A stretch of 64,000 bases of DNA from Trypanosoma brucei (Eukaryota), in NCBI GenBank assembly GCA_000002445.1, contig CP000068.1, positions 1,152,001 to 1,216,000 of the forward strand, given 5' to 3'. This document shows, in pieces, positions 1 to 64,000 of this stretch. Under the pieces are notes generated by a model that was not told where the DNA came from, made no database searches, and saw only the letters and a list, made by a program, of their open reading frames with translations. How positions within the stretch are numbered: the first letter of the stretch is position 1; the number at the start of each line of letters is the position of its first letter. The position numbers and the translations under genes are program-made.

Positions 1-2
1 TG

Positions 3-2480
3 CGGTCCGGTTCTCCCTATGCGGCCGTGCTGGAGTTGGAAGAGCTACTGATGGAACGAACCCCTCGGTTTGCAGGTCCTAGTTTGAGAACAGGGTGGGC
101 GACGGTTCAGCATCCGGATGCCCTTTGGACACTGTCTCAGCACTTTTCTTCCATTACGAAACTCTTCGTGTACCGTATAGGTGAGGTGAAGGAGGTGAGC
201 AACACCACCCCACAATGTGGCGGTTGCACGTCTAGAACGTATATCAACGTGGACACTGCGACCCCAGCCAGTGTGGAGGATGAAGACTCCAGCAAGGTCA
301 TTGTCATTGATGGTGATGATACCAACACCGACAGTGGCACTGACGATGATGATGATGACGACAACGATGATGTACTCTGTGTGTCAGAAGTTAGGCCCAA
401 GCGCTTTCTTGTTCCCCGGGTTGACGAGGTGGATCCATGCATGGAGCTTACAAATCGGCTCACAATGAACTGGGGGAGAGATGCACATCGCAAACAAGTG
501 ATTGGGGCATCTGCTTTGTCTTCAGACGATCCGCTGAAGGTAAAACCACGGGTTTTGATGGTTGTTGTGTTTGGTCGTATGGCTTTCCAGCGGTACTCCT
601 GTCGGCTTGCTTATTCACTGGCCGACTTCCAGGCGTTGGACTTGGATTGTTTTGTGACGATGTACCAAGGAAGGCACGGTGCAAAACAGCAGCGGTACAC
701 ACAGAATCCAACACCAGAGGCTTCCGATGCGGCGAAGCTGCGTACATGGTTTTTTCATCACAAAGTAGAAAGTGTGGATGATGATGTCGAGCACAAAGCA
801 GGTGAGGGTGCCGACGACGATACCGAGAAGCAGGGTGGCTTGGATAATTCCACTACTTTCTCAAAAGACCCCAGCTTCCTTTTTTCAGATAAATGTAGTG
901 TCTTGGGAGGGCCTCGCGGGAGTGACAACGTCGGTTTGAGCACATCCACAGATGGTACATCGCATTTAAATGAAAGTGGTCGCAACTGCGGCCATAACGG
1001 CGTATCCTTGCATCGCTTGATTATGAAACAAGGCCAATCACTGTCGTCCATGCATCGCTCACAAGGAGGTTTGCGGAATGGGAGCGATGGACTAACGGAC
1101 GCCGTAACAGCTTCGGCGGCGCCTGGATCGAGCACTTGCATCTTGAAGTTTGACTATGCTCGGGACAGTGTTGCACGGCTGACTTTCCATTCGTGTGAAG
1201 GTGACTCTTCACCATCGGCACTGCCACTGCACGTGGCTGTGGTGGATGGGAACAAATTGTGTGTGTCAAGTCTCGTTGAGTTCATAAAGGGGACACACAG
1301 TGCACTCACTCCTGATAGCACCGATGACGACGGGGCGCCTGCTGATTCATTGAGGGTAGTCAGGATTATTGTCGTTGAGCAGCAGCTGCGTTTCATGCGT
1401 ATGCTTGAGATGGCACAAGATGTGTTATCACCTCAACATTTGAAAAATCTTCGCGTTCAGGTTTTGGTGGAGCGATCGCCTGCGTCATCGTCTGCACCTT
1501 CATCGCAAACTGGCGGCGGTACTCTTCCTGAGGATCCTGTGGTGGCTGAGGAGCAAGAAGCTTTTGCCGCGCTCGCGCATGCGAAGGCAACCCTTCCGGC
1601 AACGCTAATCGCTGATCGAAATGCCGTTCGTTTAGTGGAGGAGCGTCTCGATTCTGCCGTACTCGACGAGGGGCGAGTCCGCAGGGGGCGCCGCCCTTCC
1701 CGGAATGGTTTGACTTTGCTCGTTGAAGATGAAAATACCAACGGTATTTCAGCAAAGGGTGGCAGTGGAGGAGCTCCCCTTGTTGTGTTTGATGAGCGTG
1801 AATTTCGGTCTAGACTGCCTTATGAACTGTACTGCCGTGGAATTGACTTAGTCCCACTAACTCTTTTGACCGGAGACTATGTTCTTTCTCCAACTTACGC
1901 GCTTGAGCGCAAGAGTTTGCTAGACTTCATTCACTCACTTCACACTGGACGTGTTAATTCCCAGCTTTCACGTCTTTCCCGGTCTTATGATCACCCTATG
2001 CTACTTATTGAGTTTGACCGCAGCACTCCCTTCCGACTCTCCTTTGGACTCGCTGGCAGTGTGGGAGAACATAGTGAGACCGGTTTGTTTTCTCGAATCG
2101 CTCGGATCTTCACTTCCTTCCCGCGGGTACACGTAATCTGGACTCGTGATGCAACACAGTCCGCAAGTTTCATTCATTCTATGAAACGCACATGCGCTAG
2201 TGAGTCGATTGATCCGAGTGCCCCATATTTGACTTGCGCAACTGTTGATTACTATTGCCCAGCGGGGGCAAAGGAATCTTCGCATTACGCCACTCGCGTG
2301 CTTTCCTGCTTTCCGGGGGTTACACCAAAAAATTTGCAGCGTGTCATGGCACTTTGTGGTTCGCTAGCCGGCTTGGGAACCGTTGAAGAAGAGGCCCTTG
2401 CAGGTGTAATGGGGAGCGCTGCTGCCAGGGAACTTTATGCCTTTATACATGGGGAATCTGTGCCACCTACTCAGACATAA
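3..2480 (+). CDS. XPF: XPF/ERCC4-family structure-specific endonuclease, C-terminal part. The ORF is open to the window start, so the gene is 5'-truncated; the first in-frame ATG at 51 is probably internal.
   Basis: The translation contains the ERCC4 nuclease signature 'VVFDEREFRSRLPYELYCRGIDLVPLTLLTGDYVLSPTYALERKSLLDFIHSL' (DxRE...GDY...ERKxxxD). This aligns closely with my memory of the human XPF nuclease domain (VDMREFRSELP...GDYILTP...VERKSISDL). The adjacent 'PMLLIEFD' block is followed by a C-terminal HhH2-like segment (LAGLGTVEEEALAGVMGSAAARELYAFIHG). An Asp-rich insert (DGDDTNTDSGTDDDDDDDNDD) is present. Frame 3 has no stop back to position 3. Confidence 0.8.
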   Translation, partial: RSGSPYAAVLELEELLMERTPRFAGPSLRTGWATVQHPDALWTLSQHFSSITKLFVYRIGEVKEVSNTTPQCGGCTSRTYINVDTATPASVEDEDSSKVIVIDGDDTNTDSGTDDDDDDDNDDVLCVSEVRPKRFLVPRVDEVDPCMELTNRLTMNWGRDAHRKQVIGASALSSDDPLKVKPRVLMVVVFGRMAFQRYSCRLAYSLADFQALDLDCFVTMYQGRHGAKQQRYTQNPTPEASDAAKLRTWFFHHKVESVDDDVEHKAGEGADDDTEKQGGLDNSTTFSKDPSFLFSDKCSVLGGPRGSDNVGLSTSTDGTSHLNESGRNCGHNGVSLHRLIMKQGQSLSSMHRSQGGLRNGSDGLTDAVTASAAPGSSTCILKFDYARDSVARLTFHSCEGDSSPSALPLHVAVVDGNKLCVSSLVEFIKGTHSALTPDSTDDDGAPADSLRVVRIIVVEQQLRFMRMLEMAQDVLSPQHLKNLRVQVLVERSPASSSAPSSQTGGGTLPEDPVVAEEQEAFAALAHAKATLPATLIADRNAVRLVEERLDSAVLDEGRVRRGRRPSRNGLTLLVEDENTNGISAKGGSGGAPLVVFDEREFRSRLPYELYCRGIDLVPLTLLTGDYVLSPTYALERKSLLDFIHSLHTGRVNSQLSRLSRSYDHPMLLIEFDRSTPFRLSFGLAGSVGEHSETGLFSRIARIFTSFPRVHVIWTRDATQSASFIHSMKRTCASESIDPSAPYLTCATVDYYCPAGAKESSHYATRVLSCFPGVTPKNLQRVMALCGSLAGLGTVEEEALAGVMGSAAARELYAFIHGESVPPTQT

Positions 2481-3022
2481 ACTTGTGTTTGGTTGTGTTA
2501 GACCCAATATGTAGCAGTTGCTGGAGGAACCGAAGCGTCCTGGCTGTGTCCTGGTTGTACTAAATCTTGAATTAACCCAATGAGAATACATGACATGGTT
2601 TCACATTACCTTAATCACTTCCCTCTGCAATGCGGGCTAGGAACTTGGCTGCAGGGGTTACTGATAAAGGACCTACAAAACTGATTGTCCTCGGCGTTTC
2701 ATTGTCATCTCAGCTATTATTTTCAACCATCTTTTTAGCCAGCGGTTTGAATACATTTTCGGCAGTGCTCGTTCGTATCGCTGTACACTCCTCTCTCTTT
2801 CCCTCTAGATATATGTCCAAACTGTTAGGAGGGAGCAGTCTATCAAGAGATGGAGGAGTGAAGGAGGTTTTGATGTGGTGCAAAAGGTGGAGAGAAATGA
2901 GAAACTATTCCAACTATCCTCTTTCCTTTTTTCTTTTCTTTCTTTCTTTTTTTTGCCTTCTCTGAGTGGAGGTATGAATCGTTTACTTTGGTTGCTTTGA
3001 ACTTTTCTCCATTTGAAGGAGT

Positions 3023-4084
3023 ATGTTACTCAAAGTGTCGCATCTCTACACTTTCACAAATTGTATACATATTCTCTCTCTTTTCTTGAAAACTTCTGTC
3101 CATGAATTAACTGTGATTCCTCTTATAGCGTTTTTACGCGTAAAGGAACCATTGTTCCCTTCAAGTGCACCACAGATAATAGCACAGTGGCGCCAACAAC
3201 CAGCTGCACGTGAAGTATCGCTTAGTTGCATATTTTATTGGTTAGGTTTCTTGCATATTTCACCTGTTCCTTTCCGCTATACTTTGTGGTCAGTGTATGG
3301 GTACCGGGTTTTTATGGCGCCGCCGATATCGCTGCCGTCATTGCGATCTGTGGACCGCTCTTCCACTAAAGTGTTAGTTGCGGGGCACATTTCTGCCGTC
3401 AATACCGTACTCGATGTGTTTCAGATGGACTACAGTGAATCGGTACGAATGTACCGCGTTTGCAGGCGAGGTAAAAATGGGTTTGCAAAAATATTTCCCT
3501 TCTTGCGACCTGTTTATGCTAATATAGCATTATTGATTATTGTTGTGGGATGTCTAGTAGGCTCGCAAGCGGGGCTTAGAGGCGTTTTGCCAAATATTCC
3601 GCAAAGCTGGGTTTCATGGTCCAAGTGGACTGGTAGTGGTACCGCCGAGCATGTTGTTATGTGGCAACTATCGTGTTTTCACATTTTTATTTTGGGTTGT
3701 CTTTTTTTGCTGATTCTACAGTTTGTGAGGAACTTGTTTTTTGTGCATGTTGATGAAGTGACTGCGATACGTGGCCTTGGGTTGCAGTTGAACAGTTATA
3801 ATGCGCTCGGTAGGTTGTGTTTCCAGCGATTTGTTGATATAAGACTTATACGCTCACTTGTTATCCACGACGCCTTCTTTCGCACACAGGTTCTCTTCTT
3901 CCTGTCCGCCACAGTGGAGAATGAAGCAAGCCGACTCGTGCTATTTGAAGAAACGCTGCCTCGATTGGATGTGCTTCAACCCGTGTTGTGCGGGTTGCGG
4001 CATGTACTTTTCGGGGAGCCCGAAGATGTTGTGACGGAGGACAGCTTTGAGTGTCAAACGGCTACACAAAACGTTCTCAACTGA
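3023..4084 (+). CDS. PIGH: PIG-H (yeast GPI15)-like subunit of GPI N-acetylglucosaminyltransferase. The true start is probably an internal ATG (3314 or 3425), because the 5' part of the ORF is low-complexity and hydrophobic.
   Basis: The C-terminal half 'IRGLGLQLNSY...IRSLVIHDAFFRTQVLFFLSATVENEASRLVLFEETLPRLDVLQPVLCGLRHVL' resembles the human PIG-H core as I recall it (LGIQMTS...KDIVINEAIYMQKVIYYLCILLKD...VVPVFQSAKPRLDCLIEVYRSCQEIL). Two predicted TM helices precede it (IALLIIVVGCLVG; LSCFHIFILGCLFLLIL), as in PIG-H. Confidence 0.5.
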   Translation: MLLKVSHLYTFTNCIHILSLFLKTSVHELTVIPLIAFLRVKEPLFPSSAPQIIAQWRQQPAAREVSLSCIFYWLGFLHISPVPFRYTLWSVYGYRVFMAPPISLPSLRSVDRSSTKVLVAGHISAVNTVLDVFQMDYSESVRMYRVCRRGKNGFAKIFPFLRPVYANIALLIIVVGCLVGSQAGLRGVLPNIPQSWVSWSKWTGSGTAEHVVMWQLSCFHIFILGCLFLLILQFVRNLFFVHVDEVTAIRGLGLQLNSYNALGRLCFQRFVDIRLIRSLVIHDAFFRTQVLFFLSATVENEASRLVLFEETLPRLDVLQPVLCGLRHVLFGEPEDVVTEDSFECQTATQNVLN

Positions 4085-4092
4085 ATATGTGT

Positions 4093-4128
<36 letters not shown>

Positions 4129-4130
4129 CG
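4093..4130. repeat. Compound (TA)n(TG)n microsatellite.
   Basis: tatatatatatatatgtgtgtgtgtgtgtgtgtgcgtatgtg, immediately 3' of the PIG-H-like stop codon. Confidence 0.9.
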
Positions 4131-4653
4131 TATGTGCCGATGCTCTGAAACGAGACATCACGAAGCCCGGTTAGGGACCAATGTGGTAGATCGTTTTGCT
4201 CTGCAGCAATGGAAAGAGTAAATGGCACAACAACATACTGGAAAGGAAGGGGAATGTCCTTGGACTAACTTCTTATAGATTCACATTCTAGTAAATATTT
4301 CTTCACTTCTCGTATACTCTGTCGCTGGATGAGCATGGGCGCTGGGGTACGGTTGGTCCAACAATATCGCGACTGCGGTGGCGATTTTTCCTCAGGGGAG
4401 TTAGAGAAAACTTTGAGAAGCAATCGTATTTTCCCCTCCACAGTAGCCGTAAGGAAGGCGGCTATATTTAAGAGCCCCATGTTGACCCTGCCGTTTAAGT
4501 ACTCGTACTAATATCTTACAGCAGCACCTTGTTATATGTTGGGTGGGGTGAGTTCCCATTTAGTTCCAGCTGTTTTTTTTCTTTTTTTCACATCAGGATA
4601 TGTGTGTGCATTTATACCCTTTTGTTTTCTCTCATATGTAAATTGCCGTACAC

Positions 4654-5355
4654 GTGACTCTGAGAGGCGAAGCCGCGATGTTCGTAAGGTTGCCGACCCC
4701 AGGAAAAACTTGTGTTTCGCGACTTCTCATCTCGCGCCGTTTCACTTCGGCAAAACAACATGTAACGCGCAGAAACATTTCCTCACACAACGGCGGTGCA
4801 ACCACTGGCCAAAAGTCTGTCGGAGGGAAGAACTTCGCCAAGCGACCTGAGGATATTGCGCCGCATTCATCAAAAGGGTCGGCAGCAGGTCCAACCATGC
4901 GGAGGAGTCGTTTTTATCGGATTGCTCTCGATCATGGGTTTGGTTTCGCCGTCTATTTTTATATTCTAGGTGAGTCCATGACTCTATCCGTACTGTACGC
5001 TTTACATTCTAATGCCTTAGGAACGGGTGACACATTCGCTTGGATGAACGCTGTGGGTGCAGAACGTTTCGTAAACCTGGATAGATGGGCGCATGCCGGT
5101 CCCACTGTTGTGGGAGTAACCCTCTCATTCCGGCTTCTTCTTAACTATCTTGCTGCCAATGCAATTATGTACCCGATGTATGGGATGCAAATGCGCTTTT
5201 GCGTTGCCACCTTCGGTGTACTTGGTAAAGGATTCAACCCTTTACGGCGGCTTCGGGCCCTTGGCAGAAATGTTACTTCATCGGGTGCTAAACGAACGGT
5301 TCCGCGCGCCCCTTCAGCCACAGCACCTAAAAATAAGGTGAACAGGCTGCCATAA
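4654..5355 (+). CDS. Hypothetical protein, probably mitochondrial. The alternative start at 4678 gives MFVRL.... Weak resemblance to the DUF1279/FAM210 family.
   Basis: The N-terminus MFVRLPTPGKTCVSRLLISRRFTS is a typical trypanosomatid R/S/T-rich presequence. Hydrophobic segments follow (FGFAVYFYILG; VVGVTLSFRLLLNYLAANAI). A polypyrimidine tract lies upstream at 4565-4600. Confidence 0.45.
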   Translation: MTLRGEAAMFVRLPTPGKTCVSRLLISRRFTSAKQHVTRRNISSHNGGATTGQKSVGGKNFAKRPEDIAPHSSKGSAAGPTMRRSRFYRIALDHGFGFAVYFYILGESMTLSVLYALHSNALGTGDTFAWMNAVGAERFVNLDRWAHAGPTVVGVTLSFRLLLNYLAANAIMYPMYGMQMRFCVATFGVLGKGFNPLRRLRALGRNVTSSGAKRTVPRAPSATAPKNKVNRLP

Positions 5356-5900
5356 TATCTAGCTTCTGCAATGAACTGTTCAGGAAGACTTCGAGGTATT
5401 ATCATTGATATATATATATATATATATATTAAATGTTATCATTGTTGGATGCGCATGTCTTTCATTTGGTGATTTGCAAGCACTCATCCAAGCATATTTT
5501 ATAAGACATGTTGGGTCACAACCCGGGGCTTCGAGGCATGAAGGTTGTTCAGCCAACGAGAAGGCTCAAACTTTACTACTGCTGTTAGTAATCAGAGGGG
5601 TGGCCACGACATGTTTGATAAAGATATCAATCGAAAAGAAAGAGTATTGAGGTGGAGGTAACATGTTCGCCTTCAGCAAGCATCCTTTTAAACGTGTGAG
5701 GGGAGCTGAGAAGTGACGGATTAGTCGCCTCCTCGATTTTGTATTCTTTATGTTGAAAATAGGGGTGTGAGAAGAGTTGTGTGTAGGACATGTGCTGATT
5801 TTGGAACCCCATGAGGAGTTGTGTTTGCTCCGAATAATGGCCATTTATCGTTTAGTGGGGGAGCGTACGTGTCGTTGGTTGTGTGAGTGTCTGGGAAGTT

Positions 5901-5922
5901 TGTGTGTGTGTGGGGGGGGGGG
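5901..5922. repeat. (TG)5 followed by a G11 homopolymer.
   Basis: tgtgtgtgtgtgggggggggggac. Confidence 0.9.
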
Positions 5923-6373
5923 ACTTTACTGAGGTTTTGTGAAGGGGAATATCGCTTAGATGCGTTTTACTGATTTAAATTCTCATCCACAGCTCTTTCC
6001 TAAAGCTGATGTGGTGTGGCACTGCGTCCTCTGATTACTCGCGAACCTTTTTATTTTTTTTGTTTCCTAAACTTACAAACATCAAGGTGCTCCCAAAACC
6101 TGTAACGTGGAGGGCGCTTCCTCAACTTACTGTCACAGTGTTTGATTTTGTATTAGTAGACCTCGTTTCGGTACTGCGTGTACTTTGTGCTAAACTGCCG
6201 ATGCCCATGTTTCGCGCCGGCCCACTAATCTTCTCATATTCGTTCACCAAACAGGGAGGAGTGGACAAGTGCATACGTGTGTGATCATGTATTTTCTGAT
6301 CCTGTTATTTATTATTATTATTACTATTTATTATTTTTTTTCTTTTGGTTTTTGCCACAACAGGTATATTACC

Positions 6374-7252
6374 ATGCCCGCAACTATTGTGTCCGGCGTC
6401 GCACCGTATTTTGCCTTTATGCTAAAAGATATCGGTGCAAGGCTTGCCATCATGTCGCATTATTTGAAGACAAAGCGTCATATGTACCCCGTAACGCGCC
6501 ATCAAAATGTACGTGCCTACCGCGGCATGCTGCCGTGGACACAAGACAGTGCTTTCATTGCCCCAACGGCTTTTGTGAGTGGTAATGTTTCGCTTGGCCA
6601 TGACACCTGCATATTTTATCACACTGTAATCCGAAACTACAACATTCGTGATGAAACGGCAATTGGTGATCACACCGTTGTAATGGACCGTGTCTCGTTT
6701 CTTGGTCAAGTTCGCGTAGGTGGTGGCGTTTATATTGGTCCCGGCAGCACGTTGGATTGCTGCACCGTTGGCGACAACGCGTATATTGGTGCTGGTGCTT
6801 CCATTGCATTGGGTGCAGTGGTTGAAAATAATGCCATCATCGCCGCGGGTTCTCATGTACCAAAGGATACACATGTATATGCCTATGAGTTGTGGGCAGG
6901 CAACCCGGCACAGAAGGTAGAGGAAGTGAGTCCAGATCAGGTTGCGGAGGTAGCGAGCATCGTACACGATCAAATAGCGGTAGGGAAAGCTCACGCACAT
7001 GCTATTCATGAGCATATGCATCACACGGCAGAACTAGACGCGGAATGGCTCCATCACGCGCTGGAAGCAATGGAGAAGCAACAGCAGCAAATCGCACTCA
7101 AGTTGCCAGTTGACATCCCACTGGAGGCGAAGAGGTTTCTCACTCCACGTGTTCATATGCGTCGACCTGAGATGCACATGCGCATGTCTTATCCGGTTAA
7201 TCGCATTGCTCCATGGATGCCGAAAGTTGCTGATCAAACTGCTAATGCTTAA
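6374..7252 (+). CDS. Gamma-carbonic-anhydrase-like / left-handed beta-helix (hexapeptide-repeat) protein. This is probably the family found as respiratory complex I accessory subunits in plants and kinetoplastids.
   Basis: Repeating [LIV]GxxxxI hexapeptide pattern, e.g. 'VSGNVSLGHDTCIFYHTVIRN...AIGDHTVVMDRVSFLGQVRVGGGVYIGPGSTLDCCTVGDNAYIGAGASIALGAVVENNAIIAAGSHV'. The start is moved to the ATG at 6374 (MPATIVSG), because the upstream 35 codons of the ORF read through the poly-T/(TTA)n intergenic tract. Confidence 0.6.
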   Translation: MPATIVSGVAPYFAFMLKDIGARLAIMSHYLKTKRHMYPVTRHQNVRAYRGMLPWTQDSAFIAPTAFVSGNVSLGHDTCIFYHTVIRNYNIRDETAIGDHTVVMDRVSFLGQVRVGGGVYIGPGSTLDCCTVGDNAYIGAGASIALGAVVENNAIIAAGSHVPKDTHVYAYELWAGNPAQKVEEVSPDQVAEVASIVHDQIAVGKAHAHAIHEHMHHTAELDAEWLHHALEAMEKQQQQIALKLPVDIPLEAKRFLTPRVHMRRPEMHMRMSYPVNRIAPWMPKVADQTANA

Positions 7253-8254
7253 GTTCATTTTTTATTTGTTGTTGGTTACACGACCACGCATAGGTGTAGG
7301 TTTAATACCTCTGGTTTTGAGTCGCTTCCCGCAGTTGTTGTGGGGGGTTATACGTAGGATTCAGTGTGCTGTTTGCTTTTCTAAACCCCAACCTGCTACA
7401 CATTTAATCATTACATGAGGACGATACTTTCTCATCAATGGCGATGTGTTCGACTGTTGCCTCAAACAGTTACTTGAAAGTGTTGAGATGGGGAGCGTTT
7501 TCCCATGATGCATATGATTGATGTGTGTCTTCCAAGTAGAATACGACAGGTTAGGACGTGTGCAAGGAGAGGTAGGGGGTGAGAGGAAAGAAAAAAAAGG
7601 TAGTTTAGTAAATACGAGAGCAGCAGTGGGGAAAAGCAGGACTGTGTGCAGCAGCGCGCAGAACATGCAAAGCCTTAGGTACGTACATAAGTGAGTGGAA
7701 GGTGGGGTATGCTGACCCCACAATAAGGATTTTAGGTAACTTTTGGCGCAGGTTTCGACCCAGATTAGGGGGACAGGGGATGCGTGAAATCATTTAGTTT
7801 CTTTTTTAGCGTACGCACACATGACGGTAAATTCTAGTAATTACTCCCCCTCTTTTCATCTTGCGAGGCGATGTAAGTGCGGTGAATTAATTAACTTCCG
7901 TCTGGCACTTTTTAGGAGTGGCGCTATAGATATGGTGGATTCACCCGCGACTGGTCGTCATTCTTATCCTCGGATGCATATATCCACATTTACTGTGTGT
8001 ATGCCTTTGTGTGTTTCTTCAGTGAGAAATAGCGTTTGGGCTGTTCTCGTTAAGGTTCTTAAAGACGCTGCCCGTTTTTTTTTGTATGTCTCCCAGCTGT
8101 GAAGAAGAAGGGAACAATTTCGACTCCACCGGTAGTTCCGTCATTGACCCTTACCGATTGTTGCGGTTTCCATTTATGATCGAAAATTTGTTTTTCTTTG
8201 TTTTCCTATCCCTCAAACTACTGTGTGTAACATGATATTAACAGTTACGCATAC

Positions 8255-8344
8255 TTCTCTTTCTAAATTTATTTTTTTCTCTTTTTTCCCCCTTGCAATT
8301 TTTTCCGCTTTTGCAATGACTTGATTTTTTCCCTTTCCCTTTAG
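8255..8344 (+). promoter_or_regulatory. Polypyrimidine tract plus AG: a candidate spliced-leader acceptor region for the nSMase mRNA.
   Basis: About 90 nt of mostly C/T (ttctctttctaaatttatttttttctcttttttcccccttgc...ccctttccctttag) ends in AG, ~140 nt upstream of the ATG. Confidence 0.4.
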
Positions 8345-8482
8345 TGCCGCGGGCCACTCGCTGAACCTCCGCATTTGCAGACACTAGCAAAGAGATCGAT
8401 TGTGCGAAAAGGATATAATTGAAGCGAAAGTTTGCGGCCATCAATAAAATTTGCCCTGCTTCCCACTGAATTAAACTCAAAA

Positions 8483-10225
8483 ATGGCTGCGGAGATAACT
8501 GTTCTAACTTTTAACCTCTGGGGTATCTTTAACTCCAAGCACCGTCCTGAACGCATGGCACACTTCGCCAGCAAAGTAGAGGATTATGATATCATTTTAC
8601 TTCAGGAGCAGTTCTCAGAGTCTGACTTCGATATCATTATCCAAAATATGCCAGAGGAGGTTCGACGCACGCGTTACTTCAAACGGTACCCGACTGCATT
8701 TTACGGCTCAGGTATTGCGGTCATATCGCGGTTTCCTGTCAAGTCCGGTGTGTTCTTCACTTTTCCGCTTCAGGGATTTCCGGAGCAAGTGCTGCATGGC
8801 GACTACTACGCAAATAAGGGAGCAGCGATGCTCTGTGTCAGTGTCCCGTGTAACAATGACGTGGAGGTGAGTGGTGGCAGTGTGATGCACCGTGATGTAC
8901 TGGTGTACAGTACACATCTTGTAGCCGTGTATCAGGTGCCCTCTCAACTGCGTGACTGGCGCGATGAAGTATACCTCGCCGTTCGGTTGAGCCAGGCGAT
9001 TTCGTTTGCCAACTTCATCATAGCAACATCAAATCCCACTGATCATATCATCATTGGTGGAGACTTTAACTCGGAACTCACTTCAATGGAGATACGTACC
9101 ATGCTGATATTGCTCCGGGGGCACGGCTACTGCCTCCGCTCCGTACTTCCAGTTGCAAAAAGACCAGAAGAAGGCATGAGCAAGCATGAATGTATTGAAA
9201 ATCTTGCGCGAATGACTTTTTCCCACGAAAATAAGTTCACATGTACAGACGGGAAAATAATTACTCACGGTGCTTATTCGCCTGTGCAAATCGATCATAT
9301 ATTCATATCGTTCAACACGTTACAGCTATGCTCTTACGAGGATTGTCCAGGTGCCGATGCCAAGTATCCCTTTAAGCAGATTATGGATGGACAGGAGTTA
9401 CCCGCTGGTGTGGTAGTCTTCAGACGAAACGACGAGGTGTTCTTGGGTTCACAATCGAGACCTGGGTCATCGCCAAGGGGTACAGCTGGCGTGAGGCCCG
9501 TACCTTCAGGAGAGCAGGAGGCGAAGGAAATGAGTTGCCCACTTTCAGACCACTACGGTGTCGCAGCTCGGCTGAGGTTGCTTACGGAGGAGGAGAAAAA
9601 TGGGGGTTCTGGTAAGGTCTCTTCCAGAGCAACGGCCTCCAAATTGACAGAAGAGGATGAGGCGTCTCTATGTGAAGCTGTCAGCTTCCTCGAGCACTCT
9701 GTAAAGCGCCTGAAGAGGGAAAGCCGCAAGTATATCATGTTGAGCATTGTTTTTGCAGTTATTATGATGTTATGTATTATTTATATGGTTGCCCGCCCCT
9801 ATTTGCAGATGCACCCAACGCGATCAACGCTAAAGAACATCATATCGTTGTGCCATCACAATGAGCATCCCAACCTGAAGGGAATAGGTGATACTTCACA
9901 ACAGAGGGGGGGAACTGTACGCCGAATTGAACAATTTTTGAAAGACACATTTTCGTTGAATCTGGAAGGTTCGAGAGGTAAGACCCAGGCGGTTGAGTTA
10001 CGTGAACAAGACTACGAAGCAGTCGCTTCAGTGCTTCATGGTGCTGGTCTTCACAACATCTTCTTTCCTCTTGTTGCTGTTGTTGCTTCTATAATGAGCT
10101 TCTGCTGCCTCGTCATCGCACTTCTAAACAGAAAAAGCTACGCCAAAATTATTTCTGATCAGATAACTGAGCTTGGAAATAGCTTTCTGCGGCATGAAAT
10201 GCATAAAGGTAATGGTTGTAAATGA
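8483..10225 (+). CDS. nSMase: Neutral sphingomyelinase / inositol phosphosphingolipid phospholipase C (EEP superfamily, ISC1/nSMase2-like) with two C-terminal TM helices.
   Basis: 'VLTFNLWGI', 'IILLQE' (catalytic Glu), 'GIAVISRFP', 'IIGGDFNSE' and 'PLSDHYGV' (catalytic His) are the EEP-fold nSMase motifs. C-terminal TMs are 'YIMLSIVFAVIMMLCIIYMV' and 'IFFPLVAVVASIMSFCCLVIALL'. The ORF track starts at a TTG (8432); the first ATG is 8483 (MAAEITVL...). A polypyrimidine tract at 8255-8343 ends in an AG. Confidence 0.8.
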   Translation: MAAEITVLTFNLWGIFNSKHRPERMAHFASKVEDYDIILLQEQFSESDFDIIIQNMPEEVRRTRYFKRYPTAFYGSGIAVISRFPVKSGVFFTFPLQGFPEQVLHGDYYANKGAAMLCVSVPCNNDVEVSGGSVMHRDVLVYSTHLVAVYQVPSQLRDWRDEVYLAVRLSQAISFANFIIATSNPTDHIIIGGDFNSELTSMEIRTMLILLRGHGYCLRSVLPVAKRPEEGMSKHECIENLARMTFSHENKFTCTDGKIITHGAYSPVQIDHIFISFNTLQLCSYEDCPGADAKYPFKQIMDGQELPAGVVVFRRNDEVFLGSQSRPGSSPRGTAGVRPVPSGEQEAKEMSCPLSDHYGVAARLRLLTEEEKNGGSGKVSSRATASKLTEEDEASLCEAVSFLEHSVKRLKRESRKYIMLSIVFAVIMMLCIIYMVARPYLQMHPTRSTLKNIISLCHHNEHPNLKGIGDTSQQRGGTVRRIEQFLKDTFSLNLEGSRGKTQAVELREQDYEAVASVLHGAGLHNIFFPLVAVVASIMSFCCLVIALLNRKSYAKIISDQITELGNSFLRHEMHKGNGCK

Positions 10226-10748
10226 AGAGGATTGCTTCATCAGTTGTTACTTCTCTTTTGTTTTCTCTTGTCAGCTCTCGGTGAAGCACCGTCGCGATCT
10301 CTCATGCACCCTCTTTGCGTATTTTTGTCCTGCACTTTGTGCTTAAGGTTGTCGTCGTTAAACGGTTTGGGTTGCTGTTTATGCGCCCCTATACATGCTC
10401 TTTCTTACATGCTCTTCAAAAATATTTGTGTTGTTCGTTGGCAAGAACAGCAGCTTTGTAGTGGAAAGCTGAATTGACTCAATGAATTCATATGTTTATT
10501 TTACCACTACGCAGAGGGGAGGGGGTATGAGTTATGTGTTCGTTGCTTGAACTGTTTGACTGCCAGTAATACCACATTCGTTTTCCACACTTGTGCGTTA
10601 GGCAGCCAACTTGAATGGTCACTTTTTTCTTTTTGAATCACTTCACGTAGAGGTGGACTTCTGTATACATTTTTTCTTCCCCCCTTTTTTTACCCCCTCT
10701 GTCATCTTTTTATCTCTCCTATCTTTCCTTGCTTAACTATCACTCTAC

Positions 10749-10775
10749 ATGTATGTATATGTATGTTTATGTATG

Positions 10776-10807
<32 letters not shown>
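10749..10807. repeat. Compound (TATG)n/(TA)n microsatellite.
   Basis: atgtatgtatatgtatgtttatgtatgtatatgtatatatatatatatatatatatatat. Confidence 0.9.
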
Positions 10808-10808
<1 letters not shown>

Positions 10809-10813
10809 GAAGT

Positions 10814-11485
10814 GTGGTGGAACGTGGTGGTATTGTGAGGCTGAATATGCCAAAGCGGTCCAGGTCGGTATTACATGCGTACGTACTTCCTCCCAAACGC
10901 TTCAAAGTTATCGATGGGGACGGCACCACACAGAGAGCAGAAGGAGCTCTGCATTACGCTGAGCGTGCCGATGGTGGTGTTCATCAGGGGCGCATTACTG
11001 CAGGAATCTGCGGAGGTGCGCGTAATGTTGCAGCCGCAGCTTTTGGAAGTAATGTTATGAGGGAAGATGATGCTTCCGTATCGGCTGCTCCCTCTTCGTG
11101 CGTGGAGTGGCAAGATTGGAATCAGCGAAACCATTTTGATGTTGACAACTATGAAGTGGAGGAGGAAGGAGCTGCTTGTATTTTAATGGAGTGCGAGGGA
11201 AACGAAGTTGTCTCCCCGCTACCATCTTATCAGGTGGTGCAACAACATCCTAATTGGTTGGAACGCGCCGTCATGCTTGCGCGCCATAGCATTAAAGGTG
11301 CAGCAGCTCAACGCAGGAAGGGCGTTTGTGGTGGTGTTTGCATTGCCACACTTCCAGATCCTTCCTGTGTTTGTCTTGACGCAATCAGTGAAGAGGAACA
11401 GAAATGTTCGTCCGCTGTTGCAACAATTGCCGCTGCTTTTTACGGAATGCCACAAGAAACAAGTTCGGATCGCTTTGTCTTGTGA
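10814..11485 (+). CDS. Hypothetical protein (alternative start 10847, MPKRSRS...).
   Basis: A 223-codon ORF on the coding strand of the polycistron, with protein-like composition and Cys-rich segments (CGGVCIATLPDPSCVCLD). No family recognised. Confidence 0.4.
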   Translation: MVERGGIVRLNMPKRSRSVLHAYVLPPKRFKVIDGDGTTQRAEGALHYAERADGGVHQGRITAGICGGARNVAAAAFGSNVMREDDASVSAAPSSCVEWQDWNQRNHFDVDNYEVEEEGAACILMECEGNEVVSPLPSYQVVQQHPNWLERAVMLARHSIKGAAAQRRKGVCGGVCIATLPDPSCVCLDAISEEEQKCSSAVATIAAAFYGMPQETSSDRFVL

Positions 11486-12435
11486 TTGTTTTTCATCCTT
11501 TGCGCGCTAACCTCCCGGTGTGTGCGCGCACTTCACAGTTCTATTGAGGTTTCAACAGTGTTGAAGCGCATCACATTTCTTTTTATTCGTTTTGAATTTG
11601 TATATACATCTCAAGTACACATGTACGTGGGTGTATATGGGTAAGTTTGGGTGGGACTTTTTTTGAAAAACTTTTCTCCCCTATATTGCAACAACCAGAG
11701 GTGGTGGCAAAGGGAATTTTGCCGCCTGATATTTTTTTGCTGATTACACTAAATTTCGTTCATTGCATTGAAAACTTTTTTCTTTGTTATGGTATGCCTT
11801 TCTTTTCTCGAGTGTTTTTCACTTTAGTGTTACAGCTACGAGTTACAATAACTCACAGACATTTTTTTTATTCATTTCACGGGGTCAGGGAGCCGAATAC
11901 AGGGATTTTCACCGCACTGTCGTTTCAGCTGCTCTGTTTGAAGTTACGCGGGTACACGCAGTGGGACGAATGATGCTTTTCATGGTTTTGTGAGTGGCTA
12001 ATTTTTATTTTATTTTTGTTGTCATGTGTTCTCTTCGAGGGTACGCGCATGTTTTGTTTTTAATTTTTTTTTTTTTACATCATTTGTTACGCTCTCTCTC
12101 CTCGCGTTTGTGTGCGTGTGTGTATGGATGTGGGTACTGATGTCGGTTGGAAGTTTCCTTTGCTCAGATTATCTTTTTATCTTGCTCTTCTTTTATAACT
12201 AATGACGATATTAGTGGCTGTGGCTTTATCACAGCCGTACGTAACGGGAACACAAGGAAAACAACTCCATATACATACAACAATTATTATTATTAATTTT
12301 TGTTTTTACAAATAGACTAAAGATATTACATAGAAGCTATTCTGTCCATAGAGGGGCTGCACCCATAGAACGTAAACGTTGTGTACACAGGTACTAACGG
12401 GAGAAAAAAGCAATTGGATTGACGCGTCCAAAGCC

Positions 12436-14169
12436 ATGGCGGCCCTTGTGGAAGACATGGAGTCGCTTCGTAAGCGGCTGCAGCTGAGCGAGGAATGGAA
12501 CTTGCGACTTCAGAGCCAAATACAGGAATTGTTACAACTCCCACATAATGAGGTGGAGACGCTTAGAAGTAGGATGTATAACCCCGACATTGCCATCCCT
12601 CTTCTACAGTGTTATGATGCCACCATTCTAGAGAAACAAGATGAAAATGAAAAGCTCCAGCAGGAAAACCACCGGCTGAGGAGCCGTTTGCAAGAGATGA
12701 CTACCAACGTGGCCGAAATGCAGGAAGCGGTGCAAACCGCGGAAGATTTGATGAAGGAGAAAGAGGTGGAGTCACAACGCCAGCAGCGTTGCATCGACGA
12801 TGTACGACTGCAAGCTGAGCACGAGTGCGCGAAAGCACGCCAAGATTTGTCAAGAGCACTGGAAACGGAGGGAAATATGAAACGGGAGGTGAAGCAGATG
12901 CAACGGCAGCTCGCCGCCGCCCAAGAAGAAGTGGTTCAGCGTCAGCGCGAGGTTGCAACACTGGAAGAGACATTGAGACTCACGCAGAGCCGACTAAAGT
13001 TGGCTTCGAGCGAAAAGGAAGAGACACAGCAACAGCACGAGGTTCAGCGCATACAACTGCAGTTGCTCAGCAAGGAGAATGAGGACAAGATGCAAGAACT
13101 GGAGCGGTTACGGAGCAGAATGGTGCAATCTCTTCGGCAGGCCGCTGAAAACCACGCAGCGCACATGCGGATCGTAGAGGAGAAACACCGTGAAGCACTT
13201 GAGGGGCTTCGAATGCAACTGACCACTCAGGAACTCGAAACCCAAAAGTTACGTGCTCAGCTTGCACGTGTGGATACCAGTGGTGGGGGAAGCAAGTATG
13301 AAATTGCTACACGGACAACCACGGAACTTCTAGAGTCGCAAGCGCGGCAGGCGCAGGAGATTGAATTAAAGCGCCTTTACGCCGAACTCTCGGCTGTTCA
13401 AATTCAAAGAGATGACGCCCAGCTACGTTATGAGCAACTATCCAGTAACCTACGGAGAGAGGAAGCAGAGCGTACGAGTGAGATGCAGAGGGGAATGCAG
13501 CAGCTACGGAGCAAGTTACGTGAACTTGAGCAGCAGCATGAACAACTTGAGAAGGAACACGCGCGTGTGAAGGAAGAGGTACGTGTGCTACGAGAGAAAA
13601 GCAAGAGCCATGCGGGTGATCTCCAGCGTGCACGGCAGGAAAGGGATCAATCAACAAAAAGGGCAGAGGAACTACGGCGTGCGCTCTCGTCAGCCGAGGA
13701 GGCGTGTGAGACAGCAAAGCGTGAAGGAAAAGAAGGGGTTGCACGGGAACGGCAGCGTATGGAGGAGCAGTCACGGCGCAGTGAAGAAGTGTTACGTGAG
13801 TTGCAGATGTCAAAAGAACGGACGGTTGCGGCGATGAACGCGGTAGAACTGCAACGTGACGATGAGAGGCATAAGCTTGTAGCGGCAAACGAGCGACTAG
13901 AGGCGTTGCAGTTACGTCTGGATGCTCGTGAGCGTGAGACGGAAGTGCTGAACTCAAAATTAAGCCACATGCAGGAGGCGGTGCGGTTGAATCAGCAACA
14001 GGCGGTTGCGTGCGATGAGCGGGTTCAGCAGCTATTGGCACAGGATGAAGAGAAATCGAAGCAGTTAAGAGAGTTAAAGTTGTTGGTAGAGCGCCTCAAA
14101 TTGGAAAGCGCTCGCGCAACGCGTGCACATGACCGACTCCTGGAAGAAGTGAATGTCCGACTCCATTAG
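12436..14169 (+). CDS. Coiled-coil protein, hypothetical.
   Basis: About 575 residues of E/Q/R/L-rich heptad-like sequence (e.g. LQLSEEWNLRLQSQIQELLQ..., LRSKLRELEQQHEQLEKEHARVKEEV). First ATG at 12436 (MAALVEDMESL). The antisense ORF 13307-14041 is a shadow. Confidence 0.6.
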   Translation: MAALVEDMESLRKRLQLSEEWNLRLQSQIQELLQLPHNEVETLRSRMYNPDIAIPLLQCYDATILEKQDENEKLQQENHRLRSRLQEMTTNVAEMQEAVQTAEDLMKEKEVESQRQQRCIDDVRLQAEHECAKARQDLSRALETEGNMKREVKQMQRQLAAAQEEVVQRQREVATLEETLRLTQSRLKLASSEKEETQQQHEVQRIQLQLLSKENEDKMQELERLRSRMVQSLRQAAENHAAHMRIVEEKHREALEGLRMQLTTQELETQKLRAQLARVDTSGGGSKYEIATRTTTELLESQARQAQEIELKRLYAELSAVQIQRDDAQLRYEQLSSNLRREEAERTSEMQRGMQQLRSKLRELEQQHEQLEKEHARVKEEVRVLREKSKSHAGDLQRARQERDQSTKRAEELRRALSSAEEACETAKREGKEGVARERQRMEEQSRRSEEVLRELQMSKERTVAAMNAVELQRDDERHKLVAANERLEALQLRLDARERETEVLNSKLSHMQEAVRLNQQQAVACDERVQQLLAQDEEKSKQLRELKLLVERLKLESARATRAHDRLLEEVNVRLH

Positions 14170-14189
14170 TACTTTAGAAGTTAGTTTGA

Positions 14190-14217
14190 CATATATATAT
14201 ATATATATATATATATA
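14190..14217. repeat. (TA)n microsatellite.
   Basis: atatatatatatatatatatatatatat, directly 3' of the coiled-coil gene. Confidence 0.9.
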
Positions 14218-14423
14218 CGTATGTGTATGCGCATTTGATGTTGCTTGTTTGGGGAAGTGTTTGTTGTCCCCCATCATTATTTTTTCAAAAGTTTTATTTT
14301 TGCGTGTTTGCTGGTGTTTTGTGCGTGCACTGGGTCCAAGAAGACGATATGTTGTTATTTTGTTTGTGTTTGTGAACCTCCTCTTGCCAGACTACTGTTA
14401 CGCCTAGAGAAAATTCATCAAAA

Positions 14424-14903
14424 ATGGAGGATTCCTCAGTGAGTTCTTCACTGGGTTTAGGTTCTGTAGATGGTGGATGCGTGGGGGCATCTCCGGAATG
14501 CCGTATAACCGCAAAGCAGTGGAATGCGGTGGCGGTGTGGTCCTGGAATGCTCAAATGGATGCATGTCCCATTTGTAAGGGTCCTGTTGCAGATATGTGT
14601 ATTGAATGCCGAGGCAACGCAGGCAGTGCAAGGCGTCAAAATGCGGTTAGCCAGAACTACAACAACGATGAGGATGAAAACCGTAATAACAAACGAAGTG
14701 AATTTGGTACCAGTAAAGTTCAGCAACCGCCGTCGTCGTCTTCATGCAGTGATAACGCAGCGGATGAGTGCCTTGTCGTGTGGGGCGCATGCGGGCACGT
14801 GTTTCATCATCACTGCATTTCAAGGTGGGCGCAGCAACGGCCGCTGTGTCCCATTTGTGGTTGTAAGTGGGCGGTGTCCAAAACCGCAAAGAATGATTAC
14901 TAA
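14424..14903 (+). CDS. RBX1: RBX1/ROC1-type RING-box (RING-H2) protein with a ~35-residue Asn/Asp/Ser-rich insertion.
   Basis: 'WNAVAVWSWNAQMDACPICKG...DMCIECRGNAGSA' then 'DECLVVWGACGHVFHHHCISRWAQQRPLCPICGCKW' matches my recollection of human RBX1 ([70 protein letters not shown]). The insert 'RRQNAVSQNYNNDEDENRNNKRSEFGTSKVQQPPSSSSCSDNAA' separates the zinc-ligand clusters. Confidence 0.75.
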   Translation: MEDSSVSSSLGLGSVDGGCVGASPECRITAKQWNAVAVWSWNAQMDACPICKGPVADMCIECRGNAGSARRQNAVSQNYNNDEDENRNNKRSEFGTSKVQQPPSSSSCSDNAADECLVVWGACGHVFHHHCISRWAQQRPLCPICGCKWAVSKTAKNDY

Positions 14904-15367
14904 GCATCTTGTTGCTGTACACATGTGATGTGTCGCATAATAAGTTAGTGGTGTCATTAACATTGGCTATATACCCTGGTATATCATAAATTTTTACTCT
15001 GTTTCCACCATCACTTTACGGTTGCGTGTGTTTGGGCTTGCGACACCACCTACATATACTGATCAAGTGTTTTCGCTTCGGTTCTTTCAATTTTATTGTT
15101 AATGTACGTTAATTTCTCTTGGCAGCGTCAGCAAAGAAACAGATAGCGACCGCGGTAAGGCTTTCGAAAGTGTCGGTCAAGGTTAGTTAAGCACCACTGT
15201 ATCGTTCAGTTGACGGTGTGTATTACATTATTTGGGCTTTGCTACAACCTGTCAGGTGCATAGCGCCTTTCTTTGTGTCGAAGCGAAGTTCCTTTTACAA
15301 CCAGGATACGTGTGTGCGTGAAAGCGCGTTATTTATTTATTAATTTTTTATTTCTTTTAGGAGGCTA

Positions 15368-15688
15368 ATGAGTAATACAAATTCGTCTGGGTGCATGGAT
15401 GTAAGCATTCCTGTCACACTGAGGGGAGCCGCTCTTTTTTGCACGCACGAACATTCAGAACTGCAATCAATATTGTGCCTCATTTGCAGGGCTCATCTCG
15501 CTGATCACTGCGTCCATTGTTCCACATCTTCTGGTTTCTCGCTTCCTACCTCAGACTGCCTGGTTGTGAAAGGGGAGTGCGGGCATAAATTTCACGCTCA
15601 TTGTATAGGGGACTGGGGCGAGCAACATCAAGTTTGCCCAGCATGCCGTAAGCAATGGGTCGCTGCTGAACGTATTGCACGTTCGTAA
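15368..15688 (+). CDS. Divergent RING-box (RBX/APC11-like RING-H2) paralogue. It lacks the N-terminal Trp-rich strand that inserts into cullins.
   Basis: 'CLICRAHLADHCVHCSTSS...DCLVVKGECGHKFHAHCIGDWGEQHQVCPACRKQW' keeps the C3H2C3 spacing of RBX1/APC11, including the internal Cys/His of the third zinc site. There is no WNAVAxWxW segment. It lies 465 bp downstream of the RBX1-like gene. Confidence 0.55.
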   Translation: MSNTNSSGCMDVSIPVTLRGAALFCTHEHSELQSILCLICRAHLADHCVHCSTSSGFSLPTSDCLVVKGECGHKFHAHCIGDWGEQHQVCPACRKQWVAAERIARS

Positions 15689-15943
15689 TCGACTCCTCTT
15701 TCAAATCCACGCCAGTTCTTTCCATGTCTTTCGGCAATAGTCACTGTAGAATGTAATTTGCTGGTGATGTTTCCCTCTTTTTTTTTTCTCGTTAAGCTGC
15801 TCTATTTCTTTGCAATCTCAATGAATTTGTTTCTTCCTTTTGTATTTGCATTAGTCGAGTAATATGTTTCTCTTCTCTCGCTCTCTTGAGGAGTTTGGTT
15901 TGTGCTGGAAGCCCATTCGACACACTTTGTTCTCTTTGCTATG

Positions 15944-15946
<3 letters not shown>

Positions 15947-15976
<30 letters not shown>
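15947..15976. repeat. (GT)15 microsatellite.
   Basis: gtgtgtgtgtgtgtgtgtgtgtgtgtgtgt, in the RBX-paralogue to PPIL4 intergenic region. Confidence 0.9.
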
Positions 15977-15977
<1 letters not shown>

Positions 15978-16253
15978 AACCAAAAAAAATCATGAAAGTC
16001 TACGTTCGAGTGGATAGCAGTGGAAATGGTGTGGGAAAATTCACCAAAAAGAAAAGAGCGAGGGAATGCAAAAGTTTCTGAGGGGGATTTTTTTTTAAAA
16101 AAAAGGGCACGCAATTGTCTTCACTGTAACTGTTGCAACATTTGTACCGTAAGTGGTGATTGGACAAAATGCTCTTCACGTTCTTTTCCTTCTCGCTCTT
16201 TCAAAAAAAAAAATTGGTCGCTTTGTGTTGCTTCGCCTAAAGTGTTATAATCA

Positions 16254-17816
16254 ATGCCAAGTTCGTCGTTGTCGAGTCCCCATCCTCTCGTTACTGCAGC
16301 AATTCTTCTTGAAACGTCTCTGGGAGAACTTGTAGTTGATTTGTATGGCGCAGATTGTCCCGTAGCCACGGCGGAGCTCGTGAACTTGTGCCGCTGCAAG
16401 TACTTCAACGGCTGCATAGCTACCGAAGTAGTACCAGATAATGTCATGATATTGGCCCACCCAGTTGAGGAATTACGGCGGCAGACATTTGCTTCGCTTC
16501 TTGAAGCGAGTGGTCAATGTCATCAACTAGGGGGCGATACGGCATCAGATGGGCGTGCGGTGAAACAATTAATATATAATGAATGGAAACGGATGCGAAG
16601 GCACACCGCACAGTTAAGGCGCAACAGTGGTGCTAGCGGAAAAGCTGAAGCGGGCCGTTTGGAGTTTGTCCCCCAGTCAGCCTCGAATGCCGTTGGGGCG
16701 ATACGCCGTAGTGGACTTTTATTACTGGAGGTTCCAAAAGTGGACGGTGGAGGCAGTAATGATGAAGTTTCTCCAAAGATGCAACTACTTATTACCCTCA
16801 GCAACCGTCACCAAGACTATTTCGAAGATAACTTTATGGTGTTAGGTGAAGTGCGTGAAGGAAATAATGTCGTGGAGAAGATGCGTGTAGCACCACACAG
16901 ACGGTTGACATCTGTGTCCGGAATCACGACCCGGCCGTCTCGACTTATACGAATTAGGCACATGACCGTCTTGCCCACGGCTGGGACTGATGCTTTTGCT
17001 GATATCTCGCACCGGGACAGGAGGAAGACAATGGAAGAAAATAATCTCTCTTCCCGTCTGGCACAGGTTGGTTGCTTTCGTCATTGGGCAACGCTGGGGG
17101 CAGTGCAGGCAGCAAACAAAGGCCTCGTTTCGTTACTTAAAAGAGAAGCTTCCAAAAGCACTGCCCGTAAAGGTAGGAAGGGTTCCAGCGATGAAACGGA
17201 GTCATTCAGTGGGTGTGAGTTTCTTGTTATTCCCGAAGACTCTGCACAAGGGGGCGCCCGCAATTTTCCCAACCATGATACGAACAATGGGGATGATTAC
17301 GACATTTTGTCGGTGAAGTATAATTCACATTTTCATGGCGACTATCTTAGTTCTGACGATGATACTGACGGGGATGGCAATTTTGGGTCCCGTAAGGAGC
17401 GTGAGAAACGACAGCAGGAAAAAATGCGCCTCCATCAGGACAAGCTTAACGAAACTCGTGCACTCACGCTGAACCTACTTGATGGTATTGGGGATGCATC
17501 CGGTGAGCTGAAGCCGGAGGGAAACGTACTGTTTGTGTGCAGACTAAATCCACTAACAACGAGTGAAGGTTTGGAAATGTGTTTTTCTCAGTTTGGTAAG
17601 GTTAAGTCGGTGCAGGTGATACGGGACTCCAAGACGGGGGATTCATTATGCTATGGGTTCGTTGAATTTGCTGATGAAGAGACATGCTATAGAGCACATC
17701 AGAAGATGGACAACGCACTCATTGACGATCGGCGCATTCATGTGGATTTCTCTCAATCCGTTTCAAAACTATGGATGGAGAAGCAACGTGAATTGCGCAA
17801 GAGGGTGCGCCAATAA
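16254..17816 (+). CDS. PPIL4: PPIL4-like protein: a degenerate, split cyclophilin-type domain followed by a C-terminal RRM.
   Basis: The N-terminus '[40 protein letters not shown]' matches PPIL4 as I recall it ('[39 protein letters not shown]'). The C-terminus '[80 protein letters not shown]' is near-identical to the PPIL4 RRM ('[80 protein letters not shown]'). Confidence 0.8.
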   Translation: [520 protein letters not shown]

Positions 17817-18070
17817 AGTTAAAATGATTCTCTTCCGTTAACTCATACCTTTGCAGCTGAATGAAAATGACCAGTGAGAGAAGAGTAGCTTTGTTGCACT
17901 CGTTGCATATCCCATTCCCTTCATCGCGGTATTGTGATCATGATCGTTGTCCACGCTGGCATTTTCAAGGATGTGACTTCATTCAGTCAATTTATTTCGT
18001 GCTCTCTCTTTCCTCCTCATTATGGTTGTAGTAGGGCACGTTTTCTCCCCTTCCCCTTCACGAATAAAAC

Positions 18071-19555
18071 ATGCACAGAGCCGCGTATGCACTGGGGGAC
18101 TCATGTGCCAAAGAAACGGCTGCGGGTGCGGCAGGTGGTACCACCGCATTCAGCCGCAAGTCCCAGCGACGCCAAGTTTTAAAGGCACCTGCATTCGTAA
18201 GCAGCGATAACATCAGAACTAGCACATCAATCAGCCTTAGAGACGAAGCAGTGCGTCGCATGGAATCGTTTGTGTTGAACGTTATTTATGAAATTGTGAC
18301 TTATCAAGGGATGAAATATGAGAGACAGCGAAAGGGAGATGCGCAACATCCAGCTGATGCCGCACTCCGATCCGAAGATGGGGACGATGCATGCGAGTTG
18401 AGATCCCCGGAGCGACAACCATCCGGTCCCAACCTCCTGACGGTATCGTCACAGCAACAACAATTGCCCCGACTGCGGCTATTACGTCAACAGCTATTGG
18501 TTCTTCGTCACCTCTATGCTAATGTTCAACTTGGTGTTATATGCACGCAGCGGGACGTTTATTACCGGCTGGTTCGGTTTTTTCCGGATCAGGGCTGTGT
18601 CAACCGTGTCATTCAACAACTAGTCCAACAACTCGGTTTGCCTCGACAGCTGTTGGGTGTTGTTCCGGGAACACGCGGTTGTGTAGGCGGTTCATTAAGC
18701 TTCCACGGAATTGATTTACGGCGGTACTCGTCTGAGGGTCTTCCATTACCTGTTCTACGGGAGGAACTAAGTGTTGTGTGGCGCCCGAAACATGAATGTG
18801 AGTCAATACCCGTCCATTCCCCTGATGATATTGAAGGATTTGAACTTCACAACGACATACGCTACATTATTGTTGTGGAAAAGCATGCAGTGTTTTTTCG
18901 GCTGATGGAAGAAAAAATATTTGATCGGGTTTCGTGCGTTTTATTAACCTCCCATGGGTTTCCCACCGCTGCAGCTTTGACGCTGCTTTCAAATTTGCAT
19001 CGGACGGCAACAGATGTTGGTGTACCTGTCGTCGCACTGGTTGACTATAACCCCAGTGGGCTTTCAATTCTCCAACAGTACAAACATGACACGGGACGGA
19101 TTCAAGAAAACCGTTATGCTTCCGTTCACTCACTACGATGGTTAGGTTTGCGTGGATGCCACGTTTTGCATGATGGGAGTACTGAAGTAGCGGATTCTCA
19201 ATGTTTGTCATCAGGAATTCATGCGGGTGATGCGGTGGGTCATATACCGCGTGTTGCTCGCCTACCATTCCAGCCGTTTACTCAACGCGATGATGTTATG
19301 ATTTCAAACATTATTGCAAGATGGGCCGCTATTTGGAAGGGATGTGACGATGGCGAAGATGCGCAGCGTGTGTGGTTTAGAGAAGCCCAAATAATGCAGA
19401 CGTCACGTGTTAAGGTGGAGTTGGAGGCGATCTATGAGTGTAGTGCAAGTGGCCCATACGAACCTACGCAAAAAGGATTTTCCTCACAATCTTTACATAA
19501 AGGCAGCTTCTCTACGTGGGTGTGTAGGGGATTATTTAGGCGGGACTACATTTAG
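18071..19555 (+). CDS. SPO11: SPO11 / topoisomerase VI subunit A homologue (meiotic DSB transesterase). The alternative start at 18260 (MESFVLN...) gives ~431 aa.
   Basis: Catalytic-Tyr region 'GVICTQRDVYYRLVRFF', 'IIVVEKHAVFFRLMEE' (conserved Glu) and Toprim 'VPVVALVDYNPSGLSILQQY'. The N-terminal ~60 codons are Ala/Ser-rich and may be 5' UTR. Only 255 bp separate this ORF from the upstream gene if the 18071 start is used. Confidence 0.75.
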   Translation: MHRAAYALGDSCAKETAAGAAGGTTAFSRKSQRRQVLKAPAFVSSDNIRTSTSISLRDEAVRRMESFVLNVIYEIVTYQGMKYERQRKGDAQHPADAALRSEDGDDACELRSPERQPSGPNLLTVSSQQQQLPRLRLLRQQLLVLRHLYANVQLGVICTQRDVYYRLVRFFPDQGCVNRVIQQLVQQLGLPRQLLGVVPGTRGCVGGSLSFHGIDLRRYSSEGLPLPVLREELSVVWRPKHECESIPVHSPDDIEGFELHNDIRYIIVVEKHAVFFRLMEEKIFDRVSCVLLTSHGFPTAAALTLLSNLHRTATDVGVPVVALVDYNPSGLSILQQYKHDTGRIQENRYASVHSLRWLGLRGCHVLHDGSTEVADSQCLSSGIHAGDAVGHIPRVARLPFQPFTQRDDVMISNIIARWAAIWKGCDDGEDAQRVWFREAQIMQTSRVKVELEAIYECSASGPYEPTQKGFSSQSLHKGSFSTWVCRGLFRRDYI

Positions 19556-19572
19556 CTCTGAGGAAATAAAAT

Positions 19573-19598
19573 AATATATATATATATATATATATATA
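19573..19598. repeat. (TA)13 microsatellite.
   Basis: atatatatatatatatatatatatat, 3' of SPO11. Confidence 0.9.
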
Positions 19599-21270
19599 CG
19601 CATCACCTCTTGGACACGGTGGAAGCTAAATGTTTTTCCCCTCCCACTCCTCCTTGCTGAGAATGCTTCTGTTGGAACCGTGTGGGCCATAGGGAACGGC
19701 CTGTGACGCTTTGCGTCCACCTCTTTTTTTTAAAAAAAAACATAGCTTGTATTGTTGTTCTCGTTTATTTATTTATTGTGTTTTATTTCGTTTGCTGTTC
19801 CTGCATGTGTGCAGTTTGTTCGTTACGTGTTTGGTTGCTTTATGACTCTCTAATATAGTTTTTTTGCGCATGAATATATTTTATTGTTCTTCTTTAGTAA
19901 GTAAATGCATATTCATATGCGTGTAAATAATTCACATGATTTATCTGACGTGTTGGTTTCAAGGCATTGTTGTCCCTTTCCGCCGTCGGTTCGCTCAATC
20001 TGTGCGACTCTTGTTCTGGTTATTATTTTTATTGTTATTATTATTATTAATATTATTTTTTACGGTGGTGTGAATATTTTTCCTTATACTCGATACTTCG
20101 TTGCCCTCATGTGATGAGTTGTTGGCAGTGCTGCATCGGAAATTATTTTTATAGTGAGCATGTTCTCATTCCTTATGGGCTTTCATAGTGATTAAAAAAA
20201 TAAAACGACAACTTAATGCCAGGAAGCGGCTGCATGTGATGTCAAAGGACTTCAAAGTTTTTGATGGAACTACGGAAATAACTTTAAAACAGAACATATA
20301 AAATAATTATATTGTCACTGGTTGGCTGAAATCGGAGTAGTGTAACCGTCATTTTGCCTTCGAACCCTTTCGTTACTTTATCAACCTCCCAATTCAGTAT
20401 ACGAAATTGATGTTTTTTATTGCAACACATGACGTGATGTGTGATATGCACGGTGACAAACTTGCCGCGAAGTTAAACTTTGGCCATTTCACATGCACAG
20501 CCTGCGATTGCCTTGGAATTGTGATTGATACATATATATATATATATTTATTTACTTATGTATGTGGAAGGCATCGTGTTGTTTCGCTGGAGTGTTGTGG
20601 TTTTTGGTGCAGGTTGTGTTTCTCCTCCTCGGCACTAAAGTCGCCACCTTTTTTTTCTTGTGTTTCTCTGCTTTATTTTTTTTTGTATGAAGATATGGAG
20701 CTAAAACCTCTTAAGGAGTTACGATTATCACAGGGACAGTGTAAAATGAAGGTGTCGTTTGCTTTCCATTTATTAAACAGAAGAAATTATGTTTCCCGCC
20801 CCCTTTCACCCATATCATGGAGATACCGAATAATGAATATTTCTCATTGACAAACCAGTGTAGCTCATACAAACAAAAAAAAATGTGCCTTTCCTCAACA
20901 GACATTCGCGACTGAAATCACTAATGTACAATTTGTTTATCCTTTTACAATTAGCAGAACAGCAGAAGACTTACAATGGGAAAAAGAAGAGATTTAGAGA
21001 AAAAGTATATATATCACTTAGAGTTACACTGAGATTTTCTTGAAGGTGTTGCAACAATATTAGCACTAGGGACCAGTTAAAAGTTCCTTTCTCGTTGAAC
21101 CCTTTCGCTCTTAAATGCTAACATTATTATCTTCTCTCTTTTTTCTATTTTTTAAATTTTTGTTAGTTGCGTTGAGCTTAGTAGGAGTTCGTCGTTACAC
21201 GGAGAGACGTGCGTTGCCATTTTTGTTTTGAAGAAATATAATTATTAACAAAAAAAAACTCGGGCACCTT

Positions 21271-22440
21271 TTGAAACAAACATCCGTTGGTACAATGAGA
21301 CGGTTTGCACCACACCACATGCTGGTTACACGGAGTTTATGGCACTCTGCTGTCTTTTTTCGAGGACGGAGAGAAATGTTAAAACCCCTGGCGATGTCAT
21401 CAGAAACTCCCGCATGTGCTGTTGAGGAAGTTGCAACACATCCTCAAGTTTCAATTAATGAAAGTATTTGCAACTCACTTGACAACCTGCTCGGTGAAAC
21501 CGCTTCCCAGCGTGCTGCGGTTACGAGGGTCGGATCTCTACCATCATACTACAAACCGATGAACCTTCGTGGTGTATTGTATGAAGGCGATGTGGCACAA
21601 CAACTTGCGAATGCAGCGGAGTTACGAGGTTTCCGATCGCCTGTTTGGGCTACAAATGCATCATATATACGAGGGGGTTACACGGTGCTGGAATGTGAGG
21701 TTGGGGTTGAAGTGAGCACCTCGATGTTTAACGTGGTTCTTTACAACCTGCAGCAAACGAACTCTCCGGAGGCTGATTCATGCGTTGCGCTTGCGTCGGT
21801 GAAGGCCATGCCACTCTGCGCAACGGGGCGACCCTTCTCTCGAAGACTGCGGCTGGTGCTTATGAGTCACCCCTTCTATACACGATTCAAGTCACAATAT
21901 TGGGTAACTGAAGAGGAAGCTGCAGCACTTGGAACAATGGTGATGACAAGTGAGCGGGGGCGTTGTGTTCCCGTGCCCTGTCCTCCTACAGTGACTGAAA
22001 TGTCTTCCTCCACAAGCCGTGATCCTCGTGTTGAGGACAGCGATACTCCTCCAGGGGAATCTGCTGTTCCTTTGATGTTGTATAATGCGGAGCAATTGGA
22101 GAACCCCAATGCAGCAAGCAGTGAGACTTGTCCTCGAGTTGAATGCGTAAATGCCAATGGGAGGCGTTATAGCACTCTCTTGACTATTCACATGCGGCGG
22201 TATTGCCAACTGCACCAGTTGTGCACAGATCCCTTTGCAACATTTGTCACATGTGCCCGTCTCCGCTCTCTTGGAGGTGATATTGTACCTGGTGCCAGTG
22301 TTCCTCTTACTTTGGTTGTGAGAGATGAATTATTGACACTTTATCATGTGGATCAAACAACGATATCTAACACGTTATTTCAGCATGCCTTGTCTGGCCA
22401 GCGGAAGTGTATGGACCGGGTTTCTGTGATTCAAGTTTAG
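21271..22440 (+). CDS. Hypothetical protein with a probable mitochondrial presequence.
   Basis: The N-terminus 'MRRFAPHHMLVTRSLWHSAVFFRGRR' (from the second Met at 21295) is an Arg-rich, hydroxylated presequence with no acidic residues. A 389-codon ORF in polycistron orientation. No domain recognised. Confidence 0.5.
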   Translation: MKQTSVGTMRRFAPHHMLVTRSLWHSAVFFRGRREMLKPLAMSSETPACAVEEVATHPQVSINESICNSLDNLLGETASQRAAVTRVGSLPSYYKPMNLRGVLYEGDVAQQLANAAELRGFRSPVWATNASYIRGGYTVLECEVGVEVSTSMFNVVLYNLQQTNSPEADSCVALASVKAMPLCATGRPFSRRLRLVLMSHPFYTRFKSQYWVTEEEAAALGTMVMTSERGRCVPVPCPPTVTEMSSSTSRDPRVEDSDTPPGESAVPLMLYNAEQLENPNAASSETCPRVECVNANGRRYSTLLTIHMRRYCQLHQLCTDPFATFVTCARLRSLGGDIVPGASVPLTLVVRDELLTLYHVDQTTISNTLFQHALSGQRKCMDRVSVIQV

Positions 22441-23491
22441 AGTTTGCACTTGGGTGTGCTATTTTTTTTTGCCACCGTTACATGATCATTTCTTGCGGCA
22501 AACGTTTTCGGATATGTCATCCTTTTTTTTTGTCCCTTAATTTGGAATGGTTAGGACGGAAACAGCATATGGTTATAATTTATCACAGGTAATGTGTTTG
22601 TAACTTTGATGTCGCAGGCTGTCACAATATGATACACAATTTCTTGTATTCGTATTTGTATGTGTTTTCGTGTTTCTTTCTTTCTTTGTTTGTGTGTTAA
22701 GGTGGTAAGTTGCCATGCAGCATTTGTGCGGCTCAACAATTTTAGTTTCATATTTACTTTCTTTCGACTGGGTGTTGTTACCTATTGATTAGAGTTGTTT
22801 TTTAATTTTTTGCTTTTTGTTGATTGCAATACTACTTTACATACTTTTTTTTTTTAATTATCTGCATCTTCTTATTTTTGTGCTATTTTTTTTTTTGTTC
22901 CGCGCTTTTATGTTTATTCTGAGTGATGTATTTTTTTTGTTACTTCTTTTGCACTGTTTATTTTCTGTAACCTGTGCGGGTTGTGCTCCTTCACTGAAGT
23001 GGGCCTTACGTATGCACATTCTTATGGACATTTGCACTTGGGTTTGGCTATGAAGGCGGCTTGCTCTTACCTTATATTTTGATGAGTCTGAGAGCATTTT
23101 TTTTACTCTTGGAGGGACTATCATTTTATTTGCAGTTTTATGTAGTGGTGTTATTATAAATGGTGAGTTTTCTTTTTTTTTAAAAAAAACTATTCTTGTC
23201 GAAATATTTCTTATTTTGTATCTTTTTTTTTTGTTATAAGAGGATTTATAATATAATTCTATTTTGGGAGTGTAAAAAAAAAAAAATGGGGTTATTTGTG
23301 TATGTTATTTATTTATTATTTATATTTGCAAGCTTTTCTCTTTGTTCACACCTTTCAATGCTGTTGTTACTATTCCCCTTTTTTAAAGTTTATTTTTTCT
23401 TTCTTTCTTTTTCTTTTTTCTTTTTCTTTTTTATTTTGTTTTAGTGAGTGAAGTGGCCTTTTGACAGGACATACACTTTTTTTTTTTTGTC

Positions 23492-24745
23492 ATGAGTGTA
23501 TCTCGGGCACAAGTTGTGCTCATCGGTGTTTCGGGGTGCAGCGCATCGGGAAAATCGCTTGTATCGTCACGATTAGCTGCCATGTTGGGTTCTCCATTAT
23601 TTCCCGTTGCTATGGATTCGTTCTTTGATGAGGATGAATGTGAGCGATTGGGTGTATGGGAAGATCCCCGTTGCCTACGAGCTGCGGAATATACTCAATG
23701 CGTTGCTACAATTCGTGCATTAATTGAGCAATATGGCGTGGCAGCCGCACCACTGCATACCGTAAAGGATGCCGCACAGTTCCTTCGGTTTGAAGCAAGC
23801 TCAGCTGTGTCCCATCCTCCCATGCGCGAAAGCGCGGTCAGTTACACGGTTAAGTCCTATGGGGAGGCGTCGAAAAAGTGTGTTAGCGAAGCTAATAATA
23901 TAGTCCTCTCTTCCCTCTGCATGAATGACGCATGCGTCGCTGGTAACGCTGCAGATGGGACAGATGTGGCGTTGGAAAAGGTGTTTATTGTGTGTGAAGG
24001 GTTTTTAATTTTCGGTTATCCCGAATTATGCAACATGTTTGACTTCTTCGTTTTTGTTCACAGCGATAATGAAACAGCTTGCTTGCGTCGTTTCTTCCGC
24101 GGTTCGCGGCGGAAAAAGCGAAAACCACAAGGTGGCAATTGTGACCGCATCTTGCGCATGCGCACGTCCCGTGTTAACGCGGAACTCTGGAGTAGTGAAG
24201 GAGCTGCGGCAAATAAGACGCTTTCCCCTTCATTTTCATCCGTACTTCCGCATCTTAAATATATGCCACCGCAACCATCGTCTCCAAATGATTACCAGGG
24301 TTTCTGGCTTCAGAGCGAATACAAGGAATTACCGCCGCCGATGCCCTTTGGAATGAGTGGCTTAAAGGCTCCACCATATGACTGGCTGGAGGTGAAGGAC
24401 TTGCAGTATGTTAAACAAATGCTTCATCAATGGGCAAATGCGTCCTGCGTGGATGATGTCGAGGGTGTCCTCGGGCGTTATTTCGAATTTCGGTACTGGT
24501 TCTACTACGAAGTATTGTTTTATCACTATCAGTTGCGTGGGATTAGTGAAGAAAATGTGACAACGGCTTGCCAGGCGAAAGGTACCACAAAAACCTCCCC
24601 ATCCCAATCTGTGCTTCATATTAAAAATGACGCGAGCGTTTCGTGTGTTATGCTTGACAGTCAACTTTTAGCTTTAGCACAACAGGTTTCGGGAGATCTT
24701 ATTAATGGGGAAGGAGAGGTAAGATTACTTTTGGGGTGGAATTAA
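23492..24745 (+). CDS. P-loop nucleoside kinase of the uridine-kinase / nicotinamide-riboside-kinase (NRK) family (N-terminal ~230 aa) with a ~190-aa C-terminal extension of unknown function.
   Basis: Walker A 'VLIGVSGCSASGKSLVS'. 'VAMDSFFDED' resembles NRK1 'ISQDDFFKPE'. 'VFIVCEGFLIFGYPELCNMFDFFVFVHSDNETACLRRFFRGSRRK' resembles NRK/UK 'IIEGFLLF...FDxxxF...YEECKRRRSTR'. Confidence 0.55.
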   Translation: MSVSRAQVVLIGVSGCSASGKSLVSSRLAAMLGSPLFPVAMDSFFDEDECERLGVWEDPRCLRAAEYTQCVATIRALIEQYGVAAAPLHTVKDAAQFLRFEASSAVSHPPMRESAVSYTVKSYGEASKKCVSEANNIVLSSLCMNDACVAGNAADGTDVALEKVFIVCEGFLIFGYPELCNMFDFFVFVHSDNETACLRRFFRGSRRKKRKPQGGNCDRILRMRTSRVNAELWSSEGAAANKTLSPSFSSVLPHLKYMPPQPSSPNDYQGFWLQSEYKELPPPMPFGMSGLKAPPYDWLEVKDLQYVKQMLHQWANASCVDDVEGVLGRYFEFRYWFYYEVLFYHYQLRGISEENVTTACQAKGTTKTSPSQSVLHIKNDASVSCVMLDSQLLALAQQVSGDLINGEGEVRLLLGWN

Positions 24746-26513
24746 GAAGAGGGAATACATGAGCGCATAAATGAGCGAATATTTATTTCTATATATATGT
24801 GACTTAATCAGTCATTAAAGTAGGAAACGGAATAGATGAAAGCAAAACTAGAGGGAAGGTGTAGCAGAAAAACGAAAAAAAAGAATAGGGGAAAACATTT
24901 TTTTTTCTTTAGGAAAGGTTTATTTTCGTTTTCCTTGATTCCATTTTCTGTTTTTTTTTTCTTTCCTGCTTCCTTCAGTTTAGTGCTGTTAAACGACCCA
25001 AGAAGTGAAGAAGAGGAAGGGGAGGCGGATGGGTGGTAACACCTGACTTTATGTGTAAAGCTACTGTCGTGTACGATTTAGCGAAGCGAGATGTGGGTAA
25101 CACATTCATTTAATGTGATGCTTCGCTTTTACTCGATTTCTCAAGTTTGTGCCTCTCTTCTCCCTTCTCTTCCCTTTACGTTCTTCTAATTCCTCTTTTT
25201 TCTTCTTCTTTTTTGAATATTCGCCTTCAAACGTGTTTTTTGAGGCGCTCTTTCTTCTTCCTTTTCTTGTCGCTAGCGGTTTCTCTTGTTCAACGTTCCC
25301 CCATAGTGTTCGTCTGTATTTTTCTCCCGCATGTACGTGTTTATTTCGTGTTGTATTCATCAATCAGTGGGGCAGTTTATATTTCGTGTTACTCACTGAT
25401 TTTTATTGTCATTTCTTTTTAGAGGAGCAGCGCAAGTGTAAGCACGTAGTTCTTTATGTCTTTCATTATCCCTTTCTTTTATGTTTTTTTTTCACTCTTT
25501 CTTTGTTTCGATTTTACGTCGTTGCGGCTGCGTTGTAAGTTGAGGGGTTAGGAGGAGATTAGGAAAGCTGTGTCCACTTTTACGGTATAATCTTGCCGTT
25601 GAATTTTCTTTTTTATTGTTGTTCTCTTCTTCTTCTACTCAGAAACTAAGGTTATATGAAATTCTTCTCGATGTAGTTCCCTTTACATTTCATTTTTTTT
25701 ACTATTATTACTATTATTACCATTTATTTATTTCACTTCTCGGAGTTGTTATTGTTGGGTGCCTTTTTTGTTTTTTTGTTTTTGCAGCGGTGCTCAGATT
25801 CGGCATGAAAGAAGCATGTGGTGTGAAGAGGTGAAATGAACCGGAAGCTTAAAGGAAAAAAAGAAAAGAAAAAGAAATATCAGCATCTTGGTGAGAAGTA
25901 TTTGTGTGTGCGTTTGTTTGCTTCTTTGTTTTCTTTTTTTCTTTCTTTTTTTTTTTGTTTCACCAGCCTTCGTTTCTGTGCTTGAAGTTTTTTTTTGTTA
26001 TATCCGACGAAGGTAAAGTAGTGTCACTGATGCACATTTCCTTTGCTGATTTCTCTTCGGTTGCTCACAGCTTTCGCAAGGGTTCGGATGAATTCCTACC
26101 TGTTTATTTTTATTACGCCCTCTCTTTGAATTACACACTTTTTCGCTAATGCTCGCATTTTTCCAAATGAGGCGTCACAAATTTTACTCATGATCTTTTT
26201 TTTTTCGTTATTTCCTAAACCTCTCGTCACACCTTCTCTCCGTTTCTCTATTCTTCTTTTTTTAAAAAAAAAAATAATGTCTTTACGTTATTGCACCATT
26301 GAGTTTAGCGCGTTAGTTTCTGTTGTTGTTTTTTCGTTGCTCCGCGGCTGTTTGCTCCCGCCTCTTTTTCACTTCCTTCACAACGTGTTGGAAACGCGGG
26401 AAGTCATTAAATTTAAAAAATAATCCTATCGCACGAGGTTTTGGTTGTCGGTGAGGCTTCCATTATTCTCTTAGGCTTCGTTTCACACATAAGAAAGCAC
26501 AGAAGCAAATATT

Positions 26514-26538
26514 ATATATATATATATATATATATATT
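26514..26538. repeat. (TA)n microsatellite.
   Basis: tatatatatatatatatatatatat, upstream of the tetraspanin-like gene. Confidence 0.9.
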
Positions 26539-26643
26539 ATATTTATTTATAAATACTGATCGATATTCCAATCCAAAGAGGAAGGAAAATATTACTCGCA
26601 TCGAAAAGGTTGAAATAGAAAGGCACATAAATAAACACAAACG

Positions 26644-27435
26644 ATGAAAGTAGAATCACCTCATTCGAACTATCAGCCACTTAACAGCGAGGAAGGAAGG
26701 TGGTTTCACCGGATACGAAACTTTATTATGGGAATAAACGTGTTTTTAATGGCATTTGCAGTTAGTGGACTTGTCGTTGGTTTCATAGAACTCGATGAAA
26801 TCGACTCTGCCATCAGGGAAATATGTTCTTCTTGTCAACACGCTCACGTCATTTACATGTCGAGTTTTGGTGCCCTTTTGTTATTATCTTTTCTGGGATT
26901 TGTTGCCCTTCATACGCGTAAGAGATGTTTGAGGATCTTGAACACTACGTGTTTGGTACTGGTGTTTATTCCATTAGTTTTCGGTTCAGTTTTATATGTT
27001 TTAATGAGCACGGAGCACATTAACATGCAATACGGGTGGAATTTGGTGGTTGCTGAGCGCAGTGACGACATGTGCAAGTTGGAGTTGCAATGGAAATGTT
27101 CTGGATGGAATAAACTATGTGCAACTCATTCCACTATTGGTTTGATAGATTTAAAACCGCTGGAGGGGACCGAAAAGGAAAATATCATTAATAACTTAAG
27201 TGTCGTTACGAATACCACGTCGTACTGCTCGGGGGCTGATGAAATATGTGCTTGTCCAATATGCACTGAAGATGACCAGAAATATATTGATAAGTTTGAC
27301 CAAACGTGTGAAATGGTTGTTATGGGTGCACTGCGATCACACTTGATTGTATTTCTTTTTGTGTCGCTTTGCGTAGTAGTTTTAACCGGCGCCGGTATTG
27401 TGGTGTCTGTTGCATATCCTCATGCAGAGTCGTGA
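26644..27435 (+). CDS. Four-TM membrane protein with a Cys-rich extracellular loop (tetraspanin-like topology).
   Basis: TM1 'INVFLMAFAVSGLVVGFI', TM2 'ALLLLSFLGFVALH', TM3 'LVLVFIPLVFGSVLYVLM', TM4 'LIVFLFVSLCVVVLTGAGIVVSV'. The loop between TM3 and TM4 carries 'CKLELQWKCSGWNKLCATHS...YCSGADEICACPICTEDDQKYIDKFDQTCE' (10 Cys). Confidence 0.5.
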   Translation: MKVESPHSNYQPLNSEEGRWFHRIRNFIMGINVFLMAFAVSGLVVGFIELDEIDSAIREICSSCQHAHVIYMSSFGALLLLSFLGFVALHTRKRCLRILNTTCLVLVFIPLVFGSVLYVLMSTEHINMQYGWNLVVAERSDDMCKLELQWKCSGWNKLCATHSTIGLIDLKPLEGTEKENIINNLSVVTNTTSYCSGADEICACPICTEDDQKYIDKFDQTCEMVVMGALRSHLIVFLFVSLCVVVLTGAGIVVSVAYPHAES

Positions 27436-29452
27436 ACCCTGAGAGTTCTCATCGCCAAAGCAGGATGGAAATTGGCGAGATTGTTTCGAGAGGCAGCAAG
27501 AAGGAAACAGCAATGTAAATGTGCACAATATTTATGCACACGCTTACTTTTCTTTTTTTCTTTTTTTTTCTCTTTGTTGATGTTTTTGTTCTCAGGCTCA
27601 ATTGTCCTGCCCTTTTCCTCTCTAGTATCACTCTCCAAATTTATTTCTCCCTCCCCTCCCCCTTCCACCCCGTATTAGTCGCATGCTTCTAACTTGTTAT
27701 TAACGTGCGTGCACATGTGTGTCTCATGCAGATATGCGTATATGAGTAAATATTGGTCTGCACACATCCACATGTATTTGATCTTATGCATAATTATATC
27801 TAATTAGAAGTCATATAATTATATATAATTATGTGGGCGTGTCACACGTGTGCTTGTTGTTTTTCACATGTAATGGCTGTGTGGACGCAACCGAACATAG
27901 CATTTGAGGCTATATATTTTATTTTTATTTTTATTTTTGCAGAGTTAGAAAAGTCATCGAGTGTGTCTGGCAAGCGACTGTGGAAAAGGTACACATATGA
28001 GGGAGTAAAGAAAGAAGAAAGAGCGATCTTACTTTAAGCAGCAGTATTCTGAAAGGGGGAAAAATTTAAAGGGATTTATTATGTTTTGTTTGTTTTCGAT
28101 TTTGTTTTTTTTTTAAACTTTTTGGGTGTTACTTCCGCTCCTTCGAGATGTGTAAAAGCGAAGGAAGCGGGGGAAAAAAAGGTGGTGGTGGCGATATTCA
28201 TTTGAAGCAAAAGGTGGAAGAAAATGTTTTGTTTTTGCACATTTTAAAAAGAATAATGGATGTAAGTTAGAAATGATGGGATCGTATAAAATGGAAATTT
28301 AAAAAAATCCATACGGAGTTAAACCTAATTAGCCCTCTATACGCACAAATAAACGAAGAATAAAAAAAAACAAAACAAAACAAGCAGATGCATATAGTAT
28401 ATGTATACAAATAGTATTTTTGATATATTGCGTGTAATTTGGTATGGATTCTGTATTCCATTGGTTTGGTATAAGCACATGTCAGTAGAAAAAATAACTG
28501 ACTACTGAAATCTCGTCTCTCGTATCTCTTTCCCCCTTCCTTCCTTCCTTCCTTTTTCTCCGCGGGATTTTCTTTTTGTTCTTTCCGTAATTTTTTCTTC
28601 TCATTATCCCTTTCGGTCGTACAGATAATGTCTTTTGTTATTGTTATTGTTATTATTATTATTGTTCGCTATTTGTGTTTGTGTCCCCACTTGTACTTAT
28701 TTCTTCCTTTGATCTCGTGTCATGCACTCATCATTTCTATTTTTTTTTTTATCTCCACCTTATTTATTATTACTCCCTTACTCTTCCTTTTATTCCTTTT
28801 TGTTACTAAGGCTCAAGCAATCGCTTATTACAGGGGAATAAACGAAAGGGAAGTGCCGCGAAGGGAAAACAAAAGTAAATTCTTTTTTTTTTAAAGAAGA
28901 AAAAGGGAATAAAAGTGAGAAGTTAAAAAAAAAAAAGGAGGCACGTTGGGTTGCGAAGGAATAATAAGTGTAGGTAATATATATTTACTTCTGTAAGTAC
29001 ATAAGTTTTCATTTTTGTTTTTTTTGTTGTTGTTGGTATCTGTGTGTTTGCGTGTTCTCTCTAAGTTTGTTTACACGACTTCTTTCCGAGTAAGAAACAT
29101 ATCATACCTATACACACCTACGCTAAGAAGTAAAGAAAGAAGGGAAAAAAAAAAAGTAAAAAGTAAACAAAAGGGGAAAGTCGAAGACACGGGACTGGAG
29201 AAGGTTTTCACCGTCATTATTGCGTAAGGAAAACGAAGTCGAATACAGAACAAGAAAAAAAAACAAAAGAGAAAAGTAGAGATTTTTTCTTTTGTTTTCT
29301 TGATTTCCGTATATCGGCAAGTAGACAACAGGAAGCACATTACAAAGAAGTAAGTGAATAGGGTGAATAAATAAAGTCAAGTTCGAAGAGCGCGTTCGTC
29401 TACACCCCAGTTCCGATACTATTTTCCCCTAAGCAATCACACATTTTGTAAA

Positions 29453-29473
29453 CCTTTTTTTTCCCTCCTTGAG
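29453..29473 (+). promoter_or_regulatory. Polypyrimidine tract plus AG upstream of CPSII: a candidate trans-splice acceptor.
   Basis: 'cctttttttttccctccttgag' followed by an A13 run, ~300 nt upstream of the CPSII ATG. Confidence 0.35.
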
Positions 29474-29781
29474 TGGAATCCAAAAAAAAAAAAAGCACAA
29501 GTGGGAGGCACCAGGCCGAGAGGAAACACGCAAGGAATCGAACGAGTGACACAAAAAGTTGTTGTTGTTTTGGTCCACCGCACGCGTGACTAAACCCTCA
29601 TCGCAACCCTGAGGGTGTCGGCATTTCCCGTGAGTTCAAGGCGTTTTTTTGGGTGTTGTACAGTTACACTCACTGTAGTAAGTTCAGCATTACTGACACA
29701 ATATAATCACTAATAATATTATCAGCGACAGAAGAAACCCATTAGTGCGGCGGAACACTCCTCCGACACCACATAACAGAG

Positions 29782-32700
29782 ATGAAAATAGGAACAAAAG
29801 CTGAGCTCATTTTGCACGGGGGCGAATGTTTTAGCGGAGTTTCATTTGGTTATGAAGAAAGCGTTGCGGGAGAGGTTGTTTTTACCACAGGAATGGTTGG
29901 TTATCCTGAAAGTCTTACGGACCCTTCGTATCACGGTCAGATATTAGTGCTTACCGCACCCATGGTCGGAAATTATGGAATCCCTCCACTGGAGACGGAT
30001 CCTTTTGGAGTAACAAAATACTTCGAGAGCATGAATGGGGAGATTCGTGTGAGTGCGCTCGTCGTTTGCGAATGTTGTGAAGAACCTTCGCATTGGCAGA
30101 TGTATGAGACACTTGGTGCATGGCTAAAGCGAAATAAGGTACCAGGAATCATGATGGTGGACACTCGCAGTGTTGTACTGAGACTTCGGGAAATGGGTAC
30201 AGCTCTGGGAAAGGTTGTTATCAACGGCGCTGATGTGCCTTTTGTGGATCCTAATACACGCAACTTGGTAGAAGAAGTGAGCACAATAGCCCCTCAGTCC
30301 TATGGGCATGGTACATTGAGGATCCTCGTTATTGATATGGGTGTAAAATTAAATTCGTTGAGGTGCTTACTGCGGTATGATGTCACACTTACTGTTGTGC
30401 CACATGATTGGGATATAACGAAGGAAACATATGATGGTTTATTCATTTCTAACGGGCCAGGTAATCCTCAACTGTGTACCAAAACGATTGAAAATGTGCG
30501 ATGGGCTCTCACTCAAGAAAAACCGATATTCGGTGTTTGCATGGGTAATCACATGTTGGCCCTCGCAGCAGGAGGAACGACGTACAAGATGAAGTTTGGT
30601 CACCGAGGTCAGAACCAGCCATCGACATCCAATCAAGATGGACGTGTAGTAATTACAACGCAAAATCACGGGTTTGCCGTAGATTTCAAATCGTTGCCGC
30701 AGGGTGATTGGGAAGAGTACTTCTTTAACCCCAATGATCAATGTAATGAAGGGTTACGGCACCGCACGAAGCCCTTTTCATCAGTTCAGTTTCACCCTGA
30801 GGGTTGCTGTGGTCCACAGGACACCGAGTACCTTTTCGGAGAGTTTATTGACCAGGTGAAGCGTTCAAAAACGAAGTTGGCAGCACAGTTTAAACCCCGC
30901 AAGGTTTTGGTATTGGGTGCTGGCGGCATTGTTATTGCCCAAGCTGGCGAATTCGACTACAGCGGCTCCCAGTGCTTAAAGGCTCTGAGAGAGGAAGGTG
31001 TGAAGTCTATATTGGTTAATCCCAACATTGCCACTGTGCAGACAGATGATGAAATGGCTGACCAAGTGTATTTTGTACCCGTCACTCCTGAAGCTGTGGA
31101 ACGAGTGATTGAGAAGGAGCGTCCAGATGGTATTATGCTCGGATGGGGCGGGCAAACAGCACTCAACTGTGGGTTGCAGTTGGACAAACTTGGTGTCCTC
31201 AAAAAGTACAATGTGCAGGTTCTTGGAACAGCTATATCTACAATCACTGTGACCGAGGATAGGGAGCTCTTCCGCAACGCGCTTTTGCAGATAAATGAGC
31301 CTGTGGCAAAGTCCGTAGCAGTGACCAGTGTGGCGGAGGCATTAAAAGCAGCGGCAGACATCGGATTTCCAATGATGGTGCGAGCGGCTTTTTGCCTCGG
31401 TGGTCAAGGTAGCGGCATTGTAAATAGTGAAGAGGAACTGAGTAATAAAGTTGAGGTTGCCCTTACTGTGGCACCTCAAGTCTTACTTGAGGAAAGCGTT
31501 GCTGGTTGGAAGGAGATCGAGTACGAAATTGTCCGTGATATCCATGATAATTGCATTACGGTGTGCAACATGGAGAATTTTGACCCCATGGGCGTCCACA
31601 CAGGGGAGTCCATTGTTGTGGCCCCGTCTCAAACTTTGACAAACGAGGAATATCACATGTTGCGTACCGCAGCGATCAAAATCATCCGTCACCTTGGCGT
31701 GGTGGGCGAGTGCAACATTCAATACGGTTTGGAACCCCACTCGCGTCGTTACGTTGTTATTGAGGTAAACGCCCGCCTCTCACGTTCCTCCGCACTTGCG
31801 TCTAAGGCCACGGGTTATCCACTCGCACACGTTGCAACCAAAATAGCCCTTGGTAAGGGTCTGTTTGAAATTAAGAATGGTGTTACAAAAACAACGATGG
31901 CTTGCTTTGAACCCAGTCTTGATTACGTCACCGTCAAGGCTCCCCGTTGGGATGTGGCAAAGTTCAATATGGTGAGTCAAGAGATCGGGTCCATGATGAA
32001 GAGTGTTGGTGAAGTAATGGCCATCGGTCGTACATTTGAGGAGGCCGTGCAGAAGGCACTGCGAATGGTGGATCCATCGAATAACGGCTTTGACACTCCC
32101 AAAAGACTTGCTGAAATGGGTGACAAGTGGGACTACATGCGGGCGCTGCGCGTTCCTACGCCAGATCGCATCTTTGCGATTTGCCGTGCCTTGAAGGAAG
32201 GCATCACAGTGGATGAAATACATCGGTTAACTCGCATCGACAAATTTTTCCTCAACAAGTTACAACTCCTGATCGAGATGCAGAGGGAACTGACCACGCT
32301 ATACAGGGGTAAACTGGACACAATCACATATGACCACCTCCTTGCTATGAAAGCGCACGGTTTCAGCGACGTTCAGATTGCTGAGTACCTCCAGTGCACA
32401 ACTGACGATGTACGGAAACGGCGCTACAAGTTGAACATTACCCCCAAGGTGAAGCAAATCGATACAGTCGCTGGCGAATACCCCGCCGCGCAGTGTTGCT
32501 ATTTATACACCACCTACAACGCACAACACGATGATGTCGAATTCAACGATCGTATGTACGCCGTGCTTGGTTGTGGTGTGTACCGGATTGGCAGCAGCGT
32601 GGAGTTTGACTACGGTGGTGTCTTAGTCGCTCGTGAGCTCCGTCGACTCGGTAACAAAGTGATTTTGATTAATTATAACCCCGAAACAGTGTCCACAGAT

Positions 32701-35283
32701 TATGATGAATGTGACCGCCTGTACTTTGAAGAGGTGTCAGAGGAGACAGTGCTTGACATCCTGCTCAAAGAAAAGATTAGCGGTGTTATCATATCGCTGG
32801 GTGGACAAATTGTCCAAAATATGGCCCTTCGATTGAAAGAGCATGGGCTGCCGATCCTTGGGACAGATCCTGTAAACGTTGATAAGGCAGAAGATCGCAA
32901 CAAATTCTCGAAGATGTGCGATCAACTGGGTGTACCGCAGCCCGAATGGATTTTGTCAACAAGTGTTCAAGATGTTCACGCGTTCTGCCAGCGCGTCGGT
33001 TTCCCGACACTTGTGCGACCAAGCTATGTGTTGAGCGGCTCTGCTATGGCTGTCATATCGTCTCCGGAAGATATTGACCGCTACCTCACTAAGGCTTCGT
33101 TGGTTTCTGGTACTCATCCTGTTGTGGTGAGCAAGTACTACGAAGGTGCAATGGAATACGACGTTGATATCGTTGCCCATCACGGCCGTGTGCTCTGTTA
33201 CGCGATTTGCGAGCATTTGGAAAATGCTGGTGTACACTCAGGAGATGCCACGATGTTCCTTCCTCCACAGCACACCAAAAAGGAGGTCATGAAACGCATA
33301 TACGAAGCAGCCACACAAATTGCCGGAGAGTTGGATGTTGTCGGACCCATGAACGTTCAGTTCTTGCTCACTAAGGACGAGCAGCTGCGCGTGATTGAGG
33401 CGAACATCCGCAGCTCACGTTCCGTGCCGTTTGTTTCCAAGACGCTTGGCATATCGTTCCCGGCCGTCATGGTTTCCGCGCTTCTATCGCGTCCCGACTC
33501 CGAGCTTGTGCCAATCCGTCGTGCTAAGATGACTCACATTGGTTGTAAGGCTCCTATGTTCTCATTCAACCGACTCGCTGGCGCTGACCCTATCCTCGGT
33601 GTGGAGATGGCATCCACGGGTGAAATTGGCGTATTTGGCTGTGACAAACGCGAGGTGTTTCGTAAAGCAATGCTTTGCCAGAATTTCCGGTACCCGACAA
33701 AAGGTGTTTTTATCAGCTCTGATGTGGACGCAGTCACTGAGGAGCTCCTCCCCCACCTCGAGAAGATTTCAAAGACGTTACCACTTTTTGCATCAACACA
33801 CACCGGTGCTGTGCTCACCAAGCACGGCATTCCGCACACTGTCTTAACTCAAAGGCATGAGGATGGTGACAATCCCACATACGAGGTGGAGCTCGCGGCG
33901 AGGCGATTTGACCTCGTTATTCAGCTACGAAATAAAAGGAAAGATTTCATTCTGCGAAGCTGCACGCGGGAAAATGCACCACCAGACTACTGGGTCCGCC
34001 GCCTTGCTGTTGACTACAACGTAGCACTCCTTACCGAGCCCAACGTTGTGAAGATGTTCTGCGAAACCCTTGACATCATTGGTGATATCGAGATCGAACC
34101 ATTCCGCTACTACGTACCTCGCGTATATCACAAAATAGAGAGCAATAACTGCACTATGCTGCGCCACCACAAGGTTGGTCTCTGTATTAATCCTACGATG
34201 GATAGCAAGGTCCTCGCCATACGTATGCGCGAAGAGAAAATCGATCTCACATGCTTCCACGCGTCTCTCGGTGGATCGGTCACGAGCAGCGAGGCCTTTG
34301 CTGAGGAGTTCCGGTCACTTAAGGTTCCCGTGGAAGTTGTAGATCTCCGTAACGAAATGGCAGAACTCGCCTTCGATATGGTGATGGCTCTCATCGCAGA
34401 AGAAGATAACAGGTGGCACTTGCCGGCGCTGGCTGAACACGTCATTGGCGTGCACCTCCTCACTGCGATGCAGGAGCGCGGTGTTACTGTTGTTGCACAG
34501 TGCTCATCACAAGGGAGGAAGGGAATGAATTTTGAACGTTATGCCCGCATGCTTCAGCCGAAGATGGGTGTTTATAGCCCGTGGCGAGACCAACGTATGC
34601 TAAGTGATTTCCCTACAGAGGCTGAAAAAATCAATTTTCTTGAAAAACATGAGGTAAAGGTTCAATCAGCAGCGATGGAGACACACAGTAGTATCTGTGG
34701 CATTACATGTGGATTGGGCGGCGAAGTCGCCACGCCTACACCACGGATGGTTCTCCCTGTGTCTAAATGTCCCGCCACACCCGAGTTTTGCTCTATTGCA
34801 TTCCGTGCGGCACGCTGCGTCCGCATCAACGACGTCGATGTCACACCGGTTCAGGCCCTGCAGCTGGCGAACGAAATTGCCGGCCGCAATGGTGTCGGTC
34901 TTGAACACACTCAAAACAATGAGATGTGCGAGGCGCCAGGTATGACACTACTTTCCAAAGCTCTGCACTTTATCTATGACGTGTGTTTCGATCGCGGTAA
35001 CACTGATGCCTTCCGTATGTACTCCCGGCATGTGTCATCCATGCTTTCCTCACGCGGTTTCGTTGAGCGCCAAACACTATCTTCATTGGAGGCTATCCGT
35101 CATTTAACAGCGGATGTGGACGGTGTGGTGGATGTGGAAGTGAACCGAGGTGAAGTGATATTCCTAAAGGTATCGCACGTCTCACGGCCCGTAAAGCTTC
35201 GACTAACCAAAATCATGACTGACGAAGAGCTCGAGGAGGTGTTCCAACCCGGTGACGGCACGTTCGGTGATGTACAATGGTAG
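29782..35283 (+). CDS. PYR1: Carbamoyl-phosphate synthetase II: a glutamine amidotransferase-CPS fusion (kinetoplastid pyr1) with an additional ~385-residue C-terminal extension. Approximate domain spans: GATase ~29782-30870, CPS large chain ~30898-34120, extension ~34126-35283.
   Basis: Class-I GATase motifs '[18 protein letters not shown]' and '[13 protein letters not shown]'. CPS large-chain motifs '[25 protein letters not shown]', the ATP-grasp pair '[15 protein letters not shown]' / '[16 protein letters not shown]', the oligomerisation domain and the MGS-like domain 'KGVFISSDV...[17 protein letters not shown]'. 1833 codons. No ATCase domain is fused. Confidence 0.95.
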   Translation: [1833 protein letters not shown]

Positions 35284-35770
35284 GCCGCTGACTAAAAATA
35301 CGTATGCGTTTGAGTGTAGTGAATGTGAGTTGACGTAACTTCCTTAGAAAACTTATTTTAGTCAACGCTCCTCTTGACGAGATACTGAATGTGCCTGAAG
35401 TGGAAAGTGAAAGCGGGGAGCGGTGTGGATGTATTTCACTTATGCTTCCAATTTTCCCGTTTCAACATGATACCGCGAGGATATGAAGGAAAAGGGACGT
35501 GAAGGAAGCAACCGAAGTCAGAACATTTCTTACTGCTAGTGGGATGGTCCCACAAATCAACAGCGTGGGCGCCGAAATCGAGTGGTCATTTTCACAATAC
35601 CGTTTACCACATTCTCCGTTCTGTCAATTGTGCCTACACAAATTTATTTTATCCCGTTTCCATTCTTGCACCTTCTCCGTTTTTTTTGGTTTTATTTTTC
35701 ATTTTTAGTTATGCCATTTCTCCACCCATTTTATTTTGTTTGGCCCCTCTCTTTCTTCCCCTGTCCCTCT

Positions 35771-35783
35771 CCCCCCCCCCCCC
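35771..35783. repeat. C13 homopolymer within a CT-rich tract, in the CPSII downstream region.
   Basis: ctctcccccccccccctctccccctc. Confidence 0.9.
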
Positions 35784-36185
35784 TCTCCCCCTCTTTCCTC
35801 TTTTTTTTTCTTTACTACGGTCAGGTTGAGATTTCTGAAAGGAGGGAGGGTAAGGGACAGGGGAGGGATGTAAGCGTCACGAGGGTACTGAATTCAAAAC
35901 GGAAGCAACGTTTAAAAAATAAACATACACACACACACACAAACGTTCGTTGATAACACTATTGCCGGTATATTTTTGTTAAGGAATCAAACAAGAGAGA
36001 GGGAGAGGAAATGATAGCATGCGACGGTATCTAACTTTACTTCCCTCATCGATATATGGTAATTCCCTTCCCTGAAAACGAATCGAGGGTAAGCGCGGCA
36101 TTAAGAATTCCCCACCGTGTTTTTTTTTGATTTGTGTTACTAAACTTCTCAAATGAATCATGAGAAGTAAAAAGGAAGGAAGGAA

Positions 36186-36197
36186 GGGGGGGGGGGG
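36186..36197. repeat. G12 homopolymer.
   Basis: ggaaggggggggggggtaaag. Confidence 0.9.
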
Positions 36198-36977
36198 TAA
36201 AGTCATTGTTTTATGTGTATGCGCCTCCGTGTGTTGCGGAACCCTGCAAAAGGAGAAAGAACCGTACCGCAGAGCCGGTGTAAATTTACCCTGAAGTCAC
36301 GTAGACGAGTAAATGGTGGTTACTAATAAGTAATATAATTAATTTAACTGCACAGTATAGATAAGAGGACGGGTTGGGCGTGAAGAAAAAAAATGAGAAC
36401 GGTTACAATGGAGAAAAGGGGAGGGTAAGCTGACTTTTTCGGCGTGTCAAAAAATTAGTATAATAATCGATTCTTTCTTTGCTTCTCTCCTTCTTTTTGT
36501 TTTTTCCTCTTCTTCACGCGCTCTCCTTCTCTTTATTTTTACCGTCTTTGACCCCTTTTTCCCCTCCTCGTTTGGCCGTGGCTGTGATAACTGATTTCAC
36601 TTCAACTCCCTAAAGGAATATAGTGGAAGCAAAGATTTGGGAGCGTGACTAGAAATGTTTTGTGCACAGCCCTCCCACATGGCGAATAATTGTAGCGGCA
36701 GTTTCTAACGGTTATATGTTTAACTGCATTATGCCCCTCTCTCACTTGGCGCCATCTCTGTGTTACAACATGCGTTTGATCTATCAGTTTATTATATTGT
36801 TTTCCCTCAAACACATGCGAAGCGAGTAAGAGTTGAAAATGTTACGGCAAAGGCCAATGGGCACTGGTAGAAGGCAACGGATCGCGGTTATGAAAGTTCT
36901 TGTGTGTATGTTTATGTGGGGGTGGGGGTGGAAGTTGTGGTAGTGTCATCTCGTGTACATTGTTTAAGTCGCTTCAA

Positions 36978-37026
36978 CCTTGTTTCTTTTTTTTTTCCTT
37001 TTCTTCTTCTTCGCTATCTGATTGAG
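36978..37026 (+). promoter_or_regulatory. Polypyrimidine tract plus AG upstream of OMPDC-OPRT: a candidate trans-splice acceptor.
   Basis: 'ccttgtttcttttttttttccttttcttcttcttcgctatctgattgag', ~155 nt upstream of the ATG. Confidence 0.4.
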
Positions 37027-37180
37027 TTTTCATACTAAGTTGGATCCGCTGCTTGACTTGTATATATAAAGCAGCAGTATTCTAGGTAAAGAAGACCAAA
37101 TAAAAAAGAAAGAGGTAAGTAAAAATTGAAGACACATATATACAAACCAACAAGTGTTGTGAAAGGCAAACAGTTACAAA

Positions 37181-38557
37181 ATGTCCTCTACTTTCTTTGA
37201 TATGCTTAACAAACGGGCGAAAACCACGTTGCTCTGTATAGGCTTAGACCCACGGGCTGACACTGCAGCGGCAGCAGTTCTCGAGTGCAAGCGGATTATT
37301 GACACCACATCCAACTATGCGGCGGCATATAAGCCTAACGCAGCCTTTTTTGAGTGTTTTGGAGCAGCCGGTTGGTCGGCACTCGAAGAAGTGATCGCTC
37401 ACATTCCTCAGGACATTCCCGTTTTGTTGGACGCGAAGCGTGGTGATATCGCTGACACGGCAGAGGCATATGCGAAATCTGCCTTCCAACGCCTCAAGGT
37501 ACACGCCATAACTGCTTCACCATACATGGGGGGTGATTCCCTGCAACCCTTTCTGAAGTACTCATCGAAGGGAGTATTTGTTTTGTGTAAAACCTCCAAC
37601 AAGGGTTCCAGTGAGCTTCAATGCCTACAAACAAATGGGCAGTCTCTATATGAAACCATTGCCGAACGTGCTGAGAGAGTTTGGAATTACAACCGTAATG
37701 TCGGTTTGGTTGTTGGTGCCACGGACCCTGTTGCCCTCTCCCGCGCACGAGCATGTGCCCCCACATTGTGGATTTTGGTTCCTGGTGTTGGAGCACAAGG
37801 CGGCGACCTGAAGGCAGCACTGCAAGCTGGGCTGCGTACGGACGGGAGCGGTCTGCTAATTAATGTCTCACGTGCAGTAACCCAAGCGAAAGATCCGCGC
37901 GCGGTGGCACAAAAGCTCTGCGAGGATATTAACCGTATCCGGCTGCGCACAAACAATGTGTCGGAAATGGCAGGCGCACTTGTGGCATCGCAATGTGTAC
38001 GCTTTGGTAAGTTCACTCTGAAGTCAGGGAAAACATCGCCCATTTACATTGATCTGCGCCGTCTCGTAACACATCCGTTGATAATGCGTTTGGTGGCCCG
38101 TCACTACGCGCGTATATTAACCACTATGCAGTTTGACCGCATTGTGGGTTTGCCCTACGCTGCGCTCCCTATTGCGACCGCCATTTCACTTGAGATGAAT
38201 GTTCCTCTTATCTACCCACGCCGGGAGAGGAAAGATTATGGTACGAAGGGTCTCATTGAGGGAGATTTTCAGAAAGGCGACCGTGTGGTAATTGTTGACG
38301 ACCTCGTGACAACAGGTGAGACAAAAGTAGAGGCTATTGAGAAGCTGAAGGCAGCCGGGCTTCATATTGTTTCCATAGTTGTGCTCATTGACCGAGAGAT
38401 GGGCGCCAAAAAGTTCCTCGGTAGTCTTGGTTATGAGTTCCATGCAGTTGCCACACTTTCTCAATTACTCCCGCTTTGGTTACAGCAAGGCGCCATTACG
38501 GATAAGCAGATGCGAGAAGTCACCGCCTTCATGTTGGAATCCACTAGCAAGCTGTAA
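37181..38557 (+). CDS. PYR6-5: Bifunctional OMP decarboxylase (N-terminal) and orotate phosphoribosyltransferase (C-terminal) with a C-terminal SKL. This is the kinetoplastid pyr6-5 arrangement, reversed relative to metazoan UMP synthase.
   Basis: OMPDC motifs 'LLCIGLDPRAD' and 'VLLDAKRGDIADT' (DxKxxD catalytic Lys). OPRT begins near 37967 'MAGALVASQCVRFGKFTLKSGKTSPIYIDLR', with the PRPP-binding loop 'VVIVDDLVTTGETK'. The last three codons before the stop encode S-K-L (PTS1). Confidence 0.95.
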   Translation: MSSTFFDMLNKRAKTTLLCIGLDPRADTAAAAVLECKRIIDTTSNYAAAYKPNAAFFECFGAAGWSALEEVIAHIPQDIPVLLDAKRGDIADTAEAYAKSAFQRLKVHAITASPYMGGDSLQPFLKYSSKGVFVLCKTSNKGSSELQCLQTNGQSLYETIAERAERVWNYNRNVGLVVGATDPVALSRARACAPTLWILVPGVGAQGGDLKAALQAGLRTDGSGLLINVSRAVTQAKDPRAVAQKLCEDINRIRLRTNNVSEMAGALVASQCVRFGKFTLKSGKTSPIYIDLRRLVTHPLIMRLVARHYARILTTMQFDRIVGLPYAALPIATAISLEMNVPLIYPRRERKDYGTKGLIEGDFQKGDRVVIVDDLVTTGETKVEAIEKLKAAGLHIVSIVVLIDREMGAKKFLGSLGYEFHAVATLSQLLPLWLQQGAITDKQMREVTAFMLESTSKL

Positions 38558-39390
38558 GTGGGTCGGAGCTCTATCTTTAAGCTATTGCGGACGTACACAC
38601 ATGTTTTCGTTGCAAATTATTTTCGCACCTACTTCAGATCGTAAGCGTGGGGAGTAATAATAATGCTCCCTACCATGAATTTAAGCAGTTTGGTGAATGA
38701 ACAATTCGCTTTAAATTGATGGACCATGAAATGCACTTTTACGGTCGCAGCGTTTAACTAAGTGGCGAGGGCAAGTTTTTAATAATAATAATAATAAAGC
38801 AAATAGTAAACTATATGAGACAGCAATGGGGTTTGGGAGGGAAGGTTTAATCGCTTCAAAGGTATTTGTGTGTGGTTGAGGAGGTGATAGCGAAGTGAGG
38901 GTTTCTAATAACTGTAGAGCAGCAATAAAAAAAAAGGTAGCAGTTGATCAATTTGCTGTGGTGCCCTCTGCATTGAAGGGTATCTGGGATGTATGAAGTT
39001 CCATCACTCGGAGCCATCACCTTTCCCTCATTTCTCGTTTACATCCTTTACATGTTGGGTGGTGGCATTAATTCTTCACTTAACAAATAAACAAAGGGGA
39101 CTACAAGAGGAACAATAAGGATATTGTGTGACTTCCCCCCCCCTCTCTCTCTTCATTTAGTTGAACTGTCAGTGGATACACACAAGGAAGGTTTCGGATG
39201 AAGCTAAAAAGGAAAGAGGATGATGTTAAACGATGAGTATGATAAATATGCGTAATTGCTAATTGGGTGGACAACGGAGAGAAGCAGAAAATAAAAATGT
39301 TGAGATCAGATTGGAAGTGTTGTGTGGACAGATAAACTGGGTTGTATAGCGTACAGTAATAGCATTGACTCTCTTTTGACAACTTACGCT

Positions 39391-39430
39391 GTTTCCCCCT
39401 CTTTTTTTTTCTTTTCACACCTTCCTTCGT
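39391..39430 (+). promoter_or_regulatory. Polypyrimidine tract upstream of ATCase: a candidate trans-splice acceptor region.
   Basis: 'gtttccccctcttttttttcttttcacaccttccttcg', ~240 nt upstream of the ATG. Confidence 0.35.
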
Positions 39431-39670
39431 TATGACGCACCACTGGAAAGGCAGATCGCCTTCTCTACACGTTATTTAAACGGTGAAACGACCGGAACTG
39501 ACAGGGTTGACAACAGGAAAAAAGAGGAAAAGAAGGGAAGGAAGTGTGAGATACCTGCGGTCTCGGAACTTGCTAAATTTTCACAGCTATCGAAAACCAG
39601 TGGCGATAGTTCTCATAGGGTCGGACGTGAACTACCGTTTTCTTCTCTGACGTCGGACTCAGACGAATAA

Positions 39671-40654
39671 ATGGCGGAGCTGCAACCTGTAACTAGTTTG
39701 AAGGGGAAGAGCATAATAACCGCAGCTCAGTTCACCCGCCCCGATATTGATGCTCTCATTCGCCTTGCCACTGCACTTAAAGAGAAGATATGTGCGGGAG
39801 AGGTGTTACGTTTTCTTGAGGGTCGCATCATGACACCTCTATTCTTTGAGGATTCCTCCCGCACGCTTAATTCCTTTTGTGCGGCCATGGCGAGGCTTGG
39901 AGGTCGCGTTGTGTACTTTAAAGCCGAAACCTCCTCCGTGAACAAAGGCGAGACACTCGGGGATACGGTTCGGACGCTGGATTCCTACAGTGACGTACTT
40001 GTGCTGCGTCACCCAAAGCAGGAGGCCATTACGGAAGCGGTTGCCAAAGCTACGCATCCCGTTTTGAATGCCGGGAATGGGGCCGGTGAGCACCCAACAC
40101 AAGCACTTCTCGACGTGTTAACAATACATTCTGAACTGGGCCGCGTTGACGGTAGCACAATCGCGATGATTGGTGATCTTAAGATGGGACGTACGGTCCA
40201 CTCACTACTGAAGTTGCTGGTGCGTAACTTTAAAATGAAAACCATCTTCTTTGTTGCGCCGGATGCACTTCAAATGCCACAGGATGTGGTGGACTCACTA
40301 AAGCAGGAAATAGCAGCAAGTGGCGTGACAATTCGAAGTAGCAACTCGCTGACAGAAGAAATTTTGGGACAATGCGATGTGTTGTACGCCACCCGTCTGC
40401 AGAAGGAGCGCTTTGCCGCAGCGGCTCTGGACGAAGCGAAGGCGTTACAGGCATTTGAAGCGGCAAAGGCGGATATCGTTATTAATGCCGAGCGCATGAA
40501 GAAGGCGAAGGCGAAGATGATTGTCATGCACCCACTTCCCCGTAATGATGAATTGTGCACCAGTGTGGACGAGGACCCACGCGCGGCATACTTTAGGCAG
40601 ATGCAGTACGGTATGTATATGCGGATGGCCATACTTTACAGTGTTCTCGCTTAA
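39671..40654 (+). CDS. PYR2: Aspartate carbamoyltransferase, catalytic chain only.
   Basis: 'FFEDSSRTLNSF' (carbamoyl-phosphate site), 'GEHPTQALLD', 'LKMGRTVHSL' and 'MHPLPRNDEL' are the ATCase signatures. 327 aa. Confidence 0.95.
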   Translation: MAELQPVTSLKGKSIITAAQFTRPDIDALIRLATALKEKICAGEVLRFLEGRIMTPLFFEDSSRTLNSFCAAMARLGGRVVYFKAETSSVNKGETLGDTVRTLDSYSDVLVLRHPKQEAITEAVAKATHPVLNAGNGAGEHPTQALLDVLTIHSELGRVDGSTIAMIGDLKMGRTVHSLLKLLVRNFKMKTIFFVAPDALQMPQDVVDSLKQEIAASGVTIRSSNSLTEEILGQCDVLYATRLQKERFAAAALDEAKALQAFEAAKADIVINAERMKKAKAKMIVMHPLPRNDELCTSVDEDPRAAYFRQMQYGMYMRMAILYSVLA

Positions 40655-41211
40655 GGCACAAACGGAAGCAGGAGTGTAAAAGAAAAAAGAAAGGAACAAC
40701 AGAGCCCAAGGAGAAACTCACAGGTTGATTGGTTTAACTTCGCTCAATAGAGAGTGGATTAGCACAGTGAGGGTGTCCAACACGTTAACAAAGTGAGGAA
40801 ACGATAAGGAGCATCGGCCTCCAGTGGAGCGAATTATTAATATTCGGAAGGTAAATGATCGCATCAATATCTTGGATGTTGGCAAGAGGATCGGCAGCTG
40901 AAATGGTTTAGTGACCGGTTTTCCTTTAATTTTTTAAATCGTGACTTAGCTACAGCAGGTGGGAGAAAGATAAAAGAAAATGGGGGATCACACAACGACC
41001 ATGAAGGTTCCTGCCACCAAGCGCAACCGAGTAGTTACGTGAGAGTTACAAGTTGTTAGTGAGCGGTAACTTAACAATCCACACCCTTGTAACTTTTTTA
41101 AAGAAAAATAAAAGAGAAAACACCTGTTAGGGAATATTTCTTGACCTGACCACAGTTTCGTACATCTTTCCGTTGTCTACCTGGATACCACCCAAAATGC
41201 TTTGCAAATCA

Positions 41212-41256
41212 TCCCGTTTTGCCTTTTTTTTTCTTTTTTAATTTGTTCGCTTTGAG
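41212..41256 (+). promoter_or_regulatory. Polypyrimidine tract plus AG upstream of DHODH: a candidate trans-splice acceptor.
   Basis: 'catcccgttttgccttttttttcttttttaatttgttcgctttgag', ~210 nt upstream of the ATG. Confidence 0.35.
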
Positions 41257-41463
41257 CCATTGATTCTTCGGTTTTGACCAATAATTATCAAACATCCCAA
41301 GGGGAACATTAACGGGGAAAAGAGTTAAGGGGAAGAGGCACTTAAAGGAAGTACACAACATTTGTCGATATTGAAACGAAACGAGGGAGTCAGTACATCC
41401 ACGCAACTGAGTGAGGTGTGGTAGTAGTGCAACCGTAAACGCATACGCAAAGGGAAAAGTAAC

Positions 41464-42405
41464 ATGAGTTTGAAAGTTAATATTCTCGGACATGAGTTTT
41501 CCAACCCGTTTATGAATGCTGCGGGAGTTCTCTGCACAACAGAGGAGGACTTGCGTCGCATGACGGAGAGCGAAAGTGGTTCACTTATTGGAAAGAGTTG
41601 CACACTCGCCCCTCGTACGGGTAATCCTGAGCCACGCTATTTTGGTTTGCCACTAGGGAGTATTAACTCAATGGGGCTTCCAAACCTTGGTGTCGACTTT
41701 TATTTGAGTTATGCTGCACAGACGCACGATTACAGTAGGAAGCCGCTGTTCCTCTCCATGTCCGGCTTGTCTGTAGAGGAGAGCGTGGAGATGGTGAAGA
41801 AACTCGCTCCGATAACGAAGGAAAAGGGTACCATTCTTGAACTAAACCTCTCTTGCCCGAATGTACCTGGGAAACCACAGGTCGGATATGACTTTGACAC
41901 AACACGTACGTATCTTCAGAAGGTGTCTGAGGCATACGGTTTACCGTTTGGGGTGAAGATGCCACCCTATTTTGATATTGCTCACTTTGACATGGCAGCC
42001 GCCGTGCTAAACGATTTTCCTCTCGTGAAGTTTATCACGTGTGTGAACAGTATCGGGAACGGCCTCGTCATCGATCCAGCCAACGAGACAGTCGTGATAA
42101 AACCTAAGCAGGGATTCGGTGGACTTGGAGGGAAATACGTTCTCCCAACTGCACTAGCGAATGTGAATGCCTTTTTCCGTCGTTGCCCCGACAAGTTGGT
42201 GTTCGGATGTGGCGGTGTTTACAGTGGAGAAGAAGCTTTTCTACACATCCTCGCCGGTGCCTCTATGGTACAAGTCGGCACTGCTCTGCATGATGAAGGT
42301 CCCATCATATTTGCTCGACTCAACAAGGAACTGCAAGAAATTATGACAAACAAGGGGTATAAAACCCTTGATGAGTTCCGCGGACGCGTGAAGACGATGG
42401 ATTGA
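41464..42405 (+). CDS. PYR4: Dihydroorotate dehydrogenase, family 1A (cytosolic, fumarate-dependent type with an active-site Cys).
   Basis: 'NAAGVLCTTEEDL', 'GSINSMGLPNLG' and 'ELNLSCPNVPGKPQ' (Cys catalytic base, hence family 1). From memory, the sequence looks essentially identical to the crystallised T. brucei DHODH (unverified). 313 aa. Confidence 0.95.
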   Translation: MSLKVNILGHEFSNPFMNAAGVLCTTEEDLRRMTESESGSLIGKSCTLAPRTGNPEPRYFGLPLGSINSMGLPNLGVDFYLSYAAQTHDYSRKPLFLSMSGLSVEESVEMVKKLAPITKEKGTILELNLSCPNVPGKPQVGYDFDTTRTYLQKVSEAYGLPFGVKMPPYFDIAHFDMAAAVLNDFPLVKFITCVNSIGNGLVIDPANETVVIKPKQGFGGLGGKYVLPTALANVNAFFRRCPDKLVFGCGGVYSGEEAFLHILAGASMVQVGTALHDEGPIIFARLNKELQEIMTNKGYKTLDEFRGRVKTMD

Positions 42406-43405
42406 GGCATACATGGGTGTTGATGAGCATGCAATTACGCTTAAGAACGTACACACCGACGGATATGGGCTTGTAATAAGGCATACAAAATGCGTTATTG
42501 AGTCTAACATTCTCTGATATAATGTTTAAGTACGAAAACGAGTTAAGGGACGAATTGCGCCGACATGACAAAATGTTCTGCCTCATTATTTATTACTCTG
42601 TAGGGCCACAATTATCCCTCTTTACACATCTTTTCGTGGTTCTTTCTCCCATTTTTCCCCGTTTTGAATTATTGTGTTAATGGAAAATTGTGCCCCTTGT
42701 GAAAGTGGATGCAGAGCAATAAAAAGCATTACATCTCCGATGAAGGTAAGGGGCGAACTGTTGACGTCTGGCTTGTGAATGGCTTATCTCTAACTTGTGT
42801 CTTTCTCGTCCTCTCCATGCTGTTACCTTTGGCACACCTCTATCTTCTTTGTTAGCCCTCAAAACCGTTTTCCCCTTTTTTCATCTATAAGTTAGTTGTG
42901 CACTCAGCACTATTCGTGCAGAATGTAGCTTCTAGTTATGCGCCAGCTTCTCTTTTTATCCAATTTCGTGTACCGACGGCACATCTTCCTATCTTTCAGC
43001 ACGGGGGTTGAAGGCGTTATCGTCGCCACAAGCTTTGCAGATGTTTTACCGCTGTTCCGTGAATTATTTGCGATTGAATGGGAAGCGGAAGGATAGTAGT
43101 TTTATATCTGTTTTTATTTTTTAATGAATATTTGATTGTGTTAGGGAAAGGGTGGATGCCTCAGTGTCAACTTTCGGCCGGTTGTGTGGTGACACGCCAG
43201 CTCCGCTGAATATTTTACATAGCCTTTGCTGCATCGGGTGCCTCATGTGTATACACGGGTCTTACAATGATGTTTTTTTTTGTTTCTTTCATCATAATTA
43301 TCATCAAACTCAATGTATTTACCTGTATTTCTTTTAATTGCTTTTTCCTGATTACTTTTTTTTTGGTGGTACAATAGGGTATCAGAAACCTTTTTAGAAA
43401 TCCTG

Positions 43406-45133
43406 ATGCATGGAGCTTCAGTCGGAGCCACTACTTCGATGCTGTCAGCCGCGGTCGAGTTGGGAACCAGTCAGAGACAGTTGATGCGAACCAGGTGTTT
43501 TCGTTCCGCTTTGCGCTGTGGCTTCAGGGCGGTGCCGCCCCTCTTGTTTACCGATTGCTCGCAATTTCTGCACCAACAACGCAATGCAAGTAGCTTTAAT
43601 AAGTTTGAGGCGGTCTCCTATGCGGGGCGTTCTCGCAATGTGGCTAATGCTTTTAACCCACTAGAGTTAAATTTGTTTGACGATCCGACTGGTGGCCTTA
43701 CTGCTGGTCCTGCGGAGGAGCTTCCATCTACTGATATCGCGAGCCAGGTCCGGCTTTGTGTTGCCACATACTCTCGTCATCACTATTACCTGCTCTTCAC
43801 GCCTTTTGTAGACGTTATGTCGATTGTTTTCCAACTTGGTTTGGCTCCGAATGTGGCGCGACCTGGTGAAGTGATGGCTCGATGGTTCACAGATGCTGTG
43901 GCAACATTACAGAACCCTTCTTGTATGGAAGAGGTGATGGGATCGAAAGCATGGCAACGACTCTGCGAGGGACTTGATAAATTCTATGAAGATGTGGAAC
44001 CGGTAATGCCGCTTACCGCTGCTGTGCGAAAACATGGGCTACCGGAGAACTTGTTGGTACCTTTCATGAGACAACTTGCTATGGATTTGTTGCTACCGGC
44101 GCGCAGGCGAGGAGTTGTGGAGATCTTGCCAGGGTTGATATTAGGTCTTGCTAACGGAAGAGCACCTCCGGAACTTGGGTTTCCGGAGGCTGCGGGAGCA
44201 GCCGCATCGACGTCCACAGCGTTAAAGGGTGCTGCTGAGGAGCTGCAACGAAAGCGAGCCACCATGGCGGCAGATCTCTTCCTTGGTGTAGGGCAGGAAA
44301 CGGGAAACACGGACTTTGCCTACCTTGGTATTCAGCTCCTGCGCGCAAACGACATCGCAGTCCCTTTCCCAAAGCAAAAGCAACTGACCAATGTTTTTTC
44401 CGCTGCGACAAGAATTCAAACAGATTGGCAGATGCGGGTGAGTGGCCAACTTATGGAGGTGCTGCCCAAATGGATGGATTACTACAAAACGGTGTATAGC
44501 GACAACATGCGTGCCATCAAGAAGTTACACGAGAAAAGTGAGACGATACCGGAGCGGGGTAACATCAAAAATCCCGCTGCTTCTCGGGGTAATAAACAAT
44601 CGCAGCAAACCCAAAAAGAGGGAGACGAATCTGACGAAACACGGTGCACCGACGTTGGAAGTGACAATGGCGATGATGGTATGCACGACTACTTCACAAG
44701 CAACCGGAGGGAAAACATTGCTCGTGTTGCCGATCTAGAGAGTCGTATTGAGGAGTGCGTACGGAAGAGAGACATTGAGTGGCGTGACGACGGTGATCAA
44801 TTGTATGGTCGGTTCAAGCGGAAGAAGTCCCTGGCTGCTGGAGGGTCTTTAAAAAATGACGTGACTAGTGAAGACGTGGCGGAAGGAAAGGATCAATCTA
44901 GTGCAAAAGTGGTTGACGCGGAAGGTTTGGTTAAGGCGCAGAGGCAGACAAGTATGGATTTGGGGGATGAGGATTGCGCTGATGTCGCTTCTAGGTTCAG
45001 GGTTTCCACCAATCAGGCACCACCTGAGCACTTAAAAAAAAGTATGGCTGAAGACAACGCGTTCAAGAGCGCCTCGAAATACATTAGGGGAACTATTAAC
45101 AGTTGCGAAGAGGAAGAAATATGGGAACTGTAA
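43406..45133 (+). CDS. Hypothetical protein (575 aa); possible organellar presequence; Asp/Glu/Lys-rich C-terminal half.
   Basis: A long ORF in polycistron orientation with protein-like composition. The N-terminus 'MLSAAVELGTSQRQLMRTRCFRSALRCGFRA' is basic and hydroxylated. No family recognised. Confidence 0.5.
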   Translation: MHGASVGATTSMLSAAVELGTSQRQLMRTRCFRSALRCGFRAVPPLLFTDCSQFLHQQRNASSFNKFEAVSYAGRSRNVANAFNPLELNLFDDPTGGLTAGPAEELPSTDIASQVRLCVATYSRHHYYLLFTPFVDVMSIVFQLGLAPNVARPGEVMARWFTDAVATLQNPSCMEEVMGSKAWQRLCEGLDKFYEDVEPVMPLTAAVRKHGLPENLLVPFMRQLAMDLLLPARRRGVVEILPGLILGLANGRAPPELGFPEAAGAAASTSTALKGAAEELQRKRATMAADLFLGVGQETGNTDFAYLGIQLLRANDIAVPFPKQKQLTNVFSAATRIQTDWQMRVSGQLMEVLPKWMDYYKTVYSDNMRAIKKLHEKSETIPERGNIKNPAASRGNKQSQQTQKEGDESDETRCTDVGSDNGDDGMHDYFTSNRRENIARVADLESRIEECVRKRDIEWRDDGDQLYGRFKRKKSLAAGGSLKNDVTSEDVAEGKDQSSAKVVDAEGLVKAQRQTSMDLGDEDCADVASRFRVSTNQAPPEHLKKSMAEDNAFKSASKYIRGTINSCEEEEIWEL

Positions 45134-45712
45134 GCCCTTTAAATGAATTTTTTTATGTGTGTGTATATGCTCGTGTAAAGTGTGGACAGCCGTATCTCAG
45201 GGCACTAAAACTATTCGTCTTTTTTTTTTAATGCCCGCGTTGATTCTTTGTTGTAATGGTGTCCCTACTGATAATCTGTGTGTTTACATTTCATAAGAAC
45301 CTTCATGGCGACGTACAACGGATAAATTTCCGATTTCGACCGTATGTGCCACTGTTATTGTGTATTTTAGACAGTCCGAATAATGTTGTCCACCATGCAT
45401 CACCGCGTACCAGCGTTTGCACGGGGAATCAGTGTTTAGTTCTCCAGTTATATCGCTTGGGTAAAGAGTCGTGGAAATTTATTCGTCACACTTCCATTTA
45501 TTTGGTATATGTAAATATGCATACACGTAATCTTCTCTTGTGGCATGTTATGTTTTTTTCTGCTTCTTTAGGATTCCTCCACGGTAGTGCAAACTGCGAC
45601 TTGAGTGCACGGATAACAGTACGCAAATAACAGCGGTTATAGTGAGCGAAGGCGTGAGGAAATCCCAACTGACACAGTGCACGTTTGCCGCTTAGCCGGG
45701 TCGCCAAGGTAA

Positions 45713-48388
45713 ATGGGGATAATAGGTCTGCGCAAATTCATTGATTCCTCATCGTGTTCGAAACTCCTTCATATTGATACGCAAGACGAGGATGAAGAGA
45801 CTTTACAGCGCCCACCAGAACGGAATCTGTCGAGGGCCTCAAGCACACTGCAGGATGAATACCAGGGGATTGAAGGTCCTGTGCTCTGCTCAAGTGATAC
45901 AGTTACGCCACACGCGGATCATGTTTTAGTTGATTTGAACTGTATCGTTCACTCCAGTCTTAGAAAAAGTACTGTCAGCGGCGATGTGAGCGCGGCTGGT
46001 GCCGCCTCCATGACGAAGCGCGATCTTATACAAGCGGTGCTGCAACGCCTGCGGTTTCTACTTACGCGTGTAGTTGTTCCAACTGTCTCTCTGACAATTT
46101 GCATTGATGGCCCCGCACCGTACGCCAAGTTGGGCACCCAACGAATGCGCAGGCGTCAAGTTGGACTTCTCGACACCAGTAGTGCACAGCAGTTGTCCTC
46201 TCTTGCCATTACCCCGGGTTCGTTGCTTCTAGTTGAGTTGGAGAATGCGTTGGCGGCACAGTTTAAACTTCGCAACGGGAAGGGCTTCTTAGCGGAGTAT
46301 GTTCCCGTTTTTCTTCATGGTTCGACAGTTGCCGGTGAGGGCGAAGCGAAAATCGCTCGGTCTCTCGCATTCCTCGCTTCGTGTGGTTTCGGGCGCCACT
46401 CGGAAGCTAGTCGTCGGTACAACCCTAATGATACCATAGTTGTTATTGGCAATGACATCGATCTCACGCTCACATGTATTGGTGCCACTCAATATCACAA
46501 TTTCTCCGTGTTAGGCCCATCGTCTATGCATTTGATAGATGTATCAACTCTTCTTTACCGTTGGCTCTACAGTGGCGTCTTAACGGAGAAGCAACAACTT
46601 CCTAGTTGCGGGGAGTTCCGGTTAACTGCACGCGAACTCGCATCAGTTCGCGTGGACTTTGTGTTTCTGTTTCTTCTTAATGGTGGTGATCACTATGCTG
46701 GGGCTGGGGAAGTGGCGCATATCTTGTGGCGTCGGTACCGTACCGTTCGCGGGGCTTCGAGCATGAAGCGCTCGCTTGTTTCTGAGGACCTCTGTTCTGT
46801 TGACGTTGATATGCTGGCCGACGTGTTGCAATCTGGTGAATATACCGGGGATGTGGACACGAAAGTCGGGATGCAACTTCTTAGGGCGACTCTCTGGTCA
46901 CTACAAACGACGGTTTCTGGAGCATGCCCCGATTACCGTTTTGTTCCAAGAATATGCACTGATGCGGGGGGACCGCATCTCAACCATGTGCGGGCTGCAG
47001 TAGCTCACTGCCACCGTAAACGGCGACCTATTTCTTTTATTGCACGAAAGACGTTTACGCGGTGTAGTAGCAGCGACCCCAAGGCTAATGCGCAACTCGT
47101 GGACGACAATGAGAAGTCGCGTCCGCCGCTTCCACTAACGCCCCTGGAAACTCTGGTTGCTCTGATGCCCACAGAGGCATCACTGCCCACAAGCGTCGCA
47201 ACTGCTCTCCGGTCATCCCGAAAGTTTGAGCACATCGCACACGTTCTTGTATCAAGTAATGATGCTCATGCGGTTGCCGACGCTGCTCGTGAGGCCGTAG
47301 AAGCCGCCGATGCATATCTAACGGCCAGCGAAAGATACTTGCGTGATTTCACAGACCCCGTTCAAATCAATGTTCCACAGAAAGCGAAACGTCTTTCCAG
47401 GCATGAGCAACACCGTATGCTGGCGACTACAGGGACGATTACCGTGGAGCAACCCATGCCAGTCGTGCGCCGCGTTCAGATGCCAGAGTCTTTTCGCTAT
47501 CTCGGTGTGGATTATCCGACATACGTGAAGGATTTGATCTTCTTCTCCCCGTTGGATCTCTCTGCTTCTGGTGAAGCGGCAGTGGAAGAAGCGGAAATTT
47601 CTGCTGGTGCCGATACCAGCTGCCACACCACTGGCAACCCGTATTTGGGACACGAAAACAGCAGTTTCATAACTGATATCAAGCACGCTATCATCTCTCG
47701 TGATTGTGTGGCCGGCGTCTCAAAGACGCCTTCCAACATGCGTCGCGTGCCTGCCCACCCCAGTCTTCCTGAAGCTACGTCACTCAAGGAAGTGTGGGCG
47801 GGGAAGAAGCCGGCTAATGTTAAGCAGGCACATCGGGCTGAAGGTGCTGAGAGAAACCGACATGATGGGGCTATGAAAAATGGCACTAATCATCACAATG
47901 AAGGTAAAACCGTAACTGGAGAAAGTATGGAAGAGCTGAGGAGGCACTTCCTTCGCAAGAAAGACAAGGCCTTCGTCAAGGAAGTCAAGCAGTTCCTGGG
48001 AAGCGATGACTTTGATAAGGACTGGGTAGTGCGTGGCAGGAAGAAACCAGAGACACGAGGGAAGGAAAAGCTAGACGCGAAAAAAAATAACAAATCCGGG
48101 AAGAAGAATAGTGTGGTGAAAACTAAGGCTACCAAGCGAAGCAGTACAAAAGGAAACGTTAAGAAGAAGGTTAAAACGAATAAAAAGAAAAGGGGCAGTA
48201 AAGGTAAGCAGTCGACTCCAACACGGGGTGCCGAAATCTCGCAGGCTCCTGCAGAAGGTGACGTACCACCACTCAAGCGCAGCCGAGAGGATTCACAAAC
48301 TGGTGGGAACGAAAACACGCGGCACGATGACTCAAAACCACAGAGCCGAAACAAGCGACAGCGGAAGGTACAGGACCATCAAAGATGA
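45713..48388 (+). CDS. XRN-family 5'-3' exoribonuclease with a Lys-rich basic C-terminal tail. From memory it may be the XRNB paralogue, but this is not verified.
   Basis: N-terminal 'MGIIGLRKFI' (compare XRN 'MGVPxFFRWL'). 'VLVDLNCIVHSS' matches XRN 'YLDMNGIIH'. 'VFLHGSTVAGEGEAKIARSLAF' matches XRN 'LSDANVPGEGEHKIMDYIR'. 'VVIGNDIDLTLTCIG' matches XRN 'GLDADLIML'. The acidic catalytic residues are retained. The C-terminus carries ~25 Lys in the last 100 residues. Confidence 0.7.
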   Translation: MGIIGLRKFIDSSSCSKLLHIDTQDEDEETLQRPPERNLSRASSTLQDEYQGIEGPVLCSSDTVTPHADHVLVDLNCIVHSSLRKSTVSGDVSAAGAASMTKRDLIQAVLQRLRFLLTRVVVPTVSLTICIDGPAPYAKLGTQRMRRRQVGLLDTSSAQQLSSLAITPGSLLLVELENALAAQFKLRNGKGFLAEYVPVFLHGSTVAGEGEAKIARSLAFLASCGFGRHSEASRRYNPNDTIVVIGNDIDLTLTCIGATQYHNFSVLGPSSMHLIDVSTLLYRWLYSGVLTEKQQLPSCGEFRLTARELASVRVDFVFLFLLNGGDHYAGAGEVAHILWRRYRTVRGASSMKRSLVSEDLCSVDVDMLADVLQSGEYTGDVDTKVGMQLLRATLWSLQTTVSGACPDYRFVPRICTDAGGPHLNHVRAAVAHCHRKRRPISFIARKTFTRCSSSDPKANAQLVDDNEKSRPPLPLTPLETLVALMPTEASLPTSVATALRSSRKFEHIAHVLVSSNDAHAVADAAREAVEAADAYLTASERYLRDFTDPVQINVPQKAKRLSRHEQHRMLATTGTITVEQPMPVVRRVQMPESFRYLGVDYPTYVKDLIFFSPLDLSASGEAAVEEAEISAGADTSCHTTGNPYLGHENSSFITDIKHAIISRDCVAGVSKTPSNMRRVPAHPSLPEATSLKEVWAGKKPANVKQAHRAEGAERNRHDGAMKNGTNHHNEGKTVTGESMEELRRHFLRKKDKAFVKEVKQFLGSDDFDKDWVVRGRKKPETRGKEKLDAKKNNKSGKKNSVVKTKATKRSSTKGNVKKKVKTNKKKRGSKGKQSTPTRGAEISQAPAEGDVPPLKRSREDSQTGGNENTRHDDSKPQSRNKRQRKVQDHQR

Positions 48389-49133
48389 CATTTATCTCTA
48401 ACAGTGGCAAGGTGATCGTATGTTGGAGGACAACTGCTCGAACTCGTGGCGGCTCTTGGTGAAGAGAGCGATTTCGCAGAACAAGTATAACGAGGTAAGT
48501 AAAAAATTTATTAAGGTTAACTGGTAAGCGTGCGGAGACGTGTTATCAACTTGCATCTTGTGGTGTGTTGTGCGGTTAGTGAGCAGTGGCATGTATTGCC
48601 ACCAGCGCTTCCTGCTTTCAGGGGAGAAGTAGTACCTTACACACGAATTTCGATTTGTTGATGTTATACGCACCGTTCCTTGCTCCACTTTGTTTCCAAT
48701 TAAGGGGTTACAAAAAGCGTTCTTTCTTTCACCCTGCTTGTTTTTTTTTTTCCTGCGTTCTCTCTGATTTATTTTCGTTGGTGCTTTGCCCGCGAATTTG
48801 ATGGGTTGTGCTGTTACAAAAAGTAGGTTAGGTGAAGGAACAAAATTAGAAAGGAAAAAAGAAGGCACTCAAGGGGAGGCGCAGGTAACTCTGCTGCGGG
48901 GGATTCCATGCGTGTGTGGCTGCTGATCACCTCCGTTTCACTAATAAATTATTAACTGAACTGTATTAGCAGACGAAAAAGCAATTGCGTAGAGTTGTTG
49001 TCGATCATCTTACGGGGGCAGCTGTGTGTGTACCGCGCACCTCTTGTATACTGTGTCATCGAACCGAACAAAAACACAAAGAGAAAAAAGAGAACACATT
49101 CACTTACACAAGGGAGGGAATCCTTGAGGAAGC

Positions 49134-49156
49134 TATATATATATATATATATATAT
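49134..49156. repeat. (TA)n microsatellite abutting the TTLL start codon.
   Basis: ctatatatatatatatatatatatg; the ATG at 49155 is the last unit of the repeat. Confidence 0.9.
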
Positions 49157-50729
49157 GTTCCCTAATACATCGCTGCGACCCGGTGGGGCAGCAAACATTG
49201 GCCTTCGAAGTAAGAAAACTGAGCTCTATGGAGGTGCGAGAGGTGCGAAACCCCTGTCTTCTGCATCATCGGTGTACGGCATGTCGGGTTCTAATGGCTC
49301 CAATTTGCCCCATGCCATCGGAGGGAGCGGCAGGATTACAAATGTTGGGTCAGGGTCACCACCAATCTCTCAAGTCCTTCCTGTAGGTGGCAACTCTCAA
49401 CTTAGTAGCCTACGGGATGGCGATGTGGCCAAGTCAAACCCCGTCCGGTACAGAACTCCGCAGATGCAAATGATCGTAGCTGAACTGAGCGGTGCGCGGC
49501 AGGACGGGCCCATGCTTCGCTACCGAACCGATTTAGATAAACACGTTATTCACTTTGCATTTCGTCGATTTCCACGTAGTGTTGAAATTGTGGAGGATGA
49601 AGAAATTACAGCAGGTGACTGGCATTTCTTTTGGATGAGTGTTGGACGTGTGCGCAGTCTGTTTTCCTCCTCTGAGTATAGGTTGTCTGACTCTCAGATC
49701 ATCAATCACTTTCCCAACCACTACGAGTTGACACGAAAGGATCTCATGTACAAAAATATCAAAAAGTACATAAAGGATCCTAACAACGTACAGTTGAGGA
49801 TGCCGTATAGCTTACCGGAGCAACTCGCCAATGGTGGGGACAATGTGACATACTTGCGATTTGCTGACTGTGTTCCCATCACATACAACATTCCGAACGA
49901 TCTTGCGATGTTTGAGGAGGAGTTCCGTCGGCAACCCGGCTCCACGTGGATAGTGAAACCCACATCCCGCTCTCAGGGCCGTGGAATTTTCCTTATCAAT
50001 CGCCTTTCACAGCTGAAAAAGTGGCTTAAGGAGCGGAAGGAGTTGGATGAATTTGAGGGCGTAATGATGATGAACAGTTTTGTGGTATCCAAGTACATCA
50101 GGGACCCTTTGCTGATCGGCGGGAAAAAATTTGACCTGCGCCTGTATGTCCTTGTTACTTCCTTCAAACCATTGGTGGCCTACCTGCATGATCAGGGATT
50201 TGCACGGTTCTGCGCGACACGGTATGTTGCTAATGCGTTGAGTGATGAGGATCTATGCTCCCACCTCACCAACGTTGCTTTACAAAAGGGTGAGAAAGAA
50301 TATAACGCCTCGCATGGAGGTAAGTGGACGTTGGCAAATCTCCTACTTTTCATTCAAGGTCGTTTTGGTGCGGCTGCTGCCGACTGGTTGATGCATGGCA
50401 TTGAGTTTGTTATCTACCATAGTCTTCGTGCACTGGAATCTGTGATGTTCAACGATCGCCACTGTTTTGAGTTATATGGGTACGACATATTAGTTGACTC
50501 GCAACTTCGACCACATCTTATTGAAGTAAACTCGTCACCGTCGCTGTCTACGACAACCGTCTCCGATCGACTACTTAAGGAGGAGGTATTGCAAGACGTT
50601 CTGCAGGTGGTTTTCCCACCCGATTTTCCATCGAACAACGCAATGCCGTACTGGGAGTATCGCTTGCGGGCGGATTTAACCACCGCACTGCCAACTGGAT
50701 TTCGACTTTTGCAAGTAGGAGAGTGCTGA
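49155..50729 (+). CDS. Tubulin-tyrosine-ligase-like (TTLL) family protein, TTLL9-like polyglutamylase.
   Basis: 'HFFWMSVGRV...QIINHFPNHYELTRKDLMYKNIKKY', ATP-grasp 'TWIVKPTSRSQGRGIFLINR', 'KFDLRLYVLVTSFKPLVAYLHDQGFARFC' and 'YGYDILVDSQLRPHLIEVNSSPSL' are TTL-domain motifs. The N-terminal ~110 residues are G/S-rich low complexity. Confidence 0.75.
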   Translation: MFPNTSLRPGGAANIGLRSKKTELYGGARGAKPLSSASSVYGMSGSNGSNLPHAIGGSGRITNVGSGSPPISQVLPVGGNSQLSSLRDGDVAKSNPVRYRTPQMQMIVAELSGARQDGPMLRYRTDLDKHVIHFAFRRFPRSVEIVEDEEITAGDWHFFWMSVGRVRSLFSSSEYRLSDSQIINHFPNHYELTRKDLMYKNIKKYIKDPNNVQLRMPYSLPEQLANGGDNVTYLRFADCVPITYNIPNDLAMFEEEFRRQPGSTWIVKPTSRSQGRGIFLINRLSQLKKWLKERKELDEFEGVMMMNSFVVSKYIRDPLLIGGKKFDLRLYVLVTSFKPLVAYLHDQGFARFCATRYVANALSDEDLCSHLTNVALQKGEKEYNASHGGKWTLANLLLFIQGRFGAAAADWLMHGIEFVIYHSLRALESVMFNDRHCFELYGYDILVDSQLRPHLIEVNSSPSLSTTTVSDRLLKEEVLQDVLQVVFPPDFPSNNAMPYWEYRLRADLTTALPTGFRLLQVGEC

Positions 50730-52639
50730 AGACAAGGGGATGTGGCTTATTTCGGTGCTAAACCATATTATTCCTGTTCTCCTTCTTCATTCCTCCACCT
50801 CGTGGATCAGTGGAGACGTTAGGGGGTGGAGCAGGCGTGTCAGACAAGAGTGTGTGCTTTCACTATTTTCATGATACGTTGTGTTAACACGTGTTACTCC
50901 GACATGTGTATAACATTTTTTTTTAATCTTTAACTCGCTATTCGCCTGAGCATCGCAGAGAAAGCCGCAACCTTGAGGAATTTGTTTTGAATATTACAAC
51001 CCAAGCAGTAGAGTGCTCAACGATACGATGAAAGGAAGTAAGGCAACGCAGTTTTGGGGGTTGGTGGGTACGGGCCAATCAAGACGACTTAACATTTCTT
51101 GTACAAGTGATGCATCCCGCAATTAACTTTGCTGCCTCCACTTAACAGGTCAGAGAAACCGGCGCTCGTATGCCGAACTTCGCCATGTGAAGTTACTCGG
51201 AACGGGACCGACCCGCGACAATCGACATTTAGGGGCATTGCACCGAACCTAATCGTCGCTTGCGGTTATTATTGTGGCGTGTGATGACGGTGACTAGATC
51301 GCAACCTTTCAATTGTTTTTCATCCGTTTGTGTTGGGTCCCGTGCTGAGTCTCCAAAGGCGTAATCATGACAGCAACGTGTTGTCCTGTAGTGACATGCA
51401 AACCTGTTGGATATAACATCGTCACACGTTTGTGCTAAGGGCCGCCACTCATCTTGAAAAAATGGAGGTGTGGTGCCATATGTAAGGTTAGTCACTAAAC
51501 AGCGAGATGAAACATCAACTGAAAGTGTGAAGTGCGTGCCCACTCGGCTATAGGGAGAAGAAAAGAAACAGAGCGCATAGCTACATATTGCTTATTTCTG
51601 GAATTTCGTTTTGCAGTGGTCATATTTCTTGGTGTGACTACTATCTCGTCGCTGCTGCTGGTAAATTTGAGGTGCGAGGGAAGGAGACATGTGATAGATA
51701 ATGGAAAGGTACCGGGTATATTACCAAACGCACTTGAAGGAGAGGGTAAGCACACTCAGTCCTTCTCCTCCCAGTTGCATGTAATGATCTTCAGGGGGGA
51801 GGTATACGAGGAACCCTTCCTTACAATAATAGAGATGCCGTTGCGGCAGAGAAACCATTGTACAGTAGCAACTGCACGCCCAAATGTATCCCGCTTCCGT
51901 CGTCCCGTTCACCGTGTATTGCGCGGTCACGTACAAATGCAAGACAGCGGGTTCTTTTCTTCGGCACCGGCCAAGTGATAAACTCTGGCTCAGGAGGTGG
52001 AGCGTGAAGGATGGGGAAGTTTGTAGATATCCATAACTTCGCCCTCACTTCATCTGTTACTTTCTTCTAACTTCTTGTGTCGCGCCAGCTTCCCACGGAC
52101 GAGGGTTGTTAATGACGCTAGAGTACCGAAAAGTCGTGAACCTCATCTGCGGGAAGGGTGTGGTTGGGCCACAGGGAAATGATCACCGTACCCGTAATGC
52201 ACGACGGTGAGTGGCAGCCTTTTTGAACGAGTACATGCATGTTCTGAGTGAGTATAGCAAGAGACATATTCTGGCATTTCTTCTTTTGTGTATTCAACGC
52301 CCGGGTGGTAGCGTAGTCTATCTCATAAAACATGATTTAAAGAAGTTTTCTCGATGTTAGTTGCGTTTTTTTTTTTGTGTTGTTATCTCTCTGATGCCAA
52401 CACTCAGTTTCGGTCACTGCGTTATACATTTCTGTACGTAATCTTTGCTCTCACACTCGGCATCGTGACTTAGCTGAATGAGGGCGGTTCTCGTTTCGCT
52501 ATGCTTACTTTGATGCCGAGGTGCGTTGTTGTGAAATTGATACGCCGCCCGTATATGAGTTAGTGTTAAATTACTTCTTTACCTTTCCTCAACTCTCCGT
52601 CGTTTAAAATGCTAATAGGAAGGGAGGTAAGTTCTTACA

Positions 52640-54883
52640 TTGACCCCCTTCTGTGGCGTAGGTTTAATTGGGGTCCAACCGTGGGCGATGAGGCGCTGCG
52701 GGAATGATCGTGCGGTGGCACTGCTGAGAGCAACTACGGAGGCCATGCGTCTCGTGAGGCTAAAGTTAAGCCCAGATCGTACACGAAATGAAGAAATACA
52801 AGACAGACAGAATGCATTTGTGTGGTCAGACGAGCACATCTTCCGACCACACCAGCACTTCACTCACGACCCGTGCAGTTGGAGCCGATCATTGGAACAG
52901 AGTATGAAGAAACAGCGAAAATTATCGATGGTGGAACGGCTGCGTTCGTTGGAGCAGCGCCAATTGGAGGAAAAGCAGTCGGCAAGTGCTACTGCCGGTG
53001 GATCGAGTAAATGTGCCAATCATATGGATGGCGAAAAGGCGGAGGGACCTCGGTTTTATGGTGCTGTTGGGGATTCTGAGGACTTAAAAGAATATGTCGC
53101 GAACGAGGACTACTTTTATACAATGCAACAGGAGGAAAAACCAAATGACCCTCCTCTGCAGGAGCTTGTCGATGAAGTGCAAAGTCTCCACGTACTCTTA
53201 TCATCACCGAGATATGAGGACACTCCACTGGCAACGGTAGAGCGCCTACAGTGTGCGTACAGTGAAGCACTTCGATGCGTGTTTGACCGTGTGCGTAACG
53301 CCAGTGTGGGGAAAACGATGAGTTGCAACGCGCTACTTTTTTCTTGGAGTCTGCTGCTTCAAGGGCTGCCTGCGTTGCTAGAGTCACTTGCAGAAAAGCG
53401 AACTGAAGAGTGTCTGGTTAGGGCTTTGAGTACCGTGCACGAAGCCCTCAACATAGTTCTGCAAGAATTCAATCGAATTACACATTCTAAAGAGAGGGTT
53501 GAGTTGCTCCCACTTGAGGGGTGGATTGAGTCTCTCGATGTCGTCACCCATCCGCTCACCAACAAGGATTATACGAGTTTAAAAGGCAATATAAGATTAC
53601 CTGAGTCGTCATTCAAACCCCAGTGCAAACTCGACAGCGCCACGGTGGAGTTTGTCCACTCCCGCGCTATACAAGCGGCTGCAATAAGGATGATAGAAAA
53701 CGACCAGTCAGATGTGGAAACTGAACCACTGGACCCGTACCATCTCTATATTCTTCTACGGTGCATGGTGCGCCTGGCAGAGAAGGGGGTCAATGACTCC
53801 CATATTCATCGTGCTGCGCTGCTCACGGGAATGGTGGGTGAGAGGATTTTTTCTTCTCTTGAACGAACTGTAGCGCCCCCTCGTCGTTACTCGTTGCGCC
53901 ATGCGCTTCTGGGGAAGCAACTGCGCGACGCATCGAAACCCCACGCGATCCCACTTGATGTGTGTGCACCGCCAGGCGGAGTGAAAAAGCCGCCAACGGC
54001 TGCCGACGATGTGCTCCTCCTCACTCGCGCTTGCACGTTACTAATGAATGTTGCGACTAATGTGTTACCCCAAACTAAGTTTAAGGTGTTGGAAACAGTT
54101 GATACGGTGTTGAAGACATTGTCATATGCACCAAACTACGACCTTAGCACCGCTGATACTGTGATTTTTTCGAATATGGTGTTGGAAGAACTTCATCATG
54201 TGGACGAAGCGAGCGCAACAGATCGGCACCTCCGCGTTCTTCTGCTTCTATCGCGACTGCGGTTGTCGATGTGCGCAGACCGTAGTGCTCTGAGTCATTT
54301 GTTAAGTTGCCTATGCAACCTGTTGCCTCCTCACTCTATTCAGCAAGACAAGCTTCGGGAGTGGAAACGACTTCGTGGACTTGTCATGCGGCATTTACTT
54401 TATTCTGTACGGGGCGAGGAGGTCGAGCAACATTACACAAGAGTGCTCAAGTCATCTGAAACATGGGTAGAACATTTAGCGTTCGGGCAGTACAGTGGTG
54501 GCTTACCCCTATCCCTCTGGTTGGAAGCTTGTCACATATATTTAACAGCAGGGAGGAAGTTGACAGTTTCATGCGCTGAAGCTCTCATTACACTGCGTGG
54601 GCGCTGCAAAGATGGTGGTGTGCTTCGCAGTTCCAATTCTGCTGGTGTTTGTCCGCTGGATTTTGTTTCAGTGACCCTTTTAGCGCAACTACTCGAAGTT
54701 GTTTCGCATGGGTGCTGCTCCGCTGATGACCTCGTTGCCTCCCCGGTTGCATGGGATAAGGTGAGACAGACAATCCAAGGGGCAATTGGGGAGGATGAAA
54801 ATACAATACAGCTGTTGCGGGCTGGACGCCTTTGTGTGGCGGACAGGCAAGCTACAGGGAGTTTGGTTACGACGTATCCTTAA
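52640..54883 (+). CDS. Hypothetical protein (747 aa). The start is uncertain: the second Met at 52688 gives MRRCGNDRAV....
   Basis: A long ORF with complex composition in polycistron orientation. It appears helical and Leu-rich (possibly an ARM/HEAT-like solenoid). No motif recognised. Confidence 0.5.
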   Translation: MTPFCGVGLIGVQPWAMRRCGNDRAVALLRATTEAMRLVRLKLSPDRTRNEEIQDRQNAFVWSDEHIFRPHQHFTHDPCSWSRSLEQSMKKQRKLSMVERLRSLEQRQLEEKQSASATAGGSSKCANHMDGEKAEGPRFYGAVGDSEDLKEYVANEDYFYTMQQEEKPNDPPLQELVDEVQSLHVLLSSPRYEDTPLATVERLQCAYSEALRCVFDRVRNASVGKTMSCNALLFSWSLLLQGLPALLESLAEKRTEECLVRALSTVHEALNIVLQEFNRITHSKERVELLPLEGWIESLDVVTHPLTNKDYTSLKGNIRLPESSFKPQCKLDSATVEFVHSRAIQAAAIRMIENDQSDVETEPLDPYHLYILLRCMVRLAEKGVNDSHIHRAALLTGMVGERIFSSLERTVAPPRRYSLRHALLGKQLRDASKPHAIPLDVCAPPGGVKKPPTAADDVLLLTRACTLLMNVATNVLPQTKFKVLETVDTVLKTLSYAPNYDLSTADTVIFSNMVLEELHHVDEASATDRHLRVLLLLSRLRLSMCADRSALSHLLSCLCNLLPPHSIQQDKLREWKRLRGLVMRHLLYSVRGEEVEQHYTRVLKSSETWVEHLAFGQYSGGLPLSLWLEACHIYLTAGRKLTVSCAEALITLRGRCKDGGVLRSSNSAGVCPLDFVSVTLLAQLLEVVSHGCCSADDLVASPVAWDKVRQTIQGAIGEDENTIQLLRAGRLCVADRQATGSLVTTYP

Positions 54884-55001
54884 ACTATCAGGGGATTGCA
54901 ACTCGCTTTCGAACTCTCCCATCGCACAACCAGTGAATGCCTCCTGACACTACCGTGAAAAAAAATCATGCACATTTTTGTTGAACACGTGATGACAACT
55001 T

Positions 55002-55002
<1 letters not shown>

Positions 55003-55044
<42 letters not shown>
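55003..55044. repeat. (GT)21 microsatellite.
   Basis: Twenty-one perfect GT units. Confidence 0.95.
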
Positions 55045-55046
<2 letters not shown>

Positions 55047-55256
55047 CGTGCATCTTTGCTGTATAAACATTTTGAAATATTTTTTGGTATCGTTGGTTTC
55101 CCCCATTTTTGTTCCTTTTTCGAATTTCTTTATCTCCATATCCACTCAGGGAGTGTGTGCAACGGCATTCTTTTTGATATCTTGTTGCGCACAGCGACGT
55201 TATCGAAAAAATGGGTGAACGAAACTTGGCTATTTTCCTTTAAAAAACGAGTGGGT

Positions 55257-55275
55257 ACACACACACACACACACA
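55257..55275. repeat. (CA)9-10 microsatellite, complementary to the (GT)21 that lies 210 nt upstream on the same strand.
   Basis: acacacacacacacacaca. Confidence 0.9.
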
Positions 55276-55378
55276 AAGAGAACTCATACATATTTCAAAA
55301 GTGTTAAAACATCGATCAATTAACCTGTTTCCCCTTTCTCGTTCTGGAACTTTACCATAGGGCACTGTTGTTTTCCGT

Positions 55379-57601
55379 ATGGTCGGCAGCGCATCGCGGT
55401 CGTGCGGTACGGACATGGTGAACGATGCGGAAATGTATGGTGGTAGCGAGAACCAACCCCAAAACAGTTCTAATGCGGTAACTGATTCCACGCCTAAGTT
55501 GTCCCGGTGGCCTGATGGTACGACGTTTGAGGGGCCACTTGTTGATGGTGTGCCTGAGGGTCACGGGACCTGCGTGTATAAGTCCGGCTGCGTGTGTGTG
55601 GGAAGTTTTAGTCGCGGTTGCGTCGAGGGGCCGGCGGAGGCGCTACTGCCGTGTGGTGCGTTCTTCGTTGGTAACTTCTGCCGCTCTGCTGCGCACGGTC
55701 ATGGTGTTTTGCTTCAAAATGGGAGATTGGTACGTGGGGAGTGGCGCGACGGGGTGTTGGTTCGCCGAACGTTGGAAAATGTTAATGACGCGCGGGATGT
55801 TCAGTTTTATACGCGTGTCATCGCAAAGCTGTGTCACCGTGTTGAGGAACTCAATGGTACGATCGAACGAGACTCTTCTTCAGTATTTCAGCAAACAAGC
55901 AATAGCGGCCTGTGTATCAGAGAGCCAATTGTGCTTTTGAGGGATGAGCAGCAGCAGGAGAGGGACGCAGTCCAAACAAGGCGATGGGCAAGGGTTGCCA
56001 CTCAGAGCCCTCCCTACATGAGGAATGAGCCCCATGGTGCAGGGATGCCACCCCTCGCGCGGGAGCCGGACATCTCGCCTCGCTTCGATCGCGGTAGTTT
56101 TTCGTCTTTAAACACACATAGACGGCAACCGACAGCTTTAGACTTAAATCAACTGACGTCCTTCGCGAGATCTGTGCTCGCTTCTGGGGCTTCGCAACAG
56201 GCAATATTCGCATCGGCGGCGCCTGCAGCAAATGAGTTCTTTTCGCCAACTAGATACTTGCAGTGCTTCTTCATAATGCTTTTTCCATTTATATCACTGC
56301 CCCAGTTCTCCTTCTCGCCCATCCGCCGCGTCATGTTGAAGATGGAGAGGGAATTTGTTGTGAGTGGTGCGTTTCTCTTCCGGTCGTTTAACGTACCCAT
56401 TTACACCCTTACCTTCAGCACAATAGCTACCTGCTGCCTCATCGCCACAGTTGTAATAGTTTCCCTAAAAGTGGAGCTTGGACCGGTGACTGAGGGGAAG
56501 GTTACTCTGGAGGAGTTGTTTATTCCGTGCATTCTTTGGGTGGCTCAGTCAGCTCTTTACGCCGCCTATAATAGTTACGTGCGTGTGGCTCATGCGTTAG
56601 AAAGGTTGGACCGCCGTTTGACCCCTCAGTTGTACGCGTGTGCCGCGGGGATTGTAAATACGAAAGCGAAGGTGTGCATTTTTACGTGGGATGATGAAGG
56701 ACGTCGTGTAGTGACCAACGTACACTATCGGTACCGATGGTTAGGAGAATCTCTGTTCGTTGGTATTCTGTTTAGCTTAGCTGGGCCCCTAACTCGGGTA
56801 AGTTACAAACAACCTATGTTTGGATATACAAAGTACGAAGTGTCTGCGCTGGTTCTTATTTCAGCATCTGTCTTGGTGTTTGCAGCTATGGTAACGTTCA
56901 ACGCCCTCAAGTTGACTGACATGCAACGTCAGATCAAGGAACAGATGCGTGCGTTAACACACTTAGCGTACGTTGAAGGGAAGAGTGTGATGCACCCCAG
57001 TGAGCATCTGCTGCAACGATTTAACCTTGATGAACCCTTCAATGTAAGCGATATTTTCAATGGGGTTTCCGGTTGGTATGTGATACGATCCGTTGTCGTG
57101 TACGCGGCATCGTGCTCAAACCATGCGGCACGTGGCCTTGCCATGAGCGTGTTCTTTATGCTTGTAAACTCATGCTTTCTAGTGACCGCGTTGGATATGA
57201 TTTGCATGCTTTCCTTCCATTACAATGATCTGGGGAAGCGTTTTTCATGCATGCATGCGTATGGAGTGGTGACGTGCTCAGTATGGGGTATACTGCTCCT
57301 CCGCTACCTCTACAAGTGCGTCGAGACAGTTTGTGAGAGCGAGAGGCATCTTTACCTTCTTGATGTTGCCTCCCTATATCATCGTACGAGGTACAACAAT
57401 GCCGAGGGATGTGCTGATATAATCACAACCTGCCGAAAAATGGTGAAGGCATATGAGCAACTGCCTTGCGTTTTCTTGTTCCCCATTACACCGTTCATCA
57501 TCACGATTGTGGTCATTCTCTACATAGTAGCGTTGTTAATTGCTACGATACATGTGTACTTCGCGGCTGTAGCGCGATTTGCGGATACGGGAGGGAGATG
57601 A
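55379..57601 (+). CDS. Polytopic membrane protein: an N-terminal soluble region with MORN-like repeats followed by ~8-9 TM helices.
   Basis: MORN-like units 'WPDGTTFEGPLVDGVPEGHGTCVYKSGCVCVGSFSRGCVEGPAE...GAFFVGNFCRSAAHGHGVLLQNGRLVRGEWRDGVL'. Downstream TM segments include 'FFIMLFPFISLPQF', 'IATCCLIATVVIVSL', 'LFVGILFSLAGPL', 'ALVLISASVLVFAAMVTF', 'AMSVFFMLVNSCFLVTALDMICMLSF' and 'FLFPITPFIITIVVILYIVALLIATIHVYFAA'. Confidence 0.55.
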   Translation: MVGSASRSCGTDMVNDAEMYGGSENQPQNSSNAVTDSTPKLSRWPDGTTFEGPLVDGVPEGHGTCVYKSGCVCVGSFSRGCVEGPAEALLPCGAFFVGNFCRSAAHGHGVLLQNGRLVRGEWRDGVLVRRTLENVNDARDVQFYTRVIAKLCHRVEELNGTIERDSSSVFQQTSNSGLCIREPIVLLRDEQQQERDAVQTRRWARVATQSPPYMRNEPHGAGMPPLAREPDISPRFDRGSFSSLNTHRRQPTALDLNQLTSFARSVLASGASQQAIFASAAPAANEFFSPTRYLQCFFIMLFPFISLPQFSFSPIRRVMLKMEREFVVSGAFLFRSFNVPIYTLTFSTIATCCLIATVVIVSLKVELGPVTEGKVTLEELFIPCILWVAQSALYAAYNSYVRVAHALERLDRRLTPQLYACAAGIVNTKAKVCIFTWDDEGRRVVTNVHYRYRWLGESLFVGILFSLAGPLTRVSYKQPMFGYTKYEVSALVLISASVLVFAAMVTFNALKLTDMQRQIKEQMRALTHLAYVEGKSVMHPSEHLLQRFNLDEPFNVSDIFNGVSGWYVIRSVVVYAASCSNHAARGLAMSVFFMLVNSCFLVTALDMICMLSFHYNDLGKRFSCMHAYGVVTCSVWGILLLRYLYKCVETVCESERHLYLLDVASLYHRTRYNNAEGCADIITTCRKMVKAYEQLPCVFLFPITPFIITIVVILYIVALLIATIHVYFAAVARFADTGGR

Positions 57602-58176
57602 GAGTTCACTCCACCTGCATCTTCCGTCTCTTCTCACCGGGTGTTGACGAAAAGAACTGGAGGTAGATGGAGGGATACATGAGGATTTTTTCGAAATGTT
57701 TCAATTATCCTCACGGCACTGGGTTGCAATGTGTAGTGTACAGGTGATTATATGCGAACTCACGCATTCGTGAGGAAAGTTTTAGATGACAAACCAGCAC
57801 CTTGGCGAATGTACGCGTTAAACTACTTCGACTCGTGGCGTTCTTGCCTTTTCATCTCCCCCTGTTGCTCAAACGTGATTTGAAAACTATTAACTTTATA
57901 TTACAGTGCCTCGCTACAAATCTTGTTCCCTTTGTCGCCGGTTCAACACGGTGTGGCACACGAAGAAGAAATGACTTGTGTTTCGTTCACGGATGCGGCT
58001 GCAACATCTTTGCTGCTGTGCGTGGCTGCTGCGATTGTAATTGTACGGTCTCGTTCCTCTTTGGTTTTCCCATTGTTTAAATTATGTGTCACGTATGTTA
58101 ATAAGCCGGAAAGACACAAATACAAACGAGCAGAAACGCGCACTAGCTGTTCCTTCGATTTGCTGAGTCCCAAACG

Positions 58177-59091
58177 ATGATGACTGGGGGAGTCGTGGAA
58201 ACTCTATGCGTAACGGGTCGTACCTTCTCACCTCAGGTGGCGGCGACTCTCTGGACGCACGGCATGGCACGGCGGCACTCGTCAAATGTGTGGGTGCCGG
58301 CGGAAATTATTGACCGACTTGGTTTGAAATTGTCAGGGACGAACCCTCCGGCTCCGGTCGGTGTCGATGCCGCGAATGGCCGGCGATTTTTTTACAATGC
58401 ATCGCAGTTGGAGTGCTCACAGGAGGAGTTGGTAGCGATGACTAAAAGTTTGCTGGAGGCCCGGCGTGGCATTGCGGAGGCCATTAATGGAGATACGCAT
58501 CCGCTTAACACAAATGGTGAACCCTTCCCACTGGAGTTCGCTCAGCAGGCACGACTGCGAACGAAAACATATGAGACAGCAGTGCAAAGTCGTTTTTGGG
58601 CGACAGAGTATGAGGCGGCTTACATCTTTCGTAGCCCGTTCAAACCATCGTTCTTAACGCCCGAGAACGCAGTCACGGTTCGTGGTGGTGCGGTGTACCC
58701 CCGGCTTTGTTACTATAACGTTTGTGGCACACGTGATCCTAGCATCTTCAGTCATGAAACTTGTCGACGCTACCGCCCAGTTAATTACTATGGTCAACCG
58801 TATCCTGCAGCAACTTCCGTACAGATGAAAGCACTCTCCATTCAATATGGTTGCATGAATGACACACTGTGGGTATCGACCAGGCGTGCAGAGCGCGTAG
58901 GCGTTAAACTTCGCAGCGGTGTGAAACCATTGCTGTTTTGTGTAGAGGATATGACTTCCCTCGTAAATGTTGCGATGACGGAGGATCCGGATCGTTTGAA
59001 GAGGGACATCCTTTCATTCACACAGCACGGCGCAGTGAGTGGGGTTGCGTCGGCATTCACTCCAAAGAGTTTCTCACTACTCGCCTCGTAG
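58177..59091 (+). CDS. Hypothetical protein (304 aa).
   Basis: An ORF with protein-like, non-repetitive composition in polycistron orientation. No family recognised. Confidence 0.45.
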   Translation: MMTGGVVETLCVTGRTFSPQVAATLWTHGMARRHSSNVWVPAEIIDRLGLKLSGTNPPAPVGVDAANGRRFFYNASQLECSQEELVAMTKSLLEARRGIAEAINGDTHPLNTNGEPFPLEFAQQARLRTKTYETAVQSRFWATEYEAAYIFRSPFKPSFLTPENAVTVRGGAVYPRLCYYNVCGTRDPSIFSHETCRRYRPVNYYGQPYPAATSVQMKALSIQYGCMNDTLWVSTRRAERVGVKLRSGVKPLLFCVEDMTSLVNVAMTEDPDRLKRDILSFTQHGAVSGVASAFTPKSFSLLAS

Positions 59092-59640
59092 GAGAAACCA
59101 AGTGCTTCAATCACCCCTTTAAGTATTGAAATTTTTAACATATCGCCTTTTGTGCTTATTTTATCGACTTTTTTGTTTTTTTTTTGGGGGGGGGTGCAGA
59201 AATATTCAGTTGGTTACTTCGTTTTTTGTCATAACGTACCAGAGTGTCTGGGACTGCTTTTGCTCGTCTTTTTTTTTTGCTACCTTACTCGTTCAGTGGC
59301 ACATGGCTCTACTTCATAGTTGTTCAAGTACGTTCTCATGAGTTTCACATATAATAGCCCTTTCCCCACCGTTGGTGGTGTTCTTTATAATGTGTGTATT
59401 CGTGTGTGTCACCATAAAATGTGCTCCATTGTCACCACTTTTTTAAAAAAACAAAGAAATAATTAATGTTTCCCCTCCTCTTCTTTGATTTCATTTTTTT
59501 TCTTTTTCTTTATTCGCTGCTTCACGCCATTTTCACTGCCACACCATTATTTTAGTGCCGGAGCGGAGGTACTGACACGTCCTGCAAGCAAAAGTGTTTT
59601 TTGAACACATTGCATTTACAGTAACGAAACCGGTACCAAA

Positions 59641-59931
59641 ATGCAAAGCAGTTGTATGCGCCGTTGCTTGAGTGCGCTGCAGCTTTACGTACTGGAGCAG
59701 AGAAAGACGGTCATGTCATATAAATATGTTGAAGACGCTGTAGGTGTTAAGGCTGCATTTAACCGTCTGAGCGCTGAGGATGTTGCGTTACTGGAGAATA
59801 AAGCGGAGGCTCTCCGCCATGACATTGCACTTCAATCTATTCTGTACAGCAATACACCACCCACAGAGGACGAGATGAATTATATCGAGAATGAAAACGA
59901 TGAAGATTCTGATGAAGTTGTGACATTTTGA
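59641..59931 (+). CDS. Small hypothetical protein with an acidic C-terminus (NENDEDSDEVVTF). Possible alternative start at 59713 (MSYKYV...).
   Basis: A 96-codon ORF between two well-supported genes and in the same orientation. Composition is non-repetitive. Weak call. Confidence 0.3.
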   Translation: MQSSCMRRCLSALQLYVLEQRKTVMSYKYVEDAVGVKAAFNRLSAEDVALLENKAEALRHDIALQSILYSNTPPTEDEMNYIENENDEDSDEVVTF

Positions 59932-60459
59932 TACCCCACGGAAATCGAGATTATGGCAACAATGGTGCAGGAAGAACACCGATGCGTATTGGCTTCAGCG
60001 CAACAGAATATGTTGTGTGGGTGGGGAAGGAGGGAAGGGAGGGGGGGGGGTCAACCCATTTTAAAAAATATATATGCGGTTTGGTGGTGAAGGCTCGTTG
60101 ATAGCACGGTGAGTATTTATACTTCGCTAGTAATTTCTTACCGTGTGTTGCCGGTGGTGCCACTGCCATCAGTTTGTACAATTAAATGTTCTTTACCAGG
60201 GACCCCGCCACTCTGTCGAGCGCCCCATTGCCCTCGTATTTTTTTTTTTGTAAGCTTTAGATTCATTATTCTCCCCTCGCATACTCCGCTATTCATTTTT
60301 TATTGACTTTGTTTCTTACGGTAAGGAGAAGTCGGTTTTCATCGAAGGCGTCTCCGCACATCTCAGGGTAAAGAGACGCACTACAGAAGGGGGAAAATAA
60401 TAATAAAGGAAAGCGGAACAATTTTTTGGGGGGGGCTGTAGTTTCAAATATTTTTTTCC

Positions 60460-62694
60460 ATGGGCAAGGGTCGCGACAAGCGAAAGAAGCACGAGGATCC
60501 CTCAAAGGCTGCACGACGAGCATGCAAACAAGCACTTAAGTTGGCAAAAGGACGAGGGGTCCGTACCAATGATGCGGGTGGCGATGGTGAAGGAGGCTTC
60601 AACAATGAGGAAGCCCCAGAGGTGACGCTGAACCGCATCCGAAAAGTTGAGAGTAAAACCCGCACAACACTTGAGCAAGAAAATGTGCCACCACCAACAC
60701 CACGCGCTAACGTTGTTTTTGCGCCGCATCCAGCTCGAGATCAGGAGCTACTTATATTTGGAGGGGAGTATTGGGACGGCGTGAGCACGGTGGTGTATAA
60801 TGACTTGTATTTTTATCATACGAAGCGGAATACGTGGGCCAAGTTAGTAACGGCCGTAAATCCACCACCGCGTAGCAGCAGCCAAGGATTAGTGTACAAA
60901 CACTACTTTCTTATTTGTGGTGGTGAGTTTGTGTCGCAGTCGCAGTCACAGTTCCTTCACTTCAAGGATGTGTGGCGCTTCGATGCCCGGAAGTACGAGT
61001 GGGAGGAACTAAAAACTTTGAGGGGTGGCCCATCATCTCGAAGTGGCCATCGGATGTGCATGTGGCGCCGTAACGCCGTACTCTTTGGGGGGTTCTACGA
61101 TAACGCACAGGAGTGTCACTATTATAATGATTTGTGGGTGCTTTCACATCTTGACGGCGCAGGGAAATGGACGGCAGTCAAGACGGCTCCACATGGCGAA
61201 TCCCCTCACGCACGCAGTGGTCACTGCATGGCTGTGCATGACGACACTTTATTTGTGTATGGTGGATATTCCACAGAAAAGTTTAACCGCTTCAAGAAGT
61301 CGGAGGCAACGGTACACCACGACCTTTGGACGATTAAGCTGCCGAAAGATATGTTTGACGGTGGTAACAGCAAACCAGCTGACCAGGACGGTGAGAATTT
61401 TGTTTTTTGGACAAAAGTGAGGCTTGGAGGCATTCCACCACCAATCTGCTGCGGTGTTAGCTGTGCCTTCAAGGACAAAAAGATGTATCTTTTTGGAGGC
61501 GTGGTGGATGTGGAGTCGCCTGGAGGGAAGATGATTTCGAGTTTCAACAACGATTTATTCATCTTTCATATGGATACTAATCGGTTCTATCCTGTTGTGT
61601 TGCGTGCAAAGCAAGGAGGGTTGGTAGGAGGCACCGGAAAAGTATCCGGCGGACAGGGCATGAGTCTTGAAGAGGAACTAAAGGCCTTGCAGCTGCAGCA
61701 TCTTGCGAGTGAGGGCTCTACCGCTGGGGCTGGTGGTGACGGCGACGGCGAATCTAGTAGCGAAGATGACAACGATGATGATGATGATGATGCAGAAAAT
61801 GGAACCGGACACGACACAGTTGATGCCCGCAAACTTAAGGAGAGTTTTGAAGTGAACAAACGAGGCCAAGTTTATCCCCATCGACGCATGGATGCTGCCA
61901 TGCTCGTTGTGGGCAATACATTGTACATCTTCGGTGGTCAGTTTGAATGTGGTGCACGTGAAGTTACCATGTGTGATTTGTTCTCCCTCAACCTCAATAC
62001 ATGTGACACGTTCCGTGTGTTGCTTTCACAGGACCTTTCGAGCGCTGTTTGGCTTGGGAAGGATGATGAGGCAAGTGACGCCGGCTCCTGGGAGAGTGGT
62101 AGTACTGCCGTTACCGCGGTTTTTGACCTTGACTACGGTTACGAAGAGGATGAAGACGAAGGCGAAGGCGAAAGCGGTACGTTGGACGACCGTCAAGTGG
62201 TGAATCAGGTTGATGATGGTGATGAGGCACCTGAAGCTATCCCTGCTGAGCTTGACACTAATGCGACACCAGCACTTGATGAAGTAGATGGTATCACGAT
62301 AGTGAAGGGGAAGAAGGGACTTAAAGTTCACAAGGAACAACTCGTGGCTCAGCTGAGTGCGAGCTGTGGCGTGCCCACACCGCTGATGAATGAAAGTGCG
62401 GCTGAGTTCCTCACACGTACATCCGCATTTTGGACGACAATGGCGGAGGAGTCGTTTAAGGACGCGGGGAACACGAAGCCTCAGTCCGAGCGGAGAATAC
62501 AAAAGGAAGCCGGGAGGTTCGCCAATCGACGTTACCGTGAGGCGAAGAAACTTCTTGAGCAACTTCGTCTCGTCGAAGAGCGTGAGGAGGAGGAAGCACG
62601 CTTCTTTCGAGAATTGCGCCGACAGAAAGAAAAGGAATGGGAGGAATACGAACAGCAGTTGGCTGAAAAAGGTGAAGGAGATGAAAATAGTTGA
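60460..62694 (+). CDS. KLHDC4: Kelch-repeat beta-propeller protein, KLHDC4-like, with a basic N-terminus and an acidic/basic C-terminal tail.
   Basis: The N-terminus 'MGKGRDKRKKHED...' followed by 'PPPTPRANVVFAPHPARDQELLIFGGEYWDGVSTVVYNDLYFYHTKRNTWAKL' and 'GGPSSRSGHRMCMWRRNAVLFGGFYDNAQECHYYNDLWVL' matches human KLHDC4 as I recall it ('[33 protein letters not shown]', '[39 protein letters not shown]'). Multiple kelch blades are present. Acidic insert 'SSSEDDNDDDDDDAENG'. Confidence 0.8.
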   Translation: MGKGRDKRKKHEDPSKAARRACKQALKLAKGRGVRTNDAGGDGEGGFNNEEAPEVTLNRIRKVESKTRTTLEQENVPPPTPRANVVFAPHPARDQELLIFGGEYWDGVSTVVYNDLYFYHTKRNTWAKLVTAVNPPPRSSSQGLVYKHYFLICGGEFVSQSQSQFLHFKDVWRFDARKYEWEELKTLRGGPSSRSGHRMCMWRRNAVLFGGFYDNAQECHYYNDLWVLSHLDGAGKWTAVKTAPHGESPHARSGHCMAVHDDTLFVYGGYSTEKFNRFKKSEATVHHDLWTIKLPKDMFDGGNSKPADQDGENFVFWTKVRLGGIPPPICCGVSCAFKDKKMYLFGGVVDVESPGGKMISSFNNDLFIFHMDTNRFYPVVLRAKQGGLVGGTGKVSGGQGMSLEEELKALQLQHLASEGSTAGAGGDGDGESSSEDDNDDDDDDAENGTGHDTVDARKLKESFEVNKRGQVYPHRRMDAAMLVVGNTLYIFGGQFECGAREVTMCDLFSLNLNTCDTFRVLLSQDLSSAVWLGKDDEASDAGSWESGSTAVTAVFDLDYGYEEDEDEGEGESGTLDDRQVVNQVDDGDEAPEAIPAELDTNATPALDEVDGITIVKGKKGLKVHKEQLVAQLSASCGVPTPLMNESAAEFLTRTSAFWTTMAEESFKDAGNTKPQSERRIQKEAGRFANRRYREAKKLLEQLRLVEEREEEEARFFRELRRQKEKEWEEYEQQLAEKGEGDENS

Positions 62695-63097
62695 CGTTTC
62701 AACCACGATTGAGGAGAATAACGTTCTGTATGTGGGATTGGGGTTGTGTTACCATGCAACGGAGCTGTCTGGGGTCTCGGACATCAACTTAACGAGTGCT
62801 GCGTGACCTTTGCTCACGCATGAATAGGGAGTGTAGGGACCCGTTCTTTCTTCTAAGGGAGTTGAAGAGAACAAAATTAAGCGGTGGAAAGGGGCAATTT
62901 TCCTGGTTGCATTGTAATATTGGCATGCGCGTTTTGTGCCTTCACCATTGTGGAGAAGAGTGCTCTAACAATTGCTTTCCTGTGAAGTCGTATACATTTG
63001 GTGGATGATGCGATGAAGTCCATGTGATTACTCCCTTGTTTTCATTTTTATATCCCCGTTTGAAGTTATGAAATAGGTCCGGCGTGTTGGTACAATA

Positions 63098-64000
63098 ATG
63101 CGTAGGAACAATCGCACACGTTGCACTATTGATGATGTGAATGGAATGCTTGCCAGAAACGCGCAGCTACGCAACGCCTTACAGGAAAGGTACAAGCAGT
63201 TGAAAATGCGATATGAACAGCTGGCAGCTCTGAGAGCGGCCCTCTCTCCTTCGCGGGGGGTGACTCTGAGGAAACTAGGTGTAAGACAGGAAACTGCTGA
63301 CGGTGCCGAGGAGGTACGTTTCCTTGACGATTATACAACGGGAGGTGTGGGTAATCCCCCCTTTCGTGACGCTGGTATTTATTCAGCCAAGAATATTGTA
63401 TGTTACGCACCGGTTCCACCTACACGAGACGAGTTGCGATGGAAAGGAGTGACGTTGGCATTTCCACAGTTGGCATACGTACATTCTTTGGCAATGCTGC
63501 CGGAAACAGCGAACAGTTTTTCTAAAGCTCTCCAGTGGAGTCGAGAAGAAGATAGTGCACTCAGAGAGCAGGTTCACGCCTACAAGGGCGCAAGGTGTGG
63601 ACCTTCTTTTTGGAAAGCACTTGGTGCACCCGGTCAATCACGATTCGAAGTGGCGAGTCATTATATTAGGTTGCAGCAGCTTGGACTCATCGAACCGGGG
63701 AAAAACGACAAAACGATGATGTGGATCCCAGAGGAACAACGCGATATTGCTTTGCGGGAGGCAGTGTGGCGTCATTTAGGTGATGAGGGTGGCATTATGG
63801 CGGCTTACGTGGAAATTATTAGCGTTGCAGCACGGAAATGTGTGTACCTTTCGGAGGTAACATGTAATGAATCACTTGTGTTCCCTCCGTATGTGTGGGT
63901 GAAGCGTACCACCTTCAATTGGCTAACTTCACTTCTCATACAGAAAGCGAAAGCTCCTCTCGTGCGATGTGAAGGAGAATTTTCAGATGATACACCTTTG
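63098..64000 (+). CDS. Myb/SANT-like domain protein, 3'-truncated by the window end. This ORF is not in the supplied track because it has no stop codon.
   Basis: My own translation from the ATG at 63098 (an in-frame TAG lies at 63074) gives >=301 codons with no stop. It includes two Myb/SANT-like units 'QWSREEDSALREQVHAYKGARCGPSFWKALGAP...RFEVASHYIRLQQLG' and 'MWIPEEQRDIALREAVWRHLGDEGG'. Confidence 0.4.
   Translation, partial: MRRNNRTRCTIDDVNGMLARNAQLRNALQERYKQLKMRYEQLAALRAALSPSRGVTLRKLGVRQETADGAEEVRFLDDYTTGGVGNPPFRDAGIYSAKNIVCYAPVPPTRDELRWKGVTLAFPQLAYVHSLAMLPETANSFSKALQWSREEDSALREQVHAYKGARCGPSFWKALGAPGQSRFEVASHYIRLQQLGLIEPGKNDKTMMWIPEEQRDIALREAVWRHLGDEGGIMAAYVEIISVAARKCVYLSEVTCNESLVFPPYVWVKRTTFNWLTSLLIQKAKAPLVRCEGEFSDDTPL

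What the first reader, a model, noticed from the sequence alone, without database searches (positions are those of the whole stretch)
18071..19555. SPO11 homologue with an apparent DxN in place of the Toprim DxD metal-binding motif
A meiosis-specific DSB enzyme encoded in a housekeeping polycistron. The Toprim segment reads 'VVALVDYNPSGLSI', whereas most Spo11/Top6A proteins as I recall them have D-x-D-P-x-G (e.g. LVDADPYG). The second acidic residue, a Mg2+ ligand, appears as Asn. If the alignment is right, this protein may have altered metal coordination or activity. The ORF also has a 63-codon Ala/Ser-rich N-terminal extension before Met-64 (MESFVLN), so the real start may be 18260.
Basis: partly seen in the sequence, partly recalled or inferred. 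Interest (0 to 1): 0.5.

Follow-up and report, generated by a model that had tools for sequence, protein, structure and literature searches.

The report
Trypanosome SPO11 with conserved DxN motif
This is the known Trypanosoma brucei meiotic DNA-breaking enzyme SPO11, and its Asp-to-Asn change in the metal-binding motif is real but is the already published, conserved hallmark of the SPO11-2 branch of the family, not a defect of this gene.

Summary
ORF 18071..19555 (+) encodes a 494-aa Spo11/Top6A protein. Four alignments to solved Top6A/Spo11 chains place D325-Y-N327 exactly on the D-x-D of the Toprim domain. The catalytic Tyr165, Toprim Glu270 and first Asp325 are intact.

The Asn is not peculiar to this protein. 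It is invariant in all 35 euglenozoan-like relatives and present in about 124 of the 150 best representatives worldwide. It also occurs in 118 of 119 plant SPO11-2 hits (DWNP).

A distance tree separates D-x-D proteins (animals, fungi) from D-x-N proteins. The window protein groups with plant SPO11-2.

Allen & Maxwell 2024 (PMC11302465) already describe DxN as the signature of SPO11-2 in plants and some protists. The probable Leishmania orthologue needs its catalytic tyrosine for hybrid formation (PMC13143177).

The gene is T. b. brucei TREU927 SPO11 (Tb927.5.3760). Comparative evidence favours ATG 18071 instead. Residues 42-63 are conserved, the Met64 position is V/I/A/L in other species, and a predicted helix runs across it.

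Verdict: real, ordinary, already known.

The parts
18071..19555 (+). SPO11 coding sequence (494 aa plus stop); T. b. brucei TREU927 SPO11, Tb927.5.3760
   Evidence: Residues 64-494 are 100% identical to XP_845046.1. The gene ID comes from PMC5601477 and PMC5015846.
18065..18067 (+). In-frame TAA two codons upstream of ATG 18071; the ORF cannot extend further 5'
   Evidence: sequence read directly
18003..18060 (+). Two polypyrimidine tracts (18003-18019 and 18042-18060) with AG dinucleotides at 18031 and 18034. These are candidate trans-splice acceptors upstream of ATG 18071. The first AG after the second tract is at 18077, downstream of that ATG.
   Evidence: Inference only; no spliced-leader mapping data were available.
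18071..18184 (+). N-terminal residues 1-38: Ala/Ser/Gly-rich, poorly conserved, predicted disordered
   Evidence: pLDDT below 50 for residues 1-38; low conservation in alignment A1
18194..18343 (+). Conserved N-terminal block (from F42) and long helix 53-91, which spans Met64. Probably the N-terminal helix that Top6A/SPO11 proteins use to bind the B or B-like subunit.
   Evidence: R63 invariant, E65 and L69 nearly invariant. Helix 53-91 has pLDDT 77-92 over residues 51-80. The role of the helix is taken from Brinkmeier et al..
18260..18262 (+). Probably an internal residue.
   Evidence: The aligned residue is V in T. grayi, I in Angomonas, P0010 and P0014, A in P0015 and L in P0016.
18488..18661 (+). 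TP6A_N / 5Y-CAP (winged-helix) DNA-binding domain
   Evidence: Pfam PF04406, aa 140-197
18548..18550 (+). Gln160 in T-Q-R-D-V-Y-Y. It is a second lineage signature: Lys in 93% of D-x-D proteins and never Lys in D-x-N proteins.
18563..18565 (+). Catalytic Tyr165 (second Y of RDVYY), aligned with yeast Spo11 Tyr135
18863..19153 (+). Toprim domain (N-terminal part of the Pfam model)
   Evidence: Pfam PF21180, aa 265-361; fold search hits
18878..18880 (+). Toprim Glu270 (VVEKHAVF), a metal ligand
19043..19051 (+). [quoted passage not shown]

Best explanation
The ORF is the T. brucei SPO11 gene, and it belongs to the SPO11-2 (DxN) lineage of the Top6A/Spo11 family.

By homology, it acts as the DNA-cleaving subunit of a meiotic topoisomerase-VI-like complex. 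Two SPO11 protomers form a dimer, either two copies of this protein or this protein with the second kinetoplastid paralogue. The dimer is held by a TopoVIB-like partner through the N-terminal helix.

Each Tyr165 attacks one DNA strand, next to a Mg2+ site built by the Toprim residues Glu270, Asp325 and Asn327 of the partner protomer. The result is a double-strand break with 5'-phosphotyrosyl-linked protein.

The Asn at the second position of the DxD motif is an ancient, selectively maintained feature of this lineage. It is compatible with cleavage, and probably only weakens or re-tunes binding of the auxiliary metal.

Shown here: domain architecture, the aligned catalytic residues, conservation of DxN, and grouping with plant SPO11-2. 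Inferred: dimer composition, the trans active site, metal chemistry, and the meiotic role in T. brucei.

Translation most likely starts at ATG 18071, not at Met64.
For: Domains and fold:
- Pfam finds TP6A_N plus the Spo11 Toprim domain.
- The ten best PDB fold matches are all Top6A or Spo11 chains.
- Catalytic residues align residue by residue with solved structures.

Conservation:
- D325 and N327 are invariant in 19/19 relatives and in 35/35 euglenozoan-like sequences.
- About 124 of the 150 best worldwide representatives carry D-x-N-P-x-G, against 30 with D-x-D.

Lineage:
- Representative P0041 is 88% identical to proteins named SPO11-2.
- 118 of 119 plant SPO11-2 hits carry DWNP.
- The NJ tree separates D-x-D proteins (a sea slug and fungi) from D-x-N proteins.
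- Bootstrap support for that split is 75% exact and 97.5% within two taxa.
- Trypanosomatids group with plant SPO11-2, free of any D-x-D protein, in 92.5% of replicates, and in 87% with both motifs masked.
- A second shared signature is Gln160.

Literature:
- DxN is always present in plant SPO11-2 and sometimes in protist SPO11-2. Mamiellales have only a DxN SPO11-2, so DxN complexes can make breaks (PMC11302465).
- Both Arabidopsis catalytic tyrosines are required (Hartung 2007, reference list seen).
- In L. tropica, deletion of either paralogue in both parents abolishes hybrids, and Y160F and Y100F fail to rescue (PMC13143177). A Leishmania-like orthologue of the window protein has its catalytic Tyr at 160.
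- Yeast spo11-D290A, which changes the same position to Ala, is only a weak hypomorph with near wild-type spore viability (PMC3728922).

Start codon.
Against: - No biochemical or genetic data exist for the T. brucei protein itself.
- A YFP fusion was reported as undetectable in all tsetse stages (cited in PMC13143177).
- The effect of Asn on metal binding is unknown.
- The tree is a distance tree without a Top6A outgroup, and exact-split support falls to 48.5% when the motifs are masked.
- I could not retrieve the second kinetoplastid paralogue, so dimer composition is open.
- The Leishmania authors call the probable orthologue 'SPO11-1', which conflicts with my clade assignment.
- The GenBank TREU927 model starts at Met64, and one candidate splice acceptor (AG 18077) would remove ATG 18071.
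Confidence: 0.85

Rival explanations
1. The DxN Toprim site is catalytically dead. The protein would be a non-cleaving, structural or regulatory partner of the second paralogue, so the complex nicks DNA or needs the other subunit for all chemistry.
For: The second Asp is otherwise near-universal in Toprim enzymes, and mutating it in E. coli topo I strongly reduces DNA binding (PMC11302465). Kinetoplastids have two paralogues.
Against: Tyr165, Glu270 and Asp325 are invariant. In the trans active site of type II enzymes (established knowledge), the DxN Toprim pairs with the partner's tyrosine. In Arabidopsis and Leishmania both tyrosines are required, so both composite sites are needed. Mamiellales have only a DxN SPO11-2. 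Yeast D290A keeps most activity.
Confidence: 0.07
2. The protein has a mainly non-meiotic role, for example DNA metabolism in proliferating or stressed cells, as proposed for Plasmodium SPO11-2.
For: The mRNA is present in cultured procyclic forms and rises 2-3-fold after heat shock (PMC5015846). No tagged protein was seen in the tsetse meiotic stage. Plasmodium SPO11-2 is essential in asexual stages.
Against: The probable Leishmania orthologue is dispensable for growth and fly colonisation but needed for hybrid formation. The heat-shock set overlaps genes induced in epimastigote or salivary-gland stages, where meiosis occurs.
Confidence: 0.06
3. The Asn is a sequencing error or a strain-specific mutation in this assembly.
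For: AAC differs from GAC by a single base.
Against: The same codon is present in T. b. gambiense DAL972. None of the 13 differences between the two genes lies there. The residue is invariant across genera.
Confidence: 0.01

Closest known systems
Plant SPO11-2 (e.g. Arabidopsis thaliana SPO11-2; here Ipomoea, Cuscuta and Vitis SPO11-2)
   Same: Same two-domain architecture, catalytic Tyr and Toprim Glu. Same D-(aromatic)-N-P-x-G-L-x-I-L motif (DWNPAGLAIL against DYNPSGLSIL). Same Gln before R-D/E-x-Y-Y and the same C-terminal ...DYI ending. They sit on the same side of the DxD|DxN split.
   Different: Only about 30-40% identity over the core. The trypanosome protein has a longer N-terminus and disordered inserts (aa 92-130, 241-252, 368-395). 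Plant SPO11-2 works with a D-x-D SPO11-1; the kinetoplastid partner was not identified here.
Leishmania tropica 'SPO11-1' of Catta-Preta et al. 2026 (PMC13143177)
   Same: Probable orthologue. Leishmania-group homologues are the nearest non-Trypanosoma relatives, and one (P0026) has the catalytic Tyr at position 160, the residue mutated in that study. It is required, with its tyrosine, for hybrid formation.
   Different: It is named SPO11-1 there, whereas motif and tree place it with plant SPO11-2. Leishmania proteins are longer (about 650 aa) with large inserts. I had no L. tropica sequence, so the orthology is inferred.
Canonical SPO11 / SPO11-1 of animals and fungi (yeast Spo11, PDB 8urq; mouse SPO11)
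   Same: Same fold and catalytic Tyr/Glu/first Asp, and the same presumed chemistry.
   Different: These carry D-x-D and mostly Lys where this protein has Gln160. They fall on the other side of the tree.
Archaeal topoisomerase VI A subunit (1d3y, 2zbk, 2q2e, 9o0g)
   Same: Best structural matches, with homologous 5Y-CAP and Toprim domains.
   Different: These are true ATP-dependent strand-passage enzymes with a GHKL B subunit and religation, and they carry D-x-D. No evidence here for such activity.

Membership tests
Top6A/Spo11 superfamily | 5Y-CAP (TP6A_N) domain with the catalytic tyrosine in an R-D/E-x-Y/F-Y context | tested here: met
   Pfam PF04406 at 46.5 bits against a cut-off of 26. 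RDVYY with Tyr165 aligns to yeast RDIFY Tyr135. Invariant in relatives.
Top6A/Spo11 superfamily | Toprim domain with the acidic Glu and the D-x-D-x-x-G metal motif | tested here: inconclusive
   PF21180 at 75 bits against 24.1, with Glu270, Asp325, Pro328 and Gly330 present. The second Asp is Asn327, so the motif is met only in its published DxN variant.
Top6A/Spo11 superfamily | Overall fold | tested here: met
   AlphaFold2 model (mean pLDDT 69; core blocks mostly 77-94). Its ten best PDB matches are Top6A/Spo11 chains, E 7e-14 to 2e-8.
SPO11-2 lineage (Malik 2007; Allen & Maxwell 2024) | Asn replacing the second Asp of DxD | tested here: met
   N327. Plant SPO11-2 carries DWNP in 118 of 119 hits. 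Literature.
SPO11-2 lineage (Malik 2007; Allen & Maxwell 2024) | Phylogenetic grouping with plant SPO11-2 rather than SPO11-1 or SPO11-3/Top6A | tested here: met
   NJ tree of 126 sequences and 289 columns. Trypanosomatids plus plant SPO11-2 are separated from all D-x-D proteins in 92.5% of bootstraps, 87% with motifs masked. Caveats: distance method, no Top6A/SPO11-3 and no named plant SPO11-1 in the set.
SPO11-2 lineage (Malik 2007; Allen & Maxwell 2024) | Works with a SPO11-1 partner and a TopoVIB-like subunit in meiotic break formation | not testable with these tools
   Only literature on Arabidopsis and Leishmania.
Meiosis-specific DSB enzyme in T. brucei | Expression in, and requirement for, the meiotic stage in tsetse | not testable with these tools
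   The literature is mixed. The mRNA is induced with other meiotic genes, but the tagged protein was not detected.

The most novel reading that the evidence does not exclude
The D-to-N change in the Toprim site and the K-to-Q change two residues before the catalytic R-D-x-Y-Y (Gln160 here) are coupled. Together they would remove one negative and one positive charge from the composite (trans) active site of all SPO11-2-type enzymes. That would give them a different metal stoichiometry or affinity from SPO11-1/Top6A, for example loss of the auxiliary metal B. The change might bias the enzyme toward irreversible, partner-dependent cleavage. In kinetoplastids the meiotic break complex might then be built entirely from DxN-type protomers.
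Probability: 0.2. Interest if true: 0.5.

Novelty: already known. Interest (0 to 1): 0.15.

Why it matters
It matters little as a discovery. The gene is the annotated T. brucei SPO11, and the DxN variant is a documented lineage signature.

Three modest points follow:
- Kinetoplastid SPO11 (Tb927.5.3760 and its Leishmania counterpart) can be placed explicitly in the DxN/SPO11-2 class. That conflicts with the 'SPO11-1' label used for Leishmania, and it matters when extrapolating the plant heterodimer model.
- The GenBank TREU927 gene model probably lacks 63 N-terminal residues, including part of the helix expected to bind the B-like subunit. This is relevant to tagging and expression constructs, and the earlier N- or C-terminal fusion gave no signal.
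- What Asn does to metal binding remains an open biochemical question for the whole lineage. Trypanosomatids are a tractable system in which to test it.

Tried and rejected
- **Register error.** I checked whether the by-eye register was off by a residue. It is not; four independent alignments to solved chains agree.
- **Strain mutation or sequencing error.** Rejected by conservation across genera and by the DAL972 DNA.
- **Second kinetoplastid paralogue.** A group of short DxN proteins (P0015, P0028, P0029, P0033, P0040, P0043, P0038; catalytic Tyr near 95-101) looked like candidates. A profile search returned no named trypanosomatid, only environmental and green-algal relatives. They are more likely SPO11-2 orthologues of other protists. 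With all three large protein searches and the one representative search used, the paralogue stayed unidentified.
- **Second SPO11 in the window.** An HMM search over the six-frame translation found only the known ORF.
- **Leishmania gene IDs and primers.** The oligonucleotide table of PMC13143177 is not held, and PMC10630298 gives an ID only for HOP1.
- **Papers not held.** Malik 2007, Hartung & Puchta 2000 and Peacock 2011 could not be read. Their content is cited second-hand.
- **DAL972 frameshift in independent assemblies.** An exact look-up of the truncated products found nothing in the collection, so this is uninformative.
- **Met64 start.** Considered because it matches the reference annotation, then judged less likely.

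Full report
**What is there**

The window carries an ATG-to-TAA ORF at 18071..19555 on the + strand, 494 codons. Pfam finds the two domains that define the Top6A/Spo11 family. TP6A_N covers aa 140-197, and the Spo11/Top6A Toprim domain covers aa 265-361. Both score well above the curated cut-offs.

An AlphaFold2 model has mean pLDDT 69, with core blocks mostly at 77-94. Its ten best matches in the PDB are archaeal Top6A and yeast Spo11 chains only.

Residues 64-494 are 100% identical to XP_845046.1, 'meiotic recombination protein SPO11, putative [Trypanosoma brucei brucei TREU927]'. The window is therefore T. b. brucei chromosome 5, and the gene is the one the literature calls Tb927.5.3760. 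No second SPO11 homologue lies in the window. All 21 ORFs of at least 250 aa are on the + strand, which is the usual trypanosomatid directional gene cluster.

**The motif**

Asp325 is therefore the first Asp and Asn327 replaces the second. The codons are GAC TAT AAC at 19043-19051. The other catalytic residues are in place: Tyr165 in RDVYY and Glu270 in VVEKHAVF.

**Is it peculiar to this protein? No**

- In an alignment of 18 relatives, D325 and N327 are both invariant. The set covers eight Trypanosoma species, Angomonas, Leishmania and unnamed environmental sequences.
- An exhaustive HMMER scan of 1.84 billion representatives gave 1475 hits.
- Among the best 150, about 124 read D-x-N-P-x-G and 30 read D-x-D-P-x-G.
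- Representative P0041 (Cuscuta, GLVDWNPAGLAIL) is 88% identical to proteins named 'meiotic recombination protein SPO11-2'. Of 119 plant hits, 118 carry DWNP.
- The D-x-D representatives that have names are animal and fungal SPO11.

**Tree**

A neighbour-joining tree of 126 sequences over 289 conserved columns recovers a clean split between D-x-D and D-x-N proteins. The window protein lies on the D-x-N side.

| Bootstrap measure (200 replicates) | All columns | Both motifs masked |
|---|---|---|
| Exact D-x-D / D-x-N split | 75% | 48.5% |
| Split recovered within two taxa | 97.5% | 91.5% |
| Named trypanosomatids with plant SPO11-2, no D-x-D protein on their side | 92.5% | 87% |

One further column discriminates the two sides. 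The residue two before the R of R-D-x-Y-Y is Lys in 93% of D-x-D proteins and never Lys in D-x-N proteins. There it is mostly Gln, and the window protein has Gln160.

**What is already published**

[quoted passage not shown] They add that this was first seen in Arabidopsis SPO11-2 (Hartung & Puchta 2000). They note that Mamiellales have only a DxN SPO11-2, so DxN complexes must be able to make breaks. They also state that the effect on metal binding is unknown.

Kinetoplastids are not named in the main text of that paper, and its held supplement mentions Trypanosoma only for the B-like subunit. The explicit placement of kinetoplastid SPO11 in the DxN class is therefore my result. It falls within what the paper describes.

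**Function**

No experiment on the T. brucei protein exists in what I could read. A tagged version was reported undetectable in tsetse (cited in PMC13143177). The mRNA rises with other meiotic transcripts after heat shock.

In Leishmania tropica two SPO11 paralogues exist. Deleting either one in both parents abolishes hybrids, and Y160F ('SPO11-1') and Y100F ('SPO11-2') alleles do not rescue.

The Leishmania-group orthologues of the window protein have the catalytic Tyr at 159 (P0012) and 160 (P0026). The window gene therefore most likely corresponds to their 'SPO11-1'. That creates a naming clash with the plant-based clade names, because motif and tree put it with plant SPO11-2.

In type II enzymes the tyrosine of one protomer works with the Toprim site of the other (established knowledge). 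Both tyrosines are required in Arabidopsis (Hartung 2007, listed) and in Leishmania. This implies that the DxN Toprim site is a working site.

Yeast spo11-D290A replaces the same position with Ala. It is only a weak hypomorph with near wild-type spore viability (PMC3728922).

From memory of type IIA topoisomerase structures, the second Asp mainly holds the auxiliary metal B. The likely effect of Asn is therefore weaker or altered binding of that metal, not loss of catalysis. This last step is inference.

**Start codon**

The T. equiperdum, T. b. equiperdum and T. b. gambiense models use ATG 18071.

Evidence for 18071:
- An in-frame TAA lies at 18065-18067, and there is no other in-frame ATG before Met64.
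- Residues from about F42 to R63 are conserved across trypanosomatids, and R63 is invariant in 19/19 sequences.
- The position aligned with Met64 is Val in T. grayi and Ile in Angomonas, P0010 and P0014. It is Ala in P0015 and Leu in P0016. It is therefore not a conserved initiator.
- Leishmaniinae proteins start 26-29 residues upstream of that position, with a conserved block.
- The model predicts one continuous helix, residues 53-91, at pLDDT 77-92. This probably corresponds to the N-terminal helix that Top6A/SPO11 proteins use to bind the B or B-like subunit.

Residues 1-38 are poorly conserved and predicted disordered.

Evidence against 18071: of the candidate splice acceptors, AG 18031 and 18034 precede the ATG, but AG 18077, which follows the second polypyrimidine tract, would remove it. 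Only spliced-leader mapping can settle this.

**Side observation**

The orthologous gene in T. b. gambiense DAL972 (FN554968.1) differs from the window gene by 12 substitutions and one deleted T, TTT to TT at window 18715, codon 215. This shifts the frame ahead of the Toprim domain. The deposited 448-aa product skips frame and lacks the Toprim Glu. I could not tell whether this is a real lesion in this asexual lineage or an assembly error.

**Verdict**

The interpretation as a possible defect or oddity is not supported. This is a known gene carrying the known signature of its paralogue lineage.

Noticed in passing
window 18715 (codon 215); L001 3644-3645 (T. b. gambiense DAL972, FN554968.1): The DAL972 SPO11 orthologue has a 1-bp deletion (TTT to TT) that shifts the frame before the Toprim domain. 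The deposited 448-aa protein (P0002) jumps frame and lacks the Toprim Glu. It could be a real pseudogenisation in the asexual gambiense lineage or an assembly error. The truncated products were not found in independent assemblies.
   Followed up: partly
window 18071-18262: The GenBank TREU927 SPO11 model (XP_845046.1, 431 aa) starts at Met64, while sister-taxon models (T. equiperdum, T. b. equiperdum, DAL972) start at the upstream ATG (494 aa). Comparative evidence favours the long form, so the reference model is probably 63 residues short.
   Followed up: yes
window 18548-18550 (Gln160): The residue two before R-D-x-Y-Y is Lys in 93% of D-x-D SPO11 proteins and never Lys in D-x-N proteins (mostly Gln). 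This second lineage signature covaries with the D-to-N change and sits next to the catalytic tyrosine.
   Followed up: partly
related proteins P0012, P0026 (Leishmania group): The Leishmania orthologue of this gene appears to be the one named 'SPO11-1' (Y160F) by Catta-Preta et al. 2026, yet motif and tree place it with plant SPO11-2. The paralogue names in kinetoplastids may not match the plant-based clades.
   Followed up: partly
proteins P0015, P0028, P0029, P0033, P0038, P0040, P0043 (alignment A2): A group of short (343-438 aa) DxN SPO11 proteins, known only from environmental or run-level assemblies, is sister to the trypanosomatid clade in the NJ tree. The organisms are unknown, and a profile search found no named trypanosomatid among their relatives.
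   Followed up: partly
window 16254-17816 and 21271-22440; L001: The neighbours are a cyclophilin-type isomerase fused to an RRM domain (upstream) and a Tc-38-family protein (downstream), with an APC11-like RING protein further upstream. All are on the + strand, and the order is the same in DAL972.
   Followed up: no
window 18087-18182 (+, frame 2): An out-of-frame ATG at 18087 opens a 31-codon reading frame ending at TAA 18180-18182, inside the 5' end of the SPO11 ORF. It would act as an upstream ORF only if the mRNA started downstream of 18071 and Met64 were used.
   Followed up: no

What the first reader, a model, noticed from the sequence alone, without database searches (positions are those of the whole stretch)
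29782..42405. Operon-like clustering of four de novo pyrimidine genes in a eukaryotic polycistron, with non-metazoan fusion architecture
CPSII (GATase-CPS), OMPDC-OPRT, ATCase and DHODH are consecutive on one strand within 12.6 kb. The fusion pattern differs from animals, where the arrangement is CAD plus OPRT-OMPDC: here CPSII lacks ATCase and DHOase, and the OMPDC-OPRT fusion is in reversed order. DHODH is the soluble family-1A type with an active-site Cys in NLSCPN, characteristic of fumarate-dependent enzymes. This type is thought to have been acquired horizontally in kinetoplastids. Clustering of a whole pathway is unusual for eukaryotes and is a known hallmark of trypanosomatid pyr loci.
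Basis: partly seen in the sequence, partly recalled or inferred. Interest (0 to 1): 0.5.

Follow-up and report, generated by a model that had tools for sequence, protein, structure and literature searches.

The report
Known Trypanosoma brucei pyrimidine gene cluster

Summary
Four intact + strand ORFs at 29782-35283, 37181-38557, 39671-40654 and 41464-42405 encode GATase-CPS (CPSII), OMPDC-OPRT ending in SKL, ATCase, and a family-1A DHODH with Cys131 in NLSCPN. All four products are exact matches to annotated T. brucei brucei TREU927 proteins (Tb927.5.3800 to Tb927.5.3820, plus the adjacent DHODH). The DHODH has solved crystal structures (2B4G, 5XFV).

Synteny holds with T. cruzi, T. melophagium and L. 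major. The clustering, the reversed UMPS fusion, glycosomal targeting, and the bacterial origin of the DHODH are all in the literature. The finding is therefore already known.

Two corrections:
1. The T. brucei cluster is not the whole pathway. Dihydroorotase, which lies between CPSII and OMPDC-OPRT in relatives, is missing and has left no relic.
2. CPSII is not just GATase-CPS. Its last ~370 residues are a full-length argininosuccinate-synthetase fold with both catalytic signatures destroyed.

This extra domain is conserved across trypanosomatids and bodonids. Diplonemids and a prokinetoplastid carry a comparable degenerate domain at the N-terminus instead. I found no mention of it in the papers I could search. 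It is the only possibly new item.

The parts
29782..35283 (+). pyr1: carbamoyl-phosphate synthetase II (Tb927.5.3800), 1833 aa, arranged GATase - CPS - ASS-like domain
   Evidence: Intact ORF. Pfam domains. Exact match to AAZ11491/XP_845050 of T. brucei TREU927. Gene id from PMC3155505.
29806..30852 (+). Glutaminase part of CPSII: CPSase small-chain domain (res 9-144) and class-I GATase (res 182-357), with the catalytic Cys in GVCMG at residues 251-255
30898..34035 (+). Synthetase part of CPSII: two preATP-grasp/ATP-grasp halves, the oligomerisation domain, and a weak MGS-like allosteric domain (res 373-1418)
34171..35169 (+). Argininosuccinate-synthetase-like domain (res ~1464-1796) with a degenerate P-loop (CINPTMDS in place of SGGLDS) and a degenerate GNDxxRF signature. 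It is followed by a low-confidence tail ending in the conserved VFxPGxGxFxDxxW.
   Evidence: Pfam PF00764 and PF20979 above cut-off. phmmer against PDB 1J1Z, E=5.8e-15. TIGR00032 argG, E=4e-26 but far below the family cut-off. AF2 model pLDDT 83.9, with Foldseek TM 0.74-0.80 to ASS structures. Motif test.
35284..37180 (.). 1.9 kb intergenic gap at the position where pyr3 (dihydroorotase) lies in T. cruzi, T. melophagium and L. major. No DHOase relic. It contains + strand polypyrimidine tracts.
37181..38557 (+). pyr6/5: bifunctional OMP decarboxylase - orotate phosphoribosyltransferase (Tb927.5.3810), 458 aa. OMPDC spans res 17-245 (DAKRGD at 84) and OPRT spans res 267-427.
   Evidence: PDB 3QW4 (named 'UMP synthase' in the PDB), E=1.4e-213.
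38546..38554 (+). C-terminal SKL, a PTS1-type glycosome targeting signal
   Evidence: Role as given in PMC5803862.
39671..40654 (+). pyr2: aspartate carbamoyltransferase catalytic chain (Tb927.5.3820), 327 aa, with SSRT at 62, HPTQ at 141 and HPLP at 287
   Evidence: (TIGR00670, 304.8 bits, cut-off 237)
41464..42405 (+). pyr4: cytosolic family-1A, fumarate-dependent dihydroorotate dehydrogenase, 313 aa, with no N-terminal extension
   Evidence: PDB 2B4G and 5XFV carry this protein; NF002702, 452 bits, cut-off 301
41845..41862 (+). NLSCPN active-site loop, with catalytic Cys131 at 41854-41856
   Evidence: Cys131 is named as the catalytic residue of the L. major enzyme in PMC5803862.

Best explanation
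The region is the de novo pyrimidine (pyr) gene cluster of Trypanosoma brucei chromosome 5: pyr1 (CPSII), pyr6/5 (OMPDC-OPRT), pyr2 (ATCase) and pyr4 (DHODH). The genes lie head to tail inside a long one-strand polycistronic transcription unit.

By established knowledge of trypanosomatid gene expression (inferred here, not tested), the unit is transcribed as a whole and cut into single-gene mRNAs by trans-splicing and polyadenylation. Adjacency is therefore not an operon in the bacterial regulatory sense.

The enzymes work as follows:
- Cytosolic CPSII makes carbamoyl phosphate from glutamine.
- ATCase adds aspartate.
- Dihydroorotase, encoded elsewhere in T. brucei, closes the ring.
- The soluble Cys-type DHODH oxidises dihydroorotate using fumarate.
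- The SKL-tagged OMPDC-OPRT completes UMP synthesis in the glycosome.

The cluster is ancestral to trypanosomatids, with the order pyr1-pyr3-pyr6/5-pyr2-pyr4. T. brucei has lost pyr3 from it. The genes have different evolutionary sources, so the cluster was assembled in the kinetoplastid lineage rather than imported as one operon.
For: - Identity: all four products are exact matches to T. brucei brucei TREU927 AAZ11491-AAZ11494, on a 1.6 Mb contig.
- Domains and motifs.
- Solved structures of the same or orthologous proteins.
- Synteny: in T. cruzi and T. melophagium, the shared neighbours seen in the window (RING-finger gene, cyclophilin-RRM, Spo11, tetraspanin) precede CPSII, followed by DHOase and OMPDC-OPRT. 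T. melophagium continues with ATCase and DHODH. L. major has CPSII, DHOase, two histone genes, a hypothetical gene, OMPDC-OPRT, ATCase and DHODH.
- Transcription unit: all Pfam-supported ORFs in the 64 kb window are on the + strand, and + strand polypyrimidine tracts precede each gene.
- Literature: cluster order and T. brucei loss of synteny at DHOase (PMC5803862); gene ids and adjacency (PMC3155505); SKL and glycosome, fumarate-dependent DHODH; bacterial origin of the DHODH (PMC7052976).
- Mixed origins: the OMPDC-OPRT fusion is 58-61% identical over 98% of its length to Chloroflexi MAG proteins with the same domain order. The DHODH matches the family-1A model and, among solved structures outside kinetoplastids, comes closest to 3OIX and the 1DOR group of 'dihydroorotate dehydrogenase A' chains. 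The CPS core is about 50-52% identical both to animal CAD and to bacterial fused CPS.
Against: Nothing contradicts the identification. Limits:
- Polycistronic transcription and trans-splicing are inferred from strand layout and general knowledge, not from RNA data.
- The location of T. brucei DHOase was not determined.
- The horizontal-transfer claims rest on cited phylogenies (one described by its authors as weakly supported) and on similarity rankings here, not on a tree built here.
- In the T. cruzi locus fetched, ATCase and DHODH did not fall within 5.6 kb downstream of OMPDC-OPRT, so their linkage in T. cruzi rests on the literature.
Confidence: 0.97

Rival explanations
1. The cluster is a remnant of a single bacterial pyr operon acquired in one horizontal transfer. 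The review PMC5803862 says the operon-like arrangement suggests that the genes were acquired laterally.
For: The genes are adjacent and co-oriented. OMPDC-OPRT and DHODH have bacterial affinities. In a Chloroflexi MAG, the closest named bacterial OMPDC-OPRT is immediately followed by a DHODH gene.
Against: That neighbouring Chloroflexi DHODH is the Ser-type (NVSSPN) enzyme and is only 26% identical to the T. brucei DHODH. The closest non-kinetoplastid solved structures to the DHODH are 3OIX and the 1DOR-group 'dihydroorotate dehydrogenase A' chains, whereas the closest named bacterial relatives of the UMPS fusion are Chloroflexi. The CPSII core is no closer to any one bacterial group than to eukaryotic CAD. 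A diplonemid locus shows no pyr neighbours around its CPSII. The components therefore have different donors.
Confidence: 0.05
2. The adjacency has no present function. It is retained synteny (a frozen accident) in a genome where gene order changes slowly and polycistronic units give no gene-specific transcriptional control.
For: T. brucei removed pyr3 from the cluster yet keeps the pathway. Leishmania tolerates histone genes and an unrelated gene inside the cluster. This view is compatible with the best explanation and concerns only why the cluster persists.
Against: Four or five genes of one pathway have stayed together in Leishmania and in three Trypanosoma species, which suggests some constraint. 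It was not tested here whether this exceeds general trypanosomatid synteny conservation.
Confidence: 0.4

Closest known systems
Trypanosoma cruzi pyr cluster (pyr1-pyr3-pyr6/5-pyr2-pyr4), first noted by Aoki et al. as cited in PMC5803862
   Same: Same genes, same strand and same order. The same upstream neighbours are present (RING finger, cyclophilin-RRM, Spo11, tetraspanin). CPSII is 1834 aa with the same C-terminal domain, and OMPDC-OPRT is 458 aa.
   Different: T. cruzi has dihydroorotase (386 aa) between CPSII and OMPDC-OPRT. T. brucei has only a 1.9 kb gap there with no relic.
Leishmania major chromosome 16 pyr locus (CPS gene id LmjF.16.0590, from PMC6027508)
   Same: CPSII (1842 aa), OMPDC-OPRT, ATCase and DHODH lie in the same order on one strand, with products 65-73% identical to those of the window.
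   Different: The Leishmania locus contains DHOase, two histone genes and a 733-aa hypothetical gene between CPSII and OMPDC-OPRT. That hypothetical gene is homologous to window ORF 23492-24745, which lies upstream of the T. brucei cluster.
Animal CAD plus UMPS (OPRT-OMPDC)
   Same: The same six catalytic activities. The GATase-CPS core is about 50-52% identical to CAD.
   Different: There are no DHOase or ATCase domains on the CPSII polypeptide; an inactive ASS-like domain follows the CPS part instead. The UMPS domain order is reversed and the protein carries a PTS1. The DHODH is the soluble Cys/fumarate type, not the mitochondrial Ser/quinone type.
Fungal URA2 (GATase-CPS - inactive DHOase-like domain - ATCase)
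   Same: As an analogy only: a CPSII polypeptide that carries a catalytically dead enzyme-like domain. PMC7052976 says only that the fungal protein lacks the dihydroorotase function. The existence of an inactive DHOase-like domain in it is from my own knowledge.
   Different: The dead domain here is an argininosuccinate-synthetase fold, not an amidohydrolase, and no ATCase is attached.
Family-1A DHODH: the 'dihydroorotate dehydrogenase A' chains of PDB 1DOR and related entries. From my own knowledge, these are Lactococcus lactis DHODA, and S. cerevisiae URA1 belongs to the same family.
   Same: Cys active-site base in the NLSCPN loop, about 310 aa, no membrane anchor. E about 1e-108 to 1DOR.
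   Different: None in kind. The T. brucei enzyme is a regular member with its own crystal structures.

Membership tests
Trypanosomatid pyr gene cluster | pyr1, pyr6/5, pyr2 and pyr4 consecutive on one strand in that order | tested here: met
   The same order is seen in L. major and T. melophagium.
Trypanosomatid pyr gene cluster | pyr3 (dihydroorotase) between pyr1 and pyr6/5, so that all six activities are encoded in the cluster | tested here: not met
   No amidohydrolase/DHOase domain was found in any of the 31 window ORFs scanned. tblastn with T. theileri, L. major, T. melophagium and T. cruzi DHOases gives nothing better than E=2.5. This is the T. brucei deviation already reported in PMC5803862.
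Kinetoplastid CPSII (GATase-CPS fusion without ATCase or DHOase) | One polypeptide carrying the glutaminase and both synthetase halves, with no OTCace or amidohydrolase domains | tested here: met
CAD | DHOase and ATCase domains fused C-terminal to CPS | tested here: not met
   the C-terminal 385 residues are ASS-like instead.
Reversed UMP synthase (OMPDC-OPRT), glycosomal | OMPDC N-terminal, OPRT C-terminal, and a C-terminal PTS1 (SKL) | tested here: met
   Glycosomal location itself is from the literature and is not testable here.
DHODH family 1A | Cysteine as the active-site base in the NLSCPN loop | tested here: met
   Cys131
DHODH family 1A | No N-terminal membrane or mitochondrial extension, and closer to 1A than to 1B or family 2 models | tested here: met
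   The DHO_dh match starts at residue 3. NF002702 scores 452 bits, against 182 bits for the NF005574 model (which I read as the 1B type, from my own knowledge) and at most 86 bits for the quinone-type models.
DHODH family 1A | Fumarate as electron acceptor | not testable with these tools
   PDB entries for this exact protein are named 'dihydroorotate dehydrogenase (fumarate)'. Kinetic values are quoted in PMC5803862.
Aspartate carbamoyltransferase catalytic chain | OTCace_N plus OTCace domains with the S-x-R-T, HPTQ and HPLP motifs, and a score above the ATCase equivalog cut-off | tested here: met
   TIGR00670, 304.8 bits, cut-off 236.95. Motifs.
Argininosuccinate synthetase (for the CPSII C-terminal domain) | ASS fold: an N-type ATP-pyrophosphatase domain plus the synthetase body | tested here: met
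   AF2 pLDDT 83.9, Foldseek TM 0.74-0.80 and E about 1e-25 to eight different ASS structures. Sequence E=5.8e-15 to 1J1Z.
Argininosuccinate synthetase (for the CPSII C-terminal domain) | The two catalytic signatures: the SGGxD[TS] ATP P-loop and G-x-T-x-[KRM]-G-N-D-x-x-R-F (PROSITE patterns recalled from my own knowledge) | tested here: not met
   Both are absent from all 14 CPSII-fused domains examined. Six of eight free-standing relatives keep SGGLxS, and all eight, plus an NRPS-fused one, keep GNDxxRF. The TIGR00032 score is 92 bits against a cut-off of 268. It is therefore not filed as an active ASS.

The most novel reading that the evidence does not exclude
The C-terminal ~370 residues of kinetoplastid CPSII are a conserved, catalytically dead argininosuccinate-synthetase domain. 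It sits where DHOase and ATCase sit in CAD. Diplonemids and the prokinetoplastid Papus carry a different degenerate ASS-like domain at the N-terminus of the same enzyme. I found no description of this in the searchable literature. The speculative reading is that the pseudo-enzyme domain is the oligomerisation or docking module, or an aspartate/nucleotide-sensing module, that holds together the non-covalent CPSII-ATCase-DHOase complex reported in T. cruzi. It would then be a Rosetta-stone counterpart of the ASS1-CAD interplay described in mammalian cells.
Probability: 0.3. Interest if true: 0.5.

Novelty: already known. Interest (0 to 1): 0.15.

Why it matters
The cluster is textbook material for trypanosomatid biochemistry, and its enzymes (DHODH, UMPS, ATCase) are established drug-target candidates, so confirming it adds nothing new. 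The scan does give a clean positive control: a reader working from raw sequence recovered a true, annotated locus with correct domain logic.

The one item that could matter is the degenerate ASS-like domain on CPSII. If it organises or regulates the first three steps of pyrimidine synthesis, it would be a parasite-specific feature of an important pathway. It would also be a case of repeated recruitment of one pseudo-enzyme fold to the same partner in Euglenozoa.

Tried and rejected
- **Word-index search with the ASS-like fragment.** The search for homologous proteins with the 403-aa C-terminal fragment returned no hit at all, although the parent protein is in the collection. I treat this as a limit of the word index. 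The exhaustive HMMER search and the full-length query gave the answer instead.
- **DHOase relic.** I looked between CPSII and OMPDC-OPRT and across the whole window. There is none by tblastn. blastn of the intergenic DNA against the T. melophagium and T. cruzi intervals gave only 21-30 nt matches.
- **Co-transfer of OMPDC-OPRT and DHODH.** I tested transfer from a Chloroflexi-like operon and rejected it: the neighbouring bacterial DHODH is family-2-like and 26% identical.
- **T. theileri locus L003.** It appeared to lack CPSII upstream of DHOase. The locus contains 1390 N and a low-complexity gene model, while the sister species T. melophagium has the full cluster. I did not use it as evidence.
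- **Structured RNAs and repeats.** The Rfam scan of the window found nothing at gathering thresholds. No notable tandem repeats lie in 27-46 kb.
- **Literature on the ASS-like domain.** Three searches and three topical papers gave no mention. Subscription-only papers on T. cruzi pyr1 could not be read.
Full report
**1. Observation**

- 29782-35283, 1833 aa
- 37181-38557, 458 aa
- 39671-40654, 327 aa
- 41464-42405, 313 aa

Pfam assigns them as follows:
- ORF1: CPSase small chain, class-I GATase and a duplicated CPS large chain, with no carbamoyltransferase or amidohydrolase domain.
- ORF2: OMPdecase (17-245) followed by a phosphoribosyltransferase domain (295-409).
- ORF3: OTCace_N plus OTCace.
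- ORF4: DHO_dh.

The translations and a motif check show the expected catalytic residues:
- GATase: GVCMG at 251.
- OMPDC: DAKRGD at 84.
- ATCase: SSRT at 62, HPTQ at 141 and HPLP at 287.
- DHODH: NLSCPN at 128-133, with Cys131.
- OMPDC-OPRT: ends in SKL.

All ORFs in the 64 kb window that have Pfam support are on the + strand.

**2. Identity**

An exact-sequence look-up finds all four products in the public collection as Trypanosoma brucei brucei TREU927 proteins AAZ11491-AAZ11494 (XP_845050-XP_845053), on a contig of 1,608,198 bp. PMC3155505 gives the gene ids Tb927.5.3800.3810 and .3820 and notes their adjacency.

The DHODH is the protein of PDB entries 2B4G and 5XFV, deposited as 'dihydroorotate dehydrogenase (fumarate)'. 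The OMPDC-OPRT matches PDB 3QW4, deposited as 'UMP synthase', at E=1.4e-213.

NCBIfam places the DHODH in NF002702 (dihydroorotate oxidase) at 452 bits against a cut-off of 301. NF005574 scores 182 bits; I read that model as the family-1B type from my own knowledge. The quinone-dependent models score at most 86 bits. Family-1A membership is therefore met on every feature that can be tested from sequence.

**3. Synteny**

Loci around orthologues were fetched.
- T. cruzi: RING-finger genes, cyclophilin-RRM, Spo11, a 427-aa gene, tetraspanin, CPSII (1834 aa), DHOase (386 aa) and OMPDC-OPRT.
- T. melophagium: the same, continuing with ATCase, DHODH and a 330-aa gene.
- L. major: CPSII (1842 aa), DHOase, two histone genes, a 733-aa gene, OMPDC-OPRT, ATCase, DHODH and a 328-aa gene.

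The window has a RING-finger gene, cyclophilin-RRM, Spo11 and tetraspanin upstream of CPSII in the same order as these relatives, with a Tc-38-domain gene and a 417-aa gene between Spo11 and tetraspanin.

The review PMC5803862 states the T. cruzi order pyr1-pyr3-pyr6/5-pyr2-pyr4. It also states that clustering is general in trypanosomatids and that T. brucei has lost synteny at the dihydroorotase locus.

**4. Dihydroorotase is missing here**

No ORF scanned in the window has an amidohydrolase or DHOase domain. tblastn with four trypanosomatid DHOases finds nothing better than E=2.5. The 1.9 kb CPSII to OMPDC-OPRT spacer shares only 21-30 nt matches with the corresponding T. melophagium and T. 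cruzi intervals.

The T. brucei cluster therefore encodes five of the six activities, so 'a whole pathway' needs that correction. The 328-330 aa gene that follows DHODH in L. major and T. melophagium also has no counterpart in the window. Synteny therefore ends at the 3' edge of the cluster.

**5. How it works**

The mechanism is the established one.
- The genes sit in a one-strand polycistronic unit. Polypyrimidine tracts of 15-50 nt precede each ORF on the + strand, as expected for trans-splicing acceptor regions. The RNA processing itself is inferred from general knowledge, not tested here.
- CPSII and ATCase start the pathway. In T. cruzi these two plus DHOase co-precipitate as a non-covalent complex (PMC5803862).
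- The soluble DHODH uses fumarate.
- The SKL-tagged OMPDC-OPRT is glycosomal.

**6. Origins**

The literature attributes the kinetoplastid DHODH to bacterial transfer: Annoura et al., as cited in PMC7052976, whose own tree gives weak support. It lists the OMPDC-OPRT order in kinetoplastids, oomycetes, diatoms and some cyanobacteria as independent fusions (PMC2705460).

In my search the full-length OMPDC-OPRT is 58-61% identical over 98% of its length to Chloroflexi/Anaerolineae MAG proteins with the same domain order. That is almost as close as the named bodonid sequences, at 62-64%. In one such MAG the next gene is a DHODH, but it is the Ser-type enzyme and only 26% identical to the T. brucei protein. 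A single-operon transfer is therefore not supported. A diplonemid CPSII locus has no pyr neighbours.

**7.

CPSII is about 380 residues longer than a GATase-CPS needs to be. Several lines of evidence identify the extra region:
- Pfam reports Arginosuc_synth and Arginosuc_syn_C above their cut-offs at residues 1486-1794.
- phmmer against PDB aligns residues ~1467-1793 to residues 5-347 of PDB 1J1Z, 'Argininosuccinate Synthetase', at E=5.8e-15.
- TIGR00032 argG matches at E=4e-26, but at 92 bits, far below its 268-bit cut-off.
- An AlphaFold2 model built from 19 aligned sequences has pLDDT 83.9 and pTM 0.83. It superposes on eight different ASS crystal structures at TM 0.74-0.80.

The ATP P-loop reads CINPTMDS where free ASS-family proteins have SGGLDS. 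The GNDxxRF signature reads GRKGMNFERY. A pattern test finds neither signature in any of 14 CPSII-fused domains. Of eight free-standing relatives, six keep the P-loop motif, and all eight, plus an NRPS-fused one, keep GNDxxRF.

The domain is present in every trypanosomatid CPSII listed and in Parabodo. Its identity to the T. brucei domain is 61% in T. cruzi, 51% in Leishmania and 41% in Parabodo, against 81%, 75% and 68% for the CPS core. It ends in a conserved, low-confidence tail, VFxPGxGxFxDxxW.

Diplonema japonicum, Flectonema neradi, an ENA contig and the prokinetoplastid Papus ankaliazontas have CPSII of similar length. In these, a degenerate ASS-like domain sits at the N-terminus. The two kinds score only 21-57 bits against each other, but up to 187 bits (C-terminal kind) and about 100 bits (N-terminal kind) against free ASS-family proteins. 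This suggests separate fusions or very fast divergence.

The bona fide trypanosomatid ASS is a separate, Firmicutes-like gene (PMC3846528).

None of the papers I could search mention this domain. I could not read the original subscription papers on T. cruzi pyr1. Its function is unknown. A scaffold or sensing role in the CPSII-ATCase-DHOase complex is a guess, prompted by its position and by reports of ASS1-CAD interplay in mammals (PMC12363443, listed).

**8. Verdict**

The finding is real, correctly interpreted and already known. It deserves a low interest score. The ASS-like pseudo-enzyme domain is a side observation worth a short follow-up.

Noticed in passing
window 34171-35169 (CPSII residues ~1464-1796), tail to 35280: CPSII carries a full-length but catalytically degenerate argininosuccinate-synthetase-like domain at its C-terminus. 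It is conserved in all trypanosomatid and bodonid CPSII sequences examined. It is not mentioned in the papers searched.
   Followed up: yes
L008 10001-~11150; proteins P0316, P0317, P0320, P0321: Diplonemids (Diplonema japonicum, Flectonema neradi, one ENA contig) and the prokinetoplastid Papus ankaliazontas have a different degenerate ASS-like domain at the N-terminus of CPSII. It is only weakly similar to the C-terminal kind (21-57 bits).
   Followed up: partly
window 35284-37180: The position occupied by dihydroorotase in T. cruzi, T. melophagium and L. major is an empty 1.9 kb spacer in T. brucei, with no protein-level or DNA-level relic of the gene.
   Followed up: yes
window 37181-38557; L004 320-2810: The OMPDC-OPRT fusion is 58-61% identical over its full length to Chloroflexi/Anaerolineae MAG proteins with the same domain order, almost as close as bodonid orthologues. 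In one MAG it is followed by a family-2-type DHODH unrelated to the kinetoplastid one.
   Followed up: partly
window 42406-45133; L007 23366-24358; L001 19493-20479: The 328-330 aa gene that follows DHODH in L. major and T. melophagium has no homologue anywhere in the window. T. brucei instead has a 575-aa ORF (43406-45133) with no Pfam match, so synteny breaks at the 3' edge of the cluster.
   Followed up: partly
window 23492-24745; L001 7176-9377: The 733-aa hypothetical gene inside the L. major pyr cluster is homologous to the T. brucei 417-aa ORF that lies upstream of tetraspanin and outside the cluster. This indicates a local rearrangement between the lineages.
   Followed up: partly
window 21271-22440 and 58177-59091: Two ORFs carry the Trypanosoma Tc-38 (p38) domain, about 36 kb apart on the same strand.
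   Followed up: no
protein P0023 (T. b. gambiense CPSII, 1624 aa) against window 29782-35283 (1833 aa): The T. b. gambiense DAL972 gene model in the same 90% cluster is 209 residues shorter than the TREU927 protein. This is probably a gene-model or assembly difference.
   Followed up: no
L003 (T. theileri NBCO01000010.1 348560-369936): The locus has 1390 N and a low-complexity 1672-aa gene model where CPSII is expected upstream of DHOase. This is probably an assembly gap or mis-join, since T. melophagium has the intact five-gene cluster.
   Followed up: partly

Follow-up and report, generated by a model that had tools for sequence, protein, structure and literature searches.

A probable pseudoenzyme domain derived from argininosuccinate synthase at the C-terminus of Trypanosoma brucei carbamoyl-phosphate synthetase II

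Trypanosomatids have repeatedly kept enzyme homologues that are catalytically dead but work as subunits, among them the prozymes, separate polypeptides that each pair with an active member of their own family and activate AdoMetDC, deoxyhypusine synthase or PRMT1. In fungi, an inactive dihydroorotase (DHOase)-like domain is found in URA2 and other CAD-like proteins (Souciet et al. 1989, as cited in PMC8442968), where it is fused C-terminally to a glutamine-dependent pyrimidine carbamoyl-phosphate synthetase (CPS) and followed by a fused aspartate carbamoyltransferase (ATCase); fungi, like kinetoplastids, have a separate gene for the real DHOase. How the first three pyrimidine enzymes, each with a gene of its own, come together in T. 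cruzi, Leishmania and T. brucei is treated as open in PMC5803862 and PMC7052976. In T. cruzi, CPSII is co-immunoprecipitated with ATCase and DHOase (review PMC5803862; PMC7052976); in Leishmania and Crithidia, the three enzymes run separately in gel filtration, according to work cited in PMC5803862, so that any complex may be weak or lineage-specific. In the literature that we found, trypanosomatid CPSII is described as a glutamine amidotransferase (GATase) plus CPS only, which leaves a fifth of the protein effectively unexplained. Here, we describe this remaining part in T. brucei and relate it to argininosuccinate synthase (ASS, EC 6.3.4.5; 1j1z, 1vl2, 2nz2), an N-type ATP pyrophosphatase and a free-standing tetrameric enzyme of ~410 aa.

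The window analysed is a stretch of 64,000 nucleotides from T. brucei contig CP000068.1 (positions 1,152,001 to 1,216,000), and the features of interest are listed in Table 1. The product of ORF 29782-35283 is 100% identical to XP_845050.1/Tb927.5.3800, and its CPS large chain is made up of two pre-ATP-grasp/ATP-grasp halves, an oligomerisation domain and, at its end, an MGS-like allosteric domain that is matched weakly (PF02142 E=5e-4, aa 1334-1418). As a sequence-only reading of this DNA had pointed out, the single ORF runs on for ~385 residues beyond the allosteric domain, to aa 1833, and the extension (aa ~1449-1833) sits exactly where that reading had put it, because window position 34126 is codon 1449 of CPSII. 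The composition of the extension is coding-like and nearer to that of the CPS part than to intergenic DNA (GC3 of 0.54 and 0.51, respectively; GC of 0.42 in the downstream intergenic DNA). The T. b. gambiense annotation cuts the CPSII gene in two (1624 aa + 202 aa), and UniRef already labels a T. b. gambiense CPSII fragment as ASS.

Table 1. Features of the CPSII gene and of the neighbouring pyrimidine genes (window coordinates)
Feature	Position	Strand	Evidence or remark
Complete CPSII gene (GATase, CPS large chain, ASS-like extension)	29782..35283	+	One ORF, 1833 codons plus stop
CPS small-chain N-domain plus class-I glutamine amidotransferase, aa 9-357	29806..30852	+	PF00988 E=2e-42, PF00117 E=3e-48
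CPS large chain, aa 373-1418	30898..34035	+	PF25596, PF02786, PF02787, PF02142
Conserved linker and lead-in, aa 1432-1462, from allosteric domain to ASS-like domain	34075..34167	+	Near-identical in P0164 and P0169
ASS-like N-terminal nucleotide-binding (HUP) subdomain, predicted inactive, aa 1463-1625	34168..34656	+	PF00764; pLDDT 80-95
Degenerate PP-loop CINPTMDSK, aa 1468-1476, for the ATP-pyrophosphatase signature (A/C)xSGGLD(S/T)x	34183..34209	+	S12N, G13P, G14T
Degenerate (S/A)HGATG(K/R)GNDQxRFE, aa 1572-1585	34495..34536	+	H116Q, G117 deleted, T119S, N123R, D124K, R127N
Degenerate loop for citrulline-binding YSxDxNLxHxSxEG, 6-residue deletion, aa 1626-1660	34657..34761	+	S180E, E191G
ASS-like C-terminal (catalytic/multimerisation-type) subdomain, aa 1661-1800	34762..35181	+	PF20979; pLDDT ~85-97
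QNNEMC, leftover of ENRxxG(T/M)KSRG(V/I)Y after 8-residue deletion, aa 1710-1716	34909..34929	+	E270N, R272/K277/R279 deleted, Y282C
Conserved extreme C-terminal tail, aa 1820-1833	35239..35280	+	Stands in for ASS C-terminal oligomerisation helix
OMP decarboxylase-OPRT fusion, SKL end	37181..38557	+	PF00215 and PF00156
Aspartate carbamoyltransferase (ATCase), candidate CPSII partner	39671..40654	+	PF02729 and PF00185
Dihydroorotate dehydrogenase	41464..42405	+	PF01180 E=1.5e-77

The extension is very probably a full-length, two-subdomain ASS homologue that is dead and has been retained. Both ASS Pfam domains occur in T. brucei CPSII in the expected order and above their gathering thresholds (PF00764 at aa 1486-1625, 28.5 bits against a GA of 27; PF20979 at aa 1659-1794, 32.6 bits against a GA of 27), and the same two domains are precomputed likewise for the CPSII orthologue on L002. 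The TIGR00032 argG model matches the extension with E=4.9e-26 over model positions 1-349 of 394, and the best database matches of the extension are free-standing ASS proteins, 410-426 aa long (E as low as 2.6e-53), including those of Diplonema ambulator, D. japonicum, D. papillatum, Rhynchopus and Eutreptiella. Diplonema ASS aligns over 351 aa in BLASTP (E=2e-62, 33% identity). T. thermophilus ASS (PDB 1j1z) is matched end to end (E=5.5e-15), the HUP subdomain aligning from residue 5 of 1j1z, and ASS is matched by hhalign with a probability of 99.4%. An AF2 model of the extension (pLDDT 77, pTM 0.76) has ASS structures as all of its top 24 PDB matches in Foldseek (TM 0.72-0.76, E ~1e-21; 1vl2, 1k92, 1kh1, 2nz2), a likeness that is not independent of the sequence evidence, since the AF2 models rest on an alignment of ASS homologues. 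The domain thus shares with ASS its whole-length homology and its two-subdomain fold (TM 0.76), comes nearest to the ‘CVSGGLDSK / GATGRGNDQ’ subtype of diplonemids, euglenids and some bacteria, and keeps the ASS structural motifs VDL, FERY, PWRD, ANxIAGRNGxG and EAPGxxLL; in contrast to the free-standing enzyme, it is a C-terminal domain, fused by a short conserved linker right behind the CPS allosteric domain. The ASS fold has been recruited for other functions in the nitrile synthetase ArtA (PDB 9leh/9lei) and in the ASS-like domains of bacterial NRPS (P0042). ArtA, to which the CPSII extension model shows 11-13% sequence identity, is presumably an active enzyme, judged by its PDB title ‘nitrile synthetase’, whereas the CPSII domain is without adenylation motifs.

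This identity bears directly on the parent enzyme that had been proposed before, namely a vestigial, dead DHOase (amidohydrolase) like that of fungal URA2, from which descent from a CAD-like protein would follow. Position alone fits such an origin, as the extension lies right after the CPS allosteric domain, as in CAD and URA2. A Pfam scan of the extension gave no match to PF01979 or a DHOase profile at E<=1, a genuine kinetoplastid DHOase (L002:3592-4764, with HxH and VTPHHL motifs) reached a best E of 21 in BLASTP, and hhalign assigned DHOase a probability of 0.16%. No TIM-barrel structure is among the top Foldseek matches in the PDB, the modelled fold being an alpha/beta, Rossmann-like HUP domain plus the ASS C-subdomain, and there is no DHOase alignment in which the zinc ligands (HxH, carboxylated Lys, His, His, Asp) could be placed. 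The two peptides on which the by-eye match to CAD DHOase motifs was based are found in CPSII (aa 1545-1578 and aa 1487-1506), but no tool reproduced the match; in real alignments they pair convincingly with ASS motifs, the WHLP... segment with the ASS segment YWQSTGIGRHV...VNVLSHGATGRGNDQ and a 12-letter peptide with the ASS strand and adenine-loop segment IDVICFTADLGQ. With no amidohydrolase similarity and a confident match to an unrelated domain, DHOase ancestry is refuted and retains practically no credence; what stands of the earlier proposal is that a catalytically dead, enzyme-derived domain is fused behind the CPS allosteric domain, its parent being ASS. Judged by its residues, this ASS-like domain is a pseudoenzyme domain and would be unable to make argininosuccinate, because the PP-loop, the aspartate/citrulline ligands and the loop with three invariant basic residues are lost. 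Columns fixed across 21 functional ASS, from human to bacteria, were taken as invariant (human ASS1 numbering; the human reference was confirmed identical to 2nz2), and the CPSII domain keeps 11/43 of them and has lost 32/43, the losses comprising S12N, G13P, G14T, Y87R, R95E, H116Q, G117 deleted, N123R, D124K, R127N, S180E, E270N, R272/K277/R279 deleted and Y282C. At the human positions that we take to be the aspartate/citrulline ligands (UniProt P00966 annotation), CPSII has T119S, N123R, D124K, R127N, Y87R, S180E, S189T, E270N and Y282C, and the ATP/aspartate/citrulline-binding motif HGATGxGNDQxR is destroyed. The inactivating replacements differ between orthologues, the PP-loop SGGxD(S/T) reading NPTMDS in T. 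brucei, SGSTNS in P0164 and DFDVDS in P0169, and because they vary, the lost-ligand positions appear to be unconstrained. Whole-length homology, two Pfam domains above gathering scores and the carbamoyl-phosphate/arginine metabolism shared by CPS and ASS would all suit a bifunctional CPS-ASS of arginine synthesis; against an enzyme with its PP-loop destroyed, every annotated aspartate/citrulline ligand replaced or deleted and 32/43 invariants gone, and with a TIGR00032 score of 91.9 bits, far under the equivalog cut-off of 268.2, they carry little weight, and we regard activity as extremely improbable. In addition, Leptomonas pyrrhocoris is the only kinetoplastid among those analysed that is able to make arginine from citrulline (PMC7052976). 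Unlike a prozyme, the dead domain of CPSII is fused to an unrelated enzyme, and T. brucei, which has no known citrulline-to-arginine conversion (PMC7052976), is probably without an active ASS partner for it.

The retention of this domain was followed in four metagenomic kinetoplastid-type CPSII C-termini, from two independent contigs and two C-terminal fragments, so that the phyletic range covered is T. brucei plus four environmental sequences. Continuous ORFs with the same architecture are present in P0164 (1552 aa), P0169 (1070 aa), P0168 and P0021, and T. brucei TREU927, T. equiperdum, the two metagenomic contigs and the two C-terminal fragments all have the same junction in an unbroken frame. 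The pseudo-ASS sequences form a clade with 100% bootstrap. Across the orthologues, 94/385 positions of the extension are invariant (24%), 45 of which are family-specific, tail included. Conservation is uneven along the extension: identity between orthologues is 79% and 50% in the linker part (aa 1449-1462), 44-52% in the C-terminal subdomain and 64-71% in the tail, compared with 18-27% in the degenerate citrulline loop (aa 1626-1660; pLDDT 35-41), and the adenine-loop region is partly conserved as TC(F/Y)H(A/G)(D/S)LG. The tail, with the consensus VFxPG(D/N)GxFxDxxW-COOH (V, F, G, G, F, D and W invariant in five sequences), has a sequence unique within the window, is predicted to be disordered in isolation (pLDDT ~35) and replaces the tetramer-forming helix/arm of ASS, to which no similarity was found after ~aa 1800 (12% identity to Diplonema ASS). 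Since the dead domain, the linker and the tail recur in at least four further CPSII genes of kinetoplastid type, all of them diverged, they appear to be maintained by selection. A functionless, decaying relic, or two genes wrongly joined in assembly or annotation, might be suspected from the missing catalytic residues, from the divided T. b. gambiense gene model (1624 aa plus 202 aa) and from the faster evolution of the ASS-like part, which is 49% and 39% identical in orthologues in which the CPS part is 69% and 65% identical. The unbroken frame and shared junction in T. brucei TREU927, T. equiperdum and the metagenomic sequences, the share of invariant positions at 39-49% identity, the strongly conserved linker and tail and the coding-like composition argue against this, and make it very unlikely.

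A retained dead ASS domain may serve as a non-catalytic structural module for CPSII oligomerisation or for docking of ATCase and DHOase, a role for which we argue by analogy and which we consider possible, though short of probable. The domain keeps the ASS scaffold, the C-terminal subdomain of which is the multimerisation domain in real ASS, and scaffold and new tail could be used together to set the oligomeric state of CPSII or to dock the separately encoded ATCase and DHOase. As the ASS oligomerisation helix is absent, ASS-type tetramerisation cannot simply be assumed. In an AF2 model of the allosteric and ASS-like domains together, the allosteric part was left unfolded. Such a module would do the same job as the dead DHOase-like domain of fungal URA2, a plausible scaffold analogy, but would have been reached independently: the URA2 domain is an amidohydrolase TIM barrel and that of CPSII an ASS HUP fold, so they differ in ancestry and are not homologous, the parent enzyme here comes from the arginine and not the pyrimidine pathway, and the T. 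brucei ORF stops at 35283, with ATCase encoded separately (39671-40654). The domain may go back to a fusion of the CPS gene with an ancestral ASS gene of euglenozoan type, the two enzymes sharing carbamoyl-phosphate/arginine metabolism, with catalysis then being lost as kinetoplastids lost arginine synthesis. A broader proposal, held more tentatively still, is that the dead ASS domain and a new C-terminal docking peptide serve as the nucleus of a CAD-like but non-covalent metabolon of CPSII, ATCase and DHOase, or set its oligomeric and allosteric state, and that the domain is convergent with the CAD/URA2 scaffold, a fossil of a CPS-ASS fusion in the euglenozoan ancestor and a parasite-specific handle on pyrimidine synthesis that the host lacks. 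Alternatively, the domain could be a ligand-sensing module, rigidly coupled via the linker to the CPS allosteric domain and tuning CPSII by a metabolite such as a nucleotide or an amino acid. The short, highly conserved linker, which places it right after the allosteric domain, and the conserved part of the adenine loop speak for sensing, as does the nucleotide feedback regulation of CPSII in Crithidia species, which differs from that of mammalian CPSII (PMC5803862). All known ASS ligand-binding residues are lost, however, with replacements that are not conserved between orthologues, and both conservation and order are lowest in what was once the substrate lid, so we think this role unlikely. 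For the structural module, candidate partner genes lie close by: ATCase is encoded within the window, and a DHOase gene that keeps its HxH motif (DCHVHF) is located directly downstream of CPSII on two environmental contigs.

The ASS domain itself is already visible in public domain databases, because its Pfam matches pass threshold, and what is new is the interpretation, not the detectability; no discussion of the role of a dead ASS domain on trypanosome CPSII was found in the literature. Its recognition corrects the DHOase idea, guards against automatic mis-annotation as ASS and documents that two branches of carbamoyl-phosphate metabolism, arginine and pyrimidine, are connected in evolution in an unusual way. 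In T. cruzi, Leishmania and T. brucei, the de novo pyrimidine pathway is a validated or candidate drug target, and the dead ASS domain provides a concrete, testable candidate for the element by which CPSII may oligomerise or dock ATCase and DHOase, as well as a parasite-specific surface that is absent from human CAD.

The C-terminal extension of the glutamine-dependent carbamoyl phosphate synthase (CPSII) of Trypanosoma brucei is homologous to argininosuccinate synthase (ASS) over its full length. This extension does exist and lies where the sequence-only reading had placed it, starting at window position 34126 (codon 1449), and both peptides quoted in that reading are found in the CPSII ORF. 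The encoded protein is 100% identical to XP_845050.1 of T. brucei TREU927 (Tb927.5.3800), annotated as a glutamine-hydrolysing carbamoyl phosphate synthase, and the identical sequence is also present on record CZPT02000299.1 (assembly GCA_001457755.2). Third-position GC is similar in the extension (0.54) and the CPS part (0.51); the GC content of the downstream spacer is 0.42. CPSII is followed downstream by the remaining genes of the kinetoplastid pyrimidine cluster, namely the OMPDC-OPRT fusion (UMPS), aspartate carbamoyltransferase (ATCase) and DHODH, in that order. Three further ORFs of the window share the same strand, which fits a trypanosomatid polycistronic unit; their products are an XRN exonuclease homologue, a Tc-38 (p38) domain protein and a member of the tetraspanin family. 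In T. brucei gambiense DAL972, the CPSII gene is annotated as two proteins, a 1624-aa CPS (P0163) and a 202-aa protein labelled 'hypothetical protein, unlikely' (P0171), the latter matching the last 202 codons of the window ORF (34675-35283) at 100% identity; this split is probably artefactual (frameshift, assembly or annotation).

Features of the CPSII gene and its neighbourhood (window nucleotides or CPSII residues)
Feature	Position	Strand	Remarks
CPSII ORF	29782-35283	+	1833 aa, single long ORF
CPS small-chain domain and GATase	aa 9-357		Pfam
Large chain, two ATP-grasp halves and oligomerisation domain	aa 373-1250		Pfam
MGS-like allosteric domain	aa 1334-1418		Pfam, weak match
OMPDC-OPRT	37181-38557	same as CPSII	reversed domain order, C-terminal SKL (glycosomal PTS1)
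ATCase	39671-40654	same as CPSII	
DHODH	41464-42405	same as CPSII	
Tc-38 (p38) domain protein	21271-22440		
Tetraspanin-family protein	26644-27435		
XRN 5'-3' exonuclease homologue	45713-48388		

The relationship to ASS is seen at the level of profiles, sequences and predicted structure. Both ASS families in Pfam match above their gathering score of 27 (PF00764 at aa 1486-1625, 28.5 bits; PF20979 at aa 1659-1794, 32.6 bits), and the TIGR00032 argG model is matched over positions 1-349 of 394 (E=4.9e-26). Among 5.8 billion database proteins, the best matches are stand-alone ASS proteins of ~410-426 aa (E down to 2.6e-53), with 30-34% identity across 86-89% of the query. The top named ones come from the diplonemids Diplonema ambulator, D. 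japonicum, D. papillatum and Rhynchopus euleeides and the euglenid Eutreptiella, followed by ASS proteins of this sequence subtype from Kiritimatiellia and Planctomycetes. In BLASTP, the extension matches D. papillatum ASS at E=2e-62; it aligns end to end with the Thermus thermophilus ASS structure 1j1z (E=5.5e-15), and hhalign gives a probability of 99.4% against canonical ASS. The AlphaFold2 model of the extension (pLDDT 77, pTM 0.76), which, like the other models, depends on the alignment of ASS homologues on which it was built, has only experimentally determined ASS structures among its top 24 Foldseek matches (TM 0.72-0.76, E ~1e-21), and with a deeper alignment the ASS-like core reaches a pLDDT of 88-97. 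In a model of aa 1290-1833, the allosteric part, which had no alignment rows, was unfolded (pLDDT <50). The ASS fold is also reused outside arginine synthesis: a 2021-aa non-ribosomal peptide synthetase of Rugosimonospora africana (P0042) carries an ASS-like domain at its N-terminus (aa 15-360), and the nitrile synthetase ArtA (PDB 9leh/9lei) matches the extension model at a TM of ~0.7.

The sequence-only reading had proposed that the extension may be a vestigial, dead dihydroorotase (DHOase)-like domain, as in fungal URA2, which would imply a CAD-like ancestor. Pfam, BLASTP, hhalign and a fold search all speak against such an identity, which we reject on the grounds that the reading itself had named as refuting: no amidohydrolase or DHOase family matches the extension in Pfam even at E<=1, and the fold search finds no TIM barrel in its predicted structure. 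Compared with a genuine kinetoplastid DHOase with HxH and VTPHHL motifs, encoded on the environmental contig L002, the extension gives a best BLASTP E of 21, and its family profile an hhalign probability of 0.16%. The segments once aligned by eye to DHOase both align to ASS motifs instead, the 12-residue one to IDVICFTADLGQ and the 20-residue one to ...VNVLSHGATGRGNDQMRFERY, and the CAD-like ancestor is left without support. No DHOase remnant was detected elsewhere in the 64-kb window, including the 1.9-kb spacer between CPSII and UMPS (35284-37180; tblastn best E = 6). In relatives, a separate, genuine DHOase gene lies directly downstream of CPSII, on L002 at 3592-4767 and on a second environmental kinetoplastid contig, L003, at 4820-5122; on L002 it is followed by an OMPDC-OPRT with a terminal SKL, a kinetoplastid hallmark. 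As DHOase adjoins CPSII on both contigs and none is detectable in the window, the DHOase gene has left the T. brucei cluster.

The extension has lost the catalytic machinery of ASS. It keeps only 11 of the 43 columns that are invariant in 21 functional ASS sequences, ranging from human (identical to PDB 2nz2) to bacteria. The PP-loop SGGLD(S/T) reads NPTMDS (S12N, G13P, G14T), the HGATG(K/R)GNDQxR motif carries H116Q, T119S, N123R, D124K and R127N as well as a deletion of G117, and Y87 and R95 are replaced by R and E. The motif ENRxxGxKSRGxY is reduced to NNEMC after an eight-residue deletion (E270N, Y282C; R272, K277 and R279 deleted), and the citrulline-lid region YSxDxNLxHxSxEG is degenerate, six residues shorter, and both the least conserved (18-27%) and the least confidently modelled part (pLDDT 35-41). 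We take these residues to be ATP, aspartate and citrulline ligands, in line with the crystal-structure papers on ASS and with the annotation of human ASS1 in UniProt/HAMAP. At 91.9 bits, the match to TIGR00032 lies far under the equivalog cut-off of 268.2, and an active ASS in the CPSII extension is therefore very unlikely.

The domain has nevertheless been selectively retained, and with it a conserved linker and tail. When 1.84 billion cluster representatives were searched exhaustively with HMMER and the clusters looked up, the same domain was identified at the C-terminus of the CPSII proteins encoded on L003 (P0164, 1552 aa, contig GC 48%) and L002 (P0169, 1070 aa, contig GC 65%) and in three C-terminal fragments (P0168, P0021 and P0024). 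Compared with T. brucei, the CPS part is 69% (P0164) and 65% (P0169) identical, the ASS-like part 49% and 39%, respectively. The ASS motifs are dead in all CPSII orthologues, and the replacements differ between them, which indicates that the former active site is unconstrained. Among the orthologues, 94 of the 385 extension positions are invariant, about half of them in the ASS structural core and the other 45 family-specific. Most conspicuous among the conserved elements are the linker and lead-in, IEIEPF(R/S)xYVPKxxxKxExNNCTxL, and the extreme C-terminus, VF(Q/T)(P/V)G(D/N)G(T/S)FxD(V/I/F)(Q/E)W-COOH (64-71% identical), which stands in place of the C-terminal oligomerisation helix of ASS, is predicted to be disordered on its own, and was not found elsewhere in the 64-kb window. 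Among 50%-identity representatives, HMMER found only one long CPS-ASS protein (P0018), a count from which clustering may hide others. A word-indexed protein search, in its first run, returned no long CPSII proteins and missed even the 100%-identical P0171; its word prefilter is lossy, and little weight can be given to the lack of further CPS-ASS fusions among its hits. A metagenome scan with patterns from the pseudo-ASS alignment matched at least 80 loci, and those listed are all ordinary ASS genes (23-33% identity); covering only the listed matches, it gives no measure of the rarity of the fusion.

The pseudo-ASS sequences are monophyletic (100% bootstrap) in a neighbour-joining tree and fall within the ASS subtype common to euglenozoans and some bacteria. 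The placement of this clade beside long-branch environmental bacterial sequences has 63% support only and is probably due to long-branch attraction. The closest functional relatives are the diplonemid and euglenid enzymes, and this best pairwise similarity suggests derivation from a euglenozoan ASS. Stand-alone trypanosomatid ASS is reported to cluster with Firmicutes sequences, probably as a result of horizontal transfer (PMC3846528), and conversion of citrulline to arginine is found only in Leptomonas pyrrhocoris among the kinetoplastids analysed (PMC7052976). In the simplest scenario, an ancestral euglenozoan ASS would have been fused to CPS, both belonging to carbamoyl-phosphate/arginine metabolism, would have become inactive as the ability to make arginine disappeared, and would then have been kept for a new structural function.

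We infer that the role of the extension is non-catalytic and structural; a more specific assignment as a scaffold or oligomerisation module is plausible but tentative. The C-terminal subdomain of real ASS is reported to be the multimerisation domain (Lemke and Howell 2001), and the good conservation of this subdomain among the orthologues (44-52%) supports a structural role. So does the conserved, Trp-ended C-terminal peptide, which in its predicted disorder looks like a docking motif or swapped arm. That the extension acts instead as an allosteric or sensor module seems unlikely to us, and that it is a functionless relic highly improbable. The structural role is further supported by its location, as the position it holds is occupied by the DHOase domain in CAD and by a dead DHOase-like domain in fungal URA2 (PMC8442968), and by the co-precipitation of T. 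cruzi CPSII, ATCase and DHOase, which are separately encoded (PMC5803862; PMC7052976). The three enzymes separate in gel filtration in Leishmania and Crithidia (cited in PMC5803862), a result that speaks against a tight complex in all species.

The similarity to ASS is visible in public domain databases: the Pfam matches are above threshold and precomputed for the L002 orthologue, and the automatic UniRef name of P0171 is argininosuccinate synthase. CPSII is presented as GATase and CPS only in a review on pyrimidine metabolism in trypanosomatids from 2018 (PMC5803862), and a 2011 analysis of T. brucei gene fusions, which examined the same gene, reported only CPS and GATase domains. The literature searchable as full text does not mention an ASS-like domain in CPSII; an earlier description in the original T. 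cruzi pyr1 papers (Nara 1998, Gao 1999, Nara 2012) or in Wilson et al. 2012 is possible. The naming of P0171 illustrates the risk of mis-annotation. The extension is a pseudoenzyme domain fused to the enzyme that leads the pathway.
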